In this document: in pieces, positions 1 through 64,000 of the stretch
Numbering within the stretch: position 1 is the first letter of the stretch
Layout of the letters: each line of letters starts with the position of its first letter
NCBI GenBank assembly: GCA_964621445.1
Contig: CAZUNO010000009.1
Span: 35,263 to 99,262 of the forward strand
Reading direction: 5' to 3'
DNA: 64,000 bases
DNA from: Candidatus Hadarchaeota archaeon
GTDB lineage: Archaea > CAYQAE01 > CAYVLA01
Notes under the pieces: generated by a model
Database searches by the model: none
What the model was told of the DNA's origin: nothing
Seen by the model: the letters and a program-made list of their open reading frames with translations, nothing else
Translations under genes and position numbers: made by a program

Positions 1-1
1 C

Positions 2-952
2 GAGGTCAAGTTCATAGATGATATTATGGGTCCGGCGGCCAGGAAGACAATATCGGAGTTGGAGAAAGGAGATGTACTACTCCTGGAAAACACCCGCTTC
101 CTGGCAGAGGAGACCCTTAACCGTGAACCCGAAGAGCACGCCAACAGCTTCCTGGTCAAGAAGTTACTGCCTCTTGCTGATATCTTCATCAATGACGCCT
201 TCTCTGCCGCTCACAGGTCCCATGCATCATTGGTTGGCTTTACTGTTGATTTGCCGAAAGCACTCGGTCTAACCATGGAAAGGGAGATATCCTCCATATC
301 CAAGGCCATGCAATCCCCCGAGAAGCCCTGCGTATACGTTCTGGGTGGTCTCAAGCCCGAGGAGGCATTCAATGTCATGCTTAACGGACTTGAAGGAGAG
401 AGCATAGACCAGGCTCTTACCTGTGGGGTCGTGGGAAGGATATGTCTCCGGGCCAAGGGAGTTGACACCGGACCGGAGGATGATAAGTTCTTCCAGAAGA
501 AAGGGTTCGACGATTTCGTCCCCGAGGCCAGGAAGATAATCGATAAATTCGGTGAAAAGGTCCTGACCCCCGTCGATGTCGGAGCCTTCAAGGACCAGCA
601 AAGGGTGGACATCGACGTCTCGGATCTGCCAACTGATCTGGAGATATTCGATATAGGTCCCGACACCGTTGACAAGTACGGCGATCTGATAGACTCTGCC
701 AGGACCGTGGTTATGAATGGCCCTGCCGGGGTCTACGAGGAGCCGAAATTCGGCCTGGGTACCGAGGGTCTATTGAAATCTATTTCGAATTCCGATGCCT
801 TCTCATTGATGGGCGGTGGCCATACCCTCAAGGCCATGGATAAGCTGGGCTTCTTCAAGGAGGACTTTTCCTATGTGAGTCTCGCCGGCGGGGCGTTGAT
901 AAGCTATCTAAGTGGCGAGAAAATGCCTGCAATTGAAGCGCTAAGAATATAG
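2..952 (+). CDS. pgk: Phosphoglycerate kinase (5' end lies outside the window)
   Basis: LLENTRF, FINDAFSAAHRSHASLVG, DIGPDT, NGPAGVYE, GGGHT and SLAGGA motifs; frame stays open to the window edge. Confidence 0.95.
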   Translation, partial: EVKFIDDIMGPAARKTISELEKGDVLLLENTRFLAEETLNREPEEHANSFLVKKLLPLADIFINDAFSAAHRSHASLVGFTVDLPKALGLTMEREISSISKAMQSPEKPCVYVLGGLKPEEAFNVMLNGLEGESIDQALTCGVVGRICLRAKGVDTGPEDDKFFQKKGFDDFVPEARKIIDKFGEKVLTPVDVGAFKDQQRVDIDVSDLPTDLEIFDIGPDTVDKYGDLIDSARTVVMNGPAGVYEEPKFGLGTEGLLKSISNSDAFSLMGGGHTLKAMDKLGFFKEDFSYVSLAGGALISYLSGEKMPAIEALRI

Positions 953-1025
953 AACCTTTGGAATTACCCGAAAGCTTTTCATATCGGAAAATACACAGTA
1001 CTTCTCTCCCTCCCGGAGGCCTTAT

Positions 1026-1958
1026 TTGTCCTCGCAGAACATTCTGGTGGAGTCACACGGACATAGGACGCCATTCTCTAAGGGTATTCTTGCACAGTCC
1101 CTAAAGGCGGCTGGAATAGACGAGGCATCAGCCAACCGTATAGCTAGGAATATTGAGGGCCATCTTCTAGAGGAGGAGAAGTACAAAGTTCAGCGTAGAG
1201 AGATAAGAAAACTCGCAGTGGAGCACATTGAGTCCCTCATAGGGGAGAGCGGGGCCGAGAAGTATTTGACCTGGCGTCAACTCCAGCATGGACGCGAGCC
1301 GATGGTCATTCTCATAAGCGGTGCCACAGGTGTAGGCAAGTCCACCACAGCAGCTCAGCTAGCCCATCGGCTGGGCATAATGCATGTGATAGGGACTGAT
1401 GCGGTGAGAGAGGTCATGAGAAAGATCATATCTCCCGATCTGATGCCCACTCTACACCTATCTTCCTACACGGCCTGGAAGGCGCTCAAGACACCTGGAA
1501 CCGGGGGAAAGGACTCCACTGTTGCAGGCTTTGAAAGGCATGCAAAATATGTTCTTGTAGGGGTTGAGGCGGTCATAGAGAGAGCCCTGAGAGAGGGGCT
1601 CAGCATAATTATCGAGGGAGTGCACCTGGTACCGGGTTTCATACGTAAGGAGATAATGAACCGGCCCAACGTCGTATTGGTCGTTGTCACTGCCAGCGGG
1701 GAGGAGCAGCACCGGAGTCGCATGTATACAAGGTCCGAGTCGATAGCCACCAAGCGACCCGTTGATAGCTATATAAAGGAGTTCTCCAGGATCCGCACTA
1801 TTCAGAACTATGTGGTAAAAAGGGCAAAGGAAAAGGACCTCCTAATCATCCAAAACGACGCAATAGAGGAGACCATCGACAAGGTATTCGAAGAGGTAAT
1901 GAGCCGAGCTAGAAAGATAGTCTTCGACAAGAAAACAAATGAAAAGGAAGAGGACTAG
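1026..1958 (+). CDS. 2-phosphoglycerate kinase with N-terminal ATP-cone
   Basis: PFSKGILAQSL ATP-cone start; Walker A GATGVGKST; IGTDAVREVMR, LHLSSY and IIEGVHLVPG motifs of archaeal 2-PGK. Confidence 0.85.
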   Translation: MSSQNILVESHGHRTPFSKGILAQSLKAAGIDEASANRIARNIEGHLLEEEKYKVQRREIRKLAVEHIESLIGESGAEKYLTWRQLQHGREPMVILISGATGVGKSTTAAQLAHRLGIMHVIGTDAVREVMRKIISPDLMPTLHLSSYTAWKALKTPGTGGKDSTVAGFERHAKYVLVGVEAVIERALREGLSIIIEGVHLVPGFIRKEIMNRPNVVLVVVTASGEEQHRSRMYTRSESIATKRPVDSYIKEFSRIRTIQNYVVKRAKEKDLLIIQNDAIEETIDKVFEEVMSRARKIVFDKKTNEKEED

Positions 1959-2695
1959 ACGAGCTCCTCTTCTACCAGATCCGGCTCCTCCGGACGCAGA
2001 CCTTCCAGACCCTCTTCACCCTCAAGGCCTTCAACGCCTTCAATGGCTTCGCCCGGCTCGATTCCAAGGAGAGCGGCTTCTGCAGCTGCCCTTTCCCTGG
2101 CTTCCTCCTTCTTCCTTCGGGCCTCACGTTCCTCTTCCAGCTTCTCAAGTTCTGCTATTCTATCCAGCTTGGATTCGTCAACTTCCACGTACTCGATATC
2201 GCTGTGGCAAGGCATGGGGAGCTTCATTCTGGCCCTTCTGAGGGATTCGCGTGCTATGGATTCCTTATTCTCATAAACCCATACCGACATTAGCGGTTGT
2301 CCCTTCTGGACCCTTGCCGCACATCCAACGGGTCTGCCGAAGGAACCTCTCATTCCCGTCTGATATCTATCGGCTCCGGCCCCCGTGGCCATGGAGTTCT
2401 CCCTCAGTATGTGATGTGGATAGACCCTTATTTTGAGATGGTAGCCCCACTTCTCGGTTGCCTTCATTAGGTACCTGTTGGCCATTACCCTTGATGCCTC
2501 GAGGGAGTTATGCCGGACTTGACCCATTTCATCGGCGTACAGCGTTGCCTTTACGGGAAACTTCGCGGTTCTTGCCCCCATATCGAAGGTCACTATCTTC
2601 TTTCCGGGAATCCCGCTTATATACTCCTTTTTGGTATAGGGCCTTCCCTTCAACTGTCTATAGCATCTATTGGGTCTTACTGGCATGAACATCAA
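1955..2695 (-). CDS. rpl10e: 50S ribosomal protein L10e (uL16) with acidic C-terminal extension
   Basis: RHNSLEASRV, YPHHILREN, GAGADRYQTGMRGSFGRPVG; start may be ATG 2686. Confidence 0.95.
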   Translation of the reverse strand: MMFMPVRPNRCYRQLKGRPYTKKEYISGIPGKKIVTFDMGARTAKFPVKATLYADEMGQVRHNSLEASRVMANRYLMKATEKWGYHLKIRVYPHHILRENSMATGAGADRYQTGMRGSFGRPVGCAARVQKGQPLMSVWVYENKESIARESLRRARMKLPMPCHSDIEYVEVDESKLDRIAELEKLEEEREARRKKEEARERAAAEAALLGIEPGEAIEGVEGLEGEEGLEGLRPEEPDLVEEELV

Positions 2696-2780
2696 CTCGA
2701 TGAAATTATTCCCTAAACTACGGCCGGAAGCAAAGGTAGGTTTTCGCCATTTTAAATATTTTCACATCCAGGCCAGGTTT

Positions 2781-3959
2781 CTAATTGGGCAGGTCCCTCT
2801 GGGAGAGTATCTTCAAATCAGGCGGCTTCTTGGTGACGTTTCCTATCTTCGCACCCACAACATACCTTACATTAGCGACCGATCCAACGTCGATCAGCCT
2901 CTGGGTGACGATCCCGTCAAGGATAACCGCCATTACCCCTTCTGAGCCCTTGAAGGTGGAGATGAGCTTGGAGACGTCGACCTCGGCCATTACATCAAGT
3001 TCCTTGTCTAGGAGCTTGGCCTTTCGGGAACCCTGTATCTCGTTGAATACCTCACTGAACTTCTTCATCTCGGAGCTATCTTCCCTTTTCTTCTTTTTAC
3101 GCTGCTGGAAGTATTGATCTACTGAAATCCTGTTCTTAAGGTATTCGATTATCTGCTTTCTACTCATATCCTCGACGCTTTCTCCAGGAGGACCCTGGGC
3201 CACGTACGAGATGTCGGCAACCTGGAAGAGCTCCCTGAGAATGAGTTCTCCTCCCCTGTCTCCATCCACGAAAGCTATGGTCGTCTTCTTCTTCGACAGA
3301 TTGGCTATCGACTTGGGAATGTTCGTCCCCTCTACCGCTATGCAGTTCTTGACTCCGGCCTTCAAAAGATTTAGAATATCCGCTCGGCCCTCCACGATTA
3401 TCAGGGAGTCGGAATCCTTTATCCCGGGGCCGGCCGGGAGCTTCTCTCGGCCATACTTGGTTATCTCCCCCACCTCAAAGGACTGCTTTAGCTCGCTGCT
3501 AATCTCAGAGGTATCTATGGTGACGTCCTCGAATAGGGTGTTCAGAATCTGTTTGGCCCTTTCAACCAGAACTCTCCTCTTCGCCGCCCTGACGTCCTCG
3601 ATCCTGAGCACATTTATCCGCGCCTCGCAGGGACCGACCCTGTCCACCGTCTCCAGAGATGCGGCTAGAATTGCCGTATCTATCTTATCCAGGCTACTCG
3701 GAAGTCTAATAACCCCGGTAGAACGGCCGCCTCTGGACTTTATCTCCGCCTCGATTCTTCCTATCCTGCCCGTCTTTAGCAGTTCCCTGAGATCCAGATC
3801 ATCCCCGAGCAAGCCCTCGGTCTGGCCGAAAATGGCACCTATGACATCGGGTCTCTCAACAACGCCATCGGTCTCTATCTGCGCATAGATTTCGTACTTA
3901 GTCGTCGACTCTGCTTGATCCTCGATATTCTTCTTATTCTTCTTATTCTTCTTTGACAT
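2781..3959 (-). CDS. dnaG: Archaeal DnaG (primase-like, exosome-associated)
   Basis: DGVVERPDVIGAIFGQTEGLLG, TOPRIM IIVEGRADILNL and FVDGDRGG, C-terminal LDGIVTQRL. Confidence 0.95.
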   Translation of the reverse strand: MSKKNKKNKKNIEDQAESTTKYEIYAQIETDGVVERPDVIGAIFGQTEGLLGDDLDLRELLKTGRIGRIEAEIKSRGGRSTGVIRLPSSLDKIDTAILAASLETVDRVGPCEARINVLRIEDVRAAKRRVLVERAKQILNTLFEDVTIDTSEISSELKQSFEVGEITKYGREKLPAGPGIKDSDSLIIVEGRADILNLLKAGVKNCIAVEGTNIPKSIANLSKKKTTIAFVDGDRGGELILRELFQVADISYVAQGPPGESVEDMSRKQIIEYLKNRISVDQYFQQRKKKKREDSSEMKKFSEVFNEIQGSRKAKLLDKELDVMAEVDVSKLISTFKGSEGVMAVILDGIVTQRLIDVGSVANVRYVVGAKIGNVTKKPPDLKILSQRDLPN

Positions 3960-4066
3960 GTGACCACCAAAATATCAACACAATTTACATTACTGGACTC
4001 GAAATGCGAAAGGAAAAGTACAGTAACCCAGGATGAATTACCGACCACCTGTGGAATGAGCCACTA

Positions 4067-4345
4067 TCAGGACCCATCCGAGGGTAGATTTTCAATAACC
4101 CTATCAACTACATCTTCATTGATGTAGATTCGAACCAATTTTCTCCGACTTCTTCTACCACGTACAATCTCGATATTTTTTGTACCAAATACCTTGTAAA
4201 GGATCCCGAGCAGCTCCCTGTTTGCTTTTCCCTTCTTAGCGGGTGAAGTTACCTTGACCTTTATTTCATCCTCCTTTCTTTGAATCGATGAACGAGCTGA
4301 GTTTGGCGAAACTCTAACTCTTACGAGCTTTTCATTTCTTCCCAT
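4067..4345 (-). CDS. DUF167/UPF0235 (YggU-like) protein
   Basis: VRVSPNS...VKVTSPAKKGKANRELL...IVRGRRSRRK pattern. Confidence 0.85.
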   Translation of the reverse strand: MGRNEKLVRVRVSPNSARSSIQRKEDEIKVKVTSPAKKGKANRELLGILYKVFGTKNIEIVRGRRSRRKLVRIYINEDVVDRVIENLPSDGS

Positions 4346-4347
4346 GC

Positions 4348-4557
4348 TACTACGTCCGTTCCCCGCAAGGGGGGGGGGGGCGCCTGTAACCTTCTACACT
4401 AACTCCTGGGCTTCATCGTACGGGTTAATCCTCCCTCGACCCAGATGTCCTCGTGGAAGGATATATCGGCGCCTCCCTGTTGCTATGCGGGGTTGTCCGC
4501 CAGATCATCGTCTTAGGATTGACCAGTAACTCTCCGTGGGACCCAAACGTATAGCAA
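4348..4557 (-). ncRNA. Candidate two-hairpin box H/ACA guide sRNA / structured leader
   Basis: No credible ORF; begins about 25 nt after BRE-TATA; two closed hairpins each followed by ACA (4480-4478, 4387-4385); two CGAUGA K-turn-like motifs. Confidence 0.5.
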
Positions 4558-4576
4558 TATTACTATTGTTGCGTCC

Positions 4577-4593
4577 TATAAATAAGTTTTTCG
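4577..4593 (-). promoter_or_regulatory. BRE + TATA box for the sRNA/DUF167/dnaG transcript
   Basis: Minus strand CGAAAAACTTATTTATA. Confidence 0.6.
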
Positions 4594-4706
4594 TACGGAT
4601 AAAAACCGCGCCTTCGCGAAATCCATGAAACAGGCCTTGAGGAAATTCCGAGGACCGGCATTCAAATCGGGAGATATATATCAGAAATGCCCTTAGTAGA
4701 GTTCCA

Positions 4707-5294
4707 GTGTTAACAAAATCGGTTATCAGGCGAAAGCTGGTACTGCTAGCCCTGGGAATCTACATGATTGGATTCGCCCTCGGAGTGGCGATGAAGCTCA
4801 ACTATCCTGAAGCCGCCGGAATGATAGAGGACCAGATTTCAAGGATATCGGCCCAGTTCGAGGATATTGAGAGCCCGGTTAGGATCTACTCCAAGATACT
4901 TCTGCATAATCTGGCCGTTTGCGCCATAATGTCCTTTGCCGGCATAATATTCGCCCTTCCGCCCCTCTTCATTCTATTCATAAACGGTATTCCCCTTGGA
5001 ATCGTTCTCTCCGGGTCGGACAAACCCTTATGGGTATTTCTCACCGCCATACTACCTCACGGGGTATTTGAGCTATCGGCCACCTTCATTGCCGGTGCTT
5101 TGGGAATCCTATTGGGGGTCGACGCCTTCCAGCTGATTCAGAACTGGATGAAGGGAGAAGGAGAAGCCTCCACGAGGATACTTCTCTCCGACCTCAGGAA
5201 GATACTCAAGGCATTTGCCCTGGTAATAATCCTTCTGGCCGTTGCCGCCGGTGTTGAAACCTTTCTCTTCTTCTTTTATCGGGCCAGCGCGTAG
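4707..5294 (+). CDS. Stage II sporulation protein M-like (DUF95) membrane protein
   Basis: ILLHNL, LFINGIPLG, ILPHGVFEL and AAGVE motifs; several TM helices. Confidence 0.85.
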   Translation: MLTKSVIRRKLVLLALGIYMIGFALGVAMKLNYPEAAGMIEDQISRISAQFEDIESPVRIYSKILLHNLAVCAIMSFAGIIFALPPLFILFINGIPLGIVLSGSDKPLWVFLTAILPHGVFELSATFIAGALGILLGVDAFQLIQNWMKGEGEASTRILLSDLRKILKAFALVIILLAVAAGVETFLFFFYRASA

Positions 5295-5600
5295 TCACAT
5301 TAGCCAGGTGAAGTGAAACTTTATTTCACAGTTGGGGCAGGTATAGAAACCTCCCTCATACCTTACCTTCCGGTGTCCGCAGTTGGGGCAGAATCTTACC
5401 ATTATCTTGAGGTCCGCATCCCTCACATACCAGCCTGAACCGACCCTGAAGAAAAGGTCCTCTTCCTTGAGTACTTCCCTTAGTTCAGACGTCCTGTCCG
5501 ACTTCAAGCCGATGGCTTTTCTGAGATCCCCAAGACGCACCGGGTTCCTCTTTCTCCTGATGTAGGTCTCTGCCCTTTTCTTCAGACTATCTTTCTTCAC
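5295..5600 (-). CDS. Small wHTH-like protein with C-terminal Zn ribbon
   Basis: CPNC...CPNC pairs; basic helical N-terminus. Confidence 0.6.
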   Translation of the reverse strand: MKKDSLKKRAETYIRRKRNPVRLGDLRKAIGLKSDRTSELREVLKEEDLFFRVGSGWYVRDADLKIMVRFCPNCGHRKVRYEGGFYTCPNCEIKFHFTWLM

Positions 5601-5642
5601 GGAAATAGATGTAATGGACCCCTTATATCTTGATCGAAAATG

Positions 5643-5670
5643 AAAAAAACCAGGGCGGGTTACCGCCCTG
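5643..5670 (-). terminator. Hairpin + T-tract terminator of the BMP ABC operon
   Basis: Minus strand CAGGGCGG-TAAC-CCGCCCTG followed by GTTTTTTT, about 25 nt after the BMP stop. Confidence 0.7.
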
Positions 5671-5693
5671 AATGGTTGCTTTTAGTGCAGAGT

Positions 5694-6983
5694 TCACTCT
5701 AGACTTCCGACCACGTTGTCAGCGAGCCAATCTAGAGACCAAAGGGTCTGGATGCTAGCTCTCTTTCCTTCCTCTATCTTTAACTCGCCATTCTGGTCAT
5801 AGATGGGACCGGTGAATGGATCGAAGCCGACGTTGACGTCCTTCATCTGCTCAACCCTCTTCATGACCAGGTCATAGACGCTGATCTCGCCCAAAACCTC
5901 GTCATTCACCGTCACCGCCTTGAGGGCAGACTCGAACTTAGGATTGATGGGAGTGCCAAATTCTGCTCCCAGTTCGACTCCTCCCTCTGCCAGGAGCCAG
6001 TTATAGTCCCTAGCATCCCACGTATCGGTGTACAACCTCATGATGATCTGTTCGTACAATCTCTCCCAGTGTACCAGCTGACCGCTAACACACGAGTCTT
6101 CCCCGTACTCCTGCATCGGACTATAGTGGCTGAACGAGTATATCGTATTGCCAGAATCCGTGTTCTGTTCCGCAATCTGTACTATGGTTGGAGAATCCTC
6201 GGTGAAGGCGAACACGTCACACCCCTCGGCGATCAGAGCATTGGCGGCCTCGGTGGCCTTATCCGGATTGTACCAGTCCTTTATCCACCTTACATGGACA
6301 TCAGCCTCGGGGTTTACCTCCTTTGCTCCGATGGCAAACGCATTGATGTGTCGCTTGACCTCGGGTATCGGGAAGGCGCCCACATACGCCAATTTATTGC
6401 TCTCAGTGAGCGCTCCTGCCATCAGCCCATTCAGGTAGTAAAGCTGGTAGAAATCGGCAAAGTAGGTACCCAGATTCTCCCTGCGCTCATACCCGGAGCA
6501 GTGCATCAGTAGTTTATCAGGGTTATTTTCGGCGTATTCCACGGTGGGGACCATGAAATCGAAGCTCGTGGTGAACACCATGTCGCATTTCTCCTCATCG
6601 AAGAGTCGCCGTATTGCATCAAGGCAGTCAGCCTTGGCAACGTCCTCAACATACACAGTTTCCAGCCACGGGAACTTGTCCTCAACATGGAGACGCCCTT
6701 GCTCGTGGGCATGGGACCATCCGTAGTCTCCGATCGGCCCCACATAGATGAAGCCAACCTTGAGCTTTGCCGATTCCTTTAGAATATCGGGCGAAACTTC
6801 CGATATGGCATCCTTGATATCCTGTTCACCGGCCGTTTCCAGATATTGCTCGACATCGCTTTGGGTTACGTTCTCTGCACCCTTTCCAGGGGCCATGTAG
6901 TAGGCCACCCCGGCCGCAATTACTGCAACCACGATGGCCACTACCACATACCCAACATAATTTGTAGATTCAGAAGATTCCAC
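5694..6983 (-). CDS. BMP-family ABC transporter substrate-binding protein (nucleoside/purine type)
   Basis: KVGFIYVGPIGDYGWSHAHEQGR, AFPIPEVKRHINAFAIGA, WYNPDKA; N-terminal TM anchor. Confidence 0.9.
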   Translation of the reverse strand: MESSESTNYVGYVVVAIVVAVIAAGVAYYMAPGKGAENVTQSDVEQYLETAGEQDIKDAISEVSPDILKESAKLKVGFIYVGPIGDYGWSHAHEQGRLHVEDKFPWLETVYVEDVAKADCLDAIRRLFDEEKCDMVFTTSFDFMVPTVEYAENNPDKLLMHCSGYERRENLGTYFADFYQLYYLNGLMAGALTESNKLAYVGAFPIPEVKRHINAFAIGAKEVNPEADVHVRWIKDWYNPDKATEAANALIAEGCDVFAFTEDSPTIVQIAEQNTDSGNTIYSFSHYSPMQEYGEDSCVSGQLVHWERLYEQIIMRLYTDTWDARDYNWLLAEGGVELGAEFGTPINPKFESALKAVTVNDEVLGEISVYDLVMKRVEQMKDVNVGFDPFTGPIYDQNGELKIEEGKRASIQTLWSLDWLADNVVGSLE

Positions 6984-7068
6984 TCGGCCCTCTCCTATGG
7001 CGCTGTTCAGCGCCCAATTTGGACCAAACCCTTGTCATTGAAATAGATTTTGCCGCTTTCGGATCCCT

Positions 7069-7998
7069 TCACTGTTCCTCCCGGGAATAGGAAGTGGATA
7101 AAGCCCCAGGGGCACCCATCCGCTTTCTTATGGACTCCTTGGATATGATAACCAGGGTTATCATAGTCACCAGGTAAGGTAAGGCCTGGAGAAGGCTGGT
7201 GTGCACTCCAAGGGGCTGAAGTTTGTAGGGAAGGACGAAGAGAAGCCCGAACATGTAGGAAGCGGCTATTGCCCTCAGTGGTCGCCAAAATGCGAAGATG
7301 GTTAGCGCTATCACAATCCACCCCCTCCCACCGCTCATCCCCTGAGTCCAGGAGGGCACGTAGGCCAGGGAGAGGTAGGCACCCGCCAGTCCGGCCAAAA
7401 GTCCGCCTATGTATACGCTTAGATGTCGAACCCTGTATACGTTGATCCCTGAAACGTCTGCCGCGGCGGGATTCTCCCCACATGATCTGATATTTAGACC
7501 CAATCTGGTTCGAAAGAGGACAAACCACCCCAGCACTGCAATAATTAGCGAGAGGTAGACCAAGGGATCCTGGTTAAATAGAATCTTGCCCAGTATGGGT
7601 ATCCTGGAAAGTAGGGGTATCTCCAAGGGGTCCAGGGTAGCCCCCGGGGGTTTTCCAACATAGCTCTTGCCAAGCAGGCCACTGATGCCTAGGCCCAGCA
7701 TGGTCAACGCCAGGCCGGATACAACTTGATTTGCCCTAAGGTTTACAGTGGCCACGCTGTGAACGAGGGAAAGGGCGCCACCAGCGAGTGCTGCAGCGAT
7801 TAGTCCTAGCCATGGATTTCCAGTGGACAGACATACCCCAAAAGCAACTACCGCACCCATGCTCATCATGCCCTCAACGCCCAGGTTCAATATTCCCGAT
7901 CTCTCGGCATAAATCTCCCCTAGCGTCCCCAGAAGCAAAGGAGTGCCGTAGATGATCATTCTTCGGAGAGTGAATATGGCCTCCTCTTCGAAAGTCAA
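7069..7998 (-). CDS. ABC transporter permease (BPD_transp_2, nucleoside type)
   Basis: ERSGILNLGVEGMM, GENPAAADVSGINV, GRGWIVIAL. Confidence 0.9.
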   Translation of the reverse strand: MTFEEEAIFTLRRMIIYGTPLLLGTLGEIYAERSGILNLGVEGMMSMGAVVAFGVCLSTGNPWLGLIAAALAGGALSLVHSVATVNLRANQVVSGLALTMLGLGISGLLGKSYVGKPPGATLDPLEIPLLSRIPILGKILFNQDPLVYLSLIIAVLGWFVLFRTRLGLNIRSCGENPAAADVSGINVYRVRHLSVYIGGLLAGLAGAYLSLAYVPSWTQGMSGGRGWIVIALTIFAFWRPLRAIAASYMFGLLFVLPYKLQPLGVHTSLLQALPYLVTMITLVIISKESIRKRMGAPGALSTSYSREEQ

Positions 7999-9086
7999 CC
8001 TCTCCCCTCCCTTTCGATCTTGATCTCGTACTTCCTGAGAATCTCCGTTGAAACCAAAAGTAGAAGTATCAGCCCCATGAATATGTCTATTGACGCCGCC
8101 GGGACTCCTCCCGTCCTAACCGCATTACCCCCTACCAGCAGGCCGGAAACAAATATGGAGGACACCACCACACCGAGCGGATTAAGCCTGGCCAGCCAGG
8201 CCACTATAATGGCCGTAAAACCATACCCGGCAGAGATATCCAGGGGGTAAGAAAGCTTTCCGTGAACTCCGGCGACCTCTCCCACCCCCGCCAGTCCCGC
8301 GAGGCCACCGCTAATCAGCCCGATAATGATCAGGGTCTTGGCATAGCTGATGCCAGCGTATTTACCGGCCTTTGGATTCTCCCCTGTAACCTTGATCTCA
8401 TAACCCGACCTCGTCCTGGATAGGAAGAAGTAGAGACCCAGCGAGGCAACGATGGCCATAATCAGTGTTGGATAGGCGATCCTGGTTCCTGGAAGAAGAG
8501 GAACCCTAGCCGCCTGTACAAAGGGGTCCGTGTAGGGGTAGCCGTGTTGGGTTGGGCCCTTCCAGGGACCGTCCACCAGATAGGTCACGAAGTATATGGC
8601 CACATAATTGAGCATGAGAGTGGTGATAACCTCGTTAACCTTCAACTTGGCCCTGAGCAGGGCGGGTATCATACACCACGCGGCACCGAGCAGGGACCCC
8701 AGGGCAAACATTGCAGGGAGCAGGACCCAGGACGGCGTCTCCTGAAAAGACAAAGCCAGCCAGGTGGCACCCGCGGCACCCGCGAGTATCTGACCCTCGG
8801 CCCCGATATTCCAGAACACGGCGCGAAAGGCGATGGCCAGGCCTGCCCCACATAGCATCAGGGGGATGGCCTTCCTCATTATCTCCTTCCAACCACTCAG
8901 GCTACCGAAGGACCCTAGCAGAATCCTCTCGTAGGCAAAGATGGGGCTGACCCCTATCAGGGAGAAGAAGAGCCCGCCCAGTATTATGCCCAATATGATC
9001 ATGGAAACGGTAACCAGGAACCCCTTGCTACCTAGTTCCTCTTTCCGTCTCCTTATTCTAATCCTGGGAAGCCAACCCATAACCAT
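7995..9086 (-). CDS. ABC transporter permease (nucleoside type)
   Basis: WNIGAEGQ, NEVITTLMLNY, GENPKAGKYAGI, GYGFTAIIVAWL. Confidence 0.9.
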   Translation of the reverse strand: MVMGWLPRIRIRRRKEELGSKGFLVTVSMIILGIILGGLFFSLIGVSPIFAYERILLGSFGSLSGWKEIMRKAIPLMLCGAGLAIAFRAVFWNIGAEGQILAGAAGATWLALSFQETPSWVLLPAMFALGSLLGAAWCMIPALLRAKLKVNEVITTLMLNYVAIYFVTYLVDGPWKGPTQHGYPYTDPFVQAARVPLLPGTRIAYPTLIMAIVASLGLYFFLSRTRSGYEIKVTGENPKAGKYAGISYAKTLIIIGLISGGLAGLAGVGEVAGVHGKLSYPLDISAGYGFTAIIVAWLARLNPLGVVVSSIFVSGLLVGGNAVRTGGVPAASIDIFMGLILLLLVSTEILRKYEIKIEREGRG

Positions 9087-10609
9087 TATGAAAGAGCACC
9101 TCCCATCAACATGCCCACCCTCTCCCTGGTTGCCCCATCTCTATCCAGTATCTCCACTATTTGCCCGTCGGAGATTACCGCTATCCTGTCACTCAGCGTG
9201 AATATCTCATCGAGGTCCTCCGAATCCAGGAACACCGATGCCCCTCTACCTGCCTCGTTCAGAAGCCGCTTCCTGATATCGCTGGCCGCCTTGACATCCA
9301 AACCGGAGGTAGGATGGGAGGCGATTATCAACCTAGGTTCTCTCGAGGTCTCCCTAGCCAGTATCAATCGTTGGATATTCCCCCCGGACAATTTCTTCAC
9401 CGGCGTACCCGTGGAGGGAGTAAAAATGGAATATTCATCGATCATCTCCCTTGCAAAGTCCTCGATCTCCTCTCGGTTGAGCATGATCCCGCTGGAGAAA
9501 GGTTCTTGCCAGTACTTCCTTAGGACAAGATTTTCAGCGACGCTCATCCCCTCCACCACGCCGAACTCAACCCTGTCCTCTGGTATGTAGGCAACTCCCA
9601 GCGATACGATACGCCTGGGATTAGCGTTGGTTACATCCTGGCCATCGATCACTACAGTTCCAGAAACCGAGGGCCGGAGGCCGGTTATTGCCTCCACCAG
9701 CTCCCTCTGACCGTTCCCTGCTACTCCAGCTACACCCAGTATTTCGCCCGCGTGAACCTCGAATGAAACGTCACTGACGGCCTCATACCCGCGGTCCCCC
9801 AAAACCGAGAAGTTTTCCACCTTCATAACCTCCTTGGCCTCAACGGTTCCCATTCTCTTGGCCGGCTGCGAGAGGTGTTCACCGACCATCATCCTGGCCA
9901 GCTCCTCCCTGCTGGTTTCCTCTATATCCTTGGAGCCGACCAGCTTTCCGTTCCTGAGTACGGTTACCCAGTCGGCGACGGACATGACCTCGTTCAGCTT
10001 GTGGGTAATGAATATCAGAGCTTTACCCCTCTCGGCCATTAGCCTGAGAGCCGAGAACAGGTCCCTGGACTCGATGGGTGTCAGAACCGAGGTCGGCTCG
10101 TCCAGTATTATCATTCTGGCCCCTGAAAATAGAGCCTTTAGTATCTCTATGGTCTTCTTCTCTCCCGCCGATAACTGCCATACCTCGGCCTCGGGATCCA
10201 CTTTGAGACCGTAGACATCGGAGTATTTATCCACCCAATCCTTTACCTGATCCTCCGGGAAGAGCAGGCTGCCTTCAGGGAGCCCCAACGAAATGTTTTC
10301 TGCAACCGAACTAGGATTTACCAACATGAAGTGTTGGTGAACCATCCCAACACCCAGGTCCCTGGCATCCATTGGGGACCGTATATTGACCTTTTCCCCC
10401 TGGATGCGTATCTCGCCCGAATCCTGGCGGTAAATGCCGTATAATATATTCACCAGCGTGGTCTTTCCCGCCCCGTTCTCCCCCAGAAGAGCATGAATCT
10501 CCCCGGCCTTCACGGTGAGGTCTATGCCATCGTTGGCCACCACCCCAGGGAAGCTCTTGGTAATTCCCTTGGCCTCCAATACGATATCGCCATTTTCAGG
10601 CTGAGGCAA
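9086..10609 (-). CDS. ABC transporter ATP-binding protein, two ATPase domains (CUT2/nucleoside type)
   Basis: GENGAGKTT, LDEPTSVL, GVAGNGQREL, LSGGNIQR; start reassigned to TTG 10609 because a promoter lies inside the longer ORF. Confidence 0.88.
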   Translation of the reverse strand: MPQPENGDIVLEAKGITKSFPGVVANDGIDLTVKAGEIHALLGENGAGKTTLVNILYGIYRQDSGEIRIQGEKVNIRSPMDARDLGVGMVHQHFMLVNPSSVAENISLGLPEGSLLFPEDQVKDWVDKYSDVYGLKVDPEAEVWQLSAGEKKTIEILKALFSGARMIILDEPTSVLTPIESRDLFSALRLMAERGKALIFITHKLNEVMSVADWVTVLRNGKLVGSKDIEETSREELARMMVGEHLSQPAKRMGTVEAKEVMKVENFSVLGDRGYEAVSDVSFEVHAGEILGVAGVAGNGQRELVEAITGLRPSVSGTVVIDGQDVTNANPRRIVSLGVAYIPEDRVEFGVVEGMSVAENLVLRKYWQEPFSSGIMLNREEIEDFAREMIDEYSIFTPSTGTPVKKLSGGNIQRLILARETSREPRLIIASHPTSGLDVKAASDIRKRLLNEAGRGASVFLDSEDLDEIFTLSDRIAVISDGQIVEILDRDGATRERVGMLMGGALS

Positions 10610-10716
10610 CGAAAGAGATGTTCCCGTCCTCTCCCCACTGAGAACTCTCAGAAAGGACCTCGCCTGGGACCCAAATGACGACAGGGAACCTTGTCCGGGG
10701 ATACTCCCACCTGGAC
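10610..10716 (-). promoter_or_regulatory. Structured 5' leader (three-way junction) of the BMP ABC operon
   Basis: GUUCCC/GGGAAC, UCGUC/GGCGA and GUCCUUUC/GAGAGGAC stems, with G-U pairs valid only on the mRNA strand; BRE-TATA GAAAAGTCTTTTAT at 10749-10736. Confidence 0.45.
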
Positions 10717-10792
10717 TGGGCCTCTCGGAGATGGGATAAAAGACTTTTCTAGATTTGGAAGTGCCGCCCGCACAGACCCCGAGGCATATCAA

Positions 10793-13700
10793 TCAGGACC
10801 CGCTCTTGAGCTGTTCCCGGGCCAAAAATGTGGCCGATAACGAGATTATCCAGAGCCCCAGGCCCAGCAATCCATTCTCAGTTATTTGGAATCCCCTGAA
10901 ATCCCTTCGGTATTGAAGATCTGTGTCAGCGTCAAAGATACCGTTCGAATTGGTATCCAGGACGATGTCATAGGAACCGAGCTCCAGCCGGTTTTCCCAA
11001 ACCGGATAGGTGGAAGAACCGGACGGAGCCACTATTTCATCATAGCCATCGGTGGAAATGTCCACCAGCGGTTCACCACTCCTCGCTTTCCCGTCTCTAA
11101 CCACGCGAAACCGGAGCGAATAGTCCCTGGGGGATACCACCGTAACGTAAACGGTATCGGTGATGGAGTAATCGACCTTCTCCCCGCCCCGCTCATCCGA
11201 TGCAAAAAATCGGATATCGGGGGTTGCCGCTAGGGAGATGGCAAGTGACTCGTTAACGCTAACCCACCTTTCCAACCGTTGATAGCCGGTCTTGTTAATC
11301 GATACCCGCCATTCTCCCTCCTCAAGCCATATATCCAACGGGAATTCCTCTACCAGGTATTCTTCTCGACCCACACAAACCGAGAGGTCGGCCAGGGGAA
11401 CTAGATTGACAGCGTCCCTAACAACGATCGATACCTGGTGCATCTCCTTCTGGCTGCTTATACCGGCGGTTGTATTTTGGGAACTGGAATCTCCGTCATC
11501 ATCCATAACCTCCAACATAATCTCATATTTTCCGGGCCCGGAATATGTATGATTGACCACCATTCCGGTCCCCGTCGTACCGTCCCCGAAGGCCCAGCGG
11601 TAGGTAACCACCCTGCCGTCCACGTCATAGGACCATGACCCGTCAAAGGTCACCGGTTCTCCCACAGAGCCCGAGTAGGGTCCGTGTGGATCGGCTCTCG
11701 GCAGGCGGTTCGAAGGCCTGATCTCTATGAAACCATTCTGGACATGATTATCCCGGGGATCTCTTTCCCAGGCAAGTACCTCTGCTCTGGCAGCTATGGT
11801 CCTCTCACCCATACTGGCTTCCGAGGTATCCCAAGTAAATTCATAAATTCTCTCGGTTCCCGAATCCAGCTCCGCCTCGAATGAGCCCACAACCTCCTCT
11901 CCCCATTCAATCCAAATTGACATATTCTGATCCGTTGACCCCTTGTTCTCGATACCAATGCTGATCTCCACGTCCTTTCCCCTGTGAACGCTTCTGGTTC
12001 CCGGGAGAACAGAATTTACCCTTATATCAGGCGCTGCCTCAACCTCCACCAATCCCCACTCCAGGTAATTATCTCCAACTGAGGTTTCTCCCTCCAGAGG
12101 TTCAAGAACCAGGCAGAGCATCGCTTTTCCTGCCTCGATGTCCGATGTGTTCCACATAAAACTGGTATTCACCGTGGACCCGGAAGATATGGAGAAAATC
12201 TTCTCGGTATCTCTGCTGGAATTAAATTCGAGGGCCAGAACTCCCTGTTGAGTCGAGCCTCCATAATTCTTGATTTTGACCCAAACGTCAACCCTCTGCC
12301 CCTGAACTGGAGAATCGTTGGAGATGGTTACCTCTAGAATTCCTAGGTCCGGCCTCGGAAGCACCTCAAAGCTGGATTGGCTCTCCGTATCCGTTCCGTC
12401 CGCCATCCCATTCCTATTGAGGTCCAACCAGGCCCTGTAAAGGCCCTCTTCGCCTATATCTCCCACTGGCGTGCAGGAAATACGCCCTTCCCCGTCCGCA
12501 GTTATCTCCTTCTCCAGGGAGGCAAGGGTTGGGTCCATATCCTGATCGGAATGCCCGATATAGGCGTCAAAGGTGATGTTTGACGGGAAGCCGCTGCCGG
12601 AGATATGTATGGTGTCCCCTGGAAAGAAGTGATCTCTCTCGCGGCCTAACTCGTCACAGAAGTCAAGCTTCATCTCAGGAGGATCGTCTCCCAGCCAGAA
12701 ATAGACGTAACAGGATGGCGGCCCGGTGTAGTCCCCTCTCACCTGGGCACCCACGACATGGTAACAACCGCTTCCCTGGCCCTGAGGCAGGAACTGTATG
12801 TCGAATTCTCCTTCAGACGACACCTCGCCGGCCTTTACAAACAGGTCATCCCAGATTATCTTTACGCTGGCGTTGGGTGGAAATCCCTGACCCACGACAT
12901 TTACCGTTGAACCCGGCAAAGCGTTTTCCGGTTCCAGATACATCTCCATCGGCCATTGGGAAACTTCAAATGTCCGATTTACGTGATCCAAGCCCGGGAA
13001 CCCGGTAGATATGCTTAGCTCATGAGCTCCCAGGTCGATGGTCCTATTCAATTGATAATCCATCTGGAAGCAACCCTCAACATCTATCACTCCACCTCCG
13101 ACCTTCACCCCGTCCACCAGTGCAAAATACACCGATTCCGGGGGGTAATTACAGCCAATTACGGTTATCAACCCTCCCGGGTACTGATGGTCGGAAACTA
13201 CTCCCGTTTCTGCCCTCCACTGGGTTATGTTTAGTCTGTAATTTCTAGTCGGGGGTCCCGAATAACCATCGACGGTAAAGGTCAAATCATGGAGACCTAA
13301 TGCAATATCCCTTGATAGAACAATGGATATGGTAAAGTTACCATCCCCGCTGGTAATTCCGGAAAATCTCTTTGAGGAATCCATATAGACCTCGAAGTCC
13401 GCTGCGGGTGGGAACTGGCTTCCGGTTAAGGTCAGATTGGAGCCTGGATGAATATCGGATGGCCGGATATCTACCAATAGGGGCCATTGGGTTAGATTGA
13501 AGGAGAGTTCCGCCTTGGGAGGACCTGTGAACTGGGGTGTCACCCCTGAGATCGTATGTTCCCCCAGAGTGGCGTTATTCCTGAACTCATGGACAAAGCT
13601 GAACCTCCCACGAGAACTCGTGTTCCCTGATCCTATTTCCTCATTATCAAGGCTGACCACAAACCGGGTATTAGGAGGGAAGAATCTGCCTTTCACGGTG

Positions 13701-14596
13701 ACGTTGCTGCCGGGGTGTCGATGAATTGGCTCCAGGGTGATCTCACAGGGCCATTGAATTACCTCAAAATCAATGTAGGTCCTCGGGGGACCGGTGTATT
13801 TCGTTGCGGTAATCTCCAGGACATGATTTCCCGTGGATATGTGTGGCGAAATCTGATAATTCCTGGAGAATTCTCCCCGTGCATCGGACGTGCCCACCCG
13901 AACCGAAGCTCCGTCGAGCAATATCTCGTATCTCGATAGGGGAGGTAGATGGGATCCGGATATGGACACGAAGGCGCCTGGATATGGGTCTGAGGGGTCA
14001 ATTACCAATTCCGGCTCCCACTGGTCTACCTTTAGCACCTCAGCTGCCGATGGGGGACCCGCAAACATGGGAGCCTTTCCAGTGACCTCGCAATCGCCAA
14101 CCAGCATTTGTTTTGGTACCGAGTAAAGACGGCAAAAGGTACCATTCTCATCGGTAGCACCCTCTAGAGTGGCGTTACCACAGATATCCACTCTATAGAA
14201 AGCATTCGGCGGGTAGCCCCGTCCGCAGATCGTCAGGTCCTGGCCTGGTTTGAGAATACTTGGGCTCAGATTCATCGCCGCGGGCCATTGAACGACCCGT
14301 ATCTCCGTTGAGGCGTTTATTGACCCCGAAACGGCCGTGAGGTTGTGCAATCCTATTGTTGTCTGCCTGGGAAGGGTCATCTTTCGGTGAAATGTACCGC
14401 CAGGATAGCTAGTGTCGCTAGCCACGCTCTCATTATCTATGAAAATCTCGAAATCTGCTGAGCCGGGAAACCCGGAACCGCTCACGGTAATCCTCGTACC
14501 CGGATGTGGTGATTCCTCCTCGACCACCACCGTGGGAGATGCTAGTACCCCACAAATAGCGGAAATCATGCATAGGAAGACCGGGATGGCGATCAT
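10793..14596 (-). CDS. Large surface protein: about 8 IPT/Ig-like repeats, 2 CARDB, PKD, PEGA-like domain, C-terminal TM anchor
   Basis: Signal peptide from ATG 14596; repeats PGxxxxxxGxxFPP...QW; PDLGILEV/PDIRVNSV CARDB; PKD FDGSWSYDVDG..YRWAFGDG; DxNxNG loops. Confidence 0.8.
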   Translation of the reverse strand: MIAIPVFLCMISAICGVLASPTVVVEEESPHPGTRITVSGSGFPGSADFEIFIDNESVASDTSYPGGTFHRKMTLPRQTTIGLHNLTAVSGSINASTEIRVVQWPAAMNLSPSILKPGQDLTICGRGYPPNAFYRVDICGNATLEGATDENGTFCRLYSVPKQMLVGDCEVTGKAPMFAGPPSAAEVLKVDQWEPELVIDPSDPYPGAFVSISGSHLPPLSRYEILLDGASVRVGTSDARGEFSRNYQISPHISTGNHVLEITATKYTGPPRTYIDFEVIQWPCEITLEPIHRHPGSNVTVKGRFFPPNTRFVVSLDNEEIGSGNTSSRGRFSFVHEFRNNATLGEHTISGVTPQFTGPPKAELSFNLTQWPLLVDIRPSDIHPGSNLTLTGSQFPPAADFEVYMDSSKRFSGITSGDGNFTISIVLSRDIALGLHDLTFTVDGYSGPPTRNYRLNITQWRAETGVVSDHQYPGGLITVIGCNYPPESVYFALVDGVKVGGGVIDVEGCFQMDYQLNRTIDLGAHELSISTGFPGLDHVNRTFEVSQWPMEMYLEPENALPGSTVNVVGQGFPPNASVKIIWDDLFVKAGEVSSEGEFDIQFLPQGQGSGCYHVVGAQVRGDYTGPPSCYVYFWLGDDPPEMKLDFCDELGRERDHFFPGDTIHISGSGFPSNITFDAYIGHSDQDMDPTLASLEKEITADGEGRISCTPVGDIGEEGLYRAWLDLNRNGMADGTDTESQSSFEVLPRPDLGILEVTISNDSPVQGQRVDVWVKIKNYGGSTQQGVLALEFNSSRDTEKIFSISSGSTVNTSFMWNTSDIEAGKAMLCLVLEPLEGETSVGDNYLEWGLVEVEAAPDIRVNSVLPGTRSVHRGKDVEISIGIENKGSTDQNMSIWIEWGEEVVGSFEAELDSGTERIYEFTWDTSEASMGERTIAARAEVLAWERDPRDNHVQNGFIEIRPSNRLPRADPHGPYSGSVGEPVTFDGSWSYDVDGRVVTYRWAFGDGTTGTGMVVNHTYSGPGKYEIMLEVMDDDGDSSSQNTTAGISSQKEMHQVSIVVRDAVNLVPLADLSVCVGREEYLVEEFPLDIWLEEGEWRVSINKTGYQRLERWVSVNESLAISLAATPDIRFFASDERGGEKVDYSITDTVYVTVVSPRDYSLRFRVVRDGKARSGEPLVDISTDGYDEIVAPSGSSTYPVWENRLELGSYDIVLDTNSNGIFDADTDLQYRRDFRGFQITENGLLGLGLWIISLSATFLAREQLKSGS

Positions 14597-14673
14597 CTTA
14601 TTCCTTATGCCAAACACCCCGACAGTAACTCCGCGATTCAGATAAGTATGTTTCGAAACCCAATGCGTCAAGT

Positions 14674-15459
14674 TTAGGGGAAGATGAACAGGACAAAAAC
14701 AACATACAGGCAGCATAGGGAACAGATCATCAAGTCGCCTCTACCGAAATGGCTTTTTCTCAGATAGGTCCTTTTTCGTGACGAACCAAATCCCCGGCCT
14801 TCCATGGAAATTGAAATTTGGTCCACCCTTGTTAGCGCCGACACAAGCAAGGGGTACAACGTGTATCGGGCAACTCTCAGTAAGGTTCTTGGCCCCGGCT
14901 TATCTATCTTCAGACCCCTTGCGATCTGGGCCGTCCTCACCGTATTGGCCTCGATCTGGAAAAGTGGTATAAACCGGAGCGCAAGTATCAGGGTGAACCC
15001 ATATCGATATGGTATGCCTCTTTCCATCAGCGAGTAAGCCATTATTGAGGGATCGGTGGTTCCCACAAATACCAGGCTCGACACTATTATTATCATCAGC
15101 CTCAAGGCTATTCTGGCCCCGGTGGTGATGCCCCCGGTGGTGATAACCAGGGGACCAAGGGGTCCCAGGTCAAGACCAATCAGAGGGCCGCCGCTCCTGT
15201 TGAACAGGGCCTGGAGCAGGAACAAAACAAGACAGAGACCGGTAATGGCCCTTATCCTCCGCATTCCGGCCATAAAACCCATTCCCGATGCCCCCACCAG
15301 TCCCAGAGTAATGAGGATAGTTAGGATCATTACCAGCAAACTGGTCGAAAACAGGGCTATCAGGCAGAAAGAGATTAGCATGACTATCTTGGAAAGAGGG
15401 TCCATTTTATGCAGAAACGAATGACCTGGAACATATCCAATTCTTCTCAATTTTTCCAC
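14674..15459 (-). CDS. ecfT: ECF transporter transmembrane component T (CbiQ-like)
   Basis: SFLHKMDPLSK, LALRFIP, AQIARG and SMEGRGF conserved Arg motifs. Confidence 0.92.
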   Translation of the reverse strand: MEKLRRIGYVPGHSFLHKMDPLSKIVMLISFCLIALFSTSLLVMILTILITLGLVGASGMGFMAGMRRIRAITGLCLVLFLLQALFNRSGGPLIGLDLGPLGPLVITTGGITTGARIALRLMIIIVSSLVFVGTTDPSIMAYSLMERGIPYRYGFTLILALRFIPLFQIEANTVRTAQIARGLKIDKPGPRTLLRVARYTLYPLLVSALTRVDQISISMEGRGFGSSRKRTYLRKSHFGRGDLMICSLCCLYVVFVLFIFP

Positions 15460-16940
15460 CTGGTGGGCAGGTAATAATCCTCGCCCGACCGTTCAAGGTA
15501 TCGGAAGACATCATTCGGCCTTCCTTCCCGGACTATCCTCCCTCGTCTCAGGAAAACTAATCTGCTGCAATATCGGTCAACGAAATTGGGGTCGTGGGTG
15601 GTGATCACGCAACTGGAACCGTCCTCAACTCGGGGTATTACTACCTCCATGATCCTCTCCACGTTATCCATGTCCTGTCCTATGAAAGGTTCATCCAGGA
15701 GGTATAGTTTGGGCCTGTAAACGGCCACCGAAGCCACATTAACCCTTCTCTTCTCCCCCGTGCTGAGGCTGTAGGGTGACTCATCGGCGTACTTGACGAG
15801 ATGTAGGGACTCCAGCATCTCACCAGTCCCTCGCTCAATCTCCCGATTCTTCATACCGAAGTTACGGGGGCCAAACTCCACCTCGCGTCTAACCGTCATC
15901 TCAACTATCTGGTGGGTTGGGTTCTGGAAGATAATTCCCACATCCCGTGATACCTCGGAGGTTGGCCCCACCATATTGCCGTCAATCAGCACCTCTCCCT
16001 GGTCAAGTTCCAGAAGTCCAACCAAACAGGCGAGGAGAGTGGTCTTTCCTGAACCATTATCACCCATGAGACCGATGATTTCCCCCCGATTTACCTCCAA
16101 GTCTATTCCCTTCAGCACCTTCTTGCCCCCTAAACTTATGCAAGCATTTCTAGTCACCGCTAGAGGTGCGGGCCCGATTTCTCCCTCTACACCAACATCC
16201 CTCGGGTGATATTCTCTAACATGGGATGGAATGGAATGAGATACGTTGATGTGCCCTTCGGATAATTTTCCCACCTTCATTTTCCTCGGCCCCAACCAGT
16301 CATATCGATGCTCAATGAGCACTATGGTAACTCCTCTGGCGTTAAGGGAATCCAACACTACTCTAAGTTCTCTCTTTGATGGAGGATCCAGGCTGGAGGT
16401 TGGTTCATCTAAAATCAGGATCTCTGGCTCCAGGGCCAGGATGGAGGCAATGGCAACCTTCTGCTTCTCACCTCCTGATAACTCAGCTATGTTCCTGGTT
16501 ATCAGATGATCCCCCTTTACCGAACGCAGTGCCCACTCAATCCGCTGTCTCATATCTGCCTCTTTCATCCCCATGTTTTCTGGGCCAAAGGCAACCTCAT
16601 CCTCCACTCTCAGTGTAACTATTTGAGAATCCGGGTCCTGTTGGACTAGACCGATAACCGTGACCAGGTCCTCCCTATCACGCGAGAAAACGCTCTCCCC
16701 ATCGATTCTCACATCGCCCGCCAGGTGCCCATCATCCGGGCCGAGGAAGCCCGTCGCCAGTTTTGCCAGAGTACTCTTGCCGCTACCGCTTTCGCCGGTT
16801 ATTAGTATGAAATCCCCACCCCCCACCTCGAGATTCATGTTTTTGATTACCGGTTCGGCACTTCCCGGATATCTAAAGGTGAGGTCTTTGAAATCTAACA
16901 ATCTCAGATCAGCTCTATGAAGGAGATCTTGCGGACCCAA
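15447..16940 (-). CDS. ecfA: ECF transporter fused double ATPase (EcfA-EcfA')
   Basis: Two Walker A motifs (GESGSGKST, GDNGSGKTT); QQDPDSQ/FQNPTHQ Q-loops; LSGGEKQK and LSTGEKRR; start may be slightly downstream. Confidence 0.92.
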   Translation of the reverse strand: MGPQDLLHRADLRLLDFKDLTFRYPGSAEPVIKNMNLEVGGGDFILITGESGSGKSTLAKLATGFLGPDDGHLAGDVRIDGESVFSRDREDLVTVIGLVQQDPDSQIVTLRVEDEVAFGPENMGMKEADMRQRIEWALRSVKGDHLITRNIAELSGGEKQKVAIASILALEPEILILDEPTSSLDPPSKRELRVVLDSLNARGVTIVLIEHRYDWLGPRKMKVGKLSEGHINVSHSIPSHVREYHPRDVGVEGEIGPAPLAVTRNACISLGGKKVLKGIDLEVNRGEIIGLMGDNGSGKTTLLACLVGLLELDQGEVLIDGNMVGPTSEVSRDVGIIFQNPTHQIVEMTVRREVEFGPRNFGMKNREIERGTGEMLESLHLVKYADESPYSLSTGEKRRVNVASVAVYRPKLYLLDEPFIGQDMDNVERIMEVVIPRVEDGSSCVITTHDPNFVDRYCSRLVFLRRGRIVREGRPNDVFRYLERSGEDYYLPTRWKN

Positions 16941-17917
16941 AGTGATCCATCAAGGTTATCTGCAACTAAACTAAATTCGCCCTCTTCCTCCTCCACAATT
17001 ATTGTTTTATCATTTCTCACCCGTTTCAGTTCAAGCTTCACCTTATATCCATCCTCAGCAACCAGCCTCACTCCAGTTGCATTGGGTTTTGGAATGGCCT
17101 CCTCAATTACCAGAGCCAGGGGGACCCCCGTGTAGTTACGAGGTTCAAGGTGGACGTAAGATCCCTCCAACTCCGCTTCAACGGTAATTACATCATCCCT
17201 GAAATCTTCCTCCTTGTAGCTATATGGGTTCTCGACCAGACCCCTTACCTCTATGCCCTGCCCAACACCCCAGGAGTAAACGGTGGAGTAATACCAAATT
17301 GAACCCGCTAGCAAAAGTACCACTACGATGTACCCGATGGCAGCCACCCCTTTTGAGACTTCATCCCGGTCAGGGACGGTAACTATCCCCGAATGGATAA
17401 GGGAAGCTAGCACCCCTTTGGCAAAATAACCCGCGAACAACACCCCGCTGGCAAATGCCAGGAGGGTTATTCCCAATATAAAGTAGATAGGTACCCCGGA
17501 AAGAAATAGCAGCTGAAAAACGAAGACATTTGATGCCGTGCTCAACCCACCTGACAACATCATGGTGAATCCCTGATTTGATTTTGATCTTAGCATCAGG
17601 ACATCAACTATAAGACCCTCCACCAGGGATACGAGAACGACTATCACCCCGTGAACGCTTCCCATAAGAAGCTCAATAACACCCTTGGAAAGGCCGGTCA
17701 GAGTGCCAGAACCATTTCTCCTGGTGGTCCCCCTGGCCAATAGTATCCAGAAAACATGGAGACCGGCCAGAAACTGGCCGGCACCGAAGGGCGTTCCCAC
17801 GAAATTGTTTACCAGGTTGGCCAAATAACCTATGTAGGTGCTTGAGACCCCTCCCAGGCCACTAATCACCGCTATGGTCACAAGATCTCTGGTAGAGAAA
17901 CTGGAAGGTAGCTTCAT
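16904..17917 (-). CDS. ECF S component (YkoE-like) fused to an extracellular Oxidored_molyb-like domain
   Basis: FSTRDLVTIAVISG start, about 6 TM plus 1 extra TM; C-terminal VRGLVENP..YTGVPL..A.DGY..WVRKISFIE sulfite-oxidase-fold pattern. Confidence 0.75.
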   Translation of the reverse strand: MKLPSSFSTRDLVTIAVISGLGGVSSTYIGYLANLVNNFVGTPFGAGQFLAGLHVFWILLARGTTRRNGSGTLTGLSKGVIELLMGSVHGVIVVLVSLVEGLIVDVLMLRSKSNQGFTMMLSGGLSTASNVFVFQLLFLSGVPIYFILGITLLAFASGVLFAGYFAKGVLASLIHSGIVTVPDRDEVSKGVAAIGYIVVVLLLAGSIWYYSTVYSWGVGQGIEVRGLVENPYSYKEEDFRDDVITVEAELEGSYVHLEPRNYTGVPLALVIEEAIPKPNATGVRLVAEDGYKVKLELKRVRNDKTIIVEEEEGEFSLVADNLDGSLWVRKISFIELI

Positions 17918-17950
17918 GCTGAATCGCTCCCGTCCGGGTTCAACCGCTCA

Positions 17951-19843
17951 TCACTGCCCCGGTACATGATATATTATCTTTACTAAATTGCTTACCATAT
18001 ACTTACTTGACAGATCGCTGCCAACAACCCTCAGAGGCCCCTCATCCTCAGGCAGAACCTCGCCATCCTTCTTGTAAGCAAGAATGATATCATCATTCCT
18101 AGCAACCAGGGTGCTGTTCAAAGTCCTCGAATAACCATCACCAGCAATGACCTCAACACCATAACCCCCAGCAGCCAGATCATCATCAAAAAGATAATGA
18201 CCCTCCGGATCCATCTTACCATCCACAATACTAAGCACAACCCACAAAGGAAAACCAGAATACATATGAGTCTCATCATGCATAGTAACCTCCACCGAGG
18301 TACGATGAGTCCCACAAGTGGCACCGGAGATGAAAGAAGACCTGTTCAACACAGCATTCACACTACCCGAAAGCTCGACATCCCAATCCTTAACAGGCTG
18401 GTTTACCACTATTTCGGCAACCTCCTTCACCCAGTAGTGACCATCGGTTATCTGTCCCGAATCGCCAACGTAACCAAGGCGGAGAGGACCTCCGCTGAAA
18501 TCACTGCTTCCGTCCATTTCATAGATCAACACTCCATCAACACCCCCCATCCCGGTTTCCGTGCCCTGGCTATCATAGGTGATAACCTGACCCTCGATCT
18601 CCTCGTGGGAAAGCATCATGCTATAGCCATCTGAGGCAATAACCTCCACGCTGTAATTTGCTGGCAGGTCTCCGGTCATTTCTATTAGAGGCTCTATGGG
18701 AGCCCCAACCACCTCGTAGGGTCCCCGAACTGTTCCTGTGACCTTCTTGAATCCCGCACTTCCCTCAATGTTCTCCATTCTGATTATGTCCGAAAGGAAC
18801 AGTTGCTTAGTCTTCTCACCCTCTACCTTTAACTTCCACAGGGTGTAGAACTCAATGCTATCCACGTCCTCAACCAAGATGCCCTCTCCCACCAAAGCGG
18901 GGGCAGCTAGGGAATCTCCATCGGCCATCTGGGCAATAATCATCTGACTTTCAGACAGGGCCCTGCTATCCAGGCTAGTACTGTTGGCCCCTGAAACCCT
19001 TACCTCATAGCCACTTTGCGCATAACTAAGGTTGAAAGTGGAGTCACCTATTTTGGGACCACCATCCACCAGGCCAAGAATCCTGGATATCTCCAGGCCA
19101 CTCCAACTTGTCCCCGACGCTCTTGTGATGTTGGTTAGATTTCCGTACGAAAGTGATTCAAATTCCGACCTCGACAGGTCCATGGAACGGCTCCCGTTTA
19201 ACGTCATCGTCCATTCGGTTTCCGGCGACCGCTCTCGCGTAATCTCGAATTTCCACGTGTCTCTAACCAAACGGGATCCAGCTGATGGATTTACGAAATA
19301 TCCATGACCAGCTCCCGATGTGTATCTCACGTCGATATTACTCAGATCCCCGTCTTCAGGTAAGAACACCGTTCTAGGGCCTTTCTCCCAACCGGGTATA
19401 TCCTCTCCATCGAGGGAGAATGCGAGTATGAAATCCCCCTGAAGACTCTCCCAGTATGGGCTTGGATAAACGTTATAATAGTTATACTCCTGAAAATACC
19501 CGTCGGTACTGGAAATGGTCAGTATGTCACCAGGTTCCATGCCCCCGACCTTTTCTACCAGTTCCGAGATCTTAACCCCTTCAAAGGTCGACGATTCTCC
19601 CCAATTACCGAGTCGATTCTCGTATCGCATATCACCGGACATGGAATCCATATCCTTGAGCTCACTAAAGTCGAGGATAACCTCCGATCCCTCTCTCCCT
19701 ATCAAGGTAATGTTTGCATAGGTCTTGTTCTCCGATTCCGAGGGACCGGAAAATAGGAACCAGACGAATCCTCCTCCTATTATTACTATGGCTACCAATA
19801 TGAGGGCTAGTTGCTTTCCATTTTGATCTCCGTTACCAGACAT
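17951..19843 (-). CDS. Membrane-anchored protein with four Oxidored_molyb (sulfite-oxidase-fold)-like repeats
   Basis: N-terminal TM; repeated FEGVKISEL/WSGLEI/VVGAPI/YSGFPL, (S/G)DGY, ILA(F/Y)xxDG and GP(L)R motifs; RBS GGTGTGA before ATG 19843. Confidence 0.75.
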   Translation of the reverse strand: MSGNGDQNGKQLALILVAIVIIGGGFVWFLFSGPSESENKTYANITLIGREGSEVILDFSELKDMDSMSGDMRYENRLGNWGESSTFEGVKISELVEKVGGMEPGDILTISSTDGYFQEYNYYNVYPSPYWESLQGDFILAFSLDGEDIPGWEKGPRTVFLPEDGDLSNIDVRYTSGAGHGYFVNPSAGSRLVRDTWKFEITRERSPETEWTMTLNGSRSMDLSRSEFESLSYGNLTNITRASGTSWSGLEISRILGLVDGGPKIGDSTFNLSYAQSGYEVRVSGANSTSLDSRALSESQMIIAQMADGDSLAAPALVGEGILVEDVDSIEFYTLWKLKVEGEKTKQLFLSDIIRMENIEGSAGFKKVTGTVRGPYEVVGAPIEPLIEMTGDLPANYSVEVIASDGYSMMLSHEEIEGQVITYDSQGTETGMGGVDGVLIYEMDGSSDFSGGPLRLGYVGDSGQITDGHYWVKEVAEIVVNQPVKDWDVELSGSVNAVLNRSSFISGATCGTHRTSVEVTMHDETHMYSGFPLWVVLSIVDGKMDPEGHYLFDDDLAAGGYGVEVIAGDGYSRTLNSTLVARNDDIILAYKKDGEVLPEDEGPLRVVGSDLSSKYMVSNLVKIIYHVPGQ

Positions 19844-19849
19844 GATCAC

Positions 19850-19891
19850 ACCGATATGCACGGCCATGCATAACGGTCTTTAAACTCTTTC
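19850..19891 (-). promoter_or_regulatory. BRE/TATA promoter with ModE-box-like operator overlapping the predicted start site
   Basis: Inverted repeat ACCGATATGCA-N6-TGCATAACGGT (19850-19877, 1 mismatch) directly downstream of GAAAGAGTTTAAA. Confidence 0.65.
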
Positions 19892-20029
19892 CTACCAGTT
19901 AGGTTTGGCTCCATATCGATCATCAATGAAGGAATCCGCCATCTTTTTGAACTTCTCACAAGCGACCGGATCATCTTCAACAATGCTTTTTACCATTTCA
20001 ACTCCTCCACCAGCCCATCATTTCACCGG

Positions 20030-20407
20030 ATGCGTGTAAAGAAAATGAAGCACCCATTGGTTGGCATCGGAGCGGCGGGAATCGTATCCACACTTGCCTT
20101 TACGCTCTTCATTCTGCCCCAGTCTCCGTCCTTCGAGGTGGGGGATGTAGTCGACACTACCATTCTTCTGAGTCTCGGATTCACCGCTCTACTTGCAGTT
20201 GGTTTGGCCAGGATGGCTAGAGGGATAAACCCCAGGAACCAGGGCCAGTCACCCTCAACCGCGGGTTGGTCAACGAGGTGCCCGGATTGTGGTCGATTCA
20301 TTGAAAGAAGGAGAACCTACTGCCCCCAATGCGGCGCTGATCTAAGGTTTGAGAGGGGAAATCCGCCGCGATCCCTGGCCTGCGAAAATTCAGATGATTC
20401 TGGTTAA
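20030..20407 (+). CDS. Two-TM protein with C-terminal Zn ribbon
   Basis: Two hydrophobic segments; CPDCG...CPQCG. Confidence 0.65.
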   Translation: MRVKKMKHPLVGIGAAGIVSTLAFTLFILPQSPSFEVGDVVDTTILLSLGFTALLAVGLARMARGINPRNQGQSPSTAGWSTRCPDCGRFIERRRTYCPQCGADLRFERGNPPRSLACENSDDSG

Positions 20408-21781
20408 AGGTAGATCGGATCTGGCAATCGGCCTGAATTTGCTTCTCATTCTGATATTCTCAGGAGGGCAATCAATGTCCTGCAGAACGGAGAGAAATTC
20501 TCCATGTGCCGACCTTGCATCCTCTTCACGCCACTCCATGAGGTTACATTCCTCCCCAGGATCGTTCCCCAGGTCAAAATATTCGCTTTCACACTCATCT
20601 CCACCATATACATAGAGGTAATTGGAGGTCCTAAGAGATGTGGGAGGCCGAACTTCGCGGTCCTGAACATAGGTATGACTCGACACCGCCCATTCTCTAC
20701 CCCTTTGGTTCCCACGGACCACCGGAAGCATGGATATTCCCTGTACGGTTTCCGGGATCGATGCTCCAGCTGCATCCAGTATGGTTGGCATAAGGTCTGG
20801 TGGCTGGAAGAATGCGGGACATGATCCCGGTTTTAGTCCGGGCATCCTTATGATCAAGGGGATATGGGAGATCGTCCCGTACAGGGGCCACCTCCTGGTT
20901 ATCCGGTTCTCCCTGTCAAGTTCCACCTTTCCTATAAAACCATGCTCACCATGATAGAAACCATGATCGCTAGTGAGGATGATGCAGGTTTCATCATATA
21001 TACCCATGCCCTTCAAGGTGTCCAGGAGATGCCCGACCCATCGATCAACAAGACTCACTTCCCCGGCGTACATGAACATCATGTGCTTTATCTCTGAGCT
21101 AGTCGCGTAATCCGATGACTCGTATGCGGGTTCGAAAAGCTCCTGCCCTTCATATCCGGGATCATATTGATCTATATAGTATCTCGGAGGGTTCCAGGGC
21201 TCGTGTGGATCAAAAGTATCGACGGAAAGGAAGAAGGTGTCATCCAAGGAATGTATTTTCTCCAGCAGGCAGGAAGCTCGTCTCATAGTCCTCGCAACGA
21301 ACCGATCCTCCTCGCATTTCCACGTGGATTCCACCTTCTTGATCCTTCGTAGCCTCTCCAAAGGCACTCTGAGCTTCCTCTTTTCGGCAGGAAGGTCGAT
21401 TGCGCCCCCCTCTTCGACCTCAACTCCATGCCCGGCCTGCCCTTCTATCAATTCGAATTGCTGAAATCCTCTCCTGTGGGGTGAGTTTGATGGCGTGTCG
21501 GTAATCATGCCAGTTTGGAATCCATCCTTCTGAAGGATCTCAGGTAGCACAGCGTGGCTCGGATCCCAGGTATCTCGCCAACTTAGGTAGGGAAAGGTGA
21601 ACCTCCCGGAATACAGGTCCCTTCTCATTGGGCCAGTGGGAAAACTGGCTGCAAAGAAGTTGGTGAATGTCACCGATTCTCGGGCCAAGGAGTCTATCCG
21701 CGGGGTTCTTATCCAAGTGTTGCCATAGCAGCTCAAATAGTCCTGTCGAAGCGAATCGCAGACGATAAGCAGGATATTCAT
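20390..21781 (-). CDS. Sulfatase-like hydrolase (alkaline phosphatase superfamily) with Thr at the nucleophile position
   Basis: NILLIVCDSLR, TPRIDSLA, FDPHEPW, TSDHG; signature reads TGPMR instead of (C/S)xPxR. Confidence 0.85.
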   Translation of the reverse strand: MNILLIVCDSLRQDYLSCYGNTWIRTPRIDSLARESVTFTNFFAASFPTGPMRRDLYSGRFTFPYLSWRDTWDPSHAVLPEILQKDGFQTGMITDTPSNSPHRRGFQQFELIEGQAGHGVEVEEGGAIDLPAEKRKLRVPLERLRRIKKVESTWKCEEDRFVARTMRRASCLLEKIHSLDDTFFLSVDTFDPHEPWNPPRYYIDQYDPGYEGQELFEPAYESSDYATSSEIKHMMFMYAGEVSLVDRWVGHLLDTLKGMGIYDETCIILTSDHGFYHGEHGFIGKVELDRENRITRRWPLYGTISHIPLIIRMPGLKPGSCPAFFQPPDLMPTILDAAGASIPETVQGISMLPVVRGNQRGREWAVSSHTYVQDREVRPPTSLRTSNYLYVYGGDECESEYFDLGNDPGEECNLMEWREEDARSAHGEFLSVLQDIDCPPENIRMRSKFRPIARSDLPLTRII

Positions 21782-21834
21782 TCAAATCACTCCTATACAG
21801 CTATCATAAATCTCAAAAGAAGACGAGACCGTCA

Positions 21835-22698
21835 TCACATCTCCTTGAGTGCCCTTAAACGGGATTGAATCTGGGAGATATGCTTATCTCTCGCTTCCTG
21901 CCGCATAGATGTCGCCTTCACCGTGTAGAGCTTGTCCAGAAACTGGCGCCTTGAATGGAGTTTCATGAACTCTCTAAAATCCATTTTCTCAGGGATGGCC
22001 CTTCCGCAAGTAGAACAGAGTTCCCTTTCCCTGACCCAGGTGCCGCAGAAAGGACATGTGCCGAGCTTGTTTGGCGATACCTCATCCATGGGCAGATCAT
22101 TTTCTATATTCTCGATATCCATGCCAAGGGATCTAACCACTAGTTCACACAGAAAAAATGTCTCATTGTGAAGAAAGGTCATCGAGTAGGTGAAGTTCTC
22201 ATCTCTCATCGGCCTTCCACTGGTAAGAAAAGACCATCTTCTAGCCTCCTCTTTCGATATCTGTTCGGGGACAAGTGTCAGGTCGGTTACGAGGGAGGTG
22301 ATGCCCTGCTTTTCAAGTATCCTGGAAATAACATACTCCAGGTGGTAGTAACATCGGATATCTCCATTAATCTCCACCGACATGGTATCCATCTGGACCC
22401 TGTGGTATCTCTTGAACTCCAAAACCAGGTTTTCCCTAACTTCCTCCCCCAAGAGAAATTCATGCTTTATCTTTGCCCGGATCTTACGAGGAATAATGCC
22501 TTTGGTCTCCCCCTCATCCTTACCCTCGCCTTCTCTCTCAAATGCAGGAACAAGGGTCTCCGTGGACCCTCTTTGACACTCCAAACACTTCCCTCCAAAT
22601 CCATGCGCCGGACAAAACCACCTGCCGCATTGACATTTTTTGAGATCAAAATCATTCCCACAGGCATAGCATTTTCTTCCCTTTCCAAAGAGCCTCAA
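21835..22698 (-). CDS. Hypothetical protein with N-terminal AN1-like Zn finger and C-terminal Zn ribbon
   Basis: CYAC..CQCGRWFCPAH..CLEC; CPFCG..CSTCG. Confidence 0.65.
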   Translation of the reverse strand: MRLFGKGRKCYACGNDFDLKKCQCGRWFCPAHGFGGKCLECQRGSTETLVPAFEREGEGKDEGETKGIIPRKIRAKIKHEFLLGEEVRENLVLEFKRYHRVQMDTMSVEINGDIRCYYHLEYVISRILEKQGITSLVTDLTLVPEQISKEEARRWSFLTSGRPMRDENFTYSMTFLHNETFFLCELVVRSLGMDIENIENDLPMDEVSPNKLGTCPFCGTWVRERELCSTCGRAIPEKMDFREFMKLHSRRQFLDKLYTVKATSMRQEARDKHISQIQSRLRALKEM

Positions 22699-22792
22699 AG
22701 GAATACCACTCTAGATAAGGCTTCCTCCAATAAGAATTCCCCTTTCAACCGGGCCGGTATAGGTTTGAGTCAATGGTGGAACAGTTTACAGA

Positions 22793-23653
22793 TCACACGG
22801 GAAGACTTCTTATCGGCACATGATGGGTATCCATGGCGAATGCCTCCCCCCGGTAGGAATAGATTAAGGCGCCCCGTTGGTCTGCAACCGCTTTGGTCCA
22901 CCGTTTGTAGCTGTCAATGTCCTCAACCGTTTCCGCGTAAGCATTGTCCAGAATCTCCAGCTTCGTCTCATAGGGCTCCCCGCTGATATCGCAAACAACC
23001 ATCGGTGCTTGCACCTGTGATCGGTATTCAAACCTGAAGCTAGGGCTCTCATAGTAGAAAATTCCCATGGGCAGCCATGGACTAAGCACGGGGTCGGCAT
23101 TGGGTCCCTTGAAAAGATCCTTCTCTAGTTGGTCCGAGGTGTAGTACTTTGCCTCCTCCAGGTAGGTGTTGCTGCCAGCGTGGTAAACCGACTCCAATAC
23201 TGCCTCCGATACCGCCCGGTGAGTCCGGTGCCTATCCTCCGGGTGAGGTAAGAAGACCCATTGAGGGCGGATCTCCCGCATCTTGTTTGCTAACTTGCCG
23301 ATTATCTCGTCATTAAACCCGGAATCGATATCGAAGTCAAGACACCTAGAATTAACCTCATCACACCCCAGGGACTGGAGTGCCTTGTCGAATTCCTCCA
23401 GCCTTCTCTTCTCGGCGCCCTTGACAAGAAGAACGATGATCTGGGATCCGTGGAACCTTGCGTATTTGTATATCATCCCCCCACATGAGATGGTTTCGTC
23501 GTCCGGGTGAGGAGAAAAAACCAGTATCCTCTCGGGCACCAGGATGGGAATCTCTTCGTACTCCCTTCCAAAAACCTTGGCAGCACCCGGATTAAAGTTC
23601 ACCCTTATGGTCTTGAATGGCTTGAAACTCAACGGATCATCTCCTGAATTCAA
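22793..23653 (-). CDS. PIG-L/LmbE-family N-deacetylase
   Basis: SPHPDDETISCGG, RRLEE, PHPEDRHRTH metal motifs. Confidence 0.85.
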   Translation of the reverse strand: MNSGDDPLSFKPFKTIRVNFNPGAAKVFGREYEEIPILVPERILVFSPHPDDETISCGGMIYKYARFHGSQIIVLLVKGAEKRRLEEFDKALQSLGCDEVNSRCLDFDIDSGFNDEIIGKLANKMREIRPQWVFLPHPEDRHRTHRAVSEAVLESVYHAGSNTYLEEAKYYTSDQLEKDLFKGPNADPVLSPWLPMGIFYYESPSFRFEYRSQVQAPMVVCDISGEPYETKLEILDNAYAETVEDIDSYKRWTKAVADQRGALIYSYRGEAFAMDTHHVPIRSLPV

Positions 23654-23865
23654 CCCTCCCTTTGTTTTCTCCCCTTAATGAGTTTACCCATCCTCTCATG
23701 CAGAAATAAGCCGTAGACGATTAGACCCAGACCAATTATGAAGAGTATGTAAAGGACCACGGTTATCGCCCCCTCGTAATCACCAGCCCTTCCCTTCATG
23801 AGCAAGGCCATTATTATACCCAGGATAAGGAACAGTCCCAGCTCCTGAAGTTCCTTCGGGTCCAA
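23650..23865 (-). CDS. Small two-TM membrane protein
   Basis: Two hydrophobic helices; overlaps the deacetylase start (coupled). Confidence 0.6.
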   Translation of the reverse strand: MDPKELQELGLFLILGIIMALLMKGRAGDYEGAITVVLYILFIIGLGLIVYGLFLHERMGKLIKGRKQREG

Positions 23866-23974
23866 GGCAATTACCGGTTGTCTCTCTGTCCTATTGTATA
23901 TATTTTCATCCTCCCGGATGGTCCCCGAAACGGGTCCGATAAATTATTATTCGGACACCCAGGTTCTTCCAGTG

Positions 23975-25071
23975 ATGGATACAGTTTTAGGTCTGATTTT
24001 AGTGGCCGTCGCAACCTCTCTGGGGTGGGGACTTAGAGGTGAGTGGGGTCACTGGTGGGGGGCGACGGTTCCCGGTGCCTTCTGTGGAATGTCACTATGG
24101 CTGGGCTTCGGCACGGTGAGCAATGGTTGGCAGATGATCGTTCTAGGTGCGGTTATGGCCGTAAGCCTATCCCTTGGAGGCGTTCTCAGCTATGGACGCA
24201 TAGTGGGATATGTAAAGGGGCAACATGATAGGCCTCCCCTATTCGGAGTCCTGGCCCTATTTCTGGTCGGGGGACTCTGGGGTTTCTTCGGCGGAACTGC
24301 CCTGGGGCTGATAGCCTCAGAAAAGGATTATGTCTTCGGGGATATGGCACTGTGGGCGGTTTTGTCCTCCATAGCCGCTTTTGGCTGCTATAAGCTACTG
24401 GTAAAAGGTCTTGACCTCCACCTCTCCCCACCCCGCAGTGATGCATGGGCACCGGTTCTAGGTGCCGCCCTGGGCACCCTGGCCTTCTTCATGATCTATC
24501 CCGGGGACTGGTTGGTTGTAGGATTCGGCCTCATAGGCTGGGCTGGCTTCGGAGGGGGATTCTCCCTGGGATCATTGATTCATCGCTTCTGCCATAATGC
24601 TGGATTGGATGTCGACTCCTGGAAATTCATGGAGCACAGCGTAGGATTCTGGGGAGGTCTCTCCCTTGGAATTGCAGCCTTTCTAAACAACGGGTTGGTC
24701 AAATGCCCACCAGCCCCCCGGTCCTACTTACCGCCGGTCTGGTTGCAATATGGTTGGTGCCCTACATGAATATAACGGATAACGTTCGGTACTGGTCAAT
24801 GGAAAGGGAATGGATTACACGCCGTTGGTATACAATATTCCAGGTCTTTGCTCTTCTCTCCCTGATTCCATTTCTATATGTGCTTCAATTGGCCTTAACG
24901 GCATGGAGTGGTCTGAACCACCTAAACATGATAATTACGGCCATGATCTGGTTCTTTGTATTGATGGCCATGGCGAAATTCAGATTTAAGATCAGGGGAA
25001 AACGGATCCTGGTTAACGGAACTTTCATCATCCAGGCCGCTTTATGCACCGTGATAATCTGGGTCCTATGA
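23975..25071 (+). pseudogene. Multi-pass membrane protein interrupted by a frameshift near 24701-24703 (true pseudogene or sequence error)
   Basis: ORF1 (GWGLRGEWGH...SWKFMEHSVGF) loses TM character after GLVK; ORF2 continues with TM helices; one extra A in the AAA run fuses them. Confidence 0.6.
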
Positions 25072-25112
25072 TCTCGATCCGAGGAGATTTAAGTGCCTGA
25101 CACAATTGTGTC

Positions 25113-26357
25113 TTGATGGTTAATTGGAAATTTTTCATCGTTTTTTTCCTTATCTTTGTGAGCCAGGCTTCCGGCTCTACAGATGTTGATTCCCTGGAGG
25201 TACTCTGCACCGGCCACGCCTCGGGAATGCCCCTAATGGCATCCATACTGAAACGTGAGCCAATGACCGATTCGGTAATAATCCCCACCCGGATTGGGAG
25301 CCACAACGTCAACCTTGATGGATCCACAATTCGGAGATACATGAGGCTCTATTTTCCTAGGACCTTCCAAGACTTGACCTCCAAATACGAATTCCTTCTT
25401 CTGGAGCAGATAGACAGCAGCTACTTCACCCAGAAACAATTCCAATGGATGAGGAGGGCAGTTGAGGAGGAGGGACTTGGAGGATTACAGGATCGGAGCG
25501 TGATGAGCATGCACCGGGTTTACTCGGATGCTTGGGCACAGTCCCCATTGTCCGACGCCTTTCCAAACGATGCAGATATCGTGGTTGAGGTCGACTATCA
25601 CAGAAATGGTCCTCTGGAGGTCATAATTAACGAGGACCCGGGCATCCCGGATGTGGTGAAACGATATCAGGATGTCCTCAACCTAAACATTGGGGCCTGG
25701 GGCAGCAACCTAATGATCCCCAAAGAGGGCTCCCAAATCTACACCTGGTCCAAGACCGGCCAGTTTCCAGAATTCGCCTTCCCGATAAAGGGCCTTTTCC
25801 CTCATATACTGGGATGGCAGTATGGAAAGGGATATACGTGGTCGGTCCAGGATATACTTGGCTCCAGCTTCTGGCATGAGGGGATCAACCCATATGGAAC
25901 GGACGTAATGATCGCCATGATGATGTACAGCACGGGAAGAAAGCTACCAGAGGATGTCGTCCTTGTCCACAAGCTGAGATCTAGATTTTCAAATTATCTT
26001 GAAAGCAAGAGCTACATTTTCTCGTTGATAGAGTTCGTGGACAAGTTCGGTGCCAACACACAGGATGTCGAGGAGGAGATTCATGCCCTAGATCTCAGGT
26101 GGACCGACTGCAAGGACCTGTACATGCAACAGGCCTATGACGACTCCTGGAATTCCTTGGAAAGCGTTCTCCAGGAACTTAGCACGCTGAGAAAGGAGGC
26201 AATTGAACTAAAGGAGTCCGCCCTGTTCTGGGTCTATGCCACAGAATGGCTAGCCATAACCGGTACATTCCTGATAACAGGCTTCGTGGTCTGGACTCTC
26301 ATGGTTAAGAGGAGGCTTTTCAGGTCCGTTAGTTCCACCAAATTGAAGTCGATCTAG
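25113..26357 (+). CDS. Secreted protein with C-terminal TM anchor, paralog of 30071-31315
   Basis: Signal peptide; IIPTR..RYMRLYFPRT; SDAFPND; helical stalk; LFWVY..EW..TG.FL..GFV.WTLMV. Confidence 0.8.
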   Translation: MMVNWKFFIVFFLIFVSQASGSTDVDSLEVLCTGHASGMPLMASILKREPMTDSVIIPTRIGSHNVNLDGSTIRRYMRLYFPRTFQDLTSKYEFLLLEQIDSSYFTQKQFQWMRRAVEEEGLGGLQDRSVMSMHRVYSDAWAQSPLSDAFPNDADIVVEVDYHRNGPLEVIINEDPGIPDVVKRYQDVLNLNIGAWGSNLMIPKEGSQIYTWSKTGQFPEFAFPIKGLFPHILGWQYGKGYTWSVQDILGSSFWHEGINPYGTDVMIAMMMYSTGRKLPEDVVLVHKLRSRFSNYLESKSYIFSLIEFVDKFGANTQDVEEEIHALDLRWTDCKDLYMQQAYDDSWNSLESVLQELSTLRKEAIELKESALFWVYATEWLAITGTFLITGFVVWTLMVKRRLFRSVSSTKLKSI

Positions 26358-26374
26358 ACAAACCTCGATAAGAG

Positions 26375-26421
26375 TTATATACGAATCGCAGCCAATATTA
26401 TACAAGTTACAGCTTGAATAA
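26375..26421 (+). promoter_or_regulatory. pdxS promoter: TATA box plus inverted-repeat operator
   Basis: TTATATA at 26375-26381; TTATACAAG-N6-CTTGAATAA at 26398-26421; RBS GAGGT. Confidence 0.55.
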
Positions 26422-26432
26422 GAGGTATTAGA

Positions 26433-27335
26433 ATGGCCGAAAAGATCGTAGGAACCGATAGGCTCAAGAGAGGATTTGCCAAGATGCAGAAGGGCGGGGT
26501 AATAATGGATGTCGTCGACGCCGACCAAGCTGGCATCGCCGAGGACGCCGGTGCCGTCGCCGTCATGGCTCTCCATGCCGTTCCCGCCGATATCAGGGCT
26601 GCTGGTGGAGTGGCTAGGATGGCCAACCCAGAGAAGGTTCAGGAGATCATGGACGCGGTCTCCGTACCGGTGATGGCAAAGGTCAGAATAGGGCATTTTG
26701 CCGAGGCCCAGGTGCTGGAGGAAATCGGCGTGGACATGATCGATGAAAGCGAGGTACTTACCCCCGCCGATCAAGCCAACCATATAGATAAGAAGAAATT
26801 TGACATTCCCTTCGTCTGTGGGGCACGGGATCTGGGGGAGGCACTGCGCCGGATAGACGAAGGTGCAGCCATGATACGGACAAAGGGCGAGGCTGGAACC
26901 GGCAACGTGGTCGAGGCTGTCAGGCACATGAGGACGGTTAACAAACAGATAGCGGAACTCAGGGGGCTGGCCGATATCTGCGATGATATTGAACTTTTGG
27001 CCAAGGCTCGAGAATATGGGGCAACCCTGGATCTGGTGAGAGAGGTGGCCAAACTAGGCAGGCTACCCGTCGTCAACTTCGCGGCCGGGGGCATAGCAAC
27101 CCCGGCGGATGCCTCCCTGTGCATGCAGCTCGGTGTGGACGGCGTTTTCGTTGGCAGCGGAATATTCAAGTCCGAATCACCTGAAAAAATGGGCAGTGCC
27201 ATAGTCGAGGCCACCCACAACTACAAGGATCCGAAAATCGTGCTCGATTCATCCAGGTCCCTGGGAGAACCCATGAAGGGCCTGGAGATATCAGACCTGC
27301 CCTCCGATCAAAGGCTTCAGGAAAGAGGCGTATAG
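26433..27335 (+). CDS. pdxS: Pyridoxal 5'-phosphate synthase lyase subunit
   Basis: [53 protein letters not shown]. Confidence 0.97.
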
Positions 27336-27372
27336 CTAGGACCCTGTTTTCACGCCCGAGGAGAGGGATTGC

Positions 27373-28011
27373 TTGCCTACGAAAAGCCCAGATCAATTAG
27401 TGGTTCTGGGTTTTCAAGGCAACGTCGCTGAACATGTGGAAGCCCTGCGATCTGCGGTTGACCGCCTTTCCCTGGACGCGGAAGTGAAATCGGGAACGGA
27501 TCCAGGATCAATAAGAAAGGCCAGCGCGGTCTCCATCCCCGGGGGAGAAAGCACCACCATATCCAGGCTCATAGCACGTAGGGGTCTAAAAAGGGATCTG
27601 ATTCACCTGGCCCGGGAGGGTAAACCCATTCTCGGTACATGTGCCGGGCTTATCCTATTGGCCAGAGAGGTGAATGGGCAGGACGTCACCAAACACCCCG
27701 GATTTCCGGCCGTAATGGATATTTCAGTGCAGAGAAATGCCTTCGGTCGCCAGCGAGAGAGTTTCGAAACCGAGCTGGAGTTGAGATTTCCGGAAAGGAC
27801 CATGAGGGAAACAGGGGTCTTCATCCGCGCCCCGATGATAGAGGAAACCCGAGGCGAATGCTGGCCCATCTCCTGGATCGATGGTGCCATAGTAGCGGCC
27901 ACAGAGGGAAATATAATCGGGACCTGCTTCCACCCGGAGCTAACTAGAGAATCTCGTATATACGATCACCTTCTCCTCAGGGCCGGTATGGGGGATGGGC
28001 AGGCTGACTGA
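27373..28011 (+). CDS. pdxT: PLP synthase glutaminase subunit
   Basis: IPGGESTT, GTCAGLILL, RNAFGRQRESFE, FIRAP, FHPEL. Confidence 0.95.
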   Translation: MPTKSPDQLVVLGFQGNVAEHVEALRSAVDRLSLDAEVKSGTDPGSIRKASAVSIPGGESTTISRLIARRGLKRDLIHLAREGKPILGTCAGLILLAREVNGQDVTKHPGFPAVMDISVQRNAFGRQRESFETELELRFPERTMRETGVFIRAPMIEETRGECWPISWIDGAIVAATEGNIIGTCFHPELTRESRIYDHLLLRAGMGDGQAD

Positions 28012-29494
28012 ACAGGCATTCCTGGGCTTTCAATGCAATAGATGTGGATTAACCAGATCCAGCCCTGGAAATTTTCACTGTGATTCCTGCGATGGGGGTG
28101 TATTCGAGGCCCGGTACGATCTATCCGCCATCTCAGAAATGCCCAAGGACGAAAGCCCATCGGTCTGGAAATACGCCAAGCTTCTCCCCCCCGTCGAGTC
28201 CAGCATAACCCTTGGAGAAGGAGGAACGCCGCTTTTCGAATGTGAGAGGGCCATTTCCAATAGGAGGATATTTCTTAAGGATGAATCGAGAAACCCCACC
28301 TCCTCCTTTACAGACCGGGGAAGCACGGTCGCCGTTAGCGCCTCGCTAAATTCCGGTATTTCCAGGGTCGTTTGCGCCACCCATGGTGACACGGGGGCCT
28401 CCGTGGCCGCCTACTCATCAAAGGGCGGACTTCCATGCACCATCTTCGCTCCCACCTCGGCGGAGGCCAGCAAGCTACTCCAGACCCTGGTCTACGGGGC
28501 AAAGCTCGTGAGAATTCCTGGTGCCTTTAGAAATTCCCTGGAAAGATGCAAGGCTGCTTGCAGGGAGGGGTGTACTAACCTTACCCTCGAGACGAACGTC
28601 CACGCTGTCGAGGGCGAAAAGACCACTGGAATTGAAATAGCCGATCAGCTGGGATGGACAGCGCCCGATTTCGTGGTTGTCCCGGCGGGCACGGGAACCA
28701 ATCTCTACGCCACCTGGAAGGGCTACAAGGAGATGGAGCAGGCGGGAATTATCTCAAGGCTGCCGCAGATGGTTGCAGTCCAGGCCGAAGCCTGTGCCCC
28801 CATAGCCAACGCACATAAGGAGGGAAATCAGGTCCAGCGCCAGGAAGCCACAAGGTCTATCGCTTCGAGCATCGCAATTAGGGATCCCCTAAATGGTCAC
28901 CTGGCATTAAATGCCCTTCGGGAATCGGGAGGAACTGCCTTTACCGTATCCGAGGAGGGCATGATCCAGGCCGTTAACATACTGGGAGCCAAGGAAGGGA
29001 TCTTCGCGGAACCCGCATCTGCTGCAACCATTTGTGCGGCCCAAATGTTATTTGAGACGGGAAGAACGGATAGCTCCGATATGGTAGTATGTGTGGTCAC
29101 CGGAAGCGGACTCAAGGTACCGGAAGGAATCGCCAGTAGCCTAAAGCCCAGGCTTCAGTCCTCCTGGGACCTGGTTAGCATGGAACAGAAATCATTGGGA
29201 GCCCTGGGACGGACAAAGATGCAGATACTGGAGATAATTGGCATCGCTCCCAGCTATGGATATGACATCCGGAAACAGCTAGCGGAGAGATACCGGGATG
29301 AAATCAGCCTTCAAGCCGTGTATCAACATCTGGATGAGCTTAGGGAAATGGGCCTCATAACCGTTGAGTCTACGGAAGAGAAGACCTCCAGAAGGAATTA
29401 CTTTCGGCTAACCACCAGAGGGGAGGAGACATTTAGATCCCTGAACACCATACGAGATACCCTCCTGAATTACTCGAAAGAAGAAACCAAATAA
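27995..29494 (+). CDS. Threonine-synthase-fold protein lacking the PLP lysine, fused to a C-terminal PadR-type wHTH
   Basis: Zn ribbon, ITLGEGGTPL, KDESRNPTSSFTDRG (K to T), PAGTGTNL, EPASAA, VVTGSGLK; tail SYGYDIRKQL..AVYQHLDELREMGLI..RRNYFRLTTRG. Confidence 0.85.
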   Translation: MGRLTEQAFLGFQCNRCGLTRSSPGNFHCDSCDGGVFEARYDLSAISEMPKDESPSVWKYAKLLPPVESSITLGEGGTPLFECERAISNRRIFLKDESRNPTSSFTDRGSTVAVSASLNSGISRVVCATHGDTGASVAAYSSKGGLPCTIFAPTSAEASKLLQTLVYGAKLVRIPGAFRNSLERCKAACREGCTNLTLETNVHAVEGEKTTGIEIADQLGWTAPDFVVVPAGTGTNLYATWKGYKEMEQAGIISRLPQMVAVQAEACAPIANAHKEGNQVQRQEATRSIASSIAIRDPLNGHLALNALRESGGTAFTVSEEGMIQAVNILGAKEGIFAEPASAATICAAQMLFETGRTDSSDMVVCVVTGSGLKVPEGIASSLKPRLQSSWDLVSMEQKSLGALGRTKMQILEIIGIAPSYGYDIRKQLAERYRDEISLQAVYQHLDELREMGLITVESTEEKTSRRNYFRLTTRGEETFRSLNTIRDTLLNYSKEETK

Positions 29495-29664
29495 CATCCT
29501 GACTCCATATCATTCTATACCCGCTTGCAACCCCTGGCGGACCTGCGAAGGCGAAAAATGCTATTTTTAACTGATTGGGTGGCTCTACGCCCCCTATTAT
29601 CCCCCGGCGAGTTGGAAATCTTTTTATTTGCCCTAACAAGAAGTTATGGTACCGGTGATAAGCA

Positions 29665-29868
29665 ATGGGAAAACTTCCGCTGGCACCAGTTGAAAGGATA
29701 ATCAAACAGAATGCAAATGCCGAGAGAGTTAGTGCATCGGCTTCCGAGGAATTGGCAGAGGTCCTTGAGGAATATGGAACAGAGGTAGCCTCCAAGGCCG
29801 TTGAGTTGGCTAGACACGCCGGACGGAAGACCGTGAAGGCCGAAGATATCAAGCTGGCTGCCAGGTAA
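29665..29868 (+). CDS. Archaeal histone (HMf family)
   Basis: [33 protein letters not shown]. Confidence 0.95.
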
Positions 29869-30070
29869 TTCTTACCTATCTGGAGGCTAATCAAGCCTCC
29901 TTGGCAACATTTGTTGTTCCACTAATACCTTGACCTGCCTAGTTATTAGTTTAGAGTGACTTCAGGCACATGACTCGAAGCGGGTCTGAGAATGTCTAAT
30001 AATTGGTATTTGAGCAGGATTGGAAACGATCTTTATAAGCTAGGGGAATAAAATTACTTGTGGTGGAACC

Positions 30071-31315
30071 TTGTCTTCAAGGCTCACGATAATTACCGTC
30101 ACCGTTCTACTTCTGGGAATTATAGCAGGCGCATCAGCTCAGGAAAAACCCAGGATAATCAAGGTTATCGGTACGGGAAAGGCCGAGGGCATGCCCATAC
30201 TCACCTCCTGGTTCACCACCGAGCCTTCAACTGAGCCAATAATAATTCCGACCAGGGCCTATGGTGAAGTTGGTGCAGGGGATATCCAGAGATTCATGCG
30301 GATATACTTCCCGAGAACCTATGAAAACCTTCTACAATACGAGTTCTTTTTCATGGCCCAGGTGGACATGCAGTTTATAGGGCCAAAGCAGGAGAAGTGG
30401 ATCTTCAATGCGCTGTCCCAACATCCCAAGGGAGGGGTGAACACGAGAAGCATAATGAGCACTCACGACTGGCTCCACCTCCCATGGAGGGACAGCATAA
30501 TTTCCGATGCCTTCCCAAATGACGTTTCCGCGATAATTGCCGATACGGGAAATAAACAGGGAGAGCCAGGAACGCTCATCATAAAGGATGATCCAGCACT
30601 GCCCAACATAATGAAATCATTCAAGGACCCCATAGAGGGGGTTTTTGGTCAATACGCGGGCCTCAATACCATCCCAAAACCCGGCTCAGTTATCCTCTCT
30701 TACACCAGGAACAATCAAGGCATAGGACACCCCGTGCCTGGCCAGATAGCCCATGTTTTTTACTGGAGGTGGAACGAATCGATAACCTTCACCTTCCAGG
30801 ATATGGTTTACGACAGGTTCTGGAGTCCCAGGCAATCAACCGGCCAGACAAACCCCTATGCCCCCGATATCATCGCCAATATCGTCTGGTTTAGCACGGG
30901 CAGGGAGCTACCAAATGACCCATTCAAGGTCCACGACTTCAGGAGGGACCTTTACGACTTCCAGATCAAGAAGAGCCTCCTAGTCAGCCTCCTGGAATTC
31001 GCCGAAAGTTTCGGGGCCAATCCGGATCGGGAATATGATAACCTGGGCGAGGTGGAAGATATGAGATCCACGGCTTCCGATTATTACCTGGAAGGGGACT
31101 TCGATGCCGCCTACAATGAAATGGAGCTAGCACTTGAACAGATGGTGGAGCTGGAAGAGCAGGCTTCCCAGCTCAAGAACAAAGCCCTATTCTGGGTATA
31201 CGTAGTCGAGTGGACGGTTACTACCGGCGTTTTTCTGGTTGCCGGTTTCGTCCTTTGGACGCTTATGGTTAGAAGAGCACTATATCATGAGGTTGGGGAA
31301 ACCAGGACCTTCTAG
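30071..31315 (+). CDS. Secreted protein with C-terminal TM anchor, paralog of 25113-26357
   Basis: Same length (414 aa) and shared motifs FMRIYFPRT, SDAFPND, NPY, TGRELP, FGAN, LFWVY. Confidence 0.8.
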   Translation: MSSRLTIITVTVLLLGIIAGASAQEKPRIIKVIGTGKAEGMPILTSWFTTEPSTEPIIIPTRAYGEVGAGDIQRFMRIYFPRTYENLLQYEFFFMAQVDMQFIGPKQEKWIFNALSQHPKGGVNTRSIMSTHDWLHLPWRDSIISDAFPNDVSAIIADTGNKQGEPGTLIIKDDPALPNIMKSFKDPIEGVFGQYAGLNTIPKPGSVILSYTRNNQGIGHPVPGQIAHVFYWRWNESITFTFQDMVYDRFWSPRQSTGQTNPYAPDIIANIVWFSTGRELPNDPFKVHDFRRDLYDFQIKKSLLVSLLEFAESFGANPDREYDNLGEVEDMRSTASDYYLEGDFDAAYNEMELALEQMVELEEQASQLKNKALFWVYVVEWTVTTGVFLVAGFVLWTLMVRRALYHEVGETRTF

Positions 31316-31437
31316 CCACCGGTGAGAATTGATAGGATAATAATAACCACCAGGATTATTACGAAGAGTACGATCAGAAATACTAACCTCAAGTTGTAAA
31401 AGCGAAGCCTGCTCTCAATTTTTTTCTCTTTGCTCAA
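31312..31437 (-). CDS. 41-aa single-TM small protein (below the ORF-track cutoff)
   Basis: TTG start, MSKEKKIESRLRFYNLRLVFLIVLFVIILVVIIILSILTGG; purine-rich RBS and TTATTAA upstream. Confidence 0.55.
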   Translation of the reverse strand: MSKEKKIESRLRFYNLRLVFLIVLFVIILVVIIILSILTGG

Positions 31438-31607
31438 GCAGTTAAACCCCTTTCTAGATTCTATTTGGGTTGTGATGGTCCCTTAATAACTAAGGTGCTC
31501 GTTAGATAGTAATTTCCCCCCGATATGAATGCTATCTTACCATTTCACGACCATCATTTGCATCTTTTATGGAATCGTTTTATTTTAGCCCGAGGTAATG
31601 CTCAGGG

Positions 31608-32354
31608 ATGAAATCTGACCAGGCCCTCGAAACCCCGGAGTTACTCAGAGCCCTGTCCAGAGAGGGGGCAATGGGAATTCTCAGAGAGGCAGAAAATGGA
31701 TTCGAAAGTGGCAAGGAAACCATTCGGCAGCTCGGTCTGGGGCAAAAGGCCTATTATTCACGGCTTGGGGACCTGAGAAGGCTAGGCCTCATCAGGAAGG
31801 ATGGCATCAACAAATACATCATCACCCAAAAGGGAACCATTGCTGTAAACGTCCAGAAAAGACTTGCCAATGCCCTTCACGGGGACGTAAGCTTGCTGCC
31901 CATGGAATCGAGGGTAATGGTAACCTACCAGGAAATGATGAACACCCTTTCCCAGAGGATAGACGCCGCCACGAGCAGGCTCAAACTGGCGACCCGATAC
32001 ATCGACACCACCATTGCCAAGAAGACCTTCGATGCCATGGATAGAAACGTTTCCATCGAGATCTTGTACAAAAAGGGGAGACAGCATCTTGGACCTATGG
32101 CTTTGGAGCTCCTGGGAATGGTAAAAAATGATATCGCCAGCAGAGCCAAGGAACTCCGAAAAATGACCAGAATCTCCGACATACCCTTTTCCTTCGCGGT
32201 TATCGATGGTCACTGGTCCGGAATAGAGATAGTTGGAGGTGACGATACATTCGTTGCCGCCTTTGAATTTGAGGGGGAGGAAGCGGCAAAGACGCTTTCT
32301 TGGTTATTTAGGCATTACTATAGGGTAGGAACTGTTTTTCCAAGGTTTCAGTAG
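31608..32354 (+). CDS. wHTH transcriptional regulator with TrmB/PLD-like C-terminal domain
   Basis: LGLGQKAYYSRLGDLRRLGLI..YIITQKG wHTH; FSFAVIDG PLD-like strand. Confidence 0.7.
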   Translation: MKSDQALETPELLRALSREGAMGILREAENGFESGKETIRQLGLGQKAYYSRLGDLRRLGLIRKDGINKYIITQKGTIAVNVQKRLANALHGDVSLLPMESRVMVTYQEMMNTLSQRIDAATSRLKLATRYIDTTIAKKTFDAMDRNVSIEILYKKGRQHLGPMALELLGMVKNDIASRAKELRKMTRISDIPFSFAVIDGHWSGIEIVGGDDTFVAAFEFEGEEAAKTLSWLFRHYYRVGTVFPRFQ

Positions 32355-32482
32355 GATTCGCACCGTTGTGTTTTTTTCCAAATACATAAAGGCCTTTCTA
32401 AGAAATATTTATTAACAAAATCCAAAAAAATATTTTACATCAATTCGGCGGGAACACTGTCTGGAAAAATCGGGGTCGGGAA

Positions 32483-32950
32483 ATGCCCATAAAGAAAAAC
32501 GAAATTAAGGTACTTAGAGCGCTCTGCAAGGACGCCCGTAGAACCCTTGAGGATATCGGTAGCGAGACTGGGCTCACAGGACCTGGCGTCGGCAAGATTA
32601 TAGACAGGCTCGAAAGAAACGATGTAATAACCGGATATATAGCTGTACCGGCTCTTCAGAAAATCGATTTCAAGGTAGTCCATCTTCTACTTTTCAGGTG
32701 GGATCACGCCAAGGGCAACACAGGAGACCTAGATGATTATCTTAGAGAAGAAAAGGGCATCATATTTGCAGCTCCCATAGAGGGGTCCGGGTACACCCAT
32801 CTAGTGCTATCCGCACATGCCGATTTCTCAGCGCTGGTGAACTTTCTCAAGGAATTCAGGTCGGAGTGGGACGAGTTCGTAAAGGAGGACAGCTCCATTC
32901 TACTGTCTCCTGAGCATACTATTAAGGGCCCCAATTTCGAGGTTTTCTAG
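32483..32950 (+). CDS. Lrp/AsnC-family transcriptional regulator
   Basis: LRALCKDARRTLEDIG..GLT..RLERNDVITGY; RAM-like C-terminal domain. Confidence 0.85.
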   Translation: MPIKKNEIKVLRALCKDARRTLEDIGSETGLTGPGVGKIIDRLERNDVITGYIAVPALQKIDFKVVHLLLFRWDHAKGNTGDLDDYLREEKGIIFAAPIEGSGYTHLVLSAHADFSALVNFLKEFRSEWDEFVKEDSSILLSPEHTIKGPNFEVF

Positions 32951-32954
32951 CCAA

Positions 32955-33500
32955 TTAGGCCAAACCCGCTTCTGTCAGCCTCTCAAGCAAGCCGTCTACG
33001 ACTCCTCTTGCTTCATCCGCATCCTTTAGACCGGCAACCACGAGTTTCCCGGTACCGAAAACCAAAACGGATACCGTTGACTCGTAGGGCTTGTAGACAA
33101 GACCGGGGAACTGCTCCGGCTCGTATTCCACGTTCTCAATGTTCAGCGCAATCTCATCCAGGTTCATGATCAAGCCCAGGTCCACCGTTGCCACGACGTT
33201 TGTCACGTTGATCTTCGGGTCCTTCCTGATATCAATATCCAGGTCGCGAAGCTGCTCGACGAGCTTGGCCACTCCTTCCTCAATTCTGCTGATGTGGTCC
33301 GCGCCCGTGCAGTTCATCTTGCCATTTCTAAATACCAGAAAGGATATCTTCGGTTCCTTGAATTTAACAATCAATGCAGGGAATCGATCGGGATCGTATT
33401 CACTGTTCGGTAACTCAAATGCTAGGCGTTCTAGATCGAGCTCTGTCTTAAGATCCACAAATGCTACGATATTCTGAACTTCAATTCTCGGCCTCTCCAA
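32955..33500 (-). CDS. tbp: TATA-box binding protein
   Basis: Two repeats: QNIVA..LDL..EYDPDRFPAL..LVFRNGK and NVVAT..EYEPEQFPGLVY..LVFGTGKLVVAG. Confidence 0.93.
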   Translation of the reverse strand: MERPRIEVQNIVAFVDLKTELDLERLAFELPNSEYDPDRFPALIVKFKEPKISFLVFRNGKMNCTGADHISRIEEGVAKLVEQLRDLDIDIRKDPKINVTNVVATVDLGLIMNLDEIALNIENVEYEPEQFPGLVYKPYESTVSVLVFGTGKLVVAGLKDADEARGVVDGLLERLTEAGLA

Positions 33501-33584
33501 TCACAAAGCTCCTTTTAAACTATGGTGAGCTTTATCAACGTGGCACATATAACTATATTTGTCTATTTCGGCCCTGTGGTACTC

Positions 33585-33749
33585 ATGTCATACGAAGAGG
33601 AGATCCCAAGAAGGAAGAAAGACCCATTAAAATCCTTCAGAGACCCTAAAATGGAAAGGGAAGAGCATTACAAGAGAACGGTGAAGATAGAGGAGAGGAA
33701 TCGACGCGAGAGATGGCCCGGTAAGAGAAGGAAGAAGGACGAGGACTAA
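33585..33749 (+). CDS. Small highly charged hypothetical protein
   Basis: ATG about 30 nt after an AT-rich TATA-like element; K/R/E-rich. Confidence 0.5.
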   Translation: MSYEEEIPRRKKDPLKSFRDPKMEREEHYKRTVKIEERNRRERWPGKRRKKDED

Positions 33750-33774
33750 CACCGCCATCGAACTCCATGCATTC

Positions 33775-34107
33775 CTACAACCTTTCTGCACCCGCTTTCC
33801 CAAGAACCCATATGCCCACCACGATAAGAACTATGGCAAACCAGTTGTAATCAAGTTCCTGTAATCTGGTCCAGCCTAGAATTAATAGGATGGCCCCCAA
33901 AACCAAGGTAAAGGAATTAATCCCAACATGGAGAAGGGCCCTTCCCAGGTTAAGTATCAGAAGCATGGCTCCTGCGCCTATGGCCGCAATGGCCCAGAAA
34001 TCGAATGTGTATAGGTCCTGGAGTAGAATTACCATTCCAAGGTAAAGTATGAATGACCCGATTGCCAACCGATCAAGAAAAATTCCCGTGTTCCTTCCCC
34101 CTGGCAT
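33775..34107 (-). CDS. Small four-TM membrane protein
   Basis: Four hydrophobic helices. Confidence 0.65.
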   Translation of the reverse strand: MPGGRNTGIFLDRLAIGSFILYLGMVILLQDLYTFDFWAIAAIGAGAMLLILNLGRALLHVGINSFTLVLGAILLILGWTRLQELDYNWFAIVLIVVGIWVLGKAGAERL

Positions 34108-34131
34108 AACTTTTCTTTACTTAACTCAAAT

Positions 34132-35592
34132 TTAAGACTTGTTATCGGAGCTATTCTGGAGAATATTTGCGTAGATATTCATTGCTCGCCGGTATGACTC
34201 CTGTACCTCAACTCTCTCCTTCTCATCCCCGTAACGACGGTCATCCTGGATGGATCTCTCAAGCAACTCCCGGCACCAGTTAAGATAGAATTCCGCGTCC
34301 TCAGGAGAGGGGTTCATAGGGCTTTCAGTCTGTAGGAAGAATGGATTGGAGTGGGCAAATATGGTATCGTTCCTGGCCTCGAAAGCTCTTACTGCCAACC
34401 AACAGCTTTCCTCTATCTCCAGGTCAATAATCTGTTCAAAGGTTCTCTCATCCTGCGCATCCCAGGAGTCATCTACAGATCCATTCCTGACCAGGTCCAC
34501 CGTCCTCAATTTATGGCCCGATATTACCTTAATCTCGATCTGTACCTCCCTGGTTTTGATAGGCCTGAGGCGTATCCCCGGGCCCTCACCACTAATACAG
34601 GTGAAAAGCATTGGCCCATTTGTTGCAAAGCCTCTACCCTCCTTCATTGCCTGGCACCATGATCCGTAGTTGAAATCCTCGCCCTCCATTTTCACGTAAA
34701 GCCGGTTAAAACCCACCGGGTTTAGCATAACCCCAGATGCGGATCCTGCCGAAATGGGGATCCTCATTCCCAGGTTCAGATACCTGTAATAGAGATCCAA
34801 CACGTAGTCTAGAAACCCTCTAGTGCCTGGATATCTATCCCTGTCCCTCGGCCTACCCCAGGCTTCATCATCCCTGACCTCACGTCTCTGAAGGTGGTTG
34901 TTTACAACTCCCATGGTGTCCACCAGGCCCAAAGCAACATTGACCGGGGCCTCCCACCAGAACGGTTTTTCCTGTTCGATGATTGCCCCCCGTTCTTTCA
35001 TTCTACGAAGCAGGAGGTTCTGTGCGGGATGCCAATTACCGGTCGCGACCTTGACGGGATTGCAGATATTTATGCCCATCGCCGCTCCCCCGGACCTTTC
35101 ATCCTCCTGAGTCATGAAGCTATACGACCTTTTCCCCCTCTGCCAAATATCCCCCTGGAACAGAAGGCCTTCGAATTGCCATTCCTGGTTCCAGTAGCTT
35201 ATGACCGGGGCAACGTTGAGATCCTCGGCCTCCAGAAGGTGCGGCATCCTTCGGGGGTTGCGGTGAACGTGGGTGTCTCCCGAATACCAGCCCAGTTTCG
35301 CCATGTCGATCCATCTTCTCATTTCAAAGAGGCGAGTGGTAACCTCCCCCTCGCTTATCTCAATTGTATCCGAGATGCCCTCATACTCCTTTCCCTTTTC
35401 AATCAGGATATGTGCAATGCCCCTAGGAAGGTGGATTGAGAAGCCCCCGTAGATGGTGAAATGGAGGTCCTTTTTGTAGGGAACTCCGCCTCTAGGGTAC
35501 CTATACTCCCCATCTGCATCCTGTAGCTGGATCCTGGCATGTGTGGGCTTTCCACTTTCCTCTATCCGGAGGTCAAGACTCCCGTTTTCCAT
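34132..35592 (-). CDS. CehA/McbA-like PHP-fold metallohydrolase
   Basis: KGKEYE, RWIDM..GWYSGDTHVH, YRYLNLG..SAGS, GRGFATNGP, AHSNPF. Confidence 0.75.
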   Translation of the reverse strand: MENGSLDLRIEESGKPTHARIQLQDADGEYRYPRGGVPYKKDLHFTIYGGFSIHLPRGIAHILIEKGKEYEGISDTIEISEGEVTTRLFEMRRWIDMAKLGWYSGDTHVHRNPRRMPHLLEAEDLNVAPVISYWNQEWQFEGLLFQGDIWQRGKRSYSFMTQEDERSGGAAMGINICNPVKVATGNWHPAQNLLLRRMKERGAIIEQEKPFWWEAPVNVALGLVDTMGVVNNHLQRREVRDDEAWGRPRDRDRYPGTRGFLDYVLDLYYRYLNLGMRIPISAGSASGVMLNPVGFNRLYVKMEGEDFNYGSWCQAMKEGRGFATNGPMLFTCISGEGPGIRLRPIKTREVQIEIKVISGHKLRTVDLVRNGSVDDSWDAQDERTFEQIIDLEIEESCWLAVRAFEARNDTIFAHSNPFFLQTESPMNPSPEDAEFYLNWCRELLERSIQDDRRYGDEKERVEVQESYRRAMNIYANILQNSSDNKS

Positions 35593-35613
35593 ACCCGTAG
35601 ATCCCCTGAATTC

Positions 35614-36006
35614 CTATTCGGAATTCCCAAGGCCAACGCTGATAAAAATAATGACCAGTGTATCCTCGCTATTGTTCCTGGCCGCGTGCGAGGTGTTGGT
35701 AGGGGCGTAAATCACATCGCCGGTCTTTACATCGAACCATTCATCATTTAACATGAATTGGCCCTCCCCTTCCAGAACGAAGAAGACCTGCTCAACATCC
35801 GAGTGTGAGTGAGGCTCATGAAAGCCTCCCGGACGGTAGTTCTGGACAAGTATAGTTAGATTTCTCGAACCGCTAATGGCTCCCTTTTCTCCCGTGGTTA
35901 TGAGGTCCTGGCCATCCAGCAGGGTGGCAATTGGCTTTGGTTCTCCTTCTTTAGGTTTCTTCCATTTCTTCACGGGAACATCTGAGATGTTTGTGGCATA
36001 ATTCAT
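35614..36006 (-). CDS. Cupin-domain protein
   Basis: PHSHSDVEQVFFVLEGEG and GDVIYAPTNTSH cupin motifs. Confidence 0.85.
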   Translation of the reverse strand: MNYATNISDVPVKKWKKPKEGEPKPIATLLDGQDLITTGEKGAISGSRNLTILVQNYRPGGFHEPHSHSDVEQVFFVLEGEGQFMLNDEWFDVKTGDVIYAPTNTSHAARNNSEDTLVIIFISVGLGNSE

Positions 36007-36123
36007 ACTAAACCTCCAAATTCCTATTCAGGTGATCCTCTTCTTTTCTTTAATATCCTCCCTAATAATCCTGGGAAAGATGTTCGAATTAATAAACGAG
36101 TGGTAGAAAGCCCAGGAGATCAA

Positions 36124-37113
36124 ATGAGTACTCTCTCCGTTGGTTTCATAGGTGCCGGTGGCATAGCCCGTTCACACACCAAGGCTCTCCAGGAACTTGG
36201 AAACGTTGAATTCGCCGCATTCTGCGATATTGTGAAGCAGAAGGCAGAATCGTATAGCCAGGAATATGGCGGTGAGGTATACACCGATTATACCAGGATG
36301 CTGGAAGGGACGGAAATGGATGCCGTATACATCTGCCTGCCACCATTTGCTCACTCGGATGAGGTCCAGGTGGCCGCTGAAAACGGGATCCACGTGTTCA
36401 TGCAAAAACCGATAGCTCTGGACATGGAACTGGCCAATAAAATGGTGTCCGCGGTGAGAAAAACAGGTGTAAAAAGCCAGGTCGGTTACCAGCTCAGGTT
36501 TGGCAAGGGGGTTCAAAGGGCACGGGAACTCCTCGAGGGAGGAGACCTTGGCCCCATCACCATGGCTTTGGCCAGGTATATCTGCAACTTCGTGGGAGGT
36601 TCCTGGTGGAAGGACCCCTCAAAAAGCGGAGGGCAAATCGTGGAACAGTCAACCCATGCCGTTGATCTCCTCAGATACCTATGCGGAGATGTCAAGAGGG
36701 TACAATCCGAAATGGACACCAGATACTGGACGGAGATCGAGGATCTGGAGATAGAGGACGTGAGTTCGACTGCCATGCGATTCGAAAACGGGGCGGTGGG
36801 GTCAATGGTGGCCACAACCGGTGGTTTTCCTGGAAAATGGATACTTGATCTTGCCGTGTTTACAAAGAAGGCGGTGCTCGAATTGAAGGACCCCCATTCA
36901 CTGAAGATAACCTGGAACAGGGAAAATACGGTGGAGGAATCCTATAGCCAGACCACGAACCTCAGTCTCTTGGAAGCCAAGCATTTCACCAACGCAGTGA
37001 TGAATGATAAGCCGACCTCCACCCCGATCTCTGAGGGCGCCAAAACTCTTGAGGTGACCCTGGCAATCAGGAGGAGCGGCCTGGAAGGCGTGCCTGTCAA
37101 CCTGACCAATTAG
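36124..37113 (+). CDS. Gfo/Idh/MocA-family NAD(P) oxidoreductase
   Basis: GFIGAGGIA, DAVYICLPPFAH, QKPIA, SGGQIVEQSTH. Confidence 0.9.
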   Translation: MSTLSVGFIGAGGIARSHTKALQELGNVEFAAFCDIVKQKAESYSQEYGGEVYTDYTRMLEGTEMDAVYICLPPFAHSDEVQVAAENGIHVFMQKPIALDMELANKMVSAVRKTGVKSQVGYQLRFGKGVQRARELLEGGDLGPITMALARYICNFVGGSWWKDPSKSGGQIVEQSTHAVDLLRYLCGDVKRVQSEMDTRYWTEIEDLEIEDVSSTAMRFENGAVGSMVATTGGFPGKWILDLAVFTKKAVLELKDPHSLKITWNRENTVEESYSQTTNLSLLEAKHFTNAVMNDKPTSTPISEGAKTLEVTLAIRRSGLEGVPVNLTN

Positions 37114-37132
37114 CATTCAGGGGCACGAAGCT

Positions 37133-37450
37133 CTACATACCCTCTTGACCGCCTCGGAAAATACGCTTTATCTTGTTGGCCAGGGACTGCCTATTTCGAA
37201 CCACGTGCCAGTAATAGAGATCAGGATATGGTAGTCCGTGCCTCTCTGGTTTCTTTCCGCTTTTCACCCGATTCGCTAGCTTCTTTCTTATAAACACAGA
37301 GACGACGATGATTACCCCAAGGACCGCCAGAAGCTGACCTACGACTATCAGCGCAGCCCCATACCCGACCCAGAATTGCATGCTATCAACTGCCGGGGAA
37401 TTCTTAAAACTCTTTTTGGACTCTAGGTTGAAGGACGGGACTTTCCACAT
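37133..37450 (-). CDS. Hypothetical single-TM protein
   Basis: One long hydrophobic helix and basic tail; start uncertain (possibly ATG 37381). Confidence 0.5.
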   Translation of the reverse strand: MWKVPSFNLESKKSFKNSPAVDSMQFWVGYGAALIVVGQLLAVLGVIIVVSVFIRKKLANRVKSGKKPERHGLPYPDLYYWHVVRNRQSLANKIKRIFRGGQEGM

Positions 37451-37552
37451 TCAACCTTGAACCCTTACGGTTAGGACCTATTATTTCCACGACGAAGAAA
37501 ACCTGTAAGATTTTTATATAAGCCGTAAGTAATTAGCGGAGCTACGTGCGAG

Positions 37553-39199
37553 GTGAATAGAAACATGGCAGCTCAATTAGGAGGAACACCTGTCCTAATT
37601 CTCAAGGAAGGTGCTGAAAGAAAGAGAGGAAGAGATGCTCAGAGGAACAACATCATGGCCGCCAAGGTGATCGCGGAATCCGTTCGAACAACCCTGGGGC
37701 CGCGGGGAATGGACAAGATGCTCGTGGACACCCTGGGCGACGTTGTTATAACCAATGACGGCGCGACCATCCTCGATGAGATGGACGTGGAACACCCCTC
37801 AGCCAAGATGCTGGTAGAGGTGGCCAAGACCCAGGATGAGGAGGTCGGGGACGGAACCACTTCCGCAGTCGTGCTAGCGGGTGAATTACTGTCCCAGGCC
37901 GAGGAGCTCCTGGATGAGGAGGTCCACGCCACGGTCATCATCAAGGGTTATAGGATGGCCGAAGCAAAGGCCCTGGAGATTCTGAACGAGATCGCCAAGG
38001 ATATCGATCCCGACGAGGATACGCTCCGACAGATAGCCATTACCGCCATGACCGGCAAGGGTGCAGAGGCGGCCAGAGAAGAGCTCGCTGACCTGGCCGT
38101 AAAGGCCGTGAGAATGGTAGCCGAGGAGGAAAAAGGAAAATTCCTCGTGGATACCGATCATGTCAAGCTCGAGAAAAAGGAAGGCGGGTCCATCAGCGAT
38201 TCTGAGATGATAAACGGCATCCTGATAGACAAGGAGGTCGTGCATGCCAGCATGCCCACCAAGCTCGAGAATGCCAAGATAGCCCTGATCAACCAGGCGC
38301 TGGAGATAGAGAAGACGGAAACCGACACCAAGATAAACATCTCATCACCGGACCAGCTCCGGAGCTTCCTGGACGAGGAGGAAGGGATGCTGAGAAAGAT
38401 GGTTGACAAGGTCAAGGAAACCGGTGCCAATGTGCTTCTCTGTCAGAAAGGTATAGATGACCTTGCCCAGCACTACCTAGCCAAGGGCGGAATCCTAGCC
38501 GCGAGAAGGGTTAAGGAGTCCGACATGGAGAAGCTGGGAAGGGCAACGGGCGGTAACGTGGTCACCAGCCTAAAGGAACTGACCCCGGAGGACCTGGGCG
38601 AAGCAGGACTGGTTGAGGAAAGAAAGATAGCCGGAGACGAGATGATCTTTGTCGAGGACTGCAAAAACCCCAAGGCGGTCACCGTACTGGTCAGAGGCGG
38701 AACCGAGCACGTGGTGGACGAGATAGAGCGTGCCCTTAACGATGCCATAAGCGTCGTCGCCGAGGTAATGGAAAATCCGAGGATCCTTGCCGGAGGAGGC
38801 TCCAGCGAGATCTCCGTTTGCAGAGAACTCGATAACTACGCCAAGACCGTTGGCGGAAGGGAAGGACTAGCAGTTGAGGCGTTCAGTGAGGCCCTCCGTG
38901 CTATTCCGAGAAGCCTTGCTGAGAATGCTGGCCTCGACCCCATCGACACCATGCAGGACCTTATAGCAGCCAGTTCGGAAAAGGGCCCGAGCATGGGTAT
39001 AGATGTCCTTACCGGCGAGATAAAGGACATGTACAATGAGAATGTCGTCGAGCCCTGGTCGGTCAAGGCCCAGGCAATCAAGTCCGCTTCCGATGCCACC
39101 ATGATGATACTGAGGATCGATGACGTTATCGCATCCAAGGAGCTAGACACCGAAGGACCCCCAGGACCCGGTGCCGGTGGAATGGGTCCAGGATATTAG
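37553..39199 (+). CDS. ths: Thermosome subunit (group II chaperonin)
   Basis: [41 protein letters not shown] tail; strong TTTTTATATA promoter at about 37511. Confidence 0.97.
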
Positions 39200-39207
39200 G
39201 TTACTAG

Positions 39208-39247
39208 CTTTTCATTTTTTTCATTTTTTTCCTTTCTTCTTTTTTCT
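39208..39247 (+). terminator. Oligo-T archaeal terminator after the thermosome gene
   Basis: Several consecutive T4-T7 tracts directly after the stop. Confidence 0.65.
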
Positions 39248-42032
39248 AATCCCAGAAGTCCCTCGTGGCCTCATATCTACCCTTGGCTCTCATCAGGTCG
39301 GCGATGAATCCCTGATCGTCGTCATGCATCTTGGAGAGAATCCTAGCTGCCGTCTGGGGTCCTATTCCTCTCACTGAAAGTGCCGTCACGGCTCGAATAC
39401 CATAAATCGAGACCAGATCCGCCTTTCTCTTCAGCCTCCCCAGGACCTCCCTGTTATCGATTTCGCTTTCCGAGTTCCTTAATTTTAATACAAGCCGTTC
39501 ATCTGCATCGGCCGGAATTGTTAGAAACCTGGATCCACACCTATCACATCTCGGTTCATCAGGCAGCTCCCCGATCCTCATCCATTTGCCCTTGCCGCAC
39601 TCAAAGCACCTGATTTCCTTCCTTCTCCTCAGAATCCTGGACTTGATCTTCTCGCTGGCCTCCCTCGTGGCACCGAATTCAAGTTCAGGGACGGCGGAAA
39701 ACCTATCCAGAATTCCCCTGGCCCGGGATGAAGGACCAATTTCGGCGCTTCTTTCCAGAAAACGTATCTCCATCTCTCCATCAGATAACTTCATGAGGAT
39801 CCTGGCCAGGCCCGGAACATCAAGCTTCTCGGTCTTTCCCTCCCGGACTCCCTCCTCGTAGATGGGCGTGTTTTGGTACTTCTCCACCAAATTCTTTGCT
39901 ACCGGGTCAAACAAATGAACGTTTCTGGGAATGGCCCCGAATCTGGCCGCAACATGCTTCAGCGGGAACGGGAACCGGCGGTCGATCTCCCTGTCAACGA
40001 TTTTTTCAACCTCCCCCGCGCTATCTATCAAAATTCCCATGATATTCTTCAACCAGTTAAGGTCTATTACCGTTGCGAATTCGAACATTACCCTATAGGG
40101 ATCGCACTGGCCCATTATCTCCAGGCCCTGGGAAAGGGATTCGGAACTCTCCCTGAGAAGCCCTTCCAGCGCCAGGCGAAGAGCCTGATTGATCCTCGTG
40201 CCCTGAGGTGAATGAATCACCAGAAATCTGTCATAAACCTCCAGCAAGAGCTGTTTGGGGTTTGGTAATACATCCTCATCACGCTCCACCTCCATTTCCT
40301 CCTCGGCTAGATCCATGGCCGAGTCATCCGCATGCAGACCTGGTTCAAGTAAATCCATATCCCTGGACAGGGCGGCCGTCTTCTGAGCAACCTCATGGGG
40401 CACAGGGGGTAGCTCGCCGTCCCAACCCGGGATAGCGCCCAGGTTCTGGTCGCTTGGACTGACATGGACCAACCCGTCAGCTCCCATCTCGTTAATGCGC
40501 CATATCTTACCCCTGCAAATGAAATCCAGACCAACCTCACAGGTCAGGGCGACGAACTCCTCGCCCAGATTGCCGACTATCCTACCCGTGCTATCATCCA
40601 AAATTGGATACCTTCTCTCATCCGGAATCATCGACATGTTATCGAAGTAGTATTTCCAGGTGTTTTCCGTCTTCTGAAGTCTGATCCCGGACTGGGCTAT
40701 GGTACCTAGGCCCTCCATGAAGTGAACCACCTCCATGAACCTCTTGTAGCCAATATTTCTATAGGGATGGGCCTTCACGATCATCTGGTAAATCCCTTTT
40801 ACGTCTAGGTCGAGCCCGTCCATGACCATCCCGGCGATCTGGTGGGAGAGGACGTCCAGTGGATTTTCATGTATTGAAATATGCTCAAGCCTGCCCTCCA
40901 GAAACAGCCGGCAAATGGCTATCGATTCCCGGATCTGTTCGGACGAGGTACATATGATGGAACCACGGGATACCTTCCCCATCATGTGTCCCGATCGACC
41001 AAATCTCTGGACGAAGGAGCTAACCTTCATGGGGGACATGTACTGTACGACATAATCAACCTGCCCGATATCAATGCCCAGCTCCAGGGTCGAGGTGCAG
41101 ACCAGGGCGGGAATCTCCCCGGCCTTGAACCCGTCCTCTGCGGATTCCCTCTCCTCCCTTGATATGGACCCGTGGTGAACGGCCGAGGGGATAACGCTGG
41201 ACAGCCTATGACCCAACATCTCGGTCAGAGTCCTTGCGTTGGCGAAAATCAGCACGGACCGGTGTGATTCCACCAGTTCCTTCATCCTGCGAATTCTTGC
41301 CGCGGCCTCGGGGGATGAGAATAGGTCATCGGCCAGGTCCAGGTCCCTGACCTCTGGCTCGGGGTACTCTATCCTTATCTCGTAGCTCTTCTCCCCCACC
41401 CAGGATTTGACCTTGAAGGGGCGTGGTCCACAGATGAGTTTCCCAGCCTCCCCAGGATCGGCCAGGGTCGCTGAGAGGGCGATCCGCTGGAAACCTGAAG
41501 ATACGACCTCCAATCGCTCCAGGGCCAAGGAGAGCTGCACACCCCTTTTGCTCCCCATAATAGCGTGTAACTCATCTATTATCACCGCTTTTACCCCTGA
41601 AAGGTTGCTTCTCAATCGTTTCCCGACCAGAAGTGCCTGCAGGGTCTCCGGGGTAGTGACCAGCAGATCGGGGGGTTCCAGTGCCTGCCTCCTGCGTTGG
41701 CTTCTCCCGGTGTCGCCATGTCTTATCTCGGCTGAAATGGAGAGATTTTCGGCCCATTTGGCCATCCTCTTCAGGATATCGCGGTTTAGAGCTCTCAGAG
41801 GTGTGATGTAGAGTATGGATATGCCTTTGGACTCCCTGGAGAGTTGACTGTTAAGAACGGGAAGGATGGAAGCCTCGGTCTTACCCGAGCCGTTCGGGGC
41901 GACCACCACCACGTTCTTCCCAGTCAGGATATCCGGGATGGCCATTCTCTGTATCTGGTTTAGCTCCTCCAGGCCCTCGGACCTGGCCAGCGAGACTATT
42001 CTGGGATCCAGAAGCTCCTCTACCCCTTCCAA
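39246..42032 (-). CDS. lhr: Lhr-family SF2 DEXH helicase with C-terminal Zn motif
   Basis: APNGSGKT, YITPLRALNRD, DELH, LSAT, HHGS, TLELGIDIG, QRFGRSGH, LDVLSHQI; CFECG..CDRCG. Confidence 0.9.
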   Translation of the reverse strand: MEGVEELLDPRIVSLARSEGLEELNQIQRMAIPDILTGKNVVVVAPNGSGKTEASILPVLNSQLSRESKGISILYITPLRALNRDILKRMAKWAENLSISAEIRHGDTGRSQRRRQALEPPDLLVTTPETLQALLVGKRLRSNLSGVKAVIIDELHAIMGSKRGVQLSLALERLEVVSSGFQRIALSATLADPGEAGKLICGPRPFKVKSWVGEKSYEIRIEYPEPEVRDLDLADDLFSSPEAAARIRRMKELVESHRSVLIFANARTLTEMLGHRLSSVIPSAVHHGSISREERESAEDGFKAGEIPALVCTSTLELGIDIGQVDYVVQYMSPMKVSSFVQRFGRSGHMMGKVSRGSIICTSSEQIRESIAICRLFLEGRLEHISIHENPLDVLSHQIAGMVMDGLDLDVKGIYQMIVKAHPYRNIGYKRFMEVVHFMEGLGTIAQSGIRLQKTENTWKYYFDNMSMIPDERRYPILDDSTGRIVGNLGEEFVALTCEVGLDFICRGKIWRINEMGADGLVHVSPSDQNLGAIPGWDGELPPVPHEVAQKTAALSRDMDLLEPGLHADDSAMDLAEEEMEVERDEDVLPNPKQLLLEVYDRFLVIHSPQGTRINQALRLALEGLLRESSESLSQGLEIMGQCDPYRVMFEFATVIDLNWLKNIMGILIDSAGEVEKIVDREIDRRFPFPLKHVAARFGAIPRNVHLFDPVAKNLVEKYQNTPIYEEGVREGKTEKLDVPGLARILMKLSDGEMEIRFLERSAEIGPSSRARGILDRFSAVPELEFGATREASEKIKSRILRRRKEIRCFECGKGKWMRIGELPDEPRCDRCGSRFLTIPADADERLVLKLRNSESEIDNREVLGRLKRKADLVSIYGIRAVTALSVRGIGPQTAARILSKMHDDDQGFIADLMRAKGRYEATRDFWD

Positions 42033-43168
42033 GATCGACCTCTTCCCTGCATTTCGGTGGGTATGAATTCCTTAAGTCTCTTCAGGGACCGCATCTTGTC
42101 CCGGTCGCCGATGCTGGAGTCCTTCACCGCATTCTCCAGGATCTCGATGCTTTCATCATATGATTCCCGGTTGACCGGGTAGGGCACCCCGTCCTTTCCC
42201 CCAAAGGTGTAGGAGTATTTCACCGGGTCCTCCCAGCTTGGAGGTTGTCCATATATGAGATCCGAAACCAGGGCCAGAGCCCTGACCGTTGATGGTCCAA
42301 GACCCCTGACCAACAATAGCTGTTCGTAATCCCTGGGATTGAAATCGTAGATCTTATCCATTGCCCCCCAGTTTATCCGGGGAGGCAGCACTCTCTCACT
42401 TGGCAGGGAAACCCCTGTCCACTCCAGCAATGACCTCTGGCTATCCTTTCTTATCCTTGCCATATCGTCCATAAGCTGGCCTCGGCCTCCGGTGGCTAAC
42501 TTGAGACTCTGTTCGCGACATTTCTCGCTTTTTCCTGAAGTCAGGTCCATCGCCTCTCTGGCCCGCTTGTCGCAGGCTATTCCCACGTGAGGCTCCTCCA
42601 CGAAATTGTCAAGGCTTGAGGACTGCCAGTGATACCTTCTTGCCATTCTGGACTCCGCATTCATCCCCTGTTGAATAACCGCCCACTCCCCTGATTCCAC
42701 TATGAACATTGAGTGATGGTATATTCCAAAACCGTCCTGCACCAGGGCAGAATCAACCTTGGCCGAAAGCCTTGACGACCTGCGTAGAGAACGAATTCTT
42801 GAGCTATGGAGGGACAATCTGTCCTGGAGGTTTTCGATCTCCTCCAATGACCTCCTGGCCCGAGAACCTTTTCCACCCACAGAGGCCATGCCATGTTCCT
42901 CCGGATCCAGGATTGACTTCAGCACACCGCAAAGCACGGTTGTGGTTCCCGAGCTATGCCAGTCAAATGCCAGGACGCAGCTCATGGCCTGGAACCAGTC
43001 CGGGTTGGAAAGACGGCGGAGATATTCATCCGGGCCATATTCATCTATCATTATATCCGATATGGCCCTGGCCAGCTTCTTCATTCTTCCAACCAGCCAG
43101 CCCGGAGCCGATCCCCCGTGAAGCGGTAGATCCATGGTTCCCTTCTTGGAAAAGCTCAACGGAAACAC
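42020..43168 (-). CDS. DUF763-family protein
   Basis: DLPLHGGSAP.WL..RM, DWHSSGTTT, SAKVDSALVQDG, QQGMN, ARRYHW, GGKDGVPYPV; true start probably a few codons downstream. Confidence 0.9.
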   Translation of the reverse strand: MFPLSFSKKGTMDLPLHGGSAPGWLVGRMKKLARAISDIMIDEYGPDEYLRRLSNPDWFQAMSCVLAFDWHSSGTTTVLCGVLKSILDPEEHGMASVGGKGSRARRSLEEIENLQDRLSLHSSRIRSLRRSSRLSAKVDSALVQDGFGIYHHSMFIVESGEWAVIQQGMNAESRMARRYHWQSSSLDNFVEEPHVGIACDKRAREAMDLTSGKSEKCREQSLKLATGGRGQLMDDMARIRKDSQRSLLEWTGVSLPSERVLPPRINWGAMDKIYDFNPRDYEQLLLVRGLGPSTVRALALVSDLIYGQPPSWEDPVKYSYTFGGKDGVPYPVNRESYDESIEILENAVKDSSIGDRDKMRSLKRLKEFIPTEMQGRGRSWKG

Positions 43169-43265
43169 ACACCGATCTACTCATTTAAGGCTTCCTTTCT
43201 CCCCCCTGGTTTTTGTTGTCCTGAGAAGTACCCGTCAAGATGCGGAGTCTTAGGGCAGAGGGCGG

Positions 43266-43817
43266 CTATTCAACGGGCTCCTCGGCTGGTGATCCTTCCT
43301 CTTCCGTTGATCGCGCGGATAGAAAACGGGATCTCAAGCGTTCTTGATCGATCTCGGCCATGGCTCTCCACGAGAGGGATAACACCTCTTCATCCCGGTA
43401 GAGATAACCGGCTTCCACCATGGTGTCAATCTTCTTTGAAGAGATATCCTTGCTTCGCAGAACGTCCATGACCTCCACCTCCTTGGCCCTGCCCCCCCTG
43501 CTAACCAGGAAACAGGTCACCGCAGCAAGCGCGGCAAGGAACCTTCGATCCCACCCGCAGATCTTGACCTGCTTGTCCTTAATGGGCTTCTTGGCCCTTA
43601 CAAAAACCCTTTTTCGTCCTTCCGAAAGTGGATCTCCCTTATCATCAACGGTAACCAGTTCCAGGCCCAGGTCCTCCAACCTACCTTTCAGTCCACCCAG
43701 GATATCCTGCAGCTCCTCGCCACAGATCTTCTCCAGTTCTGAGACGTATACACCAGGTCTCCTCCCCCGCTTGAATAGCAGCATGCCCAGTACCCTTGAT
43801 TCCCTATCCGAAACCAA
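43266..43817 (-). CDS. Tandem winged-helix kite protein (MAGE/Nse3-Nse1-like)
   Basis: LLFK..P..EL.K..DIL..LEDLGLELVTVD (WH-A); FLVSRGGRAKEVEV..GYL..LSWRAMAEID (WH-B); 1-nt gap to the kleisin-like gene. Confidence 0.65.
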   Translation of the reverse strand: MVSDRESRVLGMLLFKRGRRPGVYVSELEKICGEELQDILGGLKGRLEDLGLELVTVDDKGDPLSEGRKRVFVRAKKPIKDKQVKICGWDRRFLAALAAVTCFLVSRGGRAKEVEVMDVLRSKDISSKKIDTMVEAGYLYRDEEVLSLSWRAMAEIDQERLRSRFLSARSTEEEGSPAEEPVE

Positions 43818-43818
43818 G

Positions 43819-44580
43819 TCAGTTATCCTCCCTCAGCCTTCTCAGCACAATGGCCAGGCTGTGAGTATCTCCCTTCCGGCCATTGGTATTCTTCACCAAC
43901 TTGGGTCCCCCCTGGTTATCCACCAATTCAAGCCTTCCCTGGGATAGCAGGAAACTAGAAAGGTAGCTTCTCCTAACTGCATCATTGAAGTTCAGCCTCC
44001 CTTGCTCAGAGACGAACTCGTCATATTCGATCCCTGAACCCTCAATTCTAGAGGTGAACTCTGATTCAAGTGAATTAAGGACCTCGTCAAAATCTATGTC
44101 GCTGAACACACTCCTCGCCACTTCATCGTTTCTATCATAAGTCCGGAATTCCGATGGTGGGATATCCATCCCCTCAGAATCCCCCTCCGTGGATAGGTCC
44201 AACCAGTGTTCTCTGCCCATTTCCAGAGCCTTTTCATTGATCTCCTCCAGCTCAAGTAAGGGATGAAAACATCCGAGGAAAATTGAGAGGAGGCGGGAAA
44301 GGGGCAGTGAGGCGACCCTCTCCCTGGCAATATCCGAATCGACGTAGAGCTCGTCCGCCTCATACCTGAGCCACTCGCACTGTAGCCTGATGGTGGCAAC
44401 CAGGGACTTCATTAGACGAGCATAGAGTATATGGTCCTCAGGCTCCGACAGGTCCCCGCCGAGTTCGGATACGGTTTCCCAGACCTCCCAGGCGTCCACT
44501 TCGTGAGGGAGAATCTCTCCTCTCAGGGCTTCTCGACATTTAGCAAGTCCATCCCTCAGTACCTGGGTATTCCGGCTCAT
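43819..44580 (-). CDS. Kleisin-like protein (ScpA/Nse4-like)
   Basis: N-terminal helical domain (PHEVDAW), acidic linker, C-terminal WH YDEFV..F..AVRRSYLSSFLLSQGRLEL; 1-nt gap to the SMC gene. Confidence 0.65.
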   Translation of the reverse strand: MSRNTQVLRDGLAKCREALRGEILPHEVDAWEVWETVSELGGDLSEPEDHILYARLMKSLVATIRLQCEWLRYEADELYVDSDIARERVASLPLSRLLSIFLGCFHPLLELEEINEKALEMGREHWLDLSTEGDSEGMDIPPSEFRTYDRNDEVARSVFSDIDFDEVLNSLESEFTSRIEGSGIEYDEFVSEQGRLNFNDAVRRSYLSSFLLSQGRLELVDNQGGPKLVKNTNGRKGDTHSLAIVLRRLREDN

Positions 44581-44581
44581 T

Positions 44582-47527
44582 CTAGGCCTCCATTACCAGG
44601 CTTCCCACCTGGCTTTTGTCCTGCACACTCTGCACAACTATCACGTTCTCGGCTTCGTTTAGATCTACCTCCGATAGATAAGAAGGAGTGATAGCTATGT
44701 ACTGCTTTGAGTCCTGCTCCACGGCCGCTCTGAGTAGTCTTGTTACCTTATCCCGATTCGCGGGGTCGAGATGAACATCGTACTCATCTACCGCCCTGAA
44801 CGGGGATTTGACCTGGCGCTGTAGAGCCAGGAGGAAGGCCATGGTCGATAGGCTCTTCTCCCCGCCGCTCTGAGTCAGGGTGCTTATTGAGGTCATTTCC
44901 TTGCCCTCAAACCCCACCTTTATGTCCAGGCCCACCTCTCTAACGTCATCATTTACCAGCTCTACCCTTCCCCTTGCTCTGATATCTGACAATATCTCAT
45001 TGAAATCGTGATTGATCTCCTCCAGGTGCTCTTCCATTATTTCCCGCCACTTGGCGAGCCCCCGCCTCAGCTCAACCTGCATCTCCTCCCTTTTCTCGAT
45101 GATCTTCTGGAGGCTCTCCTTCAGCTCCTTGAAGTCCTTAAGATATGTCCTGTAGACGCCCTCGATATCATCTGGGACATCGGAAAGCTCTCCCAGTGAC
45201 CCCCTGACGCTGCTCATCTCCTTCTCGAGTTCCCGGAGGGAACCCGGGGATTTGATTCTGGGTGATAGCTCCTCGGCCTGCCCAATTAGGTCCTGAAGGC
45301 CGGTTTGTTGACTGGCAATCTCCTCCTTCAGGTTCTCGACCTCTGATTTAGTCGAGCTTATCCTCTCGGAAAGCAGGATTCTCTTGCTCTTGAGATCATA
45401 ATAGGATTCGAGTTGTTTCTCGAGGTCCTTTTTGGCCCTTTCAAACTTCTGTTCGCTTTCCTCAAGACCTGCAGACGCTCGATCTACGGCCTCCCTGGCC
45501 GAATTAAGTTCCTCCTCCAGCTGGCCCAGGAGCCGATCCTTCTCCTTAAGTTCTCTCTCCCTCAGCTCGACAATGGCACCGGAAGAAATTCTGATTCGTT
45601 CGGCCTCTCGCTCCATAATGGCCTCGGATGAGATATGTTCCAGGCTCGCTAGCTCCCTTTTTGAGCCCACGGAAATCAATCTCCGTATCAGATTACCGAT
45701 TTTATTCTCCCGATCCGATTGGATGTCATCCAGTTCTCGGGAGAGGTCTCGTACCTCCCGTTTTAAACGGGAGTGCTCCTCCCGCAAGGACTCCATCTCC
45801 TCCCGGATCTTCAGGAGCTCCCCGCCCTTAGTCCAGCTCTCGCCGGTTATCATTCCTTTCATCAAACCGACGTAATCACCATCTGGATTAACCACCGGGA
45901 CCCCCAGGGATTCGGAAAGGCCCTTATGATCAACATCCCCGTCAACTAGCACCACATCCCCGGCTGATTTTCTAAGCAGCGCGCGCACTTGGTCAGGAGC
46001 ATCGATGCTGTCAACGACCCAGTCGATGACTCCTTTCTCCTTGGGCAGGTATCTCTCGTCAAGTAGAACCAGGGCGGAATTAGGAACCAGGTAAACGGAG
46101 GCGTCAACTCCCCTGTCCCGCAAGAAGCGAACCACCCTTCTCTTGTCGCTCTCGGTGGTGGTTACGAAGGAACGCAGTACACGTTCGCCAAAAAGGGTGC
46201 GAATAACGTGAAATTCAAGGTCATTTGACTCAATTACCGAGTATATGGGGCCGAAAACGGGACCGTCCAAATTTTCGAGGGACTCCACCTCCTGGCCAGC
46301 GGCCTCCAATTTTTCACCAAATGGATGTTCAAGCTCTCCTTTCAGGGAGCCCATCTCCCTTTCCAGCTCCTTCATCCTCTCCTTCTTGATTGCCATATCA
46401 TGTTTCAGATCCAAGGCTCGGTCATCGCTAACCATCCCCATTATGCTTTGTCTCAGATCCGAGAACTGGTCATCCAGGTCGGCCTCTAACTGTTCCTCCC
46501 CTGAACCTCTTCTCAGATCTTCCAGCCTCTCCGAGGCTTCCCTTACCTTCTCCCTGTTACGTTCCAGGGATTGATGGAGTCGATCACGGCCGGATCTTTC
46601 CTCCTCCAATCTCTCTTCCAGCATTTTCCTTCGGCTGGCGGCTCGGGCAAAATGATCCGAGGCCTCAACTAGGGAACCCTTGACCTGGTCCAGGGAGCGC
46701 CATGCGCCCTTAACTCTGGAAAGCCGATCATCCATCCTCCGACCCAGCTCCTCCATCTGGGCCCGCAGTCTGTTAAGCTCCCGGTCTCTCTCGCGTTTCC
46801 TGGTTTTTAGCTTCTTGAGCTCATTTTCGTTCTCGACAACCTTGGCCCACAGCGCCTCCGCGTTAAGGTCCTCGAGCCTATCCTCCAGCTTTCGCTTTCT
46901 TTGATATCTCTCATACAGTCTCTCCCACTCGGTCACTCTACGGCTCGAACCGTCTAGGACCCTCCTGGTTTCGCGTTCCTCGTTCAAAAGGGTCTCCAGG
47001 TCATCCCTGGCCTCGAGGAGATCCTGTCGGTAGGACTGGAACTCGATTACCTCCTCAAGCATTCCAAGTTTTTCCCTGCCCGAAAGGAGGCTGAATTCCT
47101 CTACCATGTCCTGTTGCATTATTATGAGCATGTTGTCCGGATTTATGCCCTGTTTCTGGATTAGCTCGGTTAGCTCCGACTTGGTGGAGGGTACTCCATC
47201 TATCTTGATCGGGTACGACCCTGATCTCTTTAGGGTCCTCTCCAGGACCACCTCGTCCTTGTCATAATCAGGGAAGGGCCGAGAGCCATCATTCTCCTGA
47301 TTGTCAAGGGTGAGACTAATGACGGACCCATCACATCCCCATCTGATCAGGTCGGATAGCTTATGACCTCGCTCCGTCTTAGATAGGCCGAGGGCCAGGG
47401 CTACCGCAACCAACAGGGTTGACTTGCCCGACCCGTTGGGCCCGCAGATAAAATTCACTCCTGATGAAAAGGGAATATCCGCACTCACGTAGGACATGAA
47501 ATTTCTTAAACTGAGTTTCTTTATCAT
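44582..47527 (-). CDS. SMC5/6-like ATPase (SMC superfamily)
   Basis: NFMSY, GPNGSGKST, Q-loop MQQD, long coiled coils, central hinge (VFGPIYSVI..DAPDQVRALL), QSGGEKSLSTMAFLLALQ..PFRAVDEYDVHLDPANR. Confidence 0.88.
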   Translation of the reverse strand: MIKKLSLRNFMSYVSADIPFSSGVNFICGPNGSGKSTLLVAVALALGLSKTERGHKLSDLIRWGCDGSVISLTLDNQENDGSRPFPDYDKDEVVLERTLKRSGSYPIKIDGVPSTKSELTELIQKQGINPDNMLIIMQQDMVEEFSLLSGREKLGMLEEVIEFQSYRQDLLEARDDLETLLNEERETRRVLDGSSRRVTEWERLYERYQRKRKLEDRLEDLNAEALWAKVVENENELKKLKTRKRERDRELNRLRAQMEELGRRMDDRLSRVKGAWRSLDQVKGSLVEASDHFARAASRRKMLEERLEEERSGRDRLHQSLERNREKVREASERLEDLRRGSGEEQLEADLDDQFSDLRQSIMGMVSDDRALDLKHDMAIKKERMKELEREMGSLKGELEHPFGEKLEAAGQEVESLENLDGPVFGPIYSVIESNDLEFHVIRTLFGERVLRSFVTTTESDKRRVVRFLRDRGVDASVYLVPNSALVLLDERYLPKEKGVIDWVVDSIDAPDQVRALLRKSAGDVVLVDGDVDHKGLSESLGVPVVNPDGDYVGLMKGMITGESWTKGGELLKIREEMESLREEHSRLKREVRDLSRELDDIQSDRENKIGNLIRRLISVGSKRELASLEHISSEAIMEREAERIRISSGAIVELRERELKEKDRLLGQLEEELNSAREAVDRASAGLEESEQKFERAKKDLEKQLESYYDLKSKRILLSERISSTKSEVENLKEEIASQQTGLQDLIGQAEELSPRIKSPGSLRELEKEMSSVRGSLGELSDVPDDIEGVYRTYLKDFKELKESLQKIIEKREEMQVELRRGLAKWREIMEEHLEEINHDFNEILSDIRARGRVELVNDDVREVGLDIKVGFEGKEMTSISTLTQSGGEKSLSTMAFLLALQRQVKSPFRAVDEYDVHLDPANRDKVTRLLRAAVEQDSKQYIAITPSYLSEVDLNEAENVIVVQSVQDKSQVGSLVMEA

Positions 47528-47720
47528 TCTCCGTGTCCCGTGATTATCGGTGGTCTGCTGAACTTACAAATATTCCCTTATGGCACCCTGCGATGCGTAT
47601 TCCCGGGTAAAACGGCACCAGGTCCAGCTCTTGACAATCTTTTCAGAATGCAATATCATGAACGTCGCCAGCAAAATACTGGACCACATTTATTATTCCT
47701 CATATCTTCCCAGAATCCTA

Positions 47721-48110
47721 ATGTCAAGAACTCCATCGCCGGAGCAGGTGATCGAAAAATTCGCCAGAGGATACCGACGGGGAGATTACTCCGGTATCTA
47801 CAACCTTTATTCAAAACGGAGCGATATCAAGAAAAAGTTCAGCAAGCAGGCATACAGCTCCAAGATGAGAACCACCGCTAAACGAACCCAGATGGAGATT
47901 GAGGAATCCCATGTGGCTGGATCCCAGGTCTCTGGTGGTAAAGCTCGGGTAACTCTGGTCAGCAAGACCAAAAGCATAGTTGGTGAATGGCACATGGAGG
48001 AACAGTTCACCCTGGTACAGGAAGACGGAAGCTGGAGGATCCTTGAAATGAAAAAGGTAAGGCAGTGGCCCGTCGGAGAAAGAGGAACGGCCACCAAGGG
48101 AAGGATGTGA
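47721..48110 (+). CDS. NTF2-like (DUF4878-like) small protein
   Basis: SPEQVIEKF..GDYSGIYNLYS..GKARV..LVQEDGSWRI; ATG 47721 follows a TTTATT element. Confidence 0.6.
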   Translation: MSRTPSPEQVIEKFARGYRRGDYSGIYNLYSKRSDIKKKFSKQAYSSKMRTTAKRTQMEIEESHVAGSQVSGGKARVTLVSKTKSIVGEWHMEEQFTLVQEDGSWRILEMKKVRQWPVGERGTATKGRM

Positions 48111-48114
48111 TAAC

Positions 48115-48672
48115 TTGGCAGAGGTATACTTCGTGGCAGGACTATCAGGAGTTGGAAAATCCTCCGTCGTCAATTACGCCCTGAATAGAATTGAGGGCGT
48201 GGAGAGGGTGAACTTTGGAGATGCCATCATGCAGGAGGCCCTGGACCAGGGGCTTGTCGAGAACCGTGACGAACTTCGGCTGCTCGGCACATCGGTTCAG
48301 AGGGGATTACAGGCCAAGGCGGCCAAGAAGATCGGGAAAATGGAGGGACGGGTAATCGTTGACACCCACCTCACCATACCAACCCCCGATGGCTATGTAC
48401 CGGGTGTTCCCATAGATATCCTGGCCGAGTTGAACCCCAAAAAGATAGTCATACTTGAGGCTGACCCTGGCGACATACTCAAGAGAAGAATATTGGACAA
48501 GGGCAGAGAAAGGGTCGACGAGACCCTGGAAGAGATCGAGGAACACTTCGATTTCGATCGTGCCGCAGCCATATCCATGGCCATCCAGGTTGGGTCACCG
48601 GTGAAAATCATAAGAAATGACATCATAAAGGAGGCCGGGGAGGAGCTTCTCGAACTTCTGAAGAGGGGATAA
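48115..48672 (+). CDS. adkA: Archaeal adenylate kinase
   Basis: GLSGVGKSS, VNFGD, RDELR, VDTH..TPDGYVPG, EADP..ILKRR. Confidence 0.92.
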   Translation: MAEVYFVAGLSGVGKSSVVNYALNRIEGVERVNFGDAIMQEALDQGLVENRDELRLLGTSVQRGLQAKAAKKIGKMEGRVIVDTHLTIPTPDGYVPGVPIDILAELNPKKIVILEADPGDILKRRILDKGRERVDETLEEIEEHFDFDRAAAISMAIQVGSPVKIIRNDIIKEAGEELLELLKRG

Positions 48673-48779
48673 TCCCCCACGTCCCATAAAATGTTCTGAA
48701 ACCTTCACCAAATCTTTTTAAGCATCCGATGCTATCATCCTGACATCGGGGACACCTCAAGAGGGGTGTTGAGTTACAG

Positions 48780-48962
48780 ATGTTAGTATCAAGAATTGCA
48801 ATTAGCGAGGAATCGATAGTTGACGCCGTAGAGAATCTGAGGGTGTCAAGAGAAGGCATCTATCATATAGACGTCGACTCCCTACTGAAAGGAACGCCAC
48901 TTGTCATGAGAGCCGAGAACGGCGTATACTTCATCGGGTCCCGCCAGCCAAAGGATATATAG
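48780..48962 (+). CDS. Small hypothetical protein
   Basis: 60-aa ORF with GAGGGG RBS and upstream TTTTTAA. Confidence 0.5.
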   Translation: MLVSRIAISEESIVDAVENLRVSREGIYHIDVDSLLKGTPLVMRAENGVYFIGSRQPKDI

Positions 48963-49033
48963 AAAGGAATCAAAGTTTGCCCGTAGATACCTTTTAATGG
49001 ATAGATAGTCCAATTACCTCTGGGAAGAGAGTC

Positions 49034-49297
49034 ATGGGTGATTCATCGGCAATAAGGGAAGCAAGAACACATCTGGAGCGCGCGCTTGACCTACTTAGTA
49101 CAAATGACCAGCCTGAAGCAGTGCTCCAGCTACAGATGGTTAGGGATAACCTGGAATCGATCTCGGGGCCTCCTCCCAAGGAAGAGGTCCATAAGAATCA
49201 CGACTGGCTTGTCATCGATCCCTATAGGGCCCAATGCCGCATATGCGGGAGATCAAAGCCCCTGGAAGTCGAGGAGCGCATGATCCCGACCCCCTAG
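49034..49297 (+). CDS. Small protein with HxW..CxxC Zn-binding tail
   Basis: Helical N-terminus, HKNHDW..CRICG. Confidence 0.55.
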   Translation: MGDSSAIREARTHLERALDLLSTNDQPEAVLQLQMVRDNLESISGPPPKEEVHKNHDWLVIDPYRAQCRICGRSKPLEVEERMIPTP

Positions 49298-49537
49298 GGT
49301 GATCCTGTCTTTTCACATCCCTGATAAAATTACTTCAATGCTACTTTTCTATAATCCCCCTAGAACGGATTTAAGGGTCATTGGTCAACCTGGAATAGTA
49401 CAATGATCATGAACCTCCCGACCATCCTGAAATAATCGCAACCAGATCTGGAGATCAATTCCTTAGTTTTATTGGAAATAAAGCAGGTAATTAGGAATTG
49501 AAGCCGGCAATCATAGATTTACCCTGAATTTCCTTCA

Positions 49538-49861
49538 TTGCCGGGTCAGAGGAATGGTATGCTGCTATTGACCAACCAGGTGGATCCCTTCGGTGCGCTG
49601 CTCATGGTGGGGGCGGGCCTTTCGGCCGTAGCGTTAGTTCTATCCATACGGCTCAACCGCATAACCGATTCCTCAAGTCCCTGGAGCACCATATCCACTA
49701 GCATATCGGTGCTCATGGCGGTGATCATTGTCGACCTACTCCTGCTGGCCACAAATTCGCTGAGGACTAACTATTCTGCAGTTCTTCTGGTTCTGGTTTC
49801 AGTCACTCTTGCCCTTTACTACCAGGGAATCCGAAAGCTCCAAAGATTGAGGACGGGATGA
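49538..49861 (+). CDS. Three-TM membrane protein coupled to the KaiC-like gene
   Basis: Three hydrophobic helices; ATGA overlap with the next gene. Confidence 0.6.
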   Translation: MPGQRNGMLLLTNQVDPFGALLMVGAGLSAVALVLSIRLNRITDSSSPWSTISTSISVLMAVIIVDLLLLATNSLRTNYSAVLLVLVSVTLALYYQGIRKLQRLRTG

Positions 49862-51384
49862 ACCACATGGAAACTTATCTCCCCATCATAGGCATTGGCT
49901 TCCTATTCACCCTGGCATTCTCGATTTGGGTCCTCTACAAGACCAATCAGCTTATTCGGAAGAAGACGACCATCAGGGCCTGGAGACTCAAGTTATTTGC
50001 ACTGCTCCAGTTCGCACATCTGTCCATTCTCACTATGTCCCTCATACACCCAAATACCCCAACGGGAACTATGGTCCTAAACGCACTTTTTTCAATCCTT
50101 GTACCATCCTCGGCCATTCTCACCCTTCAATCCCTACTGCATCTATTCAATGATGAGGTCAGTGATGTAGAGAATATCGAATGGTCACTGCTGGGAAAGA
50201 GGATTGGGGCGTGTAAGTTTTTCTGCTTAATAACCAGAAAGGTCGTCAGTCTCACCAAACCGGCCCTGGGCCTGGAGATGATACGGTCCATCCACTCCGA
50301 ACTTGCCGGTTCATATCCCTCATTGAGAACGCTGTCCATAGACCAGGACGGTTCAGTTACCTGGAATTCCTCCCATGCACAGGATTCCGATGCAGGACGA
50401 GCCATCTATTCATTTTCCCTCTTTCTTAACTCCATCTATCGGTCCTACGGGAAGGTCCTGGGCAGGGATGCAGAAAGTAGATTGAAGGACGCTCTTCAAC
50501 CCATAATCGAGGATGTGCAGGTATCCCCGGAAAGCAAGGATCGCATCCTTTCCTCCCTTTTCGGCGGTCTTTTCTCCGAGAAAGCGGCGACTGGTACCGC
50601 CCTGGACAACTTGCTCGCAGGAGGACTGAACAGAGGCACAATCAACCTCCTTGTTGCACGGCCGCATGAGGCGAGAAATAGCTTCCAGACCAGCTTCCTA
50701 GTCCAGGGAATCCTCTCCGGTGAGAGAACTCTCTACGTAACTTCAACCCGACCCCCGAATCAAATAAGGGAAAATTATAGGGAACTGATAGGGAAAACCG
50801 GCGACGCTCTTCACATAGTAGATTGCCATAGCTTCCTGGCCGGCAAGACGGAGGAGTACAAGGCCTTTGAAAATGAAAATATCATTCAATGCCCCAACTT
50901 CGAGCTGGTGAACTATGCCATATCCGAAGCGCTTCCGGAATCCAGCACCCGCCACGGCAGGGCTTTGCTGGACATTCTGCCATCATGGATTATGGTATCT
51001 AAGGACCGTTCCATGGAATCCATCATCAGCAGCATTGCCTCGATGGCAGAGGAGTTCAGGAAGAAGGGCATCGTCTCGGTCTTCCTACTAGATCCCTCCC
51101 TGCTGGAAAAGAAGGACCAGTCCTTATTGTCCGAATTGGTCGATGCCAGCATCGAGTTAAAGGAGAGAAACGATCAACTCGAAATTCGCATACCCAAGGG
51201 TGCCCCAAGAAATAGCCGCAGGTCAAAAGTTTCCATCCAGAAGTGGACAACGGAAACCATCTCTCATCTGGTCAGGTCGGGGGGAAGTAAGATCGATTTC
51301 CGTTCACGAAGTCCCCGAATTAGCGGAGGCCATGAAGCGGCCCTGTCATCGACTGATGCAGGGACAAAGACCTGCCAGGTATAG
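49858..51384 (+). CDS. Membrane-anchored inactive KaiC/RecA-fold ATPase
   Basis: 3 N-terminal TM; TG..LDNLLAGGLNRG, LYVTS..P, IVDCHS, LSELVDASIEL; Walker A degenerate (ARPHEARN). Confidence 0.7.
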   Translation: MNHMETYLPIIGIGFLFTLAFSIWVLYKTNQLIRKKTTIRAWRLKLFALLQFAHLSILTMSLIHPNTPTGTMVLNALFSILVPSSAILTLQSLLHLFNDEVSDVENIEWSLLGKRIGACKFFCLITRKVVSLTKPALGLEMIRSIHSELAGSYPSLRTLSIDQDGSVTWNSSHAQDSDAGRAIYSFSLFLNSIYRSYGKVLGRDAESRLKDALQPIIEDVQVSPESKDRILSSLFGGLFSEKAATGTALDNLLAGGLNRGTINLLVARPHEARNSFQTSFLVQGILSGERTLYVTSTRPPNQIRENYRELIGKTGDALHIVDCHSFLAGKTEEYKAFENENIIQCPNFELVNYAISEALPESSTRHGRALLDILPSWIMVSKDRSMESIISSIASMAEEFRKKGIVSVFLLDPSLLEKKDQSLLSELVDASIELKERNDQLEIRIPKGAPRNSRRSKVSIQKWTTETISHLVRSGGSKIDFRSRSPRISGGHEAALSSTDAGTKTCQV

Positions 51385-51386
51385 GA

Positions 51387-52037
51387 TTATTTCTCCACCA
51401 AGGCGATGGCCCTGATCCAGGAGGAGTCTATGCCGTTAAGGTATATTGGCAAACCTATGTATAGGAACCTCTCCGTGTCCAGCTTCTCCAGGTTCTTTAG
51501 ACCCTCTATTATGGGGATGTCATTTAGGAGGAATGTCTCATGACTGGCCATGGAACCCGGTGCCTCAAGTCCCACTCCCTGTATACCAATCATTTTGACA
51601 CCCCTTTCCTGGAGAAATTCCGCGGCTCCAGGAGATATATAGGGTGCATCTTCCCCCTCCCTCGAGCTCCACATGAGGACAATATCCCCGGCCCGGACCT
51701 CCTGAAGGTGATTGGGTTCTATGGGCCGTGACCCATCCTCGGAGGGAGGAATGTCATCAAATCTGAGAAGGATGGCCTTCCCAATGAAGGTTCGTATTGG
51801 AAGGTCGGAAAGGCATTTCCCAGCGTCCGGATGATGGCTCGGGCCCTCTACGTGGGTTCCAATATGGCTCTCCGTCTCCACCCAGTTCATTAGCATCTTG
51901 TCCGGTTCAAAGATGAACTCCCTGATTTCCAGACATCTCGATTCCGAACCGTGGACATACTCTCCGTTCACCTTTAGTATACCGGGTTTCATTTCCTGGG
52001 ATAGGTCAACGATTTCGTACATATCAAGATCAACCAT
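51387..52037 (-). CDS. Cyclase/kynurenine-formamidase family metallohydrolase
   Basis: IVDLSQ, HIGTHVEGPSH, H..LL.NDIPIIEGLKNL, IRAIA. Confidence 0.85.
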   Translation of the reverse strand: MVDLDMYEIVDLSQEMKPGILKVNGEYVHGSESRCLEIREFIFEPDKMLMNWVETESHIGTHVEGPSHHPDAGKCLSDLPIRTFIGKAILLRFDDIPPSEDGSRPIEPNHLQEVRAGDIVLMWSSREGEDAPYISPGAAEFLQERGVKMIGIQGVGLEAPGSMASHETFLLNDIPIIEGLKNLEKLDTERFLYIGLPIYLNGIDSSWIRAIALVEK

Positions 52038-52143
52038 TACAATCGATTGGATTATCAGGGGATATATGAAAACTATGATGTCCTGGTTGATTGTTTATCA
52101 GGATGGAAAGCATTTTTCAGAAATAGCACACACCAGCTCAAGT

Positions 52144-52265
52144 CCCGCGGTAGCTCAACTTGGCAGAGCGGACGGCTGTAGACCCATGTCCGTGATAGCC
52201 ACCGTCAGGCGTGGGGTCCCCATGCCCGGTATAGGTTGTGAGTTCAAATCTCACCCGCGGGACCA
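52144..52265 (+). tRNA. tRNA-Tyr(GTA) with two introns (52182-52200 at 37/38; 52207-52232 at 43/44), CCA encoded
   Basis: CCCGCGG/CCGCGGG-A-CCA acceptor with C1-G72 (archaeal Tyr identity); GACGG/CCGTC anticodon stem; GTGAG-TTCAAAT-CTCAC T arm; BHB motifs. Confidence 0.9.
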
Positions 52266-52329
52266 TCTGATTTTTACTATAGGTAAAAATGCTTAAGAGA
52301 GTGAAGCCCCCCAAAAATGGGTCTCCGAA

Positions 52330-52560
52330 TTGAAAGAGGGAATAGTTAGGGGTTTGAGCATTGGAACGGGAGCAATAGTTCTAGTGGCCATAGTGCTAAT
52401 CGTGGGCCTCATGGTCCTGAAGCTGGTATGGGCCTGGGTAGTTCCCGACATGTTTCCAGGGGCGGTGGAAAAAGGTCTCATTGCCGGGGAAATCTCCTGG
52501 TGGACCAGCCTCAAACTTGCCATAGTGCTGGCCGTATTATCCATTTTTCTACGGACGTGA
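52330..52560 (+). CDS. Small two-TM membrane protein
   Basis: LVWAWVVPDMFPGAVEKGLIAGEISWWTSLKLA, hydrophobic. Confidence 0.7.
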   Translation: MKEGIVRGLSIGTGAIVLVAIVLIVGLMVLKLVWAWVVPDMFPGAVEKGLIAGEISWWTSLKLAIVLAVLSIFLRT

Positions 52561-52597
52561 TTCCGGAGGTTAACCTCATTGAAGGAGATGGGAAAAA

Positions 52598-53128
52598 ATG
52601 AATAGGAAAATCCACCAGACCGACCTGGAACTGATTCAAGGCGACATAACCCAAGCGGATATGGAGGCCATAGTTAACGCGGCAAACTCATCGCTTACGA
52701 TGGGAGGCGGCGTGGCCGGCGCCATCAGGAGGAAGGGTGGACCCAGCATACAGAGGGAATGCGACGAGATCGGCGGTACCCATGTTGGTGGAGCGGTCTT
52801 AACCACTGGAGGCCGGTTAAGGGCCGATTATGTTATACATGCAGTGGGGCCTAGAATGGGAGAGGGAAGAGAGGACCAGAAGCTCGGTGATGCAACCCGT
52901 AATTCCCTGAAACTTGCTGAGGAGAAGGGCATCAAGAGCATAGCGTTTCCGGCCATATCCACCGGAATATTCGGCTTTCCCCTTGACATATGCGCAAAGG
53001 TCATGCTATCCACGACCCTGGATTACCTCAAGGATAACTCCCGCCTGTCGAGAGTCGTCTTCTACCTTTATGACCAGGAAGCGTTAAGGATTTTTAAGGA
53101 GGAACTCAACTCCCAGCTCGGGGAATGA
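52598..53128 (+). CDS. Macrodomain (O-acetyl-ADP-ribose deacetylase/ADP-ribosylhydrolase)
   Basis: GDIT, AIVNAAN, GGGVAGAI, VIHAVGP, AFPAISTGIFGFP. Confidence 0.93.
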   Translation: MNRKIHQTDLELIQGDITQADMEAIVNAANSSLTMGGGVAGAIRRKGGPSIQRECDEIGGTHVGGAVLTTGGRLRADYVIHAVGPRMGEGREDQKLGDATRNSLKLAEEKGIKSIAFPAISTGIFGFPLDICAKVMLSTTLDYLKDNSRLSRVVFYLYDQEALRIFKEELNSQLGE

Positions 53129-53131
53129 TGT

Positions 53132-54244
53132 TTAGCTCTTGAACTCGGCCTCTAGCTCCCTTATTCTGTTCATGTAGTAACGGAAGTTCTCCCAAGGTAT
53201 ATCCGGAGGCGCTGCGTGGTCCAGGGAGGGAATGAATCCACCTCTCTCAAGCATGGGTTTCACCTTGCCTTCCAGCTCCTTGTCTATAGCCCTTTTGTCC
53301 TTAGCCAAGGCCAGCTTGTCCAGCCCGCAAAAGATGGTCAGCTCAGGAAACTCCTCGCCTATCTTCACCACGTCGTTCCCGGCTTGAACCTCAAAGGGGA
53401 TCATGCCGTTGACTCCCCCGCGCCGGAATAGGGGTAGCAGGTCGATCACCTTCCCGTCGCTGTCAACTATAACGTTTTCTACCCCTATCCTGTTGGCGTG
53501 GGAGGTTAGCTTACTATAGCAGGGGAGCAGGAACTTCTCGAATAGGGCTGGGCTGATCAGGGGGCCGTTTCTATAACACATGTCCTCCCACACCATTATG
53601 TAGTCCAAGTCAACGTTTTCCTGGACCCTGCTCAGGACCTCCATGTTGAATTTGGTCCAGTGATCCAGTATCCGCTTCACGAGGCCGCCCTCCCTGTACA
53701 TGAAATGGGGGACCTTGGAGGGTCCCAATAGATTGCGGAGATGGCCATAAAAGCCACAGAGGGGCATGGCGATGGGGAAGTCCCTGTCCGAGTATCTTTC
53801 AACCAGCTCGCTCCAGTCACCAGGATACCGCCTCTCGTCGCTGGCATCCAGTCTACCCACCAACTGATTGTAGTCATCCCCATTCTTTACCGGGAACTCC
53901 AGCCACTGGGGAATGGAGTTACCCTTGCCGGCCTTGAATTCGCGTCGAATCACCCCGTTCTGGTCCCTTACCACCCTTGAGTCCTTCCCCTTCTCAAGCA
54001 CCACCACCTCGAATTCTGGGAGGTAGGGAGTGCTGGTAAAACCCGACTTGACGGGGATCTTGGAGGAAAAGTGGAGAGGAGATATCTGAGGGTCCATTTC
54101 GAATACCTCATCGGGGTGACCCTCCAGCCCCTCGGACCTCCATGTGTCCAGGGTTTCCCCCCAGTAGGCAATGCACTCCCAGCGGAATGGCCTGTCCGGA
54201 TCACCGAATTCGAAAACCTCCAGTAATCTTTCCCTGGCGTTCAA
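53132..54244 (-). CDS. Uroporphyrinogen decarboxylase-family (MtaA/CmuA-like) protein
   Basis: MNARER..PDR, WEDMCYRNGPLISP, DSDG, PFEVQAG, GLDK, GGFIPSLDH. Confidence 0.85.
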   Translation of the reverse strand: MNARERLLEVFEFGDPDRPFRWECIAYWGETLDTWRSEGLEGHPDEVFEMDPQISPLHFSSKIPVKSGFTSTPYLPEFEVVVLEKGKDSRVVRDQNGVIRREFKAGKGNSIPQWLEFPVKNGDDYNQLVGRLDASDERRYPGDWSELVERYSDRDFPIAMPLCGFYGHLRNLLGPSKVPHFMYREGGLVKRILDHWTKFNMEVLSRVQENVDLDYIMVWEDMCYRNGPLISPALFEKFLLPCYSKLTSHANRIGVENVIVDSDGKVIDLLPLFRRGGVNGMIPFEVQAGNDVVKIGEEFPELTIFCGLDKLALAKDKRAIDKELEGKVKPMLERGGFIPSLDHAAPPDIPWENFRYYMNRIRELEAEFKS

Positions 54245-54407
54245 AACAAAAGAGGAGATGAACCTTCCCTAAAAAAAGCTTCCCGGTGGTTCGAATCGAT
54301 ATGCACTCCAGGCAACCCCGGGAGGCACAGCATCAAATCCATTTGGTGCCTTCTGAAGGAGAACACCTCGCCGTTTTTATAAAGAAACCCGGACATCAAA
54401 TACCTGA

Positions 54408-54974
54408 ATGAAGGTCTCTTCACTGGGGGAGCTACTCGAGGAGATAGAGAGCTGCCAGGATCAAACTGAACCGGATGACCCGCACGAAGAGACCGGGAAA
54501 TCCCCCGTTTTGGGGGATTCGAAAAAGAAACTGAGACCAAGATTGATATCCAGTTTGGACAAGGAATACCTAGAGGCCCTGTCACTGATTGGATATAGGA
54601 GGCAAGGGCGTGACCTCCTTCAAAGGGCCTACCGTGCCAAGGAAAGCGAGGTTGAAAACCGGCGCTGGCTGTCTCCCCCGACTGAACCGCTAACGGACCT
54701 GGATATCGAGTACCTGGAAGCCCTGATTCTCCTTGGGGACCGGAAATCCGCCTTGATCGAGGTCCATAAGATAATTGATCAACACGAGATAAGGGTCCAC
54801 GGGCAGATAATGGACAAGGAATCCGCCTCCTCCCCCATTGATCAGGAATATCTTAGGATCATGGAAATGATAGATCGGGGGCAAACTCTAAGAAATAACG
54901 AGAAGAAGGATGGACACGAAATCCTCTACCTTCTAAAGGACATTTTTAGATCGCTTAAGATCAGGAGCATCTGA
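54408..54974 (+). CDS. Hypothetical protein with three DxEYL helical repeats
   Basis: LDKEYLEALSLIG / LDIEYLEALILLG / IDQEYLRIMEMID; TTTTATAAA upstream. Confidence 0.6.
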   Translation: MKVSSLGELLEEIESCQDQTEPDDPHEETGKSPVLGDSKKKLRPRLISSLDKEYLEALSLIGYRRQGRDLLQRAYRAKESEVENRRWLSPPTEPLTDLDIEYLEALILLGDRKSALIEVHKIIDQHEIRVHGQIMDKESASSPIDQEYLRIMEMIDRGQTLRNNEKKDGHEILYLLKDIFRSLKIRSI

Positions 54975-54992
54975 TTATCTTTCACCAGGGTT

Positions 54993-56150
54993 CTATTTTT
55001 TGGACTTTTTCTTTTTCTTCTTCTTTTTCCTCAGGGAATCCACCTCGGAGGGCAGCTCCAGGTCCCGCAAGGGCAGCGCCGCCTCCTCCCTCATAATCTC
55101 TATTAGCCTCTCGTTACCTTTCTTCCTCTTGGTGTGAGATAGCCTCCTGAGGGTCTTGGGCTTGGTCAGTTTCCGTCGTTCCAGTTCACCCCTCTCCAGT
55201 AGTCCATCAAGGATTTCCTCGCCCTCTACGGTCCTGGCTATAACCGCACACCAACCACCCGGAGCGCCCACCGAACCCACGGAGATGTCGGCGAGTTCCG
55301 CCGTAAAGTCCCTACAGGCAAGGCATCCAGGATTGACGACCTCCTCCATCTCCTTGAGTCCTATCTTCTCGGTTCTACCACCACTCTCGACCAGGAAGGT
55401 TCCCTTGATAGACAGCTTGGTTATCTCATTTGGGTCTATACCCCTCTGGGGCAGGAAATCGGTAAGCATATCCGAGCAGAAATTCTCACTGCAGAACAGA
55501 CCTATGGTCATTGTCACCCTTTTTGCCAGGTTCTTGGGGCCGCCTTTCTCCAGCTTTCTGTAGGCAGCTATATGGCAGGGAAGGCCAACGAGGGCCACCC
55601 TCTCCAGCCCCTGGTCCTTGGCCCATTTCAGGGCCAAAAGATTGGGCGAAAGATTGTACTTTGAGCCCGACGCGCTCCTCGCCTCATCCCAGCTCCTGGC
55701 CAGGTAAGGTTGTCCCTGGAAATTTTCGTTCTCCTTGCAGACAATAGCCCCGTCTATCAACTCGTTTTCGAAAGCTTGCTTGAGAATGGCAGAAACTACC
55801 CCACCGTCCTGACTAGATTCTCGAATCTTTGCGTCGGTTGCCCTCGCCGAAAATTTGGCCCGGTAGTATCCTAACTCGTCACGCTTACCCTCAAAGAGGA
55901 GTTCCTGCAGCTCCCTGGTATTTGAGAAACTCCTGGGACAGTGAACAGCACAAAGGCCGCAGGACACACAATCGTTTGCCTCATCCAGAACCGGACTGCC
56001 CTTAGGGGAGTAAACGATTGCATCCTTGGGACATACCGCCGCACACATCCCGCACCCCGAGCAAAGCCCCCTACCAACGACCTCCTTTCCTAGGGTATCG
56101 AAGCCCTCTTCCCTTGCTCGCTTCCTGAAAAGATCAATGGCTGATTCCAA
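54993..56150 (-). CDS. Coenzyme F420 hydrogenase/dehydrogenase beta-subunit family (FrhB/FpoF-like) with N-terminal 2x[4Fe-4S]
   Basis: CSGCGMCAAVCP, CVSCGLCAVHCP, SQDGGVVSA, SGSKY, VGLPCH, IGLFC, C..CRDF..ADISVGSVGAP.GW; start taken as TTG 56150. Confidence 0.88.
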   Translation of the reverse strand: MESAIDLFRKRAREEGFDTLGKEVVGRGLCSGCGMCAAVCPKDAIVYSPKGSPVLDEANDCVSCGLCAVHCPRSFSNTRELQELLFEGKRDELGYYRAKFSARATDAKIRESSQDGGVVSAILKQAFENELIDGAIVCKENENFQGQPYLARSWDEARSASGSKYNLSPNLLALKWAKDQGLERVALVGLPCHIAAYRKLEKGGPKNLAKRVTMTIGLFCSENFCSDMLTDFLPQRGIDPNEITKLSIKGTFLVESGGRTEKIGLKEMEEVVNPGCLACRDFTAELADISVGSVGAPGGWCAVIARTVEGEEILDGLLERGELERRKLTKPKTLRRLSHTKRKKGNERLIEIMREEAALPLRDLELPSEVDSLRKKKKKKKKSKK

Positions 56151-56310
56151 TTTATTACTTCCCTTTGGCCAGTAAATACCGCTAACTGAATTTCCCTCCC
56201 AACGACATAGAATAAATGTATTCGGGACCAAGCATCATTTCAACAACTGTAAACACCGGGGCTAAAACCAGTCTTTTTAAGTTAGCCTCCTAGGATGGGC
56301 TGTGAGAAAC

Positions 56311-56475
56311 ATGGAATCCCCAAGTAATCGCAAGGCTGAGCGAAAGCCCACCTCCAAGAACCTGGTAAGCAGGCTCCGTGATTATGTTGAGTCCAAGAAT
56401 ATGAGCTGCATACTGGAGAAGGAGGATGGGGCCATAGTGCTCCAGTTCAAGCGAGGCCGGTCCTGCCTGGGATAG
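56311..56475 (+). CDS. 54-aa hypothetical protein (below the ORF-track cutoff)
   Basis: MESPSNRK..NLVSRLRDYVESKNMSCILEKEDGAIVLQFKRG; TTTTTAA promoter upstream. Confidence 0.45.
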   Translation: MESPSNRKAERKPTSKNLVSRLRDYVESKNMSCILEKEDGAIVLQFKRGRSCLG

Positions 56476-56519
56476 GCAATTGATCAAATTTTTCAACAAC
56501 ATCCGCCTCTCCTACCCAG

Positions 56520-56618
56520 GCCGGGGTAGCCAAGACTGGAAAGGCGGCAGATTCGAGAGGTAAAACCGTCATATCTGTTGCTCTTTTGAGCACGTGGGTT
56601 CAAATCCTGCCCCCGGCG
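56520..56618 (+). tRNA. tRNA-Ser(CGA) with 15-nt intron (56558-56572) at 37/38
   Basis: GCCGGGG/CCCCGGC-G acceptor; GCAGA/TCTGT anticodon stem; long variable arm TGCTC-TTTT-GAGCA; TTCAAAT T loop. Confidence 0.9.
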
Positions 56619-56667
56619 CTCTTTTACCGGTATGACTCCTAATTTTGGGGTGTATATTTTTTTCAGG

Positions 56668-56822
56668 ATGAGACTTGGCACAAAGAAGCGGGTTATTCAT
56701 TCTTACTCATCGCTATACCGGCTGATTGGTAGAAGAAGACCGCTGAGAAACAGGGCTTAAGCATATCTAGGATCGTAATTGAACATTTTGAGAACTCGTT
56801 TAGAAGGGGTCCCTTTCCTTTA
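56668..56822 (+). pseudogene. Possible decayed ribbon-helix-helix-like gene fragment
   Basis: TKKRVIHSY then, in a shifted frame, DW*KKTAEKQGLSISRIVIEHFENS; contains a stop and a frameshift. Confidence 0.3.
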
Positions 56823-57021
56823 GCCCAGTCCGAGCTGGTATCGAATGGGTAAAGGAATATCCAAATAGCTCCTGGGAGACATGAGGATCTCGCAGGGAGA
56901 GACCACACAGCGCCCTAACACCGGAATCACGTATCGAGAGTCATTTGAGAGGTTTACTAATAGCTCCAGGAGTCGTTTTGGATGTGATTTCCGGGCCCAG
57001 CACCAAGACCTCAACCCTTAA

Positions 57022-60000
57022 ATGGGAGAAGGCAAATTTCTTCTCGAAGGCATGGCCCCCGCACCTCGCGACCTCTCAGAGATATCCACTTTTGCCATAC
57101 CGACGCTGCGGACCTTCTTTGTTCTAACTTGCTTTCTCTCGCTATTGCTACCCAATGTTATTGCCGACAATGGACTGGCTTCGGAGTACCTTGTCCAGAT
57201 ATATCCAATGAGAACGGAGATTGTTGAGGGTGAATCAGTCATGGTCCGGGTCAGCGTCTACAGGCGGAGCTACGAGGGACCAAATCAAGGGGTTTCGGGT
57301 GCAGTCATATACCTTGCCGTCACCCATGGAACCTACCAACCACAGAGCCGGGTCACCGATGCCTCGGGCAGGTGCACATTCACGTACTTCGCCCCGGATG
57401 GACTATCACAACCCCTCAGCGCGAACCTCACCGCTATAGGCAACATAGGCGAGGTCCTGTTGCCCGCCGCATCTTACCAGATTCACGTCGCGCTGGCGCC
57501 CAATCTCGAGGTTCAACTCGACGGGCCTCTTCAAGTCCAGGTAGGTGGGCCGCCCGTGAACTACACTGTATCCGTGAGCTGTGAGGGAGAGCCTGTGAGG
57601 ATGGCAGAGTTCACACCGTCGGCTACGGCCGGAGGTATTGGACAACAATCTGACTGGACAAATGGAAGCGGCGGGGCGAAATTCGAATATCTACCTTCCG
57701 AAAACTACACCGGCCCACTGGACCTGACGGTGAGAGCATACAAGGGAGGATATCAAGATGGCTATGGTTACAAGACCATCGTACTGGTCCATGCCATCGG
57801 ACCTCTGGAAGCCGAGTTGAGCACCGACCGCCCCTTCTGCAAGAGTTGGGCAAGCCTCCTTCTCACCTGCAACGTAACAAGGGCCGGCTTTCCGGTAGAG
57901 AATGCCGCCATTGACTGGGAAGCAAATGAAGGCTGGTTGAATGCGTCCCGGACAAACACCAATCATAGCGGCCTCTCCAGCATCATCTATACTGCCACGG
58001 CGGATCAGGAAGGGCCCTGGTCGGGTAATGTCACCATAACCGCCCACGTTGATTATCCCGGTGAACAGGCGGACGCCCAATACGTTTTCCAAGTCCTGGG
58101 TCAGGAGTTGGACTGGCAGGCAAATGTTGGATGCAGATTCAACCACGCCCAGCTCTTTCCAGGGGAGATCTTCCAGGTCAAGCCAAGCTACTATGTACCC
58201 CATGGCACCTCCGATTTCGTGGCCGGAATGGCGGTGGACTTCATCGTCAAACAACCCTCAGGGGAGGAATACGTTACGGTCAACCTGGCGGAGAATCTCA
58301 GAGTCAGAGATGGGCTCTCGTGGTACCCCGGCTGGAGCGAGGTCCTCACGGTCCCGGATGGGGTTACTGCCGGCGACTATCCATGGGATATCGTCGTCAC
58401 CTCCCCTAACCGAGTTCACGTCTACGGCAGGCTTTCCCCACACCCTGATCTCAACCTCAATCCTACCGGGATCGATGACTGGACGATATTGATGTACATA
58501 AACGGGGACAACGATCTCACCTCTTACTACGACCAGCTTGTCGACCTTTTGGAATCCGAGGCCCCCGACGGCGAATTCCGCGTCCTGTTGCAGTACGACC
58601 GTAAGCCCCAAAATGATGGGCATGAGACCTCATATGGAGCGATTAGGGCCGAGCTCATGCCGAATCCCGCCAATGACAGGTTCGATTCCCCGGTTTTAGG
58701 GAGATTGAGTAGCGTCGACTCGGGAGATAGACAGACTCTGAAGGATTTCATGATGTGGGGCAGCCACTATGCGCCGGCGGGCCACTACTGTCTCGTTATT
58801 TCGGACCACGGTGGTGCCTTTGAGGGAGTCTCCTATGACTACTCCTGCCAAAGCGTCATCGCTCCTACCGAGATCGCCTCAATGTTCTCAAGACATACGG
58901 TCTTCAGTCCCTTCAACTTCGATGCTGCGCGGAGGGATCTGGATGTCATGGTTTTCGACGCATGCTCCATGTCCTCGATGGAGGCCAGCTACTACTTTGG
59001 GAATGGCGCCAGGTATCTGGTCGCCAGCACCACGGTTATGGTCTGGCCCGGTCTCTATACACCGGGAGCCTTGGAGAACCTGCGTTCCTTCTACGATACC
59101 TTCGACTCGTCGCCAACGCCGCTCCAGTTAGCATCAGACTTCATCGCGGCGTGCGATCAGTACTGGATTCAACGTGACTTTCCGGCCTGTGTAATTGACC
59201 TCGAGAAGGCCAACGACACGATCTACGCGTTCAATGACCTCTGCGAATTCCTGGTAGATCACTGGAGCTTTTTCGGTGACGGTGTGAACGAGGCGATCGA
59301 AGATACCCAGAGGCTCCGGGGGCCTTCCGAGGGCGCCTGGTGGCTGATGGATCTCGGGACAATGGTTCAGAATATCAAGGACGAGCTGATGAGCTACGTA
59401 ATCGACCCGGTCGGCTACCTAGCGGTCCAGCATGCTGATGAAGTACTCGATAAACTCGATGAGGCCGTTGTCAATTACATCCCTGTTGAGGGGATCACCG
59501 GGCTTAACCTGTTCGTGCCCCATTCTCGCAGCCTTTGGGAGGAGGAGAAGGATTCCTACGAGATGAGTAAGATCATGTGGGGCCATGCCTGGTGCCGGCT
59601 ACTAGATACGCTCTGGATCCTCCCTCACGACACGACAGGAGAGTCGGAGGAAGAATTTGTGCCCCTTGAACAGGTTCAGCCCACCATCATCGACCAGAAT
59701 GATGATGGCAACGGGGACATCGTGGCGGTAAACTTCCCCAAAGAAATGGAAAACCCGGCAAACCAGTTCGTTGTAGTGGATCTAATCGGGCAGGGATCTC
59801 GTCTCTCAACATCCAGTCTCTATAATCTATCCTCGAGGTCCGTCCTGAGACTCGGGCCCGGCTTGCAGGAAACCGAGACCGCTTTCCTGAGGCCAGGTGA
59901 GGAAGGTTTCCACACCCTAATGGTTTCCATCGTATCGGACGACGGTAGGATCGTGAACCAGGGCTTTCTGGCAAATGCCACTTTGAAACCTGTGGAAGAC

Positions 60001-60987
60001 AACAACACCGATCCGGAGCTATCCATCTCCGCACAACCCCGTGCCGTGAAAGCTGGGGAATCGGTTGAGTTCACTGCTTCCGTTCATGACCCCGATGGCG
60101 ACCGAGTTCAGCTCTGGTGGGATTTCGATGACCGGGACGGGATATCCATAGACTCCACAAATGCCACAGAGAACCGATTCTATCTCAGTCCCGGCCGGAT
60201 AACCGTCACCTGCATAGCTTCAGATGGCTCAACCGCCGTTGTTGACACCCTTGATTTGAACGTGACCCCCGCGGTCGACAATACTGAACCTTTCGCCAAT
60301 ATGACAGCGGTTCTGGACGAGGTCAGGACGGTGCTAATCAATGCTTCATCTTCTTTTGACCCTGACGGGGACCAAATGGAATACAGGTTTAGCTTTGGGG
60401 ACGGGTTCTTCTCCGGATGGCAGGCCTCACCCGTTATGCTCCATAGCTATCCAAAAAGCAGCAACTACACCTGCTCTCTCAAAGTTCGGGACCTCAGGGG
60501 AGGGGAGTCGGATAGGGTATTCCTGACCGTTGATTCCGGGGGGCCTGTCAGGAATCATCGCCCGCAGGCTGAGCTATCCATGCCCGTGAATGAAGTTGGC
60601 ACGCTCACAGAGGTTTTTGCCAACGGTTCAACGTCCCGCGACCGGGACTCCGATGAGCTCGAGTACCTCTTTGATTGGGGGGACGGAAATGCCACCATCT
60701 GGGGATCTGAATCCTCGGCCTCACACTGCTATTCTCATTTGGGTAACTTCACCGTGACCCTGAGTGTCCGTGACCCGGCAGGTCTCCGTGACTCTGACAC
60801 GAGAGTTCTAAGGGTCGAGGAAGCCCCCAAAACCCCGATCTGCTTGGCATTCATGATTTCATTTGCGCTTTTTATCGGCACGAATATTCCACCAACTTCC
60901 GAAACCCCATTGACGGAAAAGGTGCATTTCAGTAGGCTATTGGAGATCGGAGAATTGGAAAAGATCACCTATCGGACCGGACCTTAA
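57022..60987 (+). CDS. Surface-anchored clostripain-family (C11) cysteine peptidase with Ig-like and PKD domains
   Basis: Signal peptide; invasin-like TDASG/TNGSG/TNHSG repeats; WTILMYINGDNDL, SDHGG (His), FDACSM (Cys); three PKD-like domains; C-terminal TM. Confidence 0.85.
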   Translation: MGEGKFLLEGMAPAPRDLSEISTFAIPTLRTFFVLTCFLSLLLPNVIADNGLASEYLVQIYPMRTEIVEGESVMVRVSVYRRSYEGPNQGVSGAVIYLAVTHGTYQPQSRVTDASGRCTFTYFAPDGLSQPLSANLTAIGNIGEVLLPAASYQIHVALAPNLEVQLDGPLQVQVGGPPVNYTVSVSCEGEPVRMAEFTPSATAGGIGQQSDWTNGSGGAKFEYLPSENYTGPLDLTVRAYKGGYQDGYGYKTIVLVHAIGPLEAELSTDRPFCKSWASLLLTCNVTRAGFPVENAAIDWEANEGWLNASRTNTNHSGLSSIIYTATADQEGPWSGNVTITAHVDYPGEQADAQYVFQVLGQELDWQANVGCRFNHAQLFPGEIFQVKPSYYVPHGTSDFVAGMAVDFIVKQPSGEEYVTVNLAENLRVRDGLSWYPGWSEVLTVPDGVTAGDYPWDIVVTSPNRVHVYGRLSPHPDLNLNPTGIDDWTILMYINGDNDLTSYYDQLVDLLESEAPDGEFRVLLQYDRKPQNDGHETSYGAIRAELMPNPANDRFDSPVLGRLSSVDSGDRQTLKDFMMWGSHYAPAGHYCLVISDHGGAFEGVSYDYSCQSVIAPTEIASMFSRHTVFSPFNFDAARRDLDVMVFDACSMSSMEASYYFGNGARYLVASTTVMVWPGLYTPGALENLRSFYDTFDSSPTPLQLASDFIAACDQYWIQRDFPACVIDLEKANDTIYAFNDLCEFLVDHWSFFGDGVNEAIEDTQRLRGPSEGAWWLMDLGTMVQNIKDELMSYVIDPVGYLAVQHADEVLDKLDEAVVNYIPVEGITGLNLFVPHSRSLWEEEKDSYEMSKIMWGHAWCRLLDTLWILPHDTTGESEEEFVPLEQVQPTIIDQNDDGNGDIVAVNFPKEMENPANQFVVVDLIGQGSRLSTSSLYNLSSRSVLRLGPGLQETETAFLRPGEEGFHTLMVSIVSDDGRIVNQGFLANATLKPVEDNNTDPELSISAQPRAVKAGESVEFTASVHDPDGDRVQLWWDFDDRDGISIDSTNATENRFYLSPGRITVTCIASDGSTAVVDTLDLNVTPAVDNTEPFANMTAVLDEVRTVLINASSSFDPDGDQMEYRFSFGDGFFSGWQASPVMLHSYPKSSNYTCSLKVRDLRGGESDRVFLTVDSGGPVRNHRPQAELSMPVNEVGTLTEVFANGSTSRDRDSDELEYLFDWGDGNATIWGSESSASHCYSHLGNFTVTLSVRDPAGLRDSDTRVLRVEEAPKTPICLAFMISFALFIGTNIPPTSETPLTEKVHFSRLLEIGELEKITYRTGP

Positions 60988-61171
60988 ACGCAACCAAGAC
61001 CGTCGCTTGGTATTCCGTTATCTCGTCGCCCTCAACCAGTGCCCTGAGGTCCTTAACCTCTACCCACTTTATGCCCTTCAGAGTCCTCGCGGCCTCGGAA
61101 AATGCATCCTGAACGGCCTCGGAAAAGCCCTCATCCGAGGCGCCCACCAGCTCGATCTTCTTGAATACCAC
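60965..61171 (-). CDS. Dodecin (flavin-binding)
   Basis: VFKKIELVGAS..FSEAVQDA..AARTL..KWVEV..EYQATVLVAF. Confidence 0.9.
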   Translation of the reverse strand: MVFKKIELVGASDEGFSEAVQDAFSEAARTLKGIKWVEVKDLRALVEGDEITEYQATVLVAFKVRSDR

Positions 61172-61499
61172 TTGCCCACCACTCTAGATTACTTGCCTTT
61201 CCCTTTTAAGCTTGCCGTAGGGTGGTAGCAGAGAGGCCCCTAGACACCGCCAGTGGTTGTCCGGTACATCTTTCCGTATCGGGCCTTACTTATGGGGACT
61301 TCGAATAGTACTCCGCCGAACACCTTCCAGGCTCTGTTGGTTTGCCACTGGTTTTCAGCCCTCCAGATTATAGCTCGAAGTAACTTGAATTCGTAAAACT
61401 GATCCACTTGATTGGATCGTAAAGGGCTATTCCCTGGACCTTATCCCAGAATCCTATTCCCAAATCCAGCGGCGCAGGAGTCCTTCCAGAGGCCAGGGT

Positions 61500-62669
61500 C
61501 TATCTGGTGTCCCGATTCTTCCTATAGAAGATAATCACTACGCCAATCAGGGCCGGCATTGCCAAGGCTTGGGAAACCTCAGTCCCGTCGGAAGGCTGTG
61601 GCCCACCCCGCAGAGCAAGGACATCCCTCACGCCCTGCATCTCGAGAAGGTCGTCTGGTGTGACGTCCAGGGACCTAACCCAGTAGGCGTTGGACTCCTC
61701 TGTGTACTCGGCGGCCTTCCCCATGTAGGATGCGTTGTATTTGGAAAGAAGCCGATTCCAGTCATCATCATCCGGCTCATCCTCGAAGATCACTATGTAA
61801 CCGTAAAGCCATGGAGTACCGCTGACCGGGTCCTCCGCCGGCACCTCGGTTGGCCCCTCTCCGTATAGGTAGTCGTAAACCATCGATTCGGCAACCCGGG
61901 TCCGCTCCAGGGCTGCCCCGTACTCGCCATTCTCTAAGAGTTCCCGGGCCTCTTGGAGCAGATCCAAGGCCTCCTCCAGATCATCCTCGGCATCATTCTC
62001 GTGTATCCTGGTCAGGGTGGCATTGATGGTGTATGATATCTTGACTTCGTATTCCTCATCTATATCCACCGGCTCATCTCCATCGCCCTCATTGAGATAC
62101 TGGCTCACCAGTTCGCTGGCCTCGATCGCCGTAGCCAGGGCCTTCTCATAATCCTCAAGCTCCATCAGTTCTTCGGCCCGTTGAAGGATGTCCAAAGCAT
62201 CCCCCAGATCATCCTCGGCATCATTCTCGTATATCTTGGCCCGCGTGGTGTTGATCGTGTAGAGAATTCTCAGCCTGTATTCGTCCTCCATATTCCCGGG
62301 TTCGGCGCCCGGCGCTGATCCCGGTTCCGTCCAGTTCCCTGAGCCGCCGGAACCCTCGACCTCACAGCCCTCTTCGTACACCGCTCTGATCACCTGGAGG
62401 GTGCTGGGATCCATTGTGAGCTGTGTAATGACATGGCACAGCATTCCCTCTCTGTCCGTCCGATACTCGATCACCACCCACGCCGTCTCCTTGTTAATGG
62501 TCGAATTCAGGACCTTCTCCGCGTACCCCCCGCTTGACGAGTAGTGATCGGAGCTTATCACATAATCCAAGGCAGCGCTCTTCAAATCCTCCAGGGTGGG
62601 GTTAGCCAGGCCAATTGACAATGAAATAACGACCAAAAAGCAGATAACGACCTTGATATGGAATCTCAT
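61500..62669 (-). CDS. Acidic secreted protein with an internal duplicated helical repeat and C-terminal TM anchor
   Basis: Signal peptide; two copies of EY....YTIN.T...I.ENDAEDDL..ALD.LQ.A.EL.E..Y..AL; TM plus RKNRDTR. Confidence 0.8.
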   Translation of the reverse strand: MRFHIKVVICFLVVISLSIGLANPTLEDLKSAALDYVISSDHYSSSGGYAEKVLNSTINKETAWVVIEYRTDREGMLCHVITQLTMDPSTLQVIRAVYEEGCEVEGSGGSGNWTEPGSAPGAEPGNMEDEYRLRILYTINTTRAKIYENDAEDDLGDALDILQRAEELMELEDYEKALATAIEASELVSQYLNEGDGDEPVDIDEEYEVKISYTINATLTRIHENDAEDDLEEALDLLQEARELLENGEYGAALERTRVAESMVYDYLYGEGPTEVPAEDPVSGTPWLYGYIVIFEDEPDDDDWNRLLSKYNASYMGKAAEYTEESNAYWVRSLDVTPDDLLEMQGVRDVLALRGGPQPSDGTEVSQALAMPALIGVVIIFYRKNRDTR

Positions 62670-62779
62670 AAGGCTTCCTCTAAGTGGTATATCGGTGAAA
62701 CGATACTAATAGGTTGTCTGAAACGCTTGTAGCAACCTCAAACACGCCGCATCGGCCTATTCCAGCTAAGATATTGGCT

Positions 62780-63000
62780 CACTTCATTTTTGGTTACTAA
62801 AGTGATCACTTTCTCATCGATATCTCGGATGAGGCCATCTCCATTGGAGGGCTTGAAGAGAAATGGCGCGACGTCCGCATTGAAATCTTCGACGAATAAG
62901 GCAACCGCTTATCCATGACAGACTCCAACGAGGGCAGCAACTTCGGCGAGTACCGCCCCCTCGGGATAGTCATCATCCAGTTGAGATGGGGAATTCTTGA
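62780..63000 (+). pseudogene. Degraded paralog of the adjacent 63163-63630 gene
   Basis: DISDEA..GGLEEKWRDVRIEIFDE*GNRLSMTDSNEGSNFGEYRPLG aligns to DISEEA..GYFERAWSEVSIKVFDPNNNSLRLVKSGGEDNYGDYHPYG; TAA at 62897. Confidence 0.65.
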
Positions 63001-63162
63001 TGATGCTTCAATCGGTGGAGTATCTATCGAGTACGTCTGATGGAGAACATGGTTTCAGCTTGCATCGGCAGCAAGTGAAAAAATATATCAGATGCAGAAT
63101 GGTCCCTCAGGGGGCCACGAACTTATGTTGGTGGCCGTGCGACTCATCGATAGAGTGTTCTC

Positions 63163-63630
63163 ATGAAAACCAAGGTCCCGTTAGTAATTATGATGGCGGG
63201 TGTTCTTGCCCTGATAGTGGCGGGGATACTTGGGGGAATAGCATTAACCATCGTAACCACTGATATCTCGGAGGAGGCGAACTACACCGTCGACGCTCCG
63301 GGTTACGGGACCCTCGAGAAGGGGAAATACAAGCTCTGGGTGGAGATCGAAATCGATCCCGGATACTTTGAAAGAGCGTGGAGCGAGGTCAGCATCAAGG
63401 TCTTCGATCCGAACAACAACTCCCTGCGCCTTGTGAAGTCCGGCGGAGAGGACAACTACGGCGATTACCATCCTTATGGCAATCTCACCGTCCCCTCGGA
63501 TGGCAAATACCGCTTTGAGACCGACACCGCCAGGGAGGTCTATGTTACGGAACCAATGGACGCCGGAGCCCAAGGCGATATCATAGAAAGGGTATCTGAG
63601 AAATCTCATTCGATTCTTTTGAAAAGGTAG
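63163..63630 (+). CDS. Membrane-anchored beta-rich hypothetical protein (possibly 3'-truncated)
   Basis: N-terminal TM; runs into the convergent AT-richer gene. Confidence 0.65.
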   Translation: MKTKVPLVIMMAGVLALIVAGILGGIALTIVTTDISEEANYTVDAPGYGTLEKGKYKLWVEIEIDPGYFERAWSEVSIKVFDPNNNSLRLVKSGGEDNYGDYHPYGNLTVPSDGKYRFETDTAREVYVTEPMDAGAQGDIIERVSEKSHSILLKR

Positions 63631-64000
63631 GCTGTTGGAGACTTGGTGTAGCTTACTCCTCTTCTTGTTCTTTCGAGATAGTCTCTTGTGACGTCTCTTG
63701 GTTTCTTTGTAATAAAATAGGAATCCAAGTCCTTTTCAGAAAATGAATACTTGTCGCGTCTCTTTTTCATAACACCAACAAATCTGTAATCATTGTCTAT
63801 TGAGGACATGCTTGCATCTCCATGACTGTTATTTGCCAGTAAGATACCTCCAGTTTTGAGATATCTCTTACAGAATTGGGACACGAAACCTGCATATTGT
63901 GAAACTAGTAAGTCAAAAGATTCTATTGGTTCTCCCAAATCCTTCCTGTAGTCTTTATGATGGAAGAAGATCACTGAATCTTCATTGTACAACTTCTTTC
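63606..64000 (-). CDS. Class I SAM-methyltransferase-like protein (5' end lies outside the window)
   Basis: DYR..ESFDLLVSQYAGF..YLKTGGILL pattern; visibly lower GC than flanks. Confidence 0.55.
   Translation of the reverse strand, partial: KKLYNEDSVIFFHHKDYRKDLGEPIESFDLLVSQYAGFVSQFCKRYLKTGGILLANNSHGDASMSSIDNDYRFVGVMKKRRDKYSFSEKDLDSYFITKKPRDVTRDYLERTRRGVSYTKSPTAYLFKRIE

What the first reader, a model, noticed from the sequence alone, without database searches (positions are those of the whole stretch)
43266..47527. Complete archaeal SMC5/6-like complex: SMC + Nse4-like kleisin + MAGE/Nse1-3-like kite in one operon
Seen: three genes separated by 1-nt gaps. The SMC C-head (QSGGEKSLSTMAFLLALQ..PFRAVDEYDVHLDPANR), N-head (ALALG...ERGHKLSDLI) and hinge (FGPI, DAPDQVRALL) resemble eukaryotic Smc5/Smc6 more than condensin-type Smc or Rad50. 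The 253-aa protein ends in an Nse4-like WH motif (EFV..F..V..Y..SFL...G). The 183-aa protein has MAGE-like tandem WH motifs. Established: SMC5/6-related proteins such as Sulfolobus ClsN/coalescin occur in archaea, but their non-SMC partners are poorly characterised. Inference: a minimal homodimeric counterpart of Smc5/6-Nse1/3/4, possibly acting with the histone on chromatin or against extrachromosomal DNA.
Basis: partly seen in the sequence, partly recalled or inferred. Interest (0 to 1): 0.85.

Follow-up and report, generated by a model that had tools for sequence, protein, structure and literature searches.

The report
Archaeal SMC5/6-like three-gene operon, hinge-bearing
Three tightly packed archaeal genes encode a relative of the eukaryotic Smc5/6 DNA-maintenance complex (ATPase, Nse4-like bridge, Nse1/Nse3-like adaptor); this kind of operon is already published, so this is a further member, unusual mainly in keeping a full-length arm and hinge.

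Summary
Three minus-strand genes lie 1 nt apart: a 981-aa SMC, a 253-aa protein and a 183-aa protein.

The core reading holds too:
- A canonical Smc-ScpA-ScpB operon sits on another contig, so this is a second SMC system.
- The SMC family profile ranks Smc6 and Smc5 first among solved structures (214-178 bits), level with or above archaeal Smc (178) and above Smc1-4. The genome's canonical SMC does the reverse.
- The partners' family profiles reach only Nse4/EID3 and Nse1/Nse3/MAGE.
- The kite model is a tandem winged helix nearest to Nse1.
- A complex model puts the kleisin on the SMC neck and cap: score 0.68, best control 0.01.

It is not new as a kind. Yoshinaga & Inagaki 2021 and the van Hooff et al. 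preprint describe such archaeal operons, and this scan has noted 34 of them.

Two particulars stand out. This lineage keeps the hinge, while all 17 distant relatives examined are hinge-less. An Lhr helicase is a recurrent neighbour.

The parts
44582..47527 (-). SMC ATPase, 981 aa (P0001), of the archaeal SMC5/6-related type, with full-length arms
   Evidence: ORF, translation. Pfam SMC_N 132 bits against a cut-off of 40. TIGR02169 226.9 bits against a cut-off of 729.4, so it is not canonical Smc. The family profile ranks Smc6/Smc5 first among solved chains.
47033..47527 (-). N-terminal half of the ATPase head (about residues 1-165; boundary set by eye): Walker A GPNGSGKS at 29, Q-loop Q139
   Evidence: Residues 162-197 (start of the arm) contact the kleisin N-terminal helix in the model.
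45941..46258 (-). Hinge domain (residues 424-529)
   Evidence: Pfam SMC_hinge 28.7 bits against a cut-off of 22.5. The two full-length orthologues score 23.9 and 22.8 bits at the same place. The whole stretch 316-665 (window 45533-46582) is missing from 13 of 13 short relatives aligned.
44585..45040 (-). C-terminal half of the ATPase head (about residues 830-981; boundary set by eye): signature SGGE at 887, Walker B AVDE at 912, H919
   Evidence: Residues 950-981 contact the kleisin C-terminal winged helix in the model.
43819..44580 (-). Nse4-like kleisin, 253 aa (P0002): N-terminal helical domain (residues 1-91, window 44308-44580), disordered middle, C-terminal winged helix (residues 164-230, window 43891-44091)
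   Evidence: AlphaFold2 model. Family profile A6 hits Nse4/EID3 in the PDB at 6e-4 to 1.7e-3. Pfam Nse4_C scores sub-threshold in 7 of 10 distant family members. The complex model supports binding to the SMC neck and cap.
43266..43817 (-). Nse1/Nse3-like kite, 183 aa (P0003): tandem winged-helix protein
   Evidence: AlphaFold2 model with pLDDT 89.9. Foldseek top hits are Nse1 5hvq_C (E 2.1e-6), Nse1 7dg2_A (TMq 0.69) and Nse3 7dg2_C. Family profile A3 hits MAGE/Nse1/Nse3 chains. Pfam SMC_Nse1 matches 7 of 40 members.
47528..47579 (.). 52-nt divergent intergenic region with an A/T-rich AATATTT element (47568-47574), 41-47 nt before the SMC start codon; candidate archaeal promoter
   Evidence: Read directly. 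This is inference only; no transcript data.
42020..43168 (-). DUF763 protein, 382 aa (P0004), 97 nt downstream on the same strand; possibly associated, not shown to be part of the complex
   Evidence: Pfam DUF763 409 bits. A DUF763-Lhr pair lies near the operon in 3 of 3 family relatives. No DUF763 was seen in the 17 distant loci, which mostly end inside or before the Lhr gene.
39246..42032 (-). Lhr-type helicase, 928 aa (P0005), overlapping the DUF763 gene by 13 nt; a recurrent neighbour of this operon type
   Evidence: Pfam DEAD, Helicase_C, DEAD_assoc and WH_Lhr. An Lhr gene lies beside the operon in 3 of 3 family relatives. It is convergent within 1.5 kb of the kite in 6 of 17 distant loci.

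Best explanation
The three genes encode a second, non-canonical SMC complex of this archaeon. It belongs to the archaeal 'SMC5/6-related' kind.

Inferred working:
- Two copies of the 981-aa SMC dimerise through their hinge and engage their ATPase heads around ATP.
- One Nse4-like kleisin closes the ring. Its N-terminal helix packs on the neck coiled coil of one SMC, and its C-terminal winged helix sits on the cap of the other head.
- Two copies of the Nse1/3-like kite sit on the kleisin's middle and, with the heads, clamp DNA.
- By analogy with Smc5/6 and Smc-ScpAB, the complex entraps or extrudes DNA in an ATP-driven cycle.

The genome also keeps a canonical Smc-ScpAB, and an Lhr-type repair helicase is a recurrent neighbour. 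The most likely role is therefore DNA repair or rescue of replication forks, not bulk chromosome condensation.

Shown here (in silico): gene structure, family assignment of all three proteins, intact ATPase motifs, the hinge, conserved synteny and a predicted kleisin-SMC interface. Inferred: the 2:1:2 stoichiometry, DNA entrapment and the repair role. The confidence given is for the family assignment; the repair role on its own would rate lower.
For: 1. It is a second system. The genome has a canonical SMC (1199-aa ORF, 1201-aa open frame) followed by ScpA (PF02616, 40 bits) and ScpB (PF04079, 130.8 bits) on contig C1.

2. SMC type.
- P0001 alone scores Pyrococcus Smc 112 bits, Smc5/Smc6 96-99, Smc1/3 39-62, Smc2/4 27-45 and Rad50 31.
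- Profile A5 (16 sequences) gives Smc6 214-203, Smc5 197-178, Pyrococcus Smc 178, Smc2 139, Smc3 135, Smc1 114, Smc4 104 and Rad50 51.
- Control: the genome's canonical SMC gives Pyrococcus Smc 540, Smc2/4 217-233, Smc1 206-214, Smc5 45 and Smc6 32.
- In a head and proximal-arm tree (555 columns, LG+G4+F), the split between this family and five canonical-type SMCs has 100% ultrafast bootstrap.

3. Kleisin.
- The model has an N-terminal helical domain (pLDDT about 90), a disordered middle and a C-terminal winged helix.
- Profile A6 (36 sequences) finds 5 PDB chains at E <= 10. Four are Nse4/EID3 (6e-4 to 1.7e-3); the fifth is ScpA at 0.17.
- Pfam Nse4_C scores sub-threshold in 7 of 10 distant members, and no ScpA match appeared.
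- VIA-align's top three are the ScpA C-terminal winged helix (Z 8.4, rmsd 2.3, 66 aligned) and Nse4 (Z 8.2 and 8.1).

4. Kite.
- The model has pLDDT 89.9 and a tandem winged helix.
- Foldseek hits: Nse1 2.1e-6, Nse1 5.1e-5 (TMq 0.69), Nse3 5.1e-5, then ScpB 1.8e-4 and MukE 7e-4.
- Profile A3 hits MAGE 1.9e-4, Nse1 1.2e-3 and 1.5e-3, MAGE-G1 2.6e-3 and NSE3 5.2e-3.
- Pfam SMC_Nse1 matches 7 of 40 members, MAGE 2 of 40 and ScpB 1 of 40.

5. Binding.
- Score 0.68; best of 3 controls 0.01.
- The mark was reached by 116 of 157 solved complexes and 2 of 215 mismatched pairs.
- The runs agree in at least 80% of contacts, and the partner's pLDDT is at least 63.
- Kleisin residues 26-79 touch SMC 162-197 and 795-830 (neck).
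- Kleisin-SMC complexes are solved, so this pass shows likeness and may come from memory.

6. Conservation. The SMC-kleisin-kite order holds in 3 of 3 family relatives and in the 17 distant genomes with the kite.

7. Repair hint. Lhr lies beside the operon in 4 of 4 genomes of the family and in 6 of 17 distant loci, spanning at least four families: f1, f19, f20 and f73.

8. Literature. The kind is described in Yoshinaga & Inagaki 2021 (sections 10 and 14 read) and in van Hooff et al. (section 8 read).
Against: - No tree with eukaryotic Smc5/6 could be built, because no tool here returns eukaryotic sequences. The SMC5/6 assignment rests on score rankings and on the partners.
- P0001 alone scores an archaeal Smc head (112 bits) slightly above Smc5/6 (96-99).
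- The links to Nse4 and Nse1/3 are weak one by one (E 1e-4 to 5e-3; Pfam hits below the cut-offs). P0002 and P0003 on their own hit no relevant Pfam, NCBIfam or PDB entry.
- The top hit of profile A3 is a designed helical repeat protein (1e-4), made of repeated low-scoring pieces. This shows how near the noise these E-values lie.
- The kleisin model as a whole is poor (pLDDT 68.4, pTM 0.40). Foldseek gives no hit at E <= 0.001. In VIA-align the kleisin rows tie within 1 Z unit with generic winged helices.
- Kite-kleisin binding and the stoichiometry were not tested.
- The repair role rests on gene neighbourhood only. In 11 of 17 distant loci no Lhr lies in the 1.5 kb fetched downstream, and related genomes are not independent cases.
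Confidence: 0.82

Rival explanations
1. It is a diverged extra copy of the ordinary condensin-type Smc-ScpAB complex, with the same job as the canonical one.
For: - The single best PDB hit of P0001 alone is Pyrococcus Smc at 112 bits.
- The best NCBIfam model is TIGR02169 SMC_prok_A at 226.9 bits.
- The kite model also matches ScpB (E 1.8e-4).
- The kleisin's winged helix matches the ScpA C-terminal winged helix (Z 8.4).
Against: - TIGR02169 scores far below its cut-off (226.9 against 729.4).
- The family profile puts Smc6 and most Smc5 chains above archaeal Smc, the reverse of the genome's own canonical SMC.
- The partner profiles reach Nse4 and Nse1/3, not ScpA (0.17) or ScpB (1 of 40 members at 0.072).
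- In the tree, 100% support separates the family from canonical-type SMCs.
Confidence: 0.05
2. It is a defence system against plasmids or viruses: an SMC-based sensor of extrachromosomal DNA like Wadjet or Lamassu, or like Smc5/6 restriction of episomes in animals. The Lhr-type helicase would be its effector.
For: - The PADLOC models mad3 (123 bits) and LmuB (88.6 bits) match the head of P0001.
- The neighbouring Lhr helicase matches BrxHI at 330 bits.
- Eukaryotic Smc5/6 is known to silence episomal viral DNA. This is recalled, not checked here.
Against: - The PADLOC matches cover only the generic ATPase head and score below the SMC models.
- No JetA/JetB-type match appeared for the two partners, and no nuclease gene is in the operon.
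- The context is housekeeping: TBP, thermosome and a kinase-like AAA_17 gene.
- The operon is present in 4 of 5 genomes of the phylum and in 8 of 9 genomes of another family. That is steadier than most defence islands.
- Composition does not differ from the surroundings (GC 0.52-0.54).
Confidence: 0.08
3. It is a Rad50- or ASRP/ClsN-type SMC-related protein, and the two small proteins are unrelated neighbours.
For: NCBIfam Rad50 (65.4 bits) and ASRP (61.8 bits) models give partial matches.
Against: - Both scores are far below their cut-offs (700 and 300).
- The protein has a hinge, not a zinc hook: no CxxC, and its only cysteines are at residues 28 and 65.
- No Mre11 gene is adjacent.
- The two small genes are conserved next to the SMC in every related locus.
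- The kleisin is predicted to bind the SMC neck and cap.
Confidence: 0.02

Closest known systems
Archaeal 'SMC5/6-related' SMC-kleisin-kite operons (Yoshinaga & Inagaki 2021, bioRxiv 10.1101/2021.05.15.444277, also PMC8665677; van Hooff et al., bioRxiv 10.1101/2024.01.07.573240)
   Same: - A second SMC beside a canonical one.
- An operon of SMC, Nse4-related kleisin and Nse1/3-like kite.
- Presumably a homodimer.
- The papers also report members outside TACK and Asgard archaea: 14 of 80 SMC5/6-related homologues were outside TACK, and 'a few euryarchaeal species' are named.
   Different: - I could not see their supplementary tables or trees, so I cannot say whether this lineage is already in their lists.
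- This copy is full-length with a hinge, whereas all 17 distant relatives I examined are 574-677 aa and hinge-less (one further start-inclusive ORF reads 837 aa, its SMC match beginning at residue 224).
- Here a DUF763-Lhr gene pair follows directly on the same strand.
Eukaryotic Smc5/6-Nse1-Nse3-Nse4 core (for example PDB 7qcd, 7tve, 9lwi)
   Same: - Head sequences are the nearest among eukaryotic SMCs.
- The kleisin's C-terminal winged helix aligns with Nse4/EID3.
- The kite fold and sequence are nearest to Nse1 and Nse3/MAGE.
- The architecture is kite-based, not hawk-based.
   Different: - One SMC gene instead of the Smc5 + Smc6 pair, and one kite gene instead of Nse1 + Nse3.
- The kite has 183 residues and Pfam reports no RING-type domain in it.
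- No Nse2, Nse5 or Nse6 candidate lies among the neighbours.
- The proteins are much smaller: kleisin 253 aa against 333-403 aa for the full-length Nse4/EID3 chains matched.
Prokaryotic Smc-ScpAB (condensin-type)
   Same: An operon of SMC + kleisin + kite, a homodimeric SMC with hinge, and the same overall ring architecture. The kleisin winged helix and the kite fold also match ScpA and ScpB structures.
   Different: It fails the TIGR02169 cut-off. The partners do not match the ScpA or ScpB Pfam models. The genome has a separate true Smc-ScpAB.
Hinge-less short archaeal SMC5/6-like operons noted earlier in this scan and seen here in 17 genomes
   Same: Homologous kleisin (profile A4, E 6e-41 to 5e-9) and kite. 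Same gene order. Lhr is a frequent neighbour.
   Different: - The window's SMC keeps residues 316-665 (distal arms and hinge) that the short forms lack.
- In the tree the long clade (100%) stands beside the short clade (73%).
- The 234-aa divergent ORF found upstream of the short SMC in 14 of 17 distant loci has no counterpart in the window.

Membership tests
Archaeal SMC5/6-related SMC complex | SMC head nearer to eukaryotic Smc5/Smc6 than to Smc1-4, and distinct from the canonical archaeal Smc | tested here: met
   Profile A5: Smc6 214-203 bits, Smc5 197-178, Pyrococcus Smc 178, Smc1-4 139-104. The genome's canonical SMC behaves the opposite way. In the tree, 100% support separates the family from canonical-type SMCs.
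Archaeal SMC5/6-related SMC complex | Groups with eukaryotic Smc5/Smc6 in a phylogeny | not testable with these tools
Archaeal SMC5/6-related SMC complex | Kleisin related to Nse4 | tested here: met
   Profile A6 finds four Nse4/EID3 chains at 6e-4 to 1.7e-3 and ScpA only at 0.17. Pfam Nse4_C scores sub-threshold in 7 of 10 distant members. These are weak scores that all point the same way.
Archaeal SMC5/6-related SMC complex | Kite of the Nse1/3-like archetype | tested here: met
   Pfam SMC_Nse1 in 7 of 40 members, best 4.7e-6. PDB MAGE, Nse1 and NSE3 at 1.9e-4 to 5.2e-3. Foldseek's top three hits are Nse1, Nse1 and Nse3.
Archaeal SMC5/6-related SMC complex | The three genes form one operon, separate from a canonical Smc-ScpAB operon | tested here: met
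   1-nt gaps between the genes. The canonical operon is on contig C1.
SMC proteins (in the strict sense) | Split ABC-type head (Walker A, Q-loop, signature, Walker B, H-loop), long arms and a hinge | tested here: met
   Motifs. SMC_N 132 bits and SMC_hinge 28.7 bits, both over their cut-offs. The coiled coil itself was not computed; it is inferred from the 981-aa length and the helical arm contacts.
Kleisin | N-terminal helical domain on the SMC neck and C-terminal winged helix on the SMC cap | tested here: met
   The fold is present in the model. The predicted interface has exactly this geometry: score 0.68, best control 0.01. This is a prediction only and may reflect likeness to solved kleisin-SMC complexes.
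[quoted passage not shown] | Two winged-helix domains in tandem | tested here: met
   Model with pLDDT 89.9 and a secondary-structure order matching two winged helices. It matches Nse1, Nse3, ScpB and MukE structures.
[quoted passage not shown] | Binds the middle of the kleisin, as a dimer | not tested
Canonical Smc-ScpAB | Passes TIGR02169/TIGR02168; partners match ScpA (PF02616) and ScpB (PF04079) | tested here: not met
   226.9 bits against 729.4 and 203.2 against 567.35. P0002 and P0003 match neither Pfam model at E <= 1.
ASRP / ClsN (coalescin) | Passes NF045487; has a zinc hook (CxxC) at the arm apex | tested here: not met
   61.8 bits against a cut-off of 300. No CxxC; the only cysteines are at residues 28 and 65. 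A hinge is present instead.
Rad50 | Passes the Rad50 models; zinc hook; Mre11 partner | tested here: not met
   Best score 65.4 bits against a cut-off of 700. No CxxC. No Mre11-like neighbour.
Wadjet (JetABCD) / MukBEF | MukB-like SMC, MukF-like kleisin, MukE-like kite, and JetD nuclease for Wadjet | tested here: not met
   JetC models score 29-35 bits only, and no PADLOC hit appeared for P0002 or P0003. MukE ranks below Nse1, Nse3 and ScpB in fold search. No Toprim nuclease gene is nearby.
Eukaryotic Smc5/6 holocomplex | Smc5-Smc6 heterodimer, Nse1-Nse3 heterodimer, Nse2 SUMO ligase, Nse5/6 | tested here: not met
   One SMC gene and one kite gene in the operon. One kite match in the genome. 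No such genes among the neighbours. A genome-wide search for Nse2, Nse5 or Nse6 was not run.

The most novel reading that the evidence does not exclude
This lineage preserves the ancestral, hinge-bearing build of the archaeal SMC5/6-like complex, and the widespread 574-677-aa hinge-less forms arose from it by loss of the distal arms and hinge. On this reading the complex works together with the neighbouring Lhr-type helicase (here also DUF763) as an ancient SMC-helicase DNA-repair module that predates the eukaryotic partnership of Smc5/6 with repair helicases. The long and short forms, which share homologous kleisin and kite, would then be a natural pair for asking what an SMC hinge is needed for.
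Probability: 0.3. Interest if true: 0.55.

Novelty: new member of a known kind. Interest (0 to 1): 0.3.

Why it matters
Archaeal SMC5/6-related complexes are thought to be the stock from which eukaryotic Smc5/6 arose. As far as the papers I read show, none has been studied biochemically.

This copy is compact, at 981 + 253 + 183 aa from one operon. It keeps a full arm and hinge like the eukaryotic proteins, and it comes from a lineage outside the TACK and Asgard groups where most members were reported. That makes it a reasonable candidate for reconstitution.

It could also serve as the 'long' partner in a comparison with the hinge-less relatives. The recurrent Lhr neighbour offers a testable lead to function.

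None of this changes the picture already in print. It adds a member and two particulars.

Tried and rejected
- **Single-sequence and shallow-profile searches of the partners.** P0002 had no Pfam or NCBIfam hit at E <= 1. Profile A1 (13 sequences) had 0 PDB hits at E <= 10. Profile A2 (5 sequences) had 4 irrelevant hits, all at E >= 0.36. The links appeared only after deeper alignments, A3 and A6.
- **Word-based homologue searches.** They reached only close relatives: 13, 5 and 21 proteins.
- **Foldseek on the whole kleisin model.** No match at E <= 0.001. VIA-align on its list puts kleisins on top but within 1 Z unit of generic winged helices, so fold alone does not settle kleisin identity. 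Families absent from those lists are not excluded.
- **Hinge region alone (residues 316-665).** It has no PDB sequence match at E <= 0.1. It is only 22% identical (E 0.13) to the hinge region of the genome's canonical SMC.
- **AmoA search to place the distant genomes.** 0 of 5 genomes matched, but the control rang nowhere, so the result is uninformative.
- **Expression.** No RNA holder was listed for the operon.
- **Earlier scan notes.** None for this place or this sequence.
- **Literature.**
  - No paper in the searchable library holds 'Lhr', 'SMC5' and 'archaea' together.
  - Only one unrelated paper mentions DUF763.
  - A search for 'coalescin', 'ClsN' and 'kleisin' added nothing beyond the papers already read.
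  - In the van Hooff preprint's main text, 'hinge' occurs only in general descriptions (3 occurrences).
- **Defence reading.** PADLOC gave only generic head and helicase matches.
- **Histone partnership.** Rejected on distance, about 13.4 kb.
- **Alignment A3.** I used 35 of the 60 representative hits, plus P0003 and its 4 close homologues. I dropped 25 hits, most of them short or partial (55-168 aa; one of 244 aa matched over only about 75 residues).

Full report
**Observation.** One search lists three minus-strand ORFs at the reported coordinates:
- 44582-47527 (981 aa)
- 43819-44580 (253 aa)
- 43266-43817 (183 aa, TTG start)

A single base separates each stop from the next start.

The ATPase motifs of the large protein are intact: Walker A GPNGSGKS at 29, Q139, SGGE at 887, AVDE at 912 and H919. 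They are invariant in 16 of 16 aligned family members.

The TTG start of the third gene is supported by residues conserved before Met12 in 4 of 4 homologues.

Two more genes follow on the same strand. A DUF763 gene (42020-43168) begins 97 nt downstream. An Lhr-type helicase gene (39246-42032) overlaps it by 13 nt.

The surroundings are housekeeping: TBP, a thermosome subunit and, divergently upstream, a 176-aa unknown plus an AAA_17 kinase-like gene. Base composition does not stand out.

**A second SMC system.**
- The genome (3.2 Mb, 89 contigs) has a canonical SMC on contig C1 (1199-aa ORF, 1201-aa open frame).
- Directly after it come ScpA (PF02616, 40 bits) and ScpB (PF04079, 130.8 bits).
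- The window's SMC passes Pfam SMC_N (132 bits) and SMC_hinge (28.7 bits, cut-off 22.5; residues 424-529).
- It reaches only 226.9 bits on TIGR02169 (cut-off 729.4), 65.4 on Rad50 (700), 61.8 on ASRP (300) and 39.6 on arcadin-4 (860).

**Which SMC?**
- Against all solved chains, P0001 alone scores Pyrococcus Smc 112 bits, Smc5 and Smc6 96-99, Smc1/3 39-62, Smc2/4 27-45 and Rad50 about 31.
- The genome's canonical SMC behaves the opposite way: Pyrococcus Smc 540, Smc2/4 217-233, Smc1 206-214, Smc3 160-187, Smc5 45 and Smc6 32.
- A profile of 16 family members (A5) puts Smc6 (214-203 bits) and Smc5 (197-194) in the first nine places. Pyrococcus Smc (178.4) is tenth and a further Smc5 chain (177.9) eleventh. 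Below come Smc2 139, Smc3 135, Smc1 114, Smc4 104 and Rad50 51.
- A tree was built of the shared head and proximal arm (555 columns, LG+G4+F, 1000 ultrafast bootstraps). It holds 16 family members and five canonical-type SMCs. The split between the two groups has 100% support.

**The 253-aa protein.**
- On its own it matches nothing. Word-based searches find only 21 close relatives.
- Its AlphaFold2 model (20-sequence alignment) has mean pLDDT 68.4 and pTM 0.40.
  - The N-terminal helical domain is confident (pLDDT about 90) and includes a long helix, 47-91.
  - The middle (98-150) is disordered.
  - The C-terminal winged helix (164-230) has pLDDT about 80.
- This is the kleisin layout.
- Foldseek gives nothing at E <= 0.001, but its first four rows are Nse4, Nse4, RAD21 and the ScpA C-terminal winged helix.
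- VIA-align on that list ranks the ScpA C-terminal winged helix first (Z 8.4, rmsd 2.3, 66 aligned). Nse4 follows (Z 8.2; and Z 8.1, rmsd 2.3, 79 aligned). Generic winged helices come less than 1 Z unit lower.
- The decisive step was a deeper alignment. The ORF directly upstream of the kite gene in 17 distant genomes matches the kleisin profile (E 6e-41 to 5e-9).
- With 16 of these added (A6, 36 sequences), hmmsearch against the PDB returns five chains at E <= 10. Four are yeast Nse4 or human EID3 (6e-4 to 1.7e-3), aligned over the C-terminal winged helix with the Y..F...F..tve..y.vSFL..G pattern. The fifth is ScpA at 0.17.
- Pfam Nse4_C scores sub-threshold (16-23 bits, cut-off 26) in 7 of 10 distant members, and no ScpA match appears.

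**The 183-aa protein.**
- An exhaustive profile search of 1.84 billion representatives found 60 relatives at E <= 0.001.
- I aligned 35 of them, dropping 25 mostly short or partial ones, with P0003 and its 4 close homologues (A3).
- Pfam SMC_Nse1 matches 7 of the 40 (best 4.7e-6), MAGE 2 of 40 and ScpB 1 of 40 at 0.072.
- The profile hits nine PDB chains at E <= 10. Five are a MAGE-domain protein (1.9e-4), Nse1 (1.2e-3 and 1.5e-3), MAGE-G1 (2.6e-3) and NSE3 (5.2e-3).
- The top row of that search is a designed repeat protein (1e-4), built from repeated low-scoring pieces, which I regard as spurious.
- The model is confident (pLDDT 89.9, pTM 0.79) and shows two winged helices in tandem.
- Foldseek ranks Nse1 (2.1e-6), Nse1 (5.1e-5, TMq 0.69) and Nse3 (5.1e-5) first, then Pyrococcus ScpB (1.8e-4) and MukE.
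- It is a kite of the Nse1/3 archetype.

**Do they bind?** One complex job folded the SMC head with its neck (residues 1-230 and 760-981) together with the kleisin as partner, using alignments A5 and A6.
- The verdict is that the model supports binding but does not show it.
- The score is 0.68 and the best of 3 controls is 0.01.
- The mark was reached by 116 of 157 solved complexes and 2 of 215 mismatched pairs.
- The runs agree in at least 80% of contacts, and the partner's pLDDT is at least 63.
- Kleisin residues 26-79 lie on SMC 162-197 and 795-830 (the neck). Kleisin 186-249 lie on SMC 950-981 and 11-38 (the cap).
- That is the textbook kleisin geometry. Such complexes are solved, so the pass shows likeness and could come from memory.
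- Kite-kleisin binding was not tested.

**Distribution and the hinge.**
- The kite profile finds a match in 4 of 5 species genomes of the window's small phylum and in 21 of 301 archaeal genomes sampled.
- The three other genomes of the window's family carry the same operon with a long SMC: 985 aa, 1003 aa, and one split into 624 + 345 aa ORFs. The matching records are labelled 'Candidatus Hadarchaeota archaeon' or 'uncultured Thermococci archaeon'.
- In all 17 more distant genomes, the SMC upstream of the homologous kleisin and kite is short.
  - It measures 574-677 aa. One start-inclusive ORF reads 837 aa, with its SMC match beginning at residue 224. Two are cut by contig ends.
  - It lacks the window protein's residues 316-665, that is the distal arms and the hinge, in 13 of 13 aligned.
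  - It has no SMC_hinge match in 4 of 4 scanned.
- The two full-length orthologues keep the hinge match, at 23.9 and 22.8 bits.
- The window's hinge region is only 22% identical (E 0.13) to that of the canonical paralogue, so it is not a recent graft.
- Rooted on the canonical-type SMCs, the long clade (100%) is sister to the short clade (73%, weak).
- This fits a hinge-bearing ancestor and later loss, but with so few long sequences it is no proof.

**Neighbours.**
- An Lhr-type helicase lies beside the operon in the window and in 3 of 3 family relatives, each time with DUF763.
- It lies convergently within 1.5 kb of the kite in 6 of 17 distant loci, from families f19, f20 and f73.
- In the other 11 loci the fetched 1.5 kb holds other genes.
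- No paper in the searchable library holds 'Lhr', 'SMC5' and 'archaea' together.
- Earlier notes of this scan also mention the Lhr neighbour. That is not independent evidence, but I re-counted it here.
- PADLOC gives only generic matches: mad3 at 123 bits and LmuB at 88.6 bits on the head, BrxHI at 330 bits on Lhr, and nothing for the two partners.

**What is known.**
- Yoshinaga & Inagaki 2021 (sections 10 and 14 read) defined 'SMC5/6-related aSMC'. They found 80 homologues, 66 of them in TACK and the rest in Euryarchaeota, Asgard and Thermoplasmatota. In 44 of 80 cases a canonical SMC was also present.
- The van Hooff et al. preprint (abstract and section 8 read) reports that many archaea carry two complete SMC operons. 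One is SMC5/6-related, with an Nse4-related kleisin and an Nse1/3-like kite. A few euryarchaeal cases are mentioned.
I cannot say whether this lineage is already listed, or whether protein lengths are discussed.
- This scan holds 34 notes on such operons in at least 33 genomes. The ten notes shown are all short forms, nine of them called hinge-less.

**Mechanism and verdict.** The best-supported reading has three elements:
- a homodimeric SMC ring joined at its hinge;
- a ring closed by one Nse4-like kleisin at the neck and cap;
- a kite dimer carried on the kleisin.

This complex would work beside the canonical Smc-ScpAB. Its role is more likely repair or fork maintenance than bulk condensation. 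The family assignments are shown in silico. The stoichiometry, the action on DNA and the repair role are inferred.

The nearest histone gene is about 13.4 kb away, at window 29671-29859, and is one of three clear histone genes in the genome. Linkage therefore gives no support for a histone partnership.

The finding is real and correctly read, but it is a new member of a published kind. Its particulars are the retained hinge and the directly attached DUF763-Lhr pair. Interest is modest.

Noticed in passing
L043-L056 (for example L047:1376-2077, minus strand): A conserved ORF of about 234 aa with no Pfam match lies divergently upstream of the short SMC in 14 of 17 distant loci (0 Pfam families in the 8 copies scanned). 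It has no counterpart in the window at E <= 10. It may be a fourth component of the hinge-less systems.
   Followed up: partly
window 47580-48672 (+): A 176-aa ORF without a Pfam match and an AAA_17 kinase-like gene lie divergently upstream of the SMC. The same pair in the same place occurs in 3 of 3 family relatives. This may be plain inherited synteny.
   Followed up: partly
L059-L062 (G044, G208, G209, G229): In four distant genomes, the SMC that groups with the canonical type in the tree is itself short (727-768 aa). The one scanned (L059) has no SMC_hinge match. In those lineages both SMC paralogues may have shortened arms.
   Followed up: partly
L011 / L020:693-3493 (G004): The orthologous long SMC is split into ORFs of 624 and 345 aa that overlap in different frames. 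This is either a frameshift or an assembly error in that genome.
   Followed up: no
window 39246-43168 (-): The DUF763 gene overlaps the Lhr helicase gene by 13 nt. The pair is conserved in 3 of 3 family relatives. DUF763 has a weak helix-hairpin-helix match (E 0.063). Only one unrelated paper in the library mentions DUF763.
   Followed up: partly
window 29671-29859 (+): An archaeal histone gene (PF00808, 73 bits), one of three clear histone genes in the genome; a fourth, partial match just reaches the cut-off. It lies about 13.4 kb from the SMC operon.
   Followed up: yes
window 57022-60987 (+): A 1321-aa protein with a clostripain-type Peptidase_C11 domain and several PKD domains.
   Followed up: no
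L047:356-1207 (-): A heliorhodopsin gene (306 bits) lies two genes from the short SMC operon in one distant genome.
   Followed up: no
G000 contigs C29, C15, C37: The genome holds three further SMC_N-type ATPases in open frames of 914, 720 and 624 aa. I did not characterise them; they are probably Rad50- or ASRP-like.
   Followed up: no
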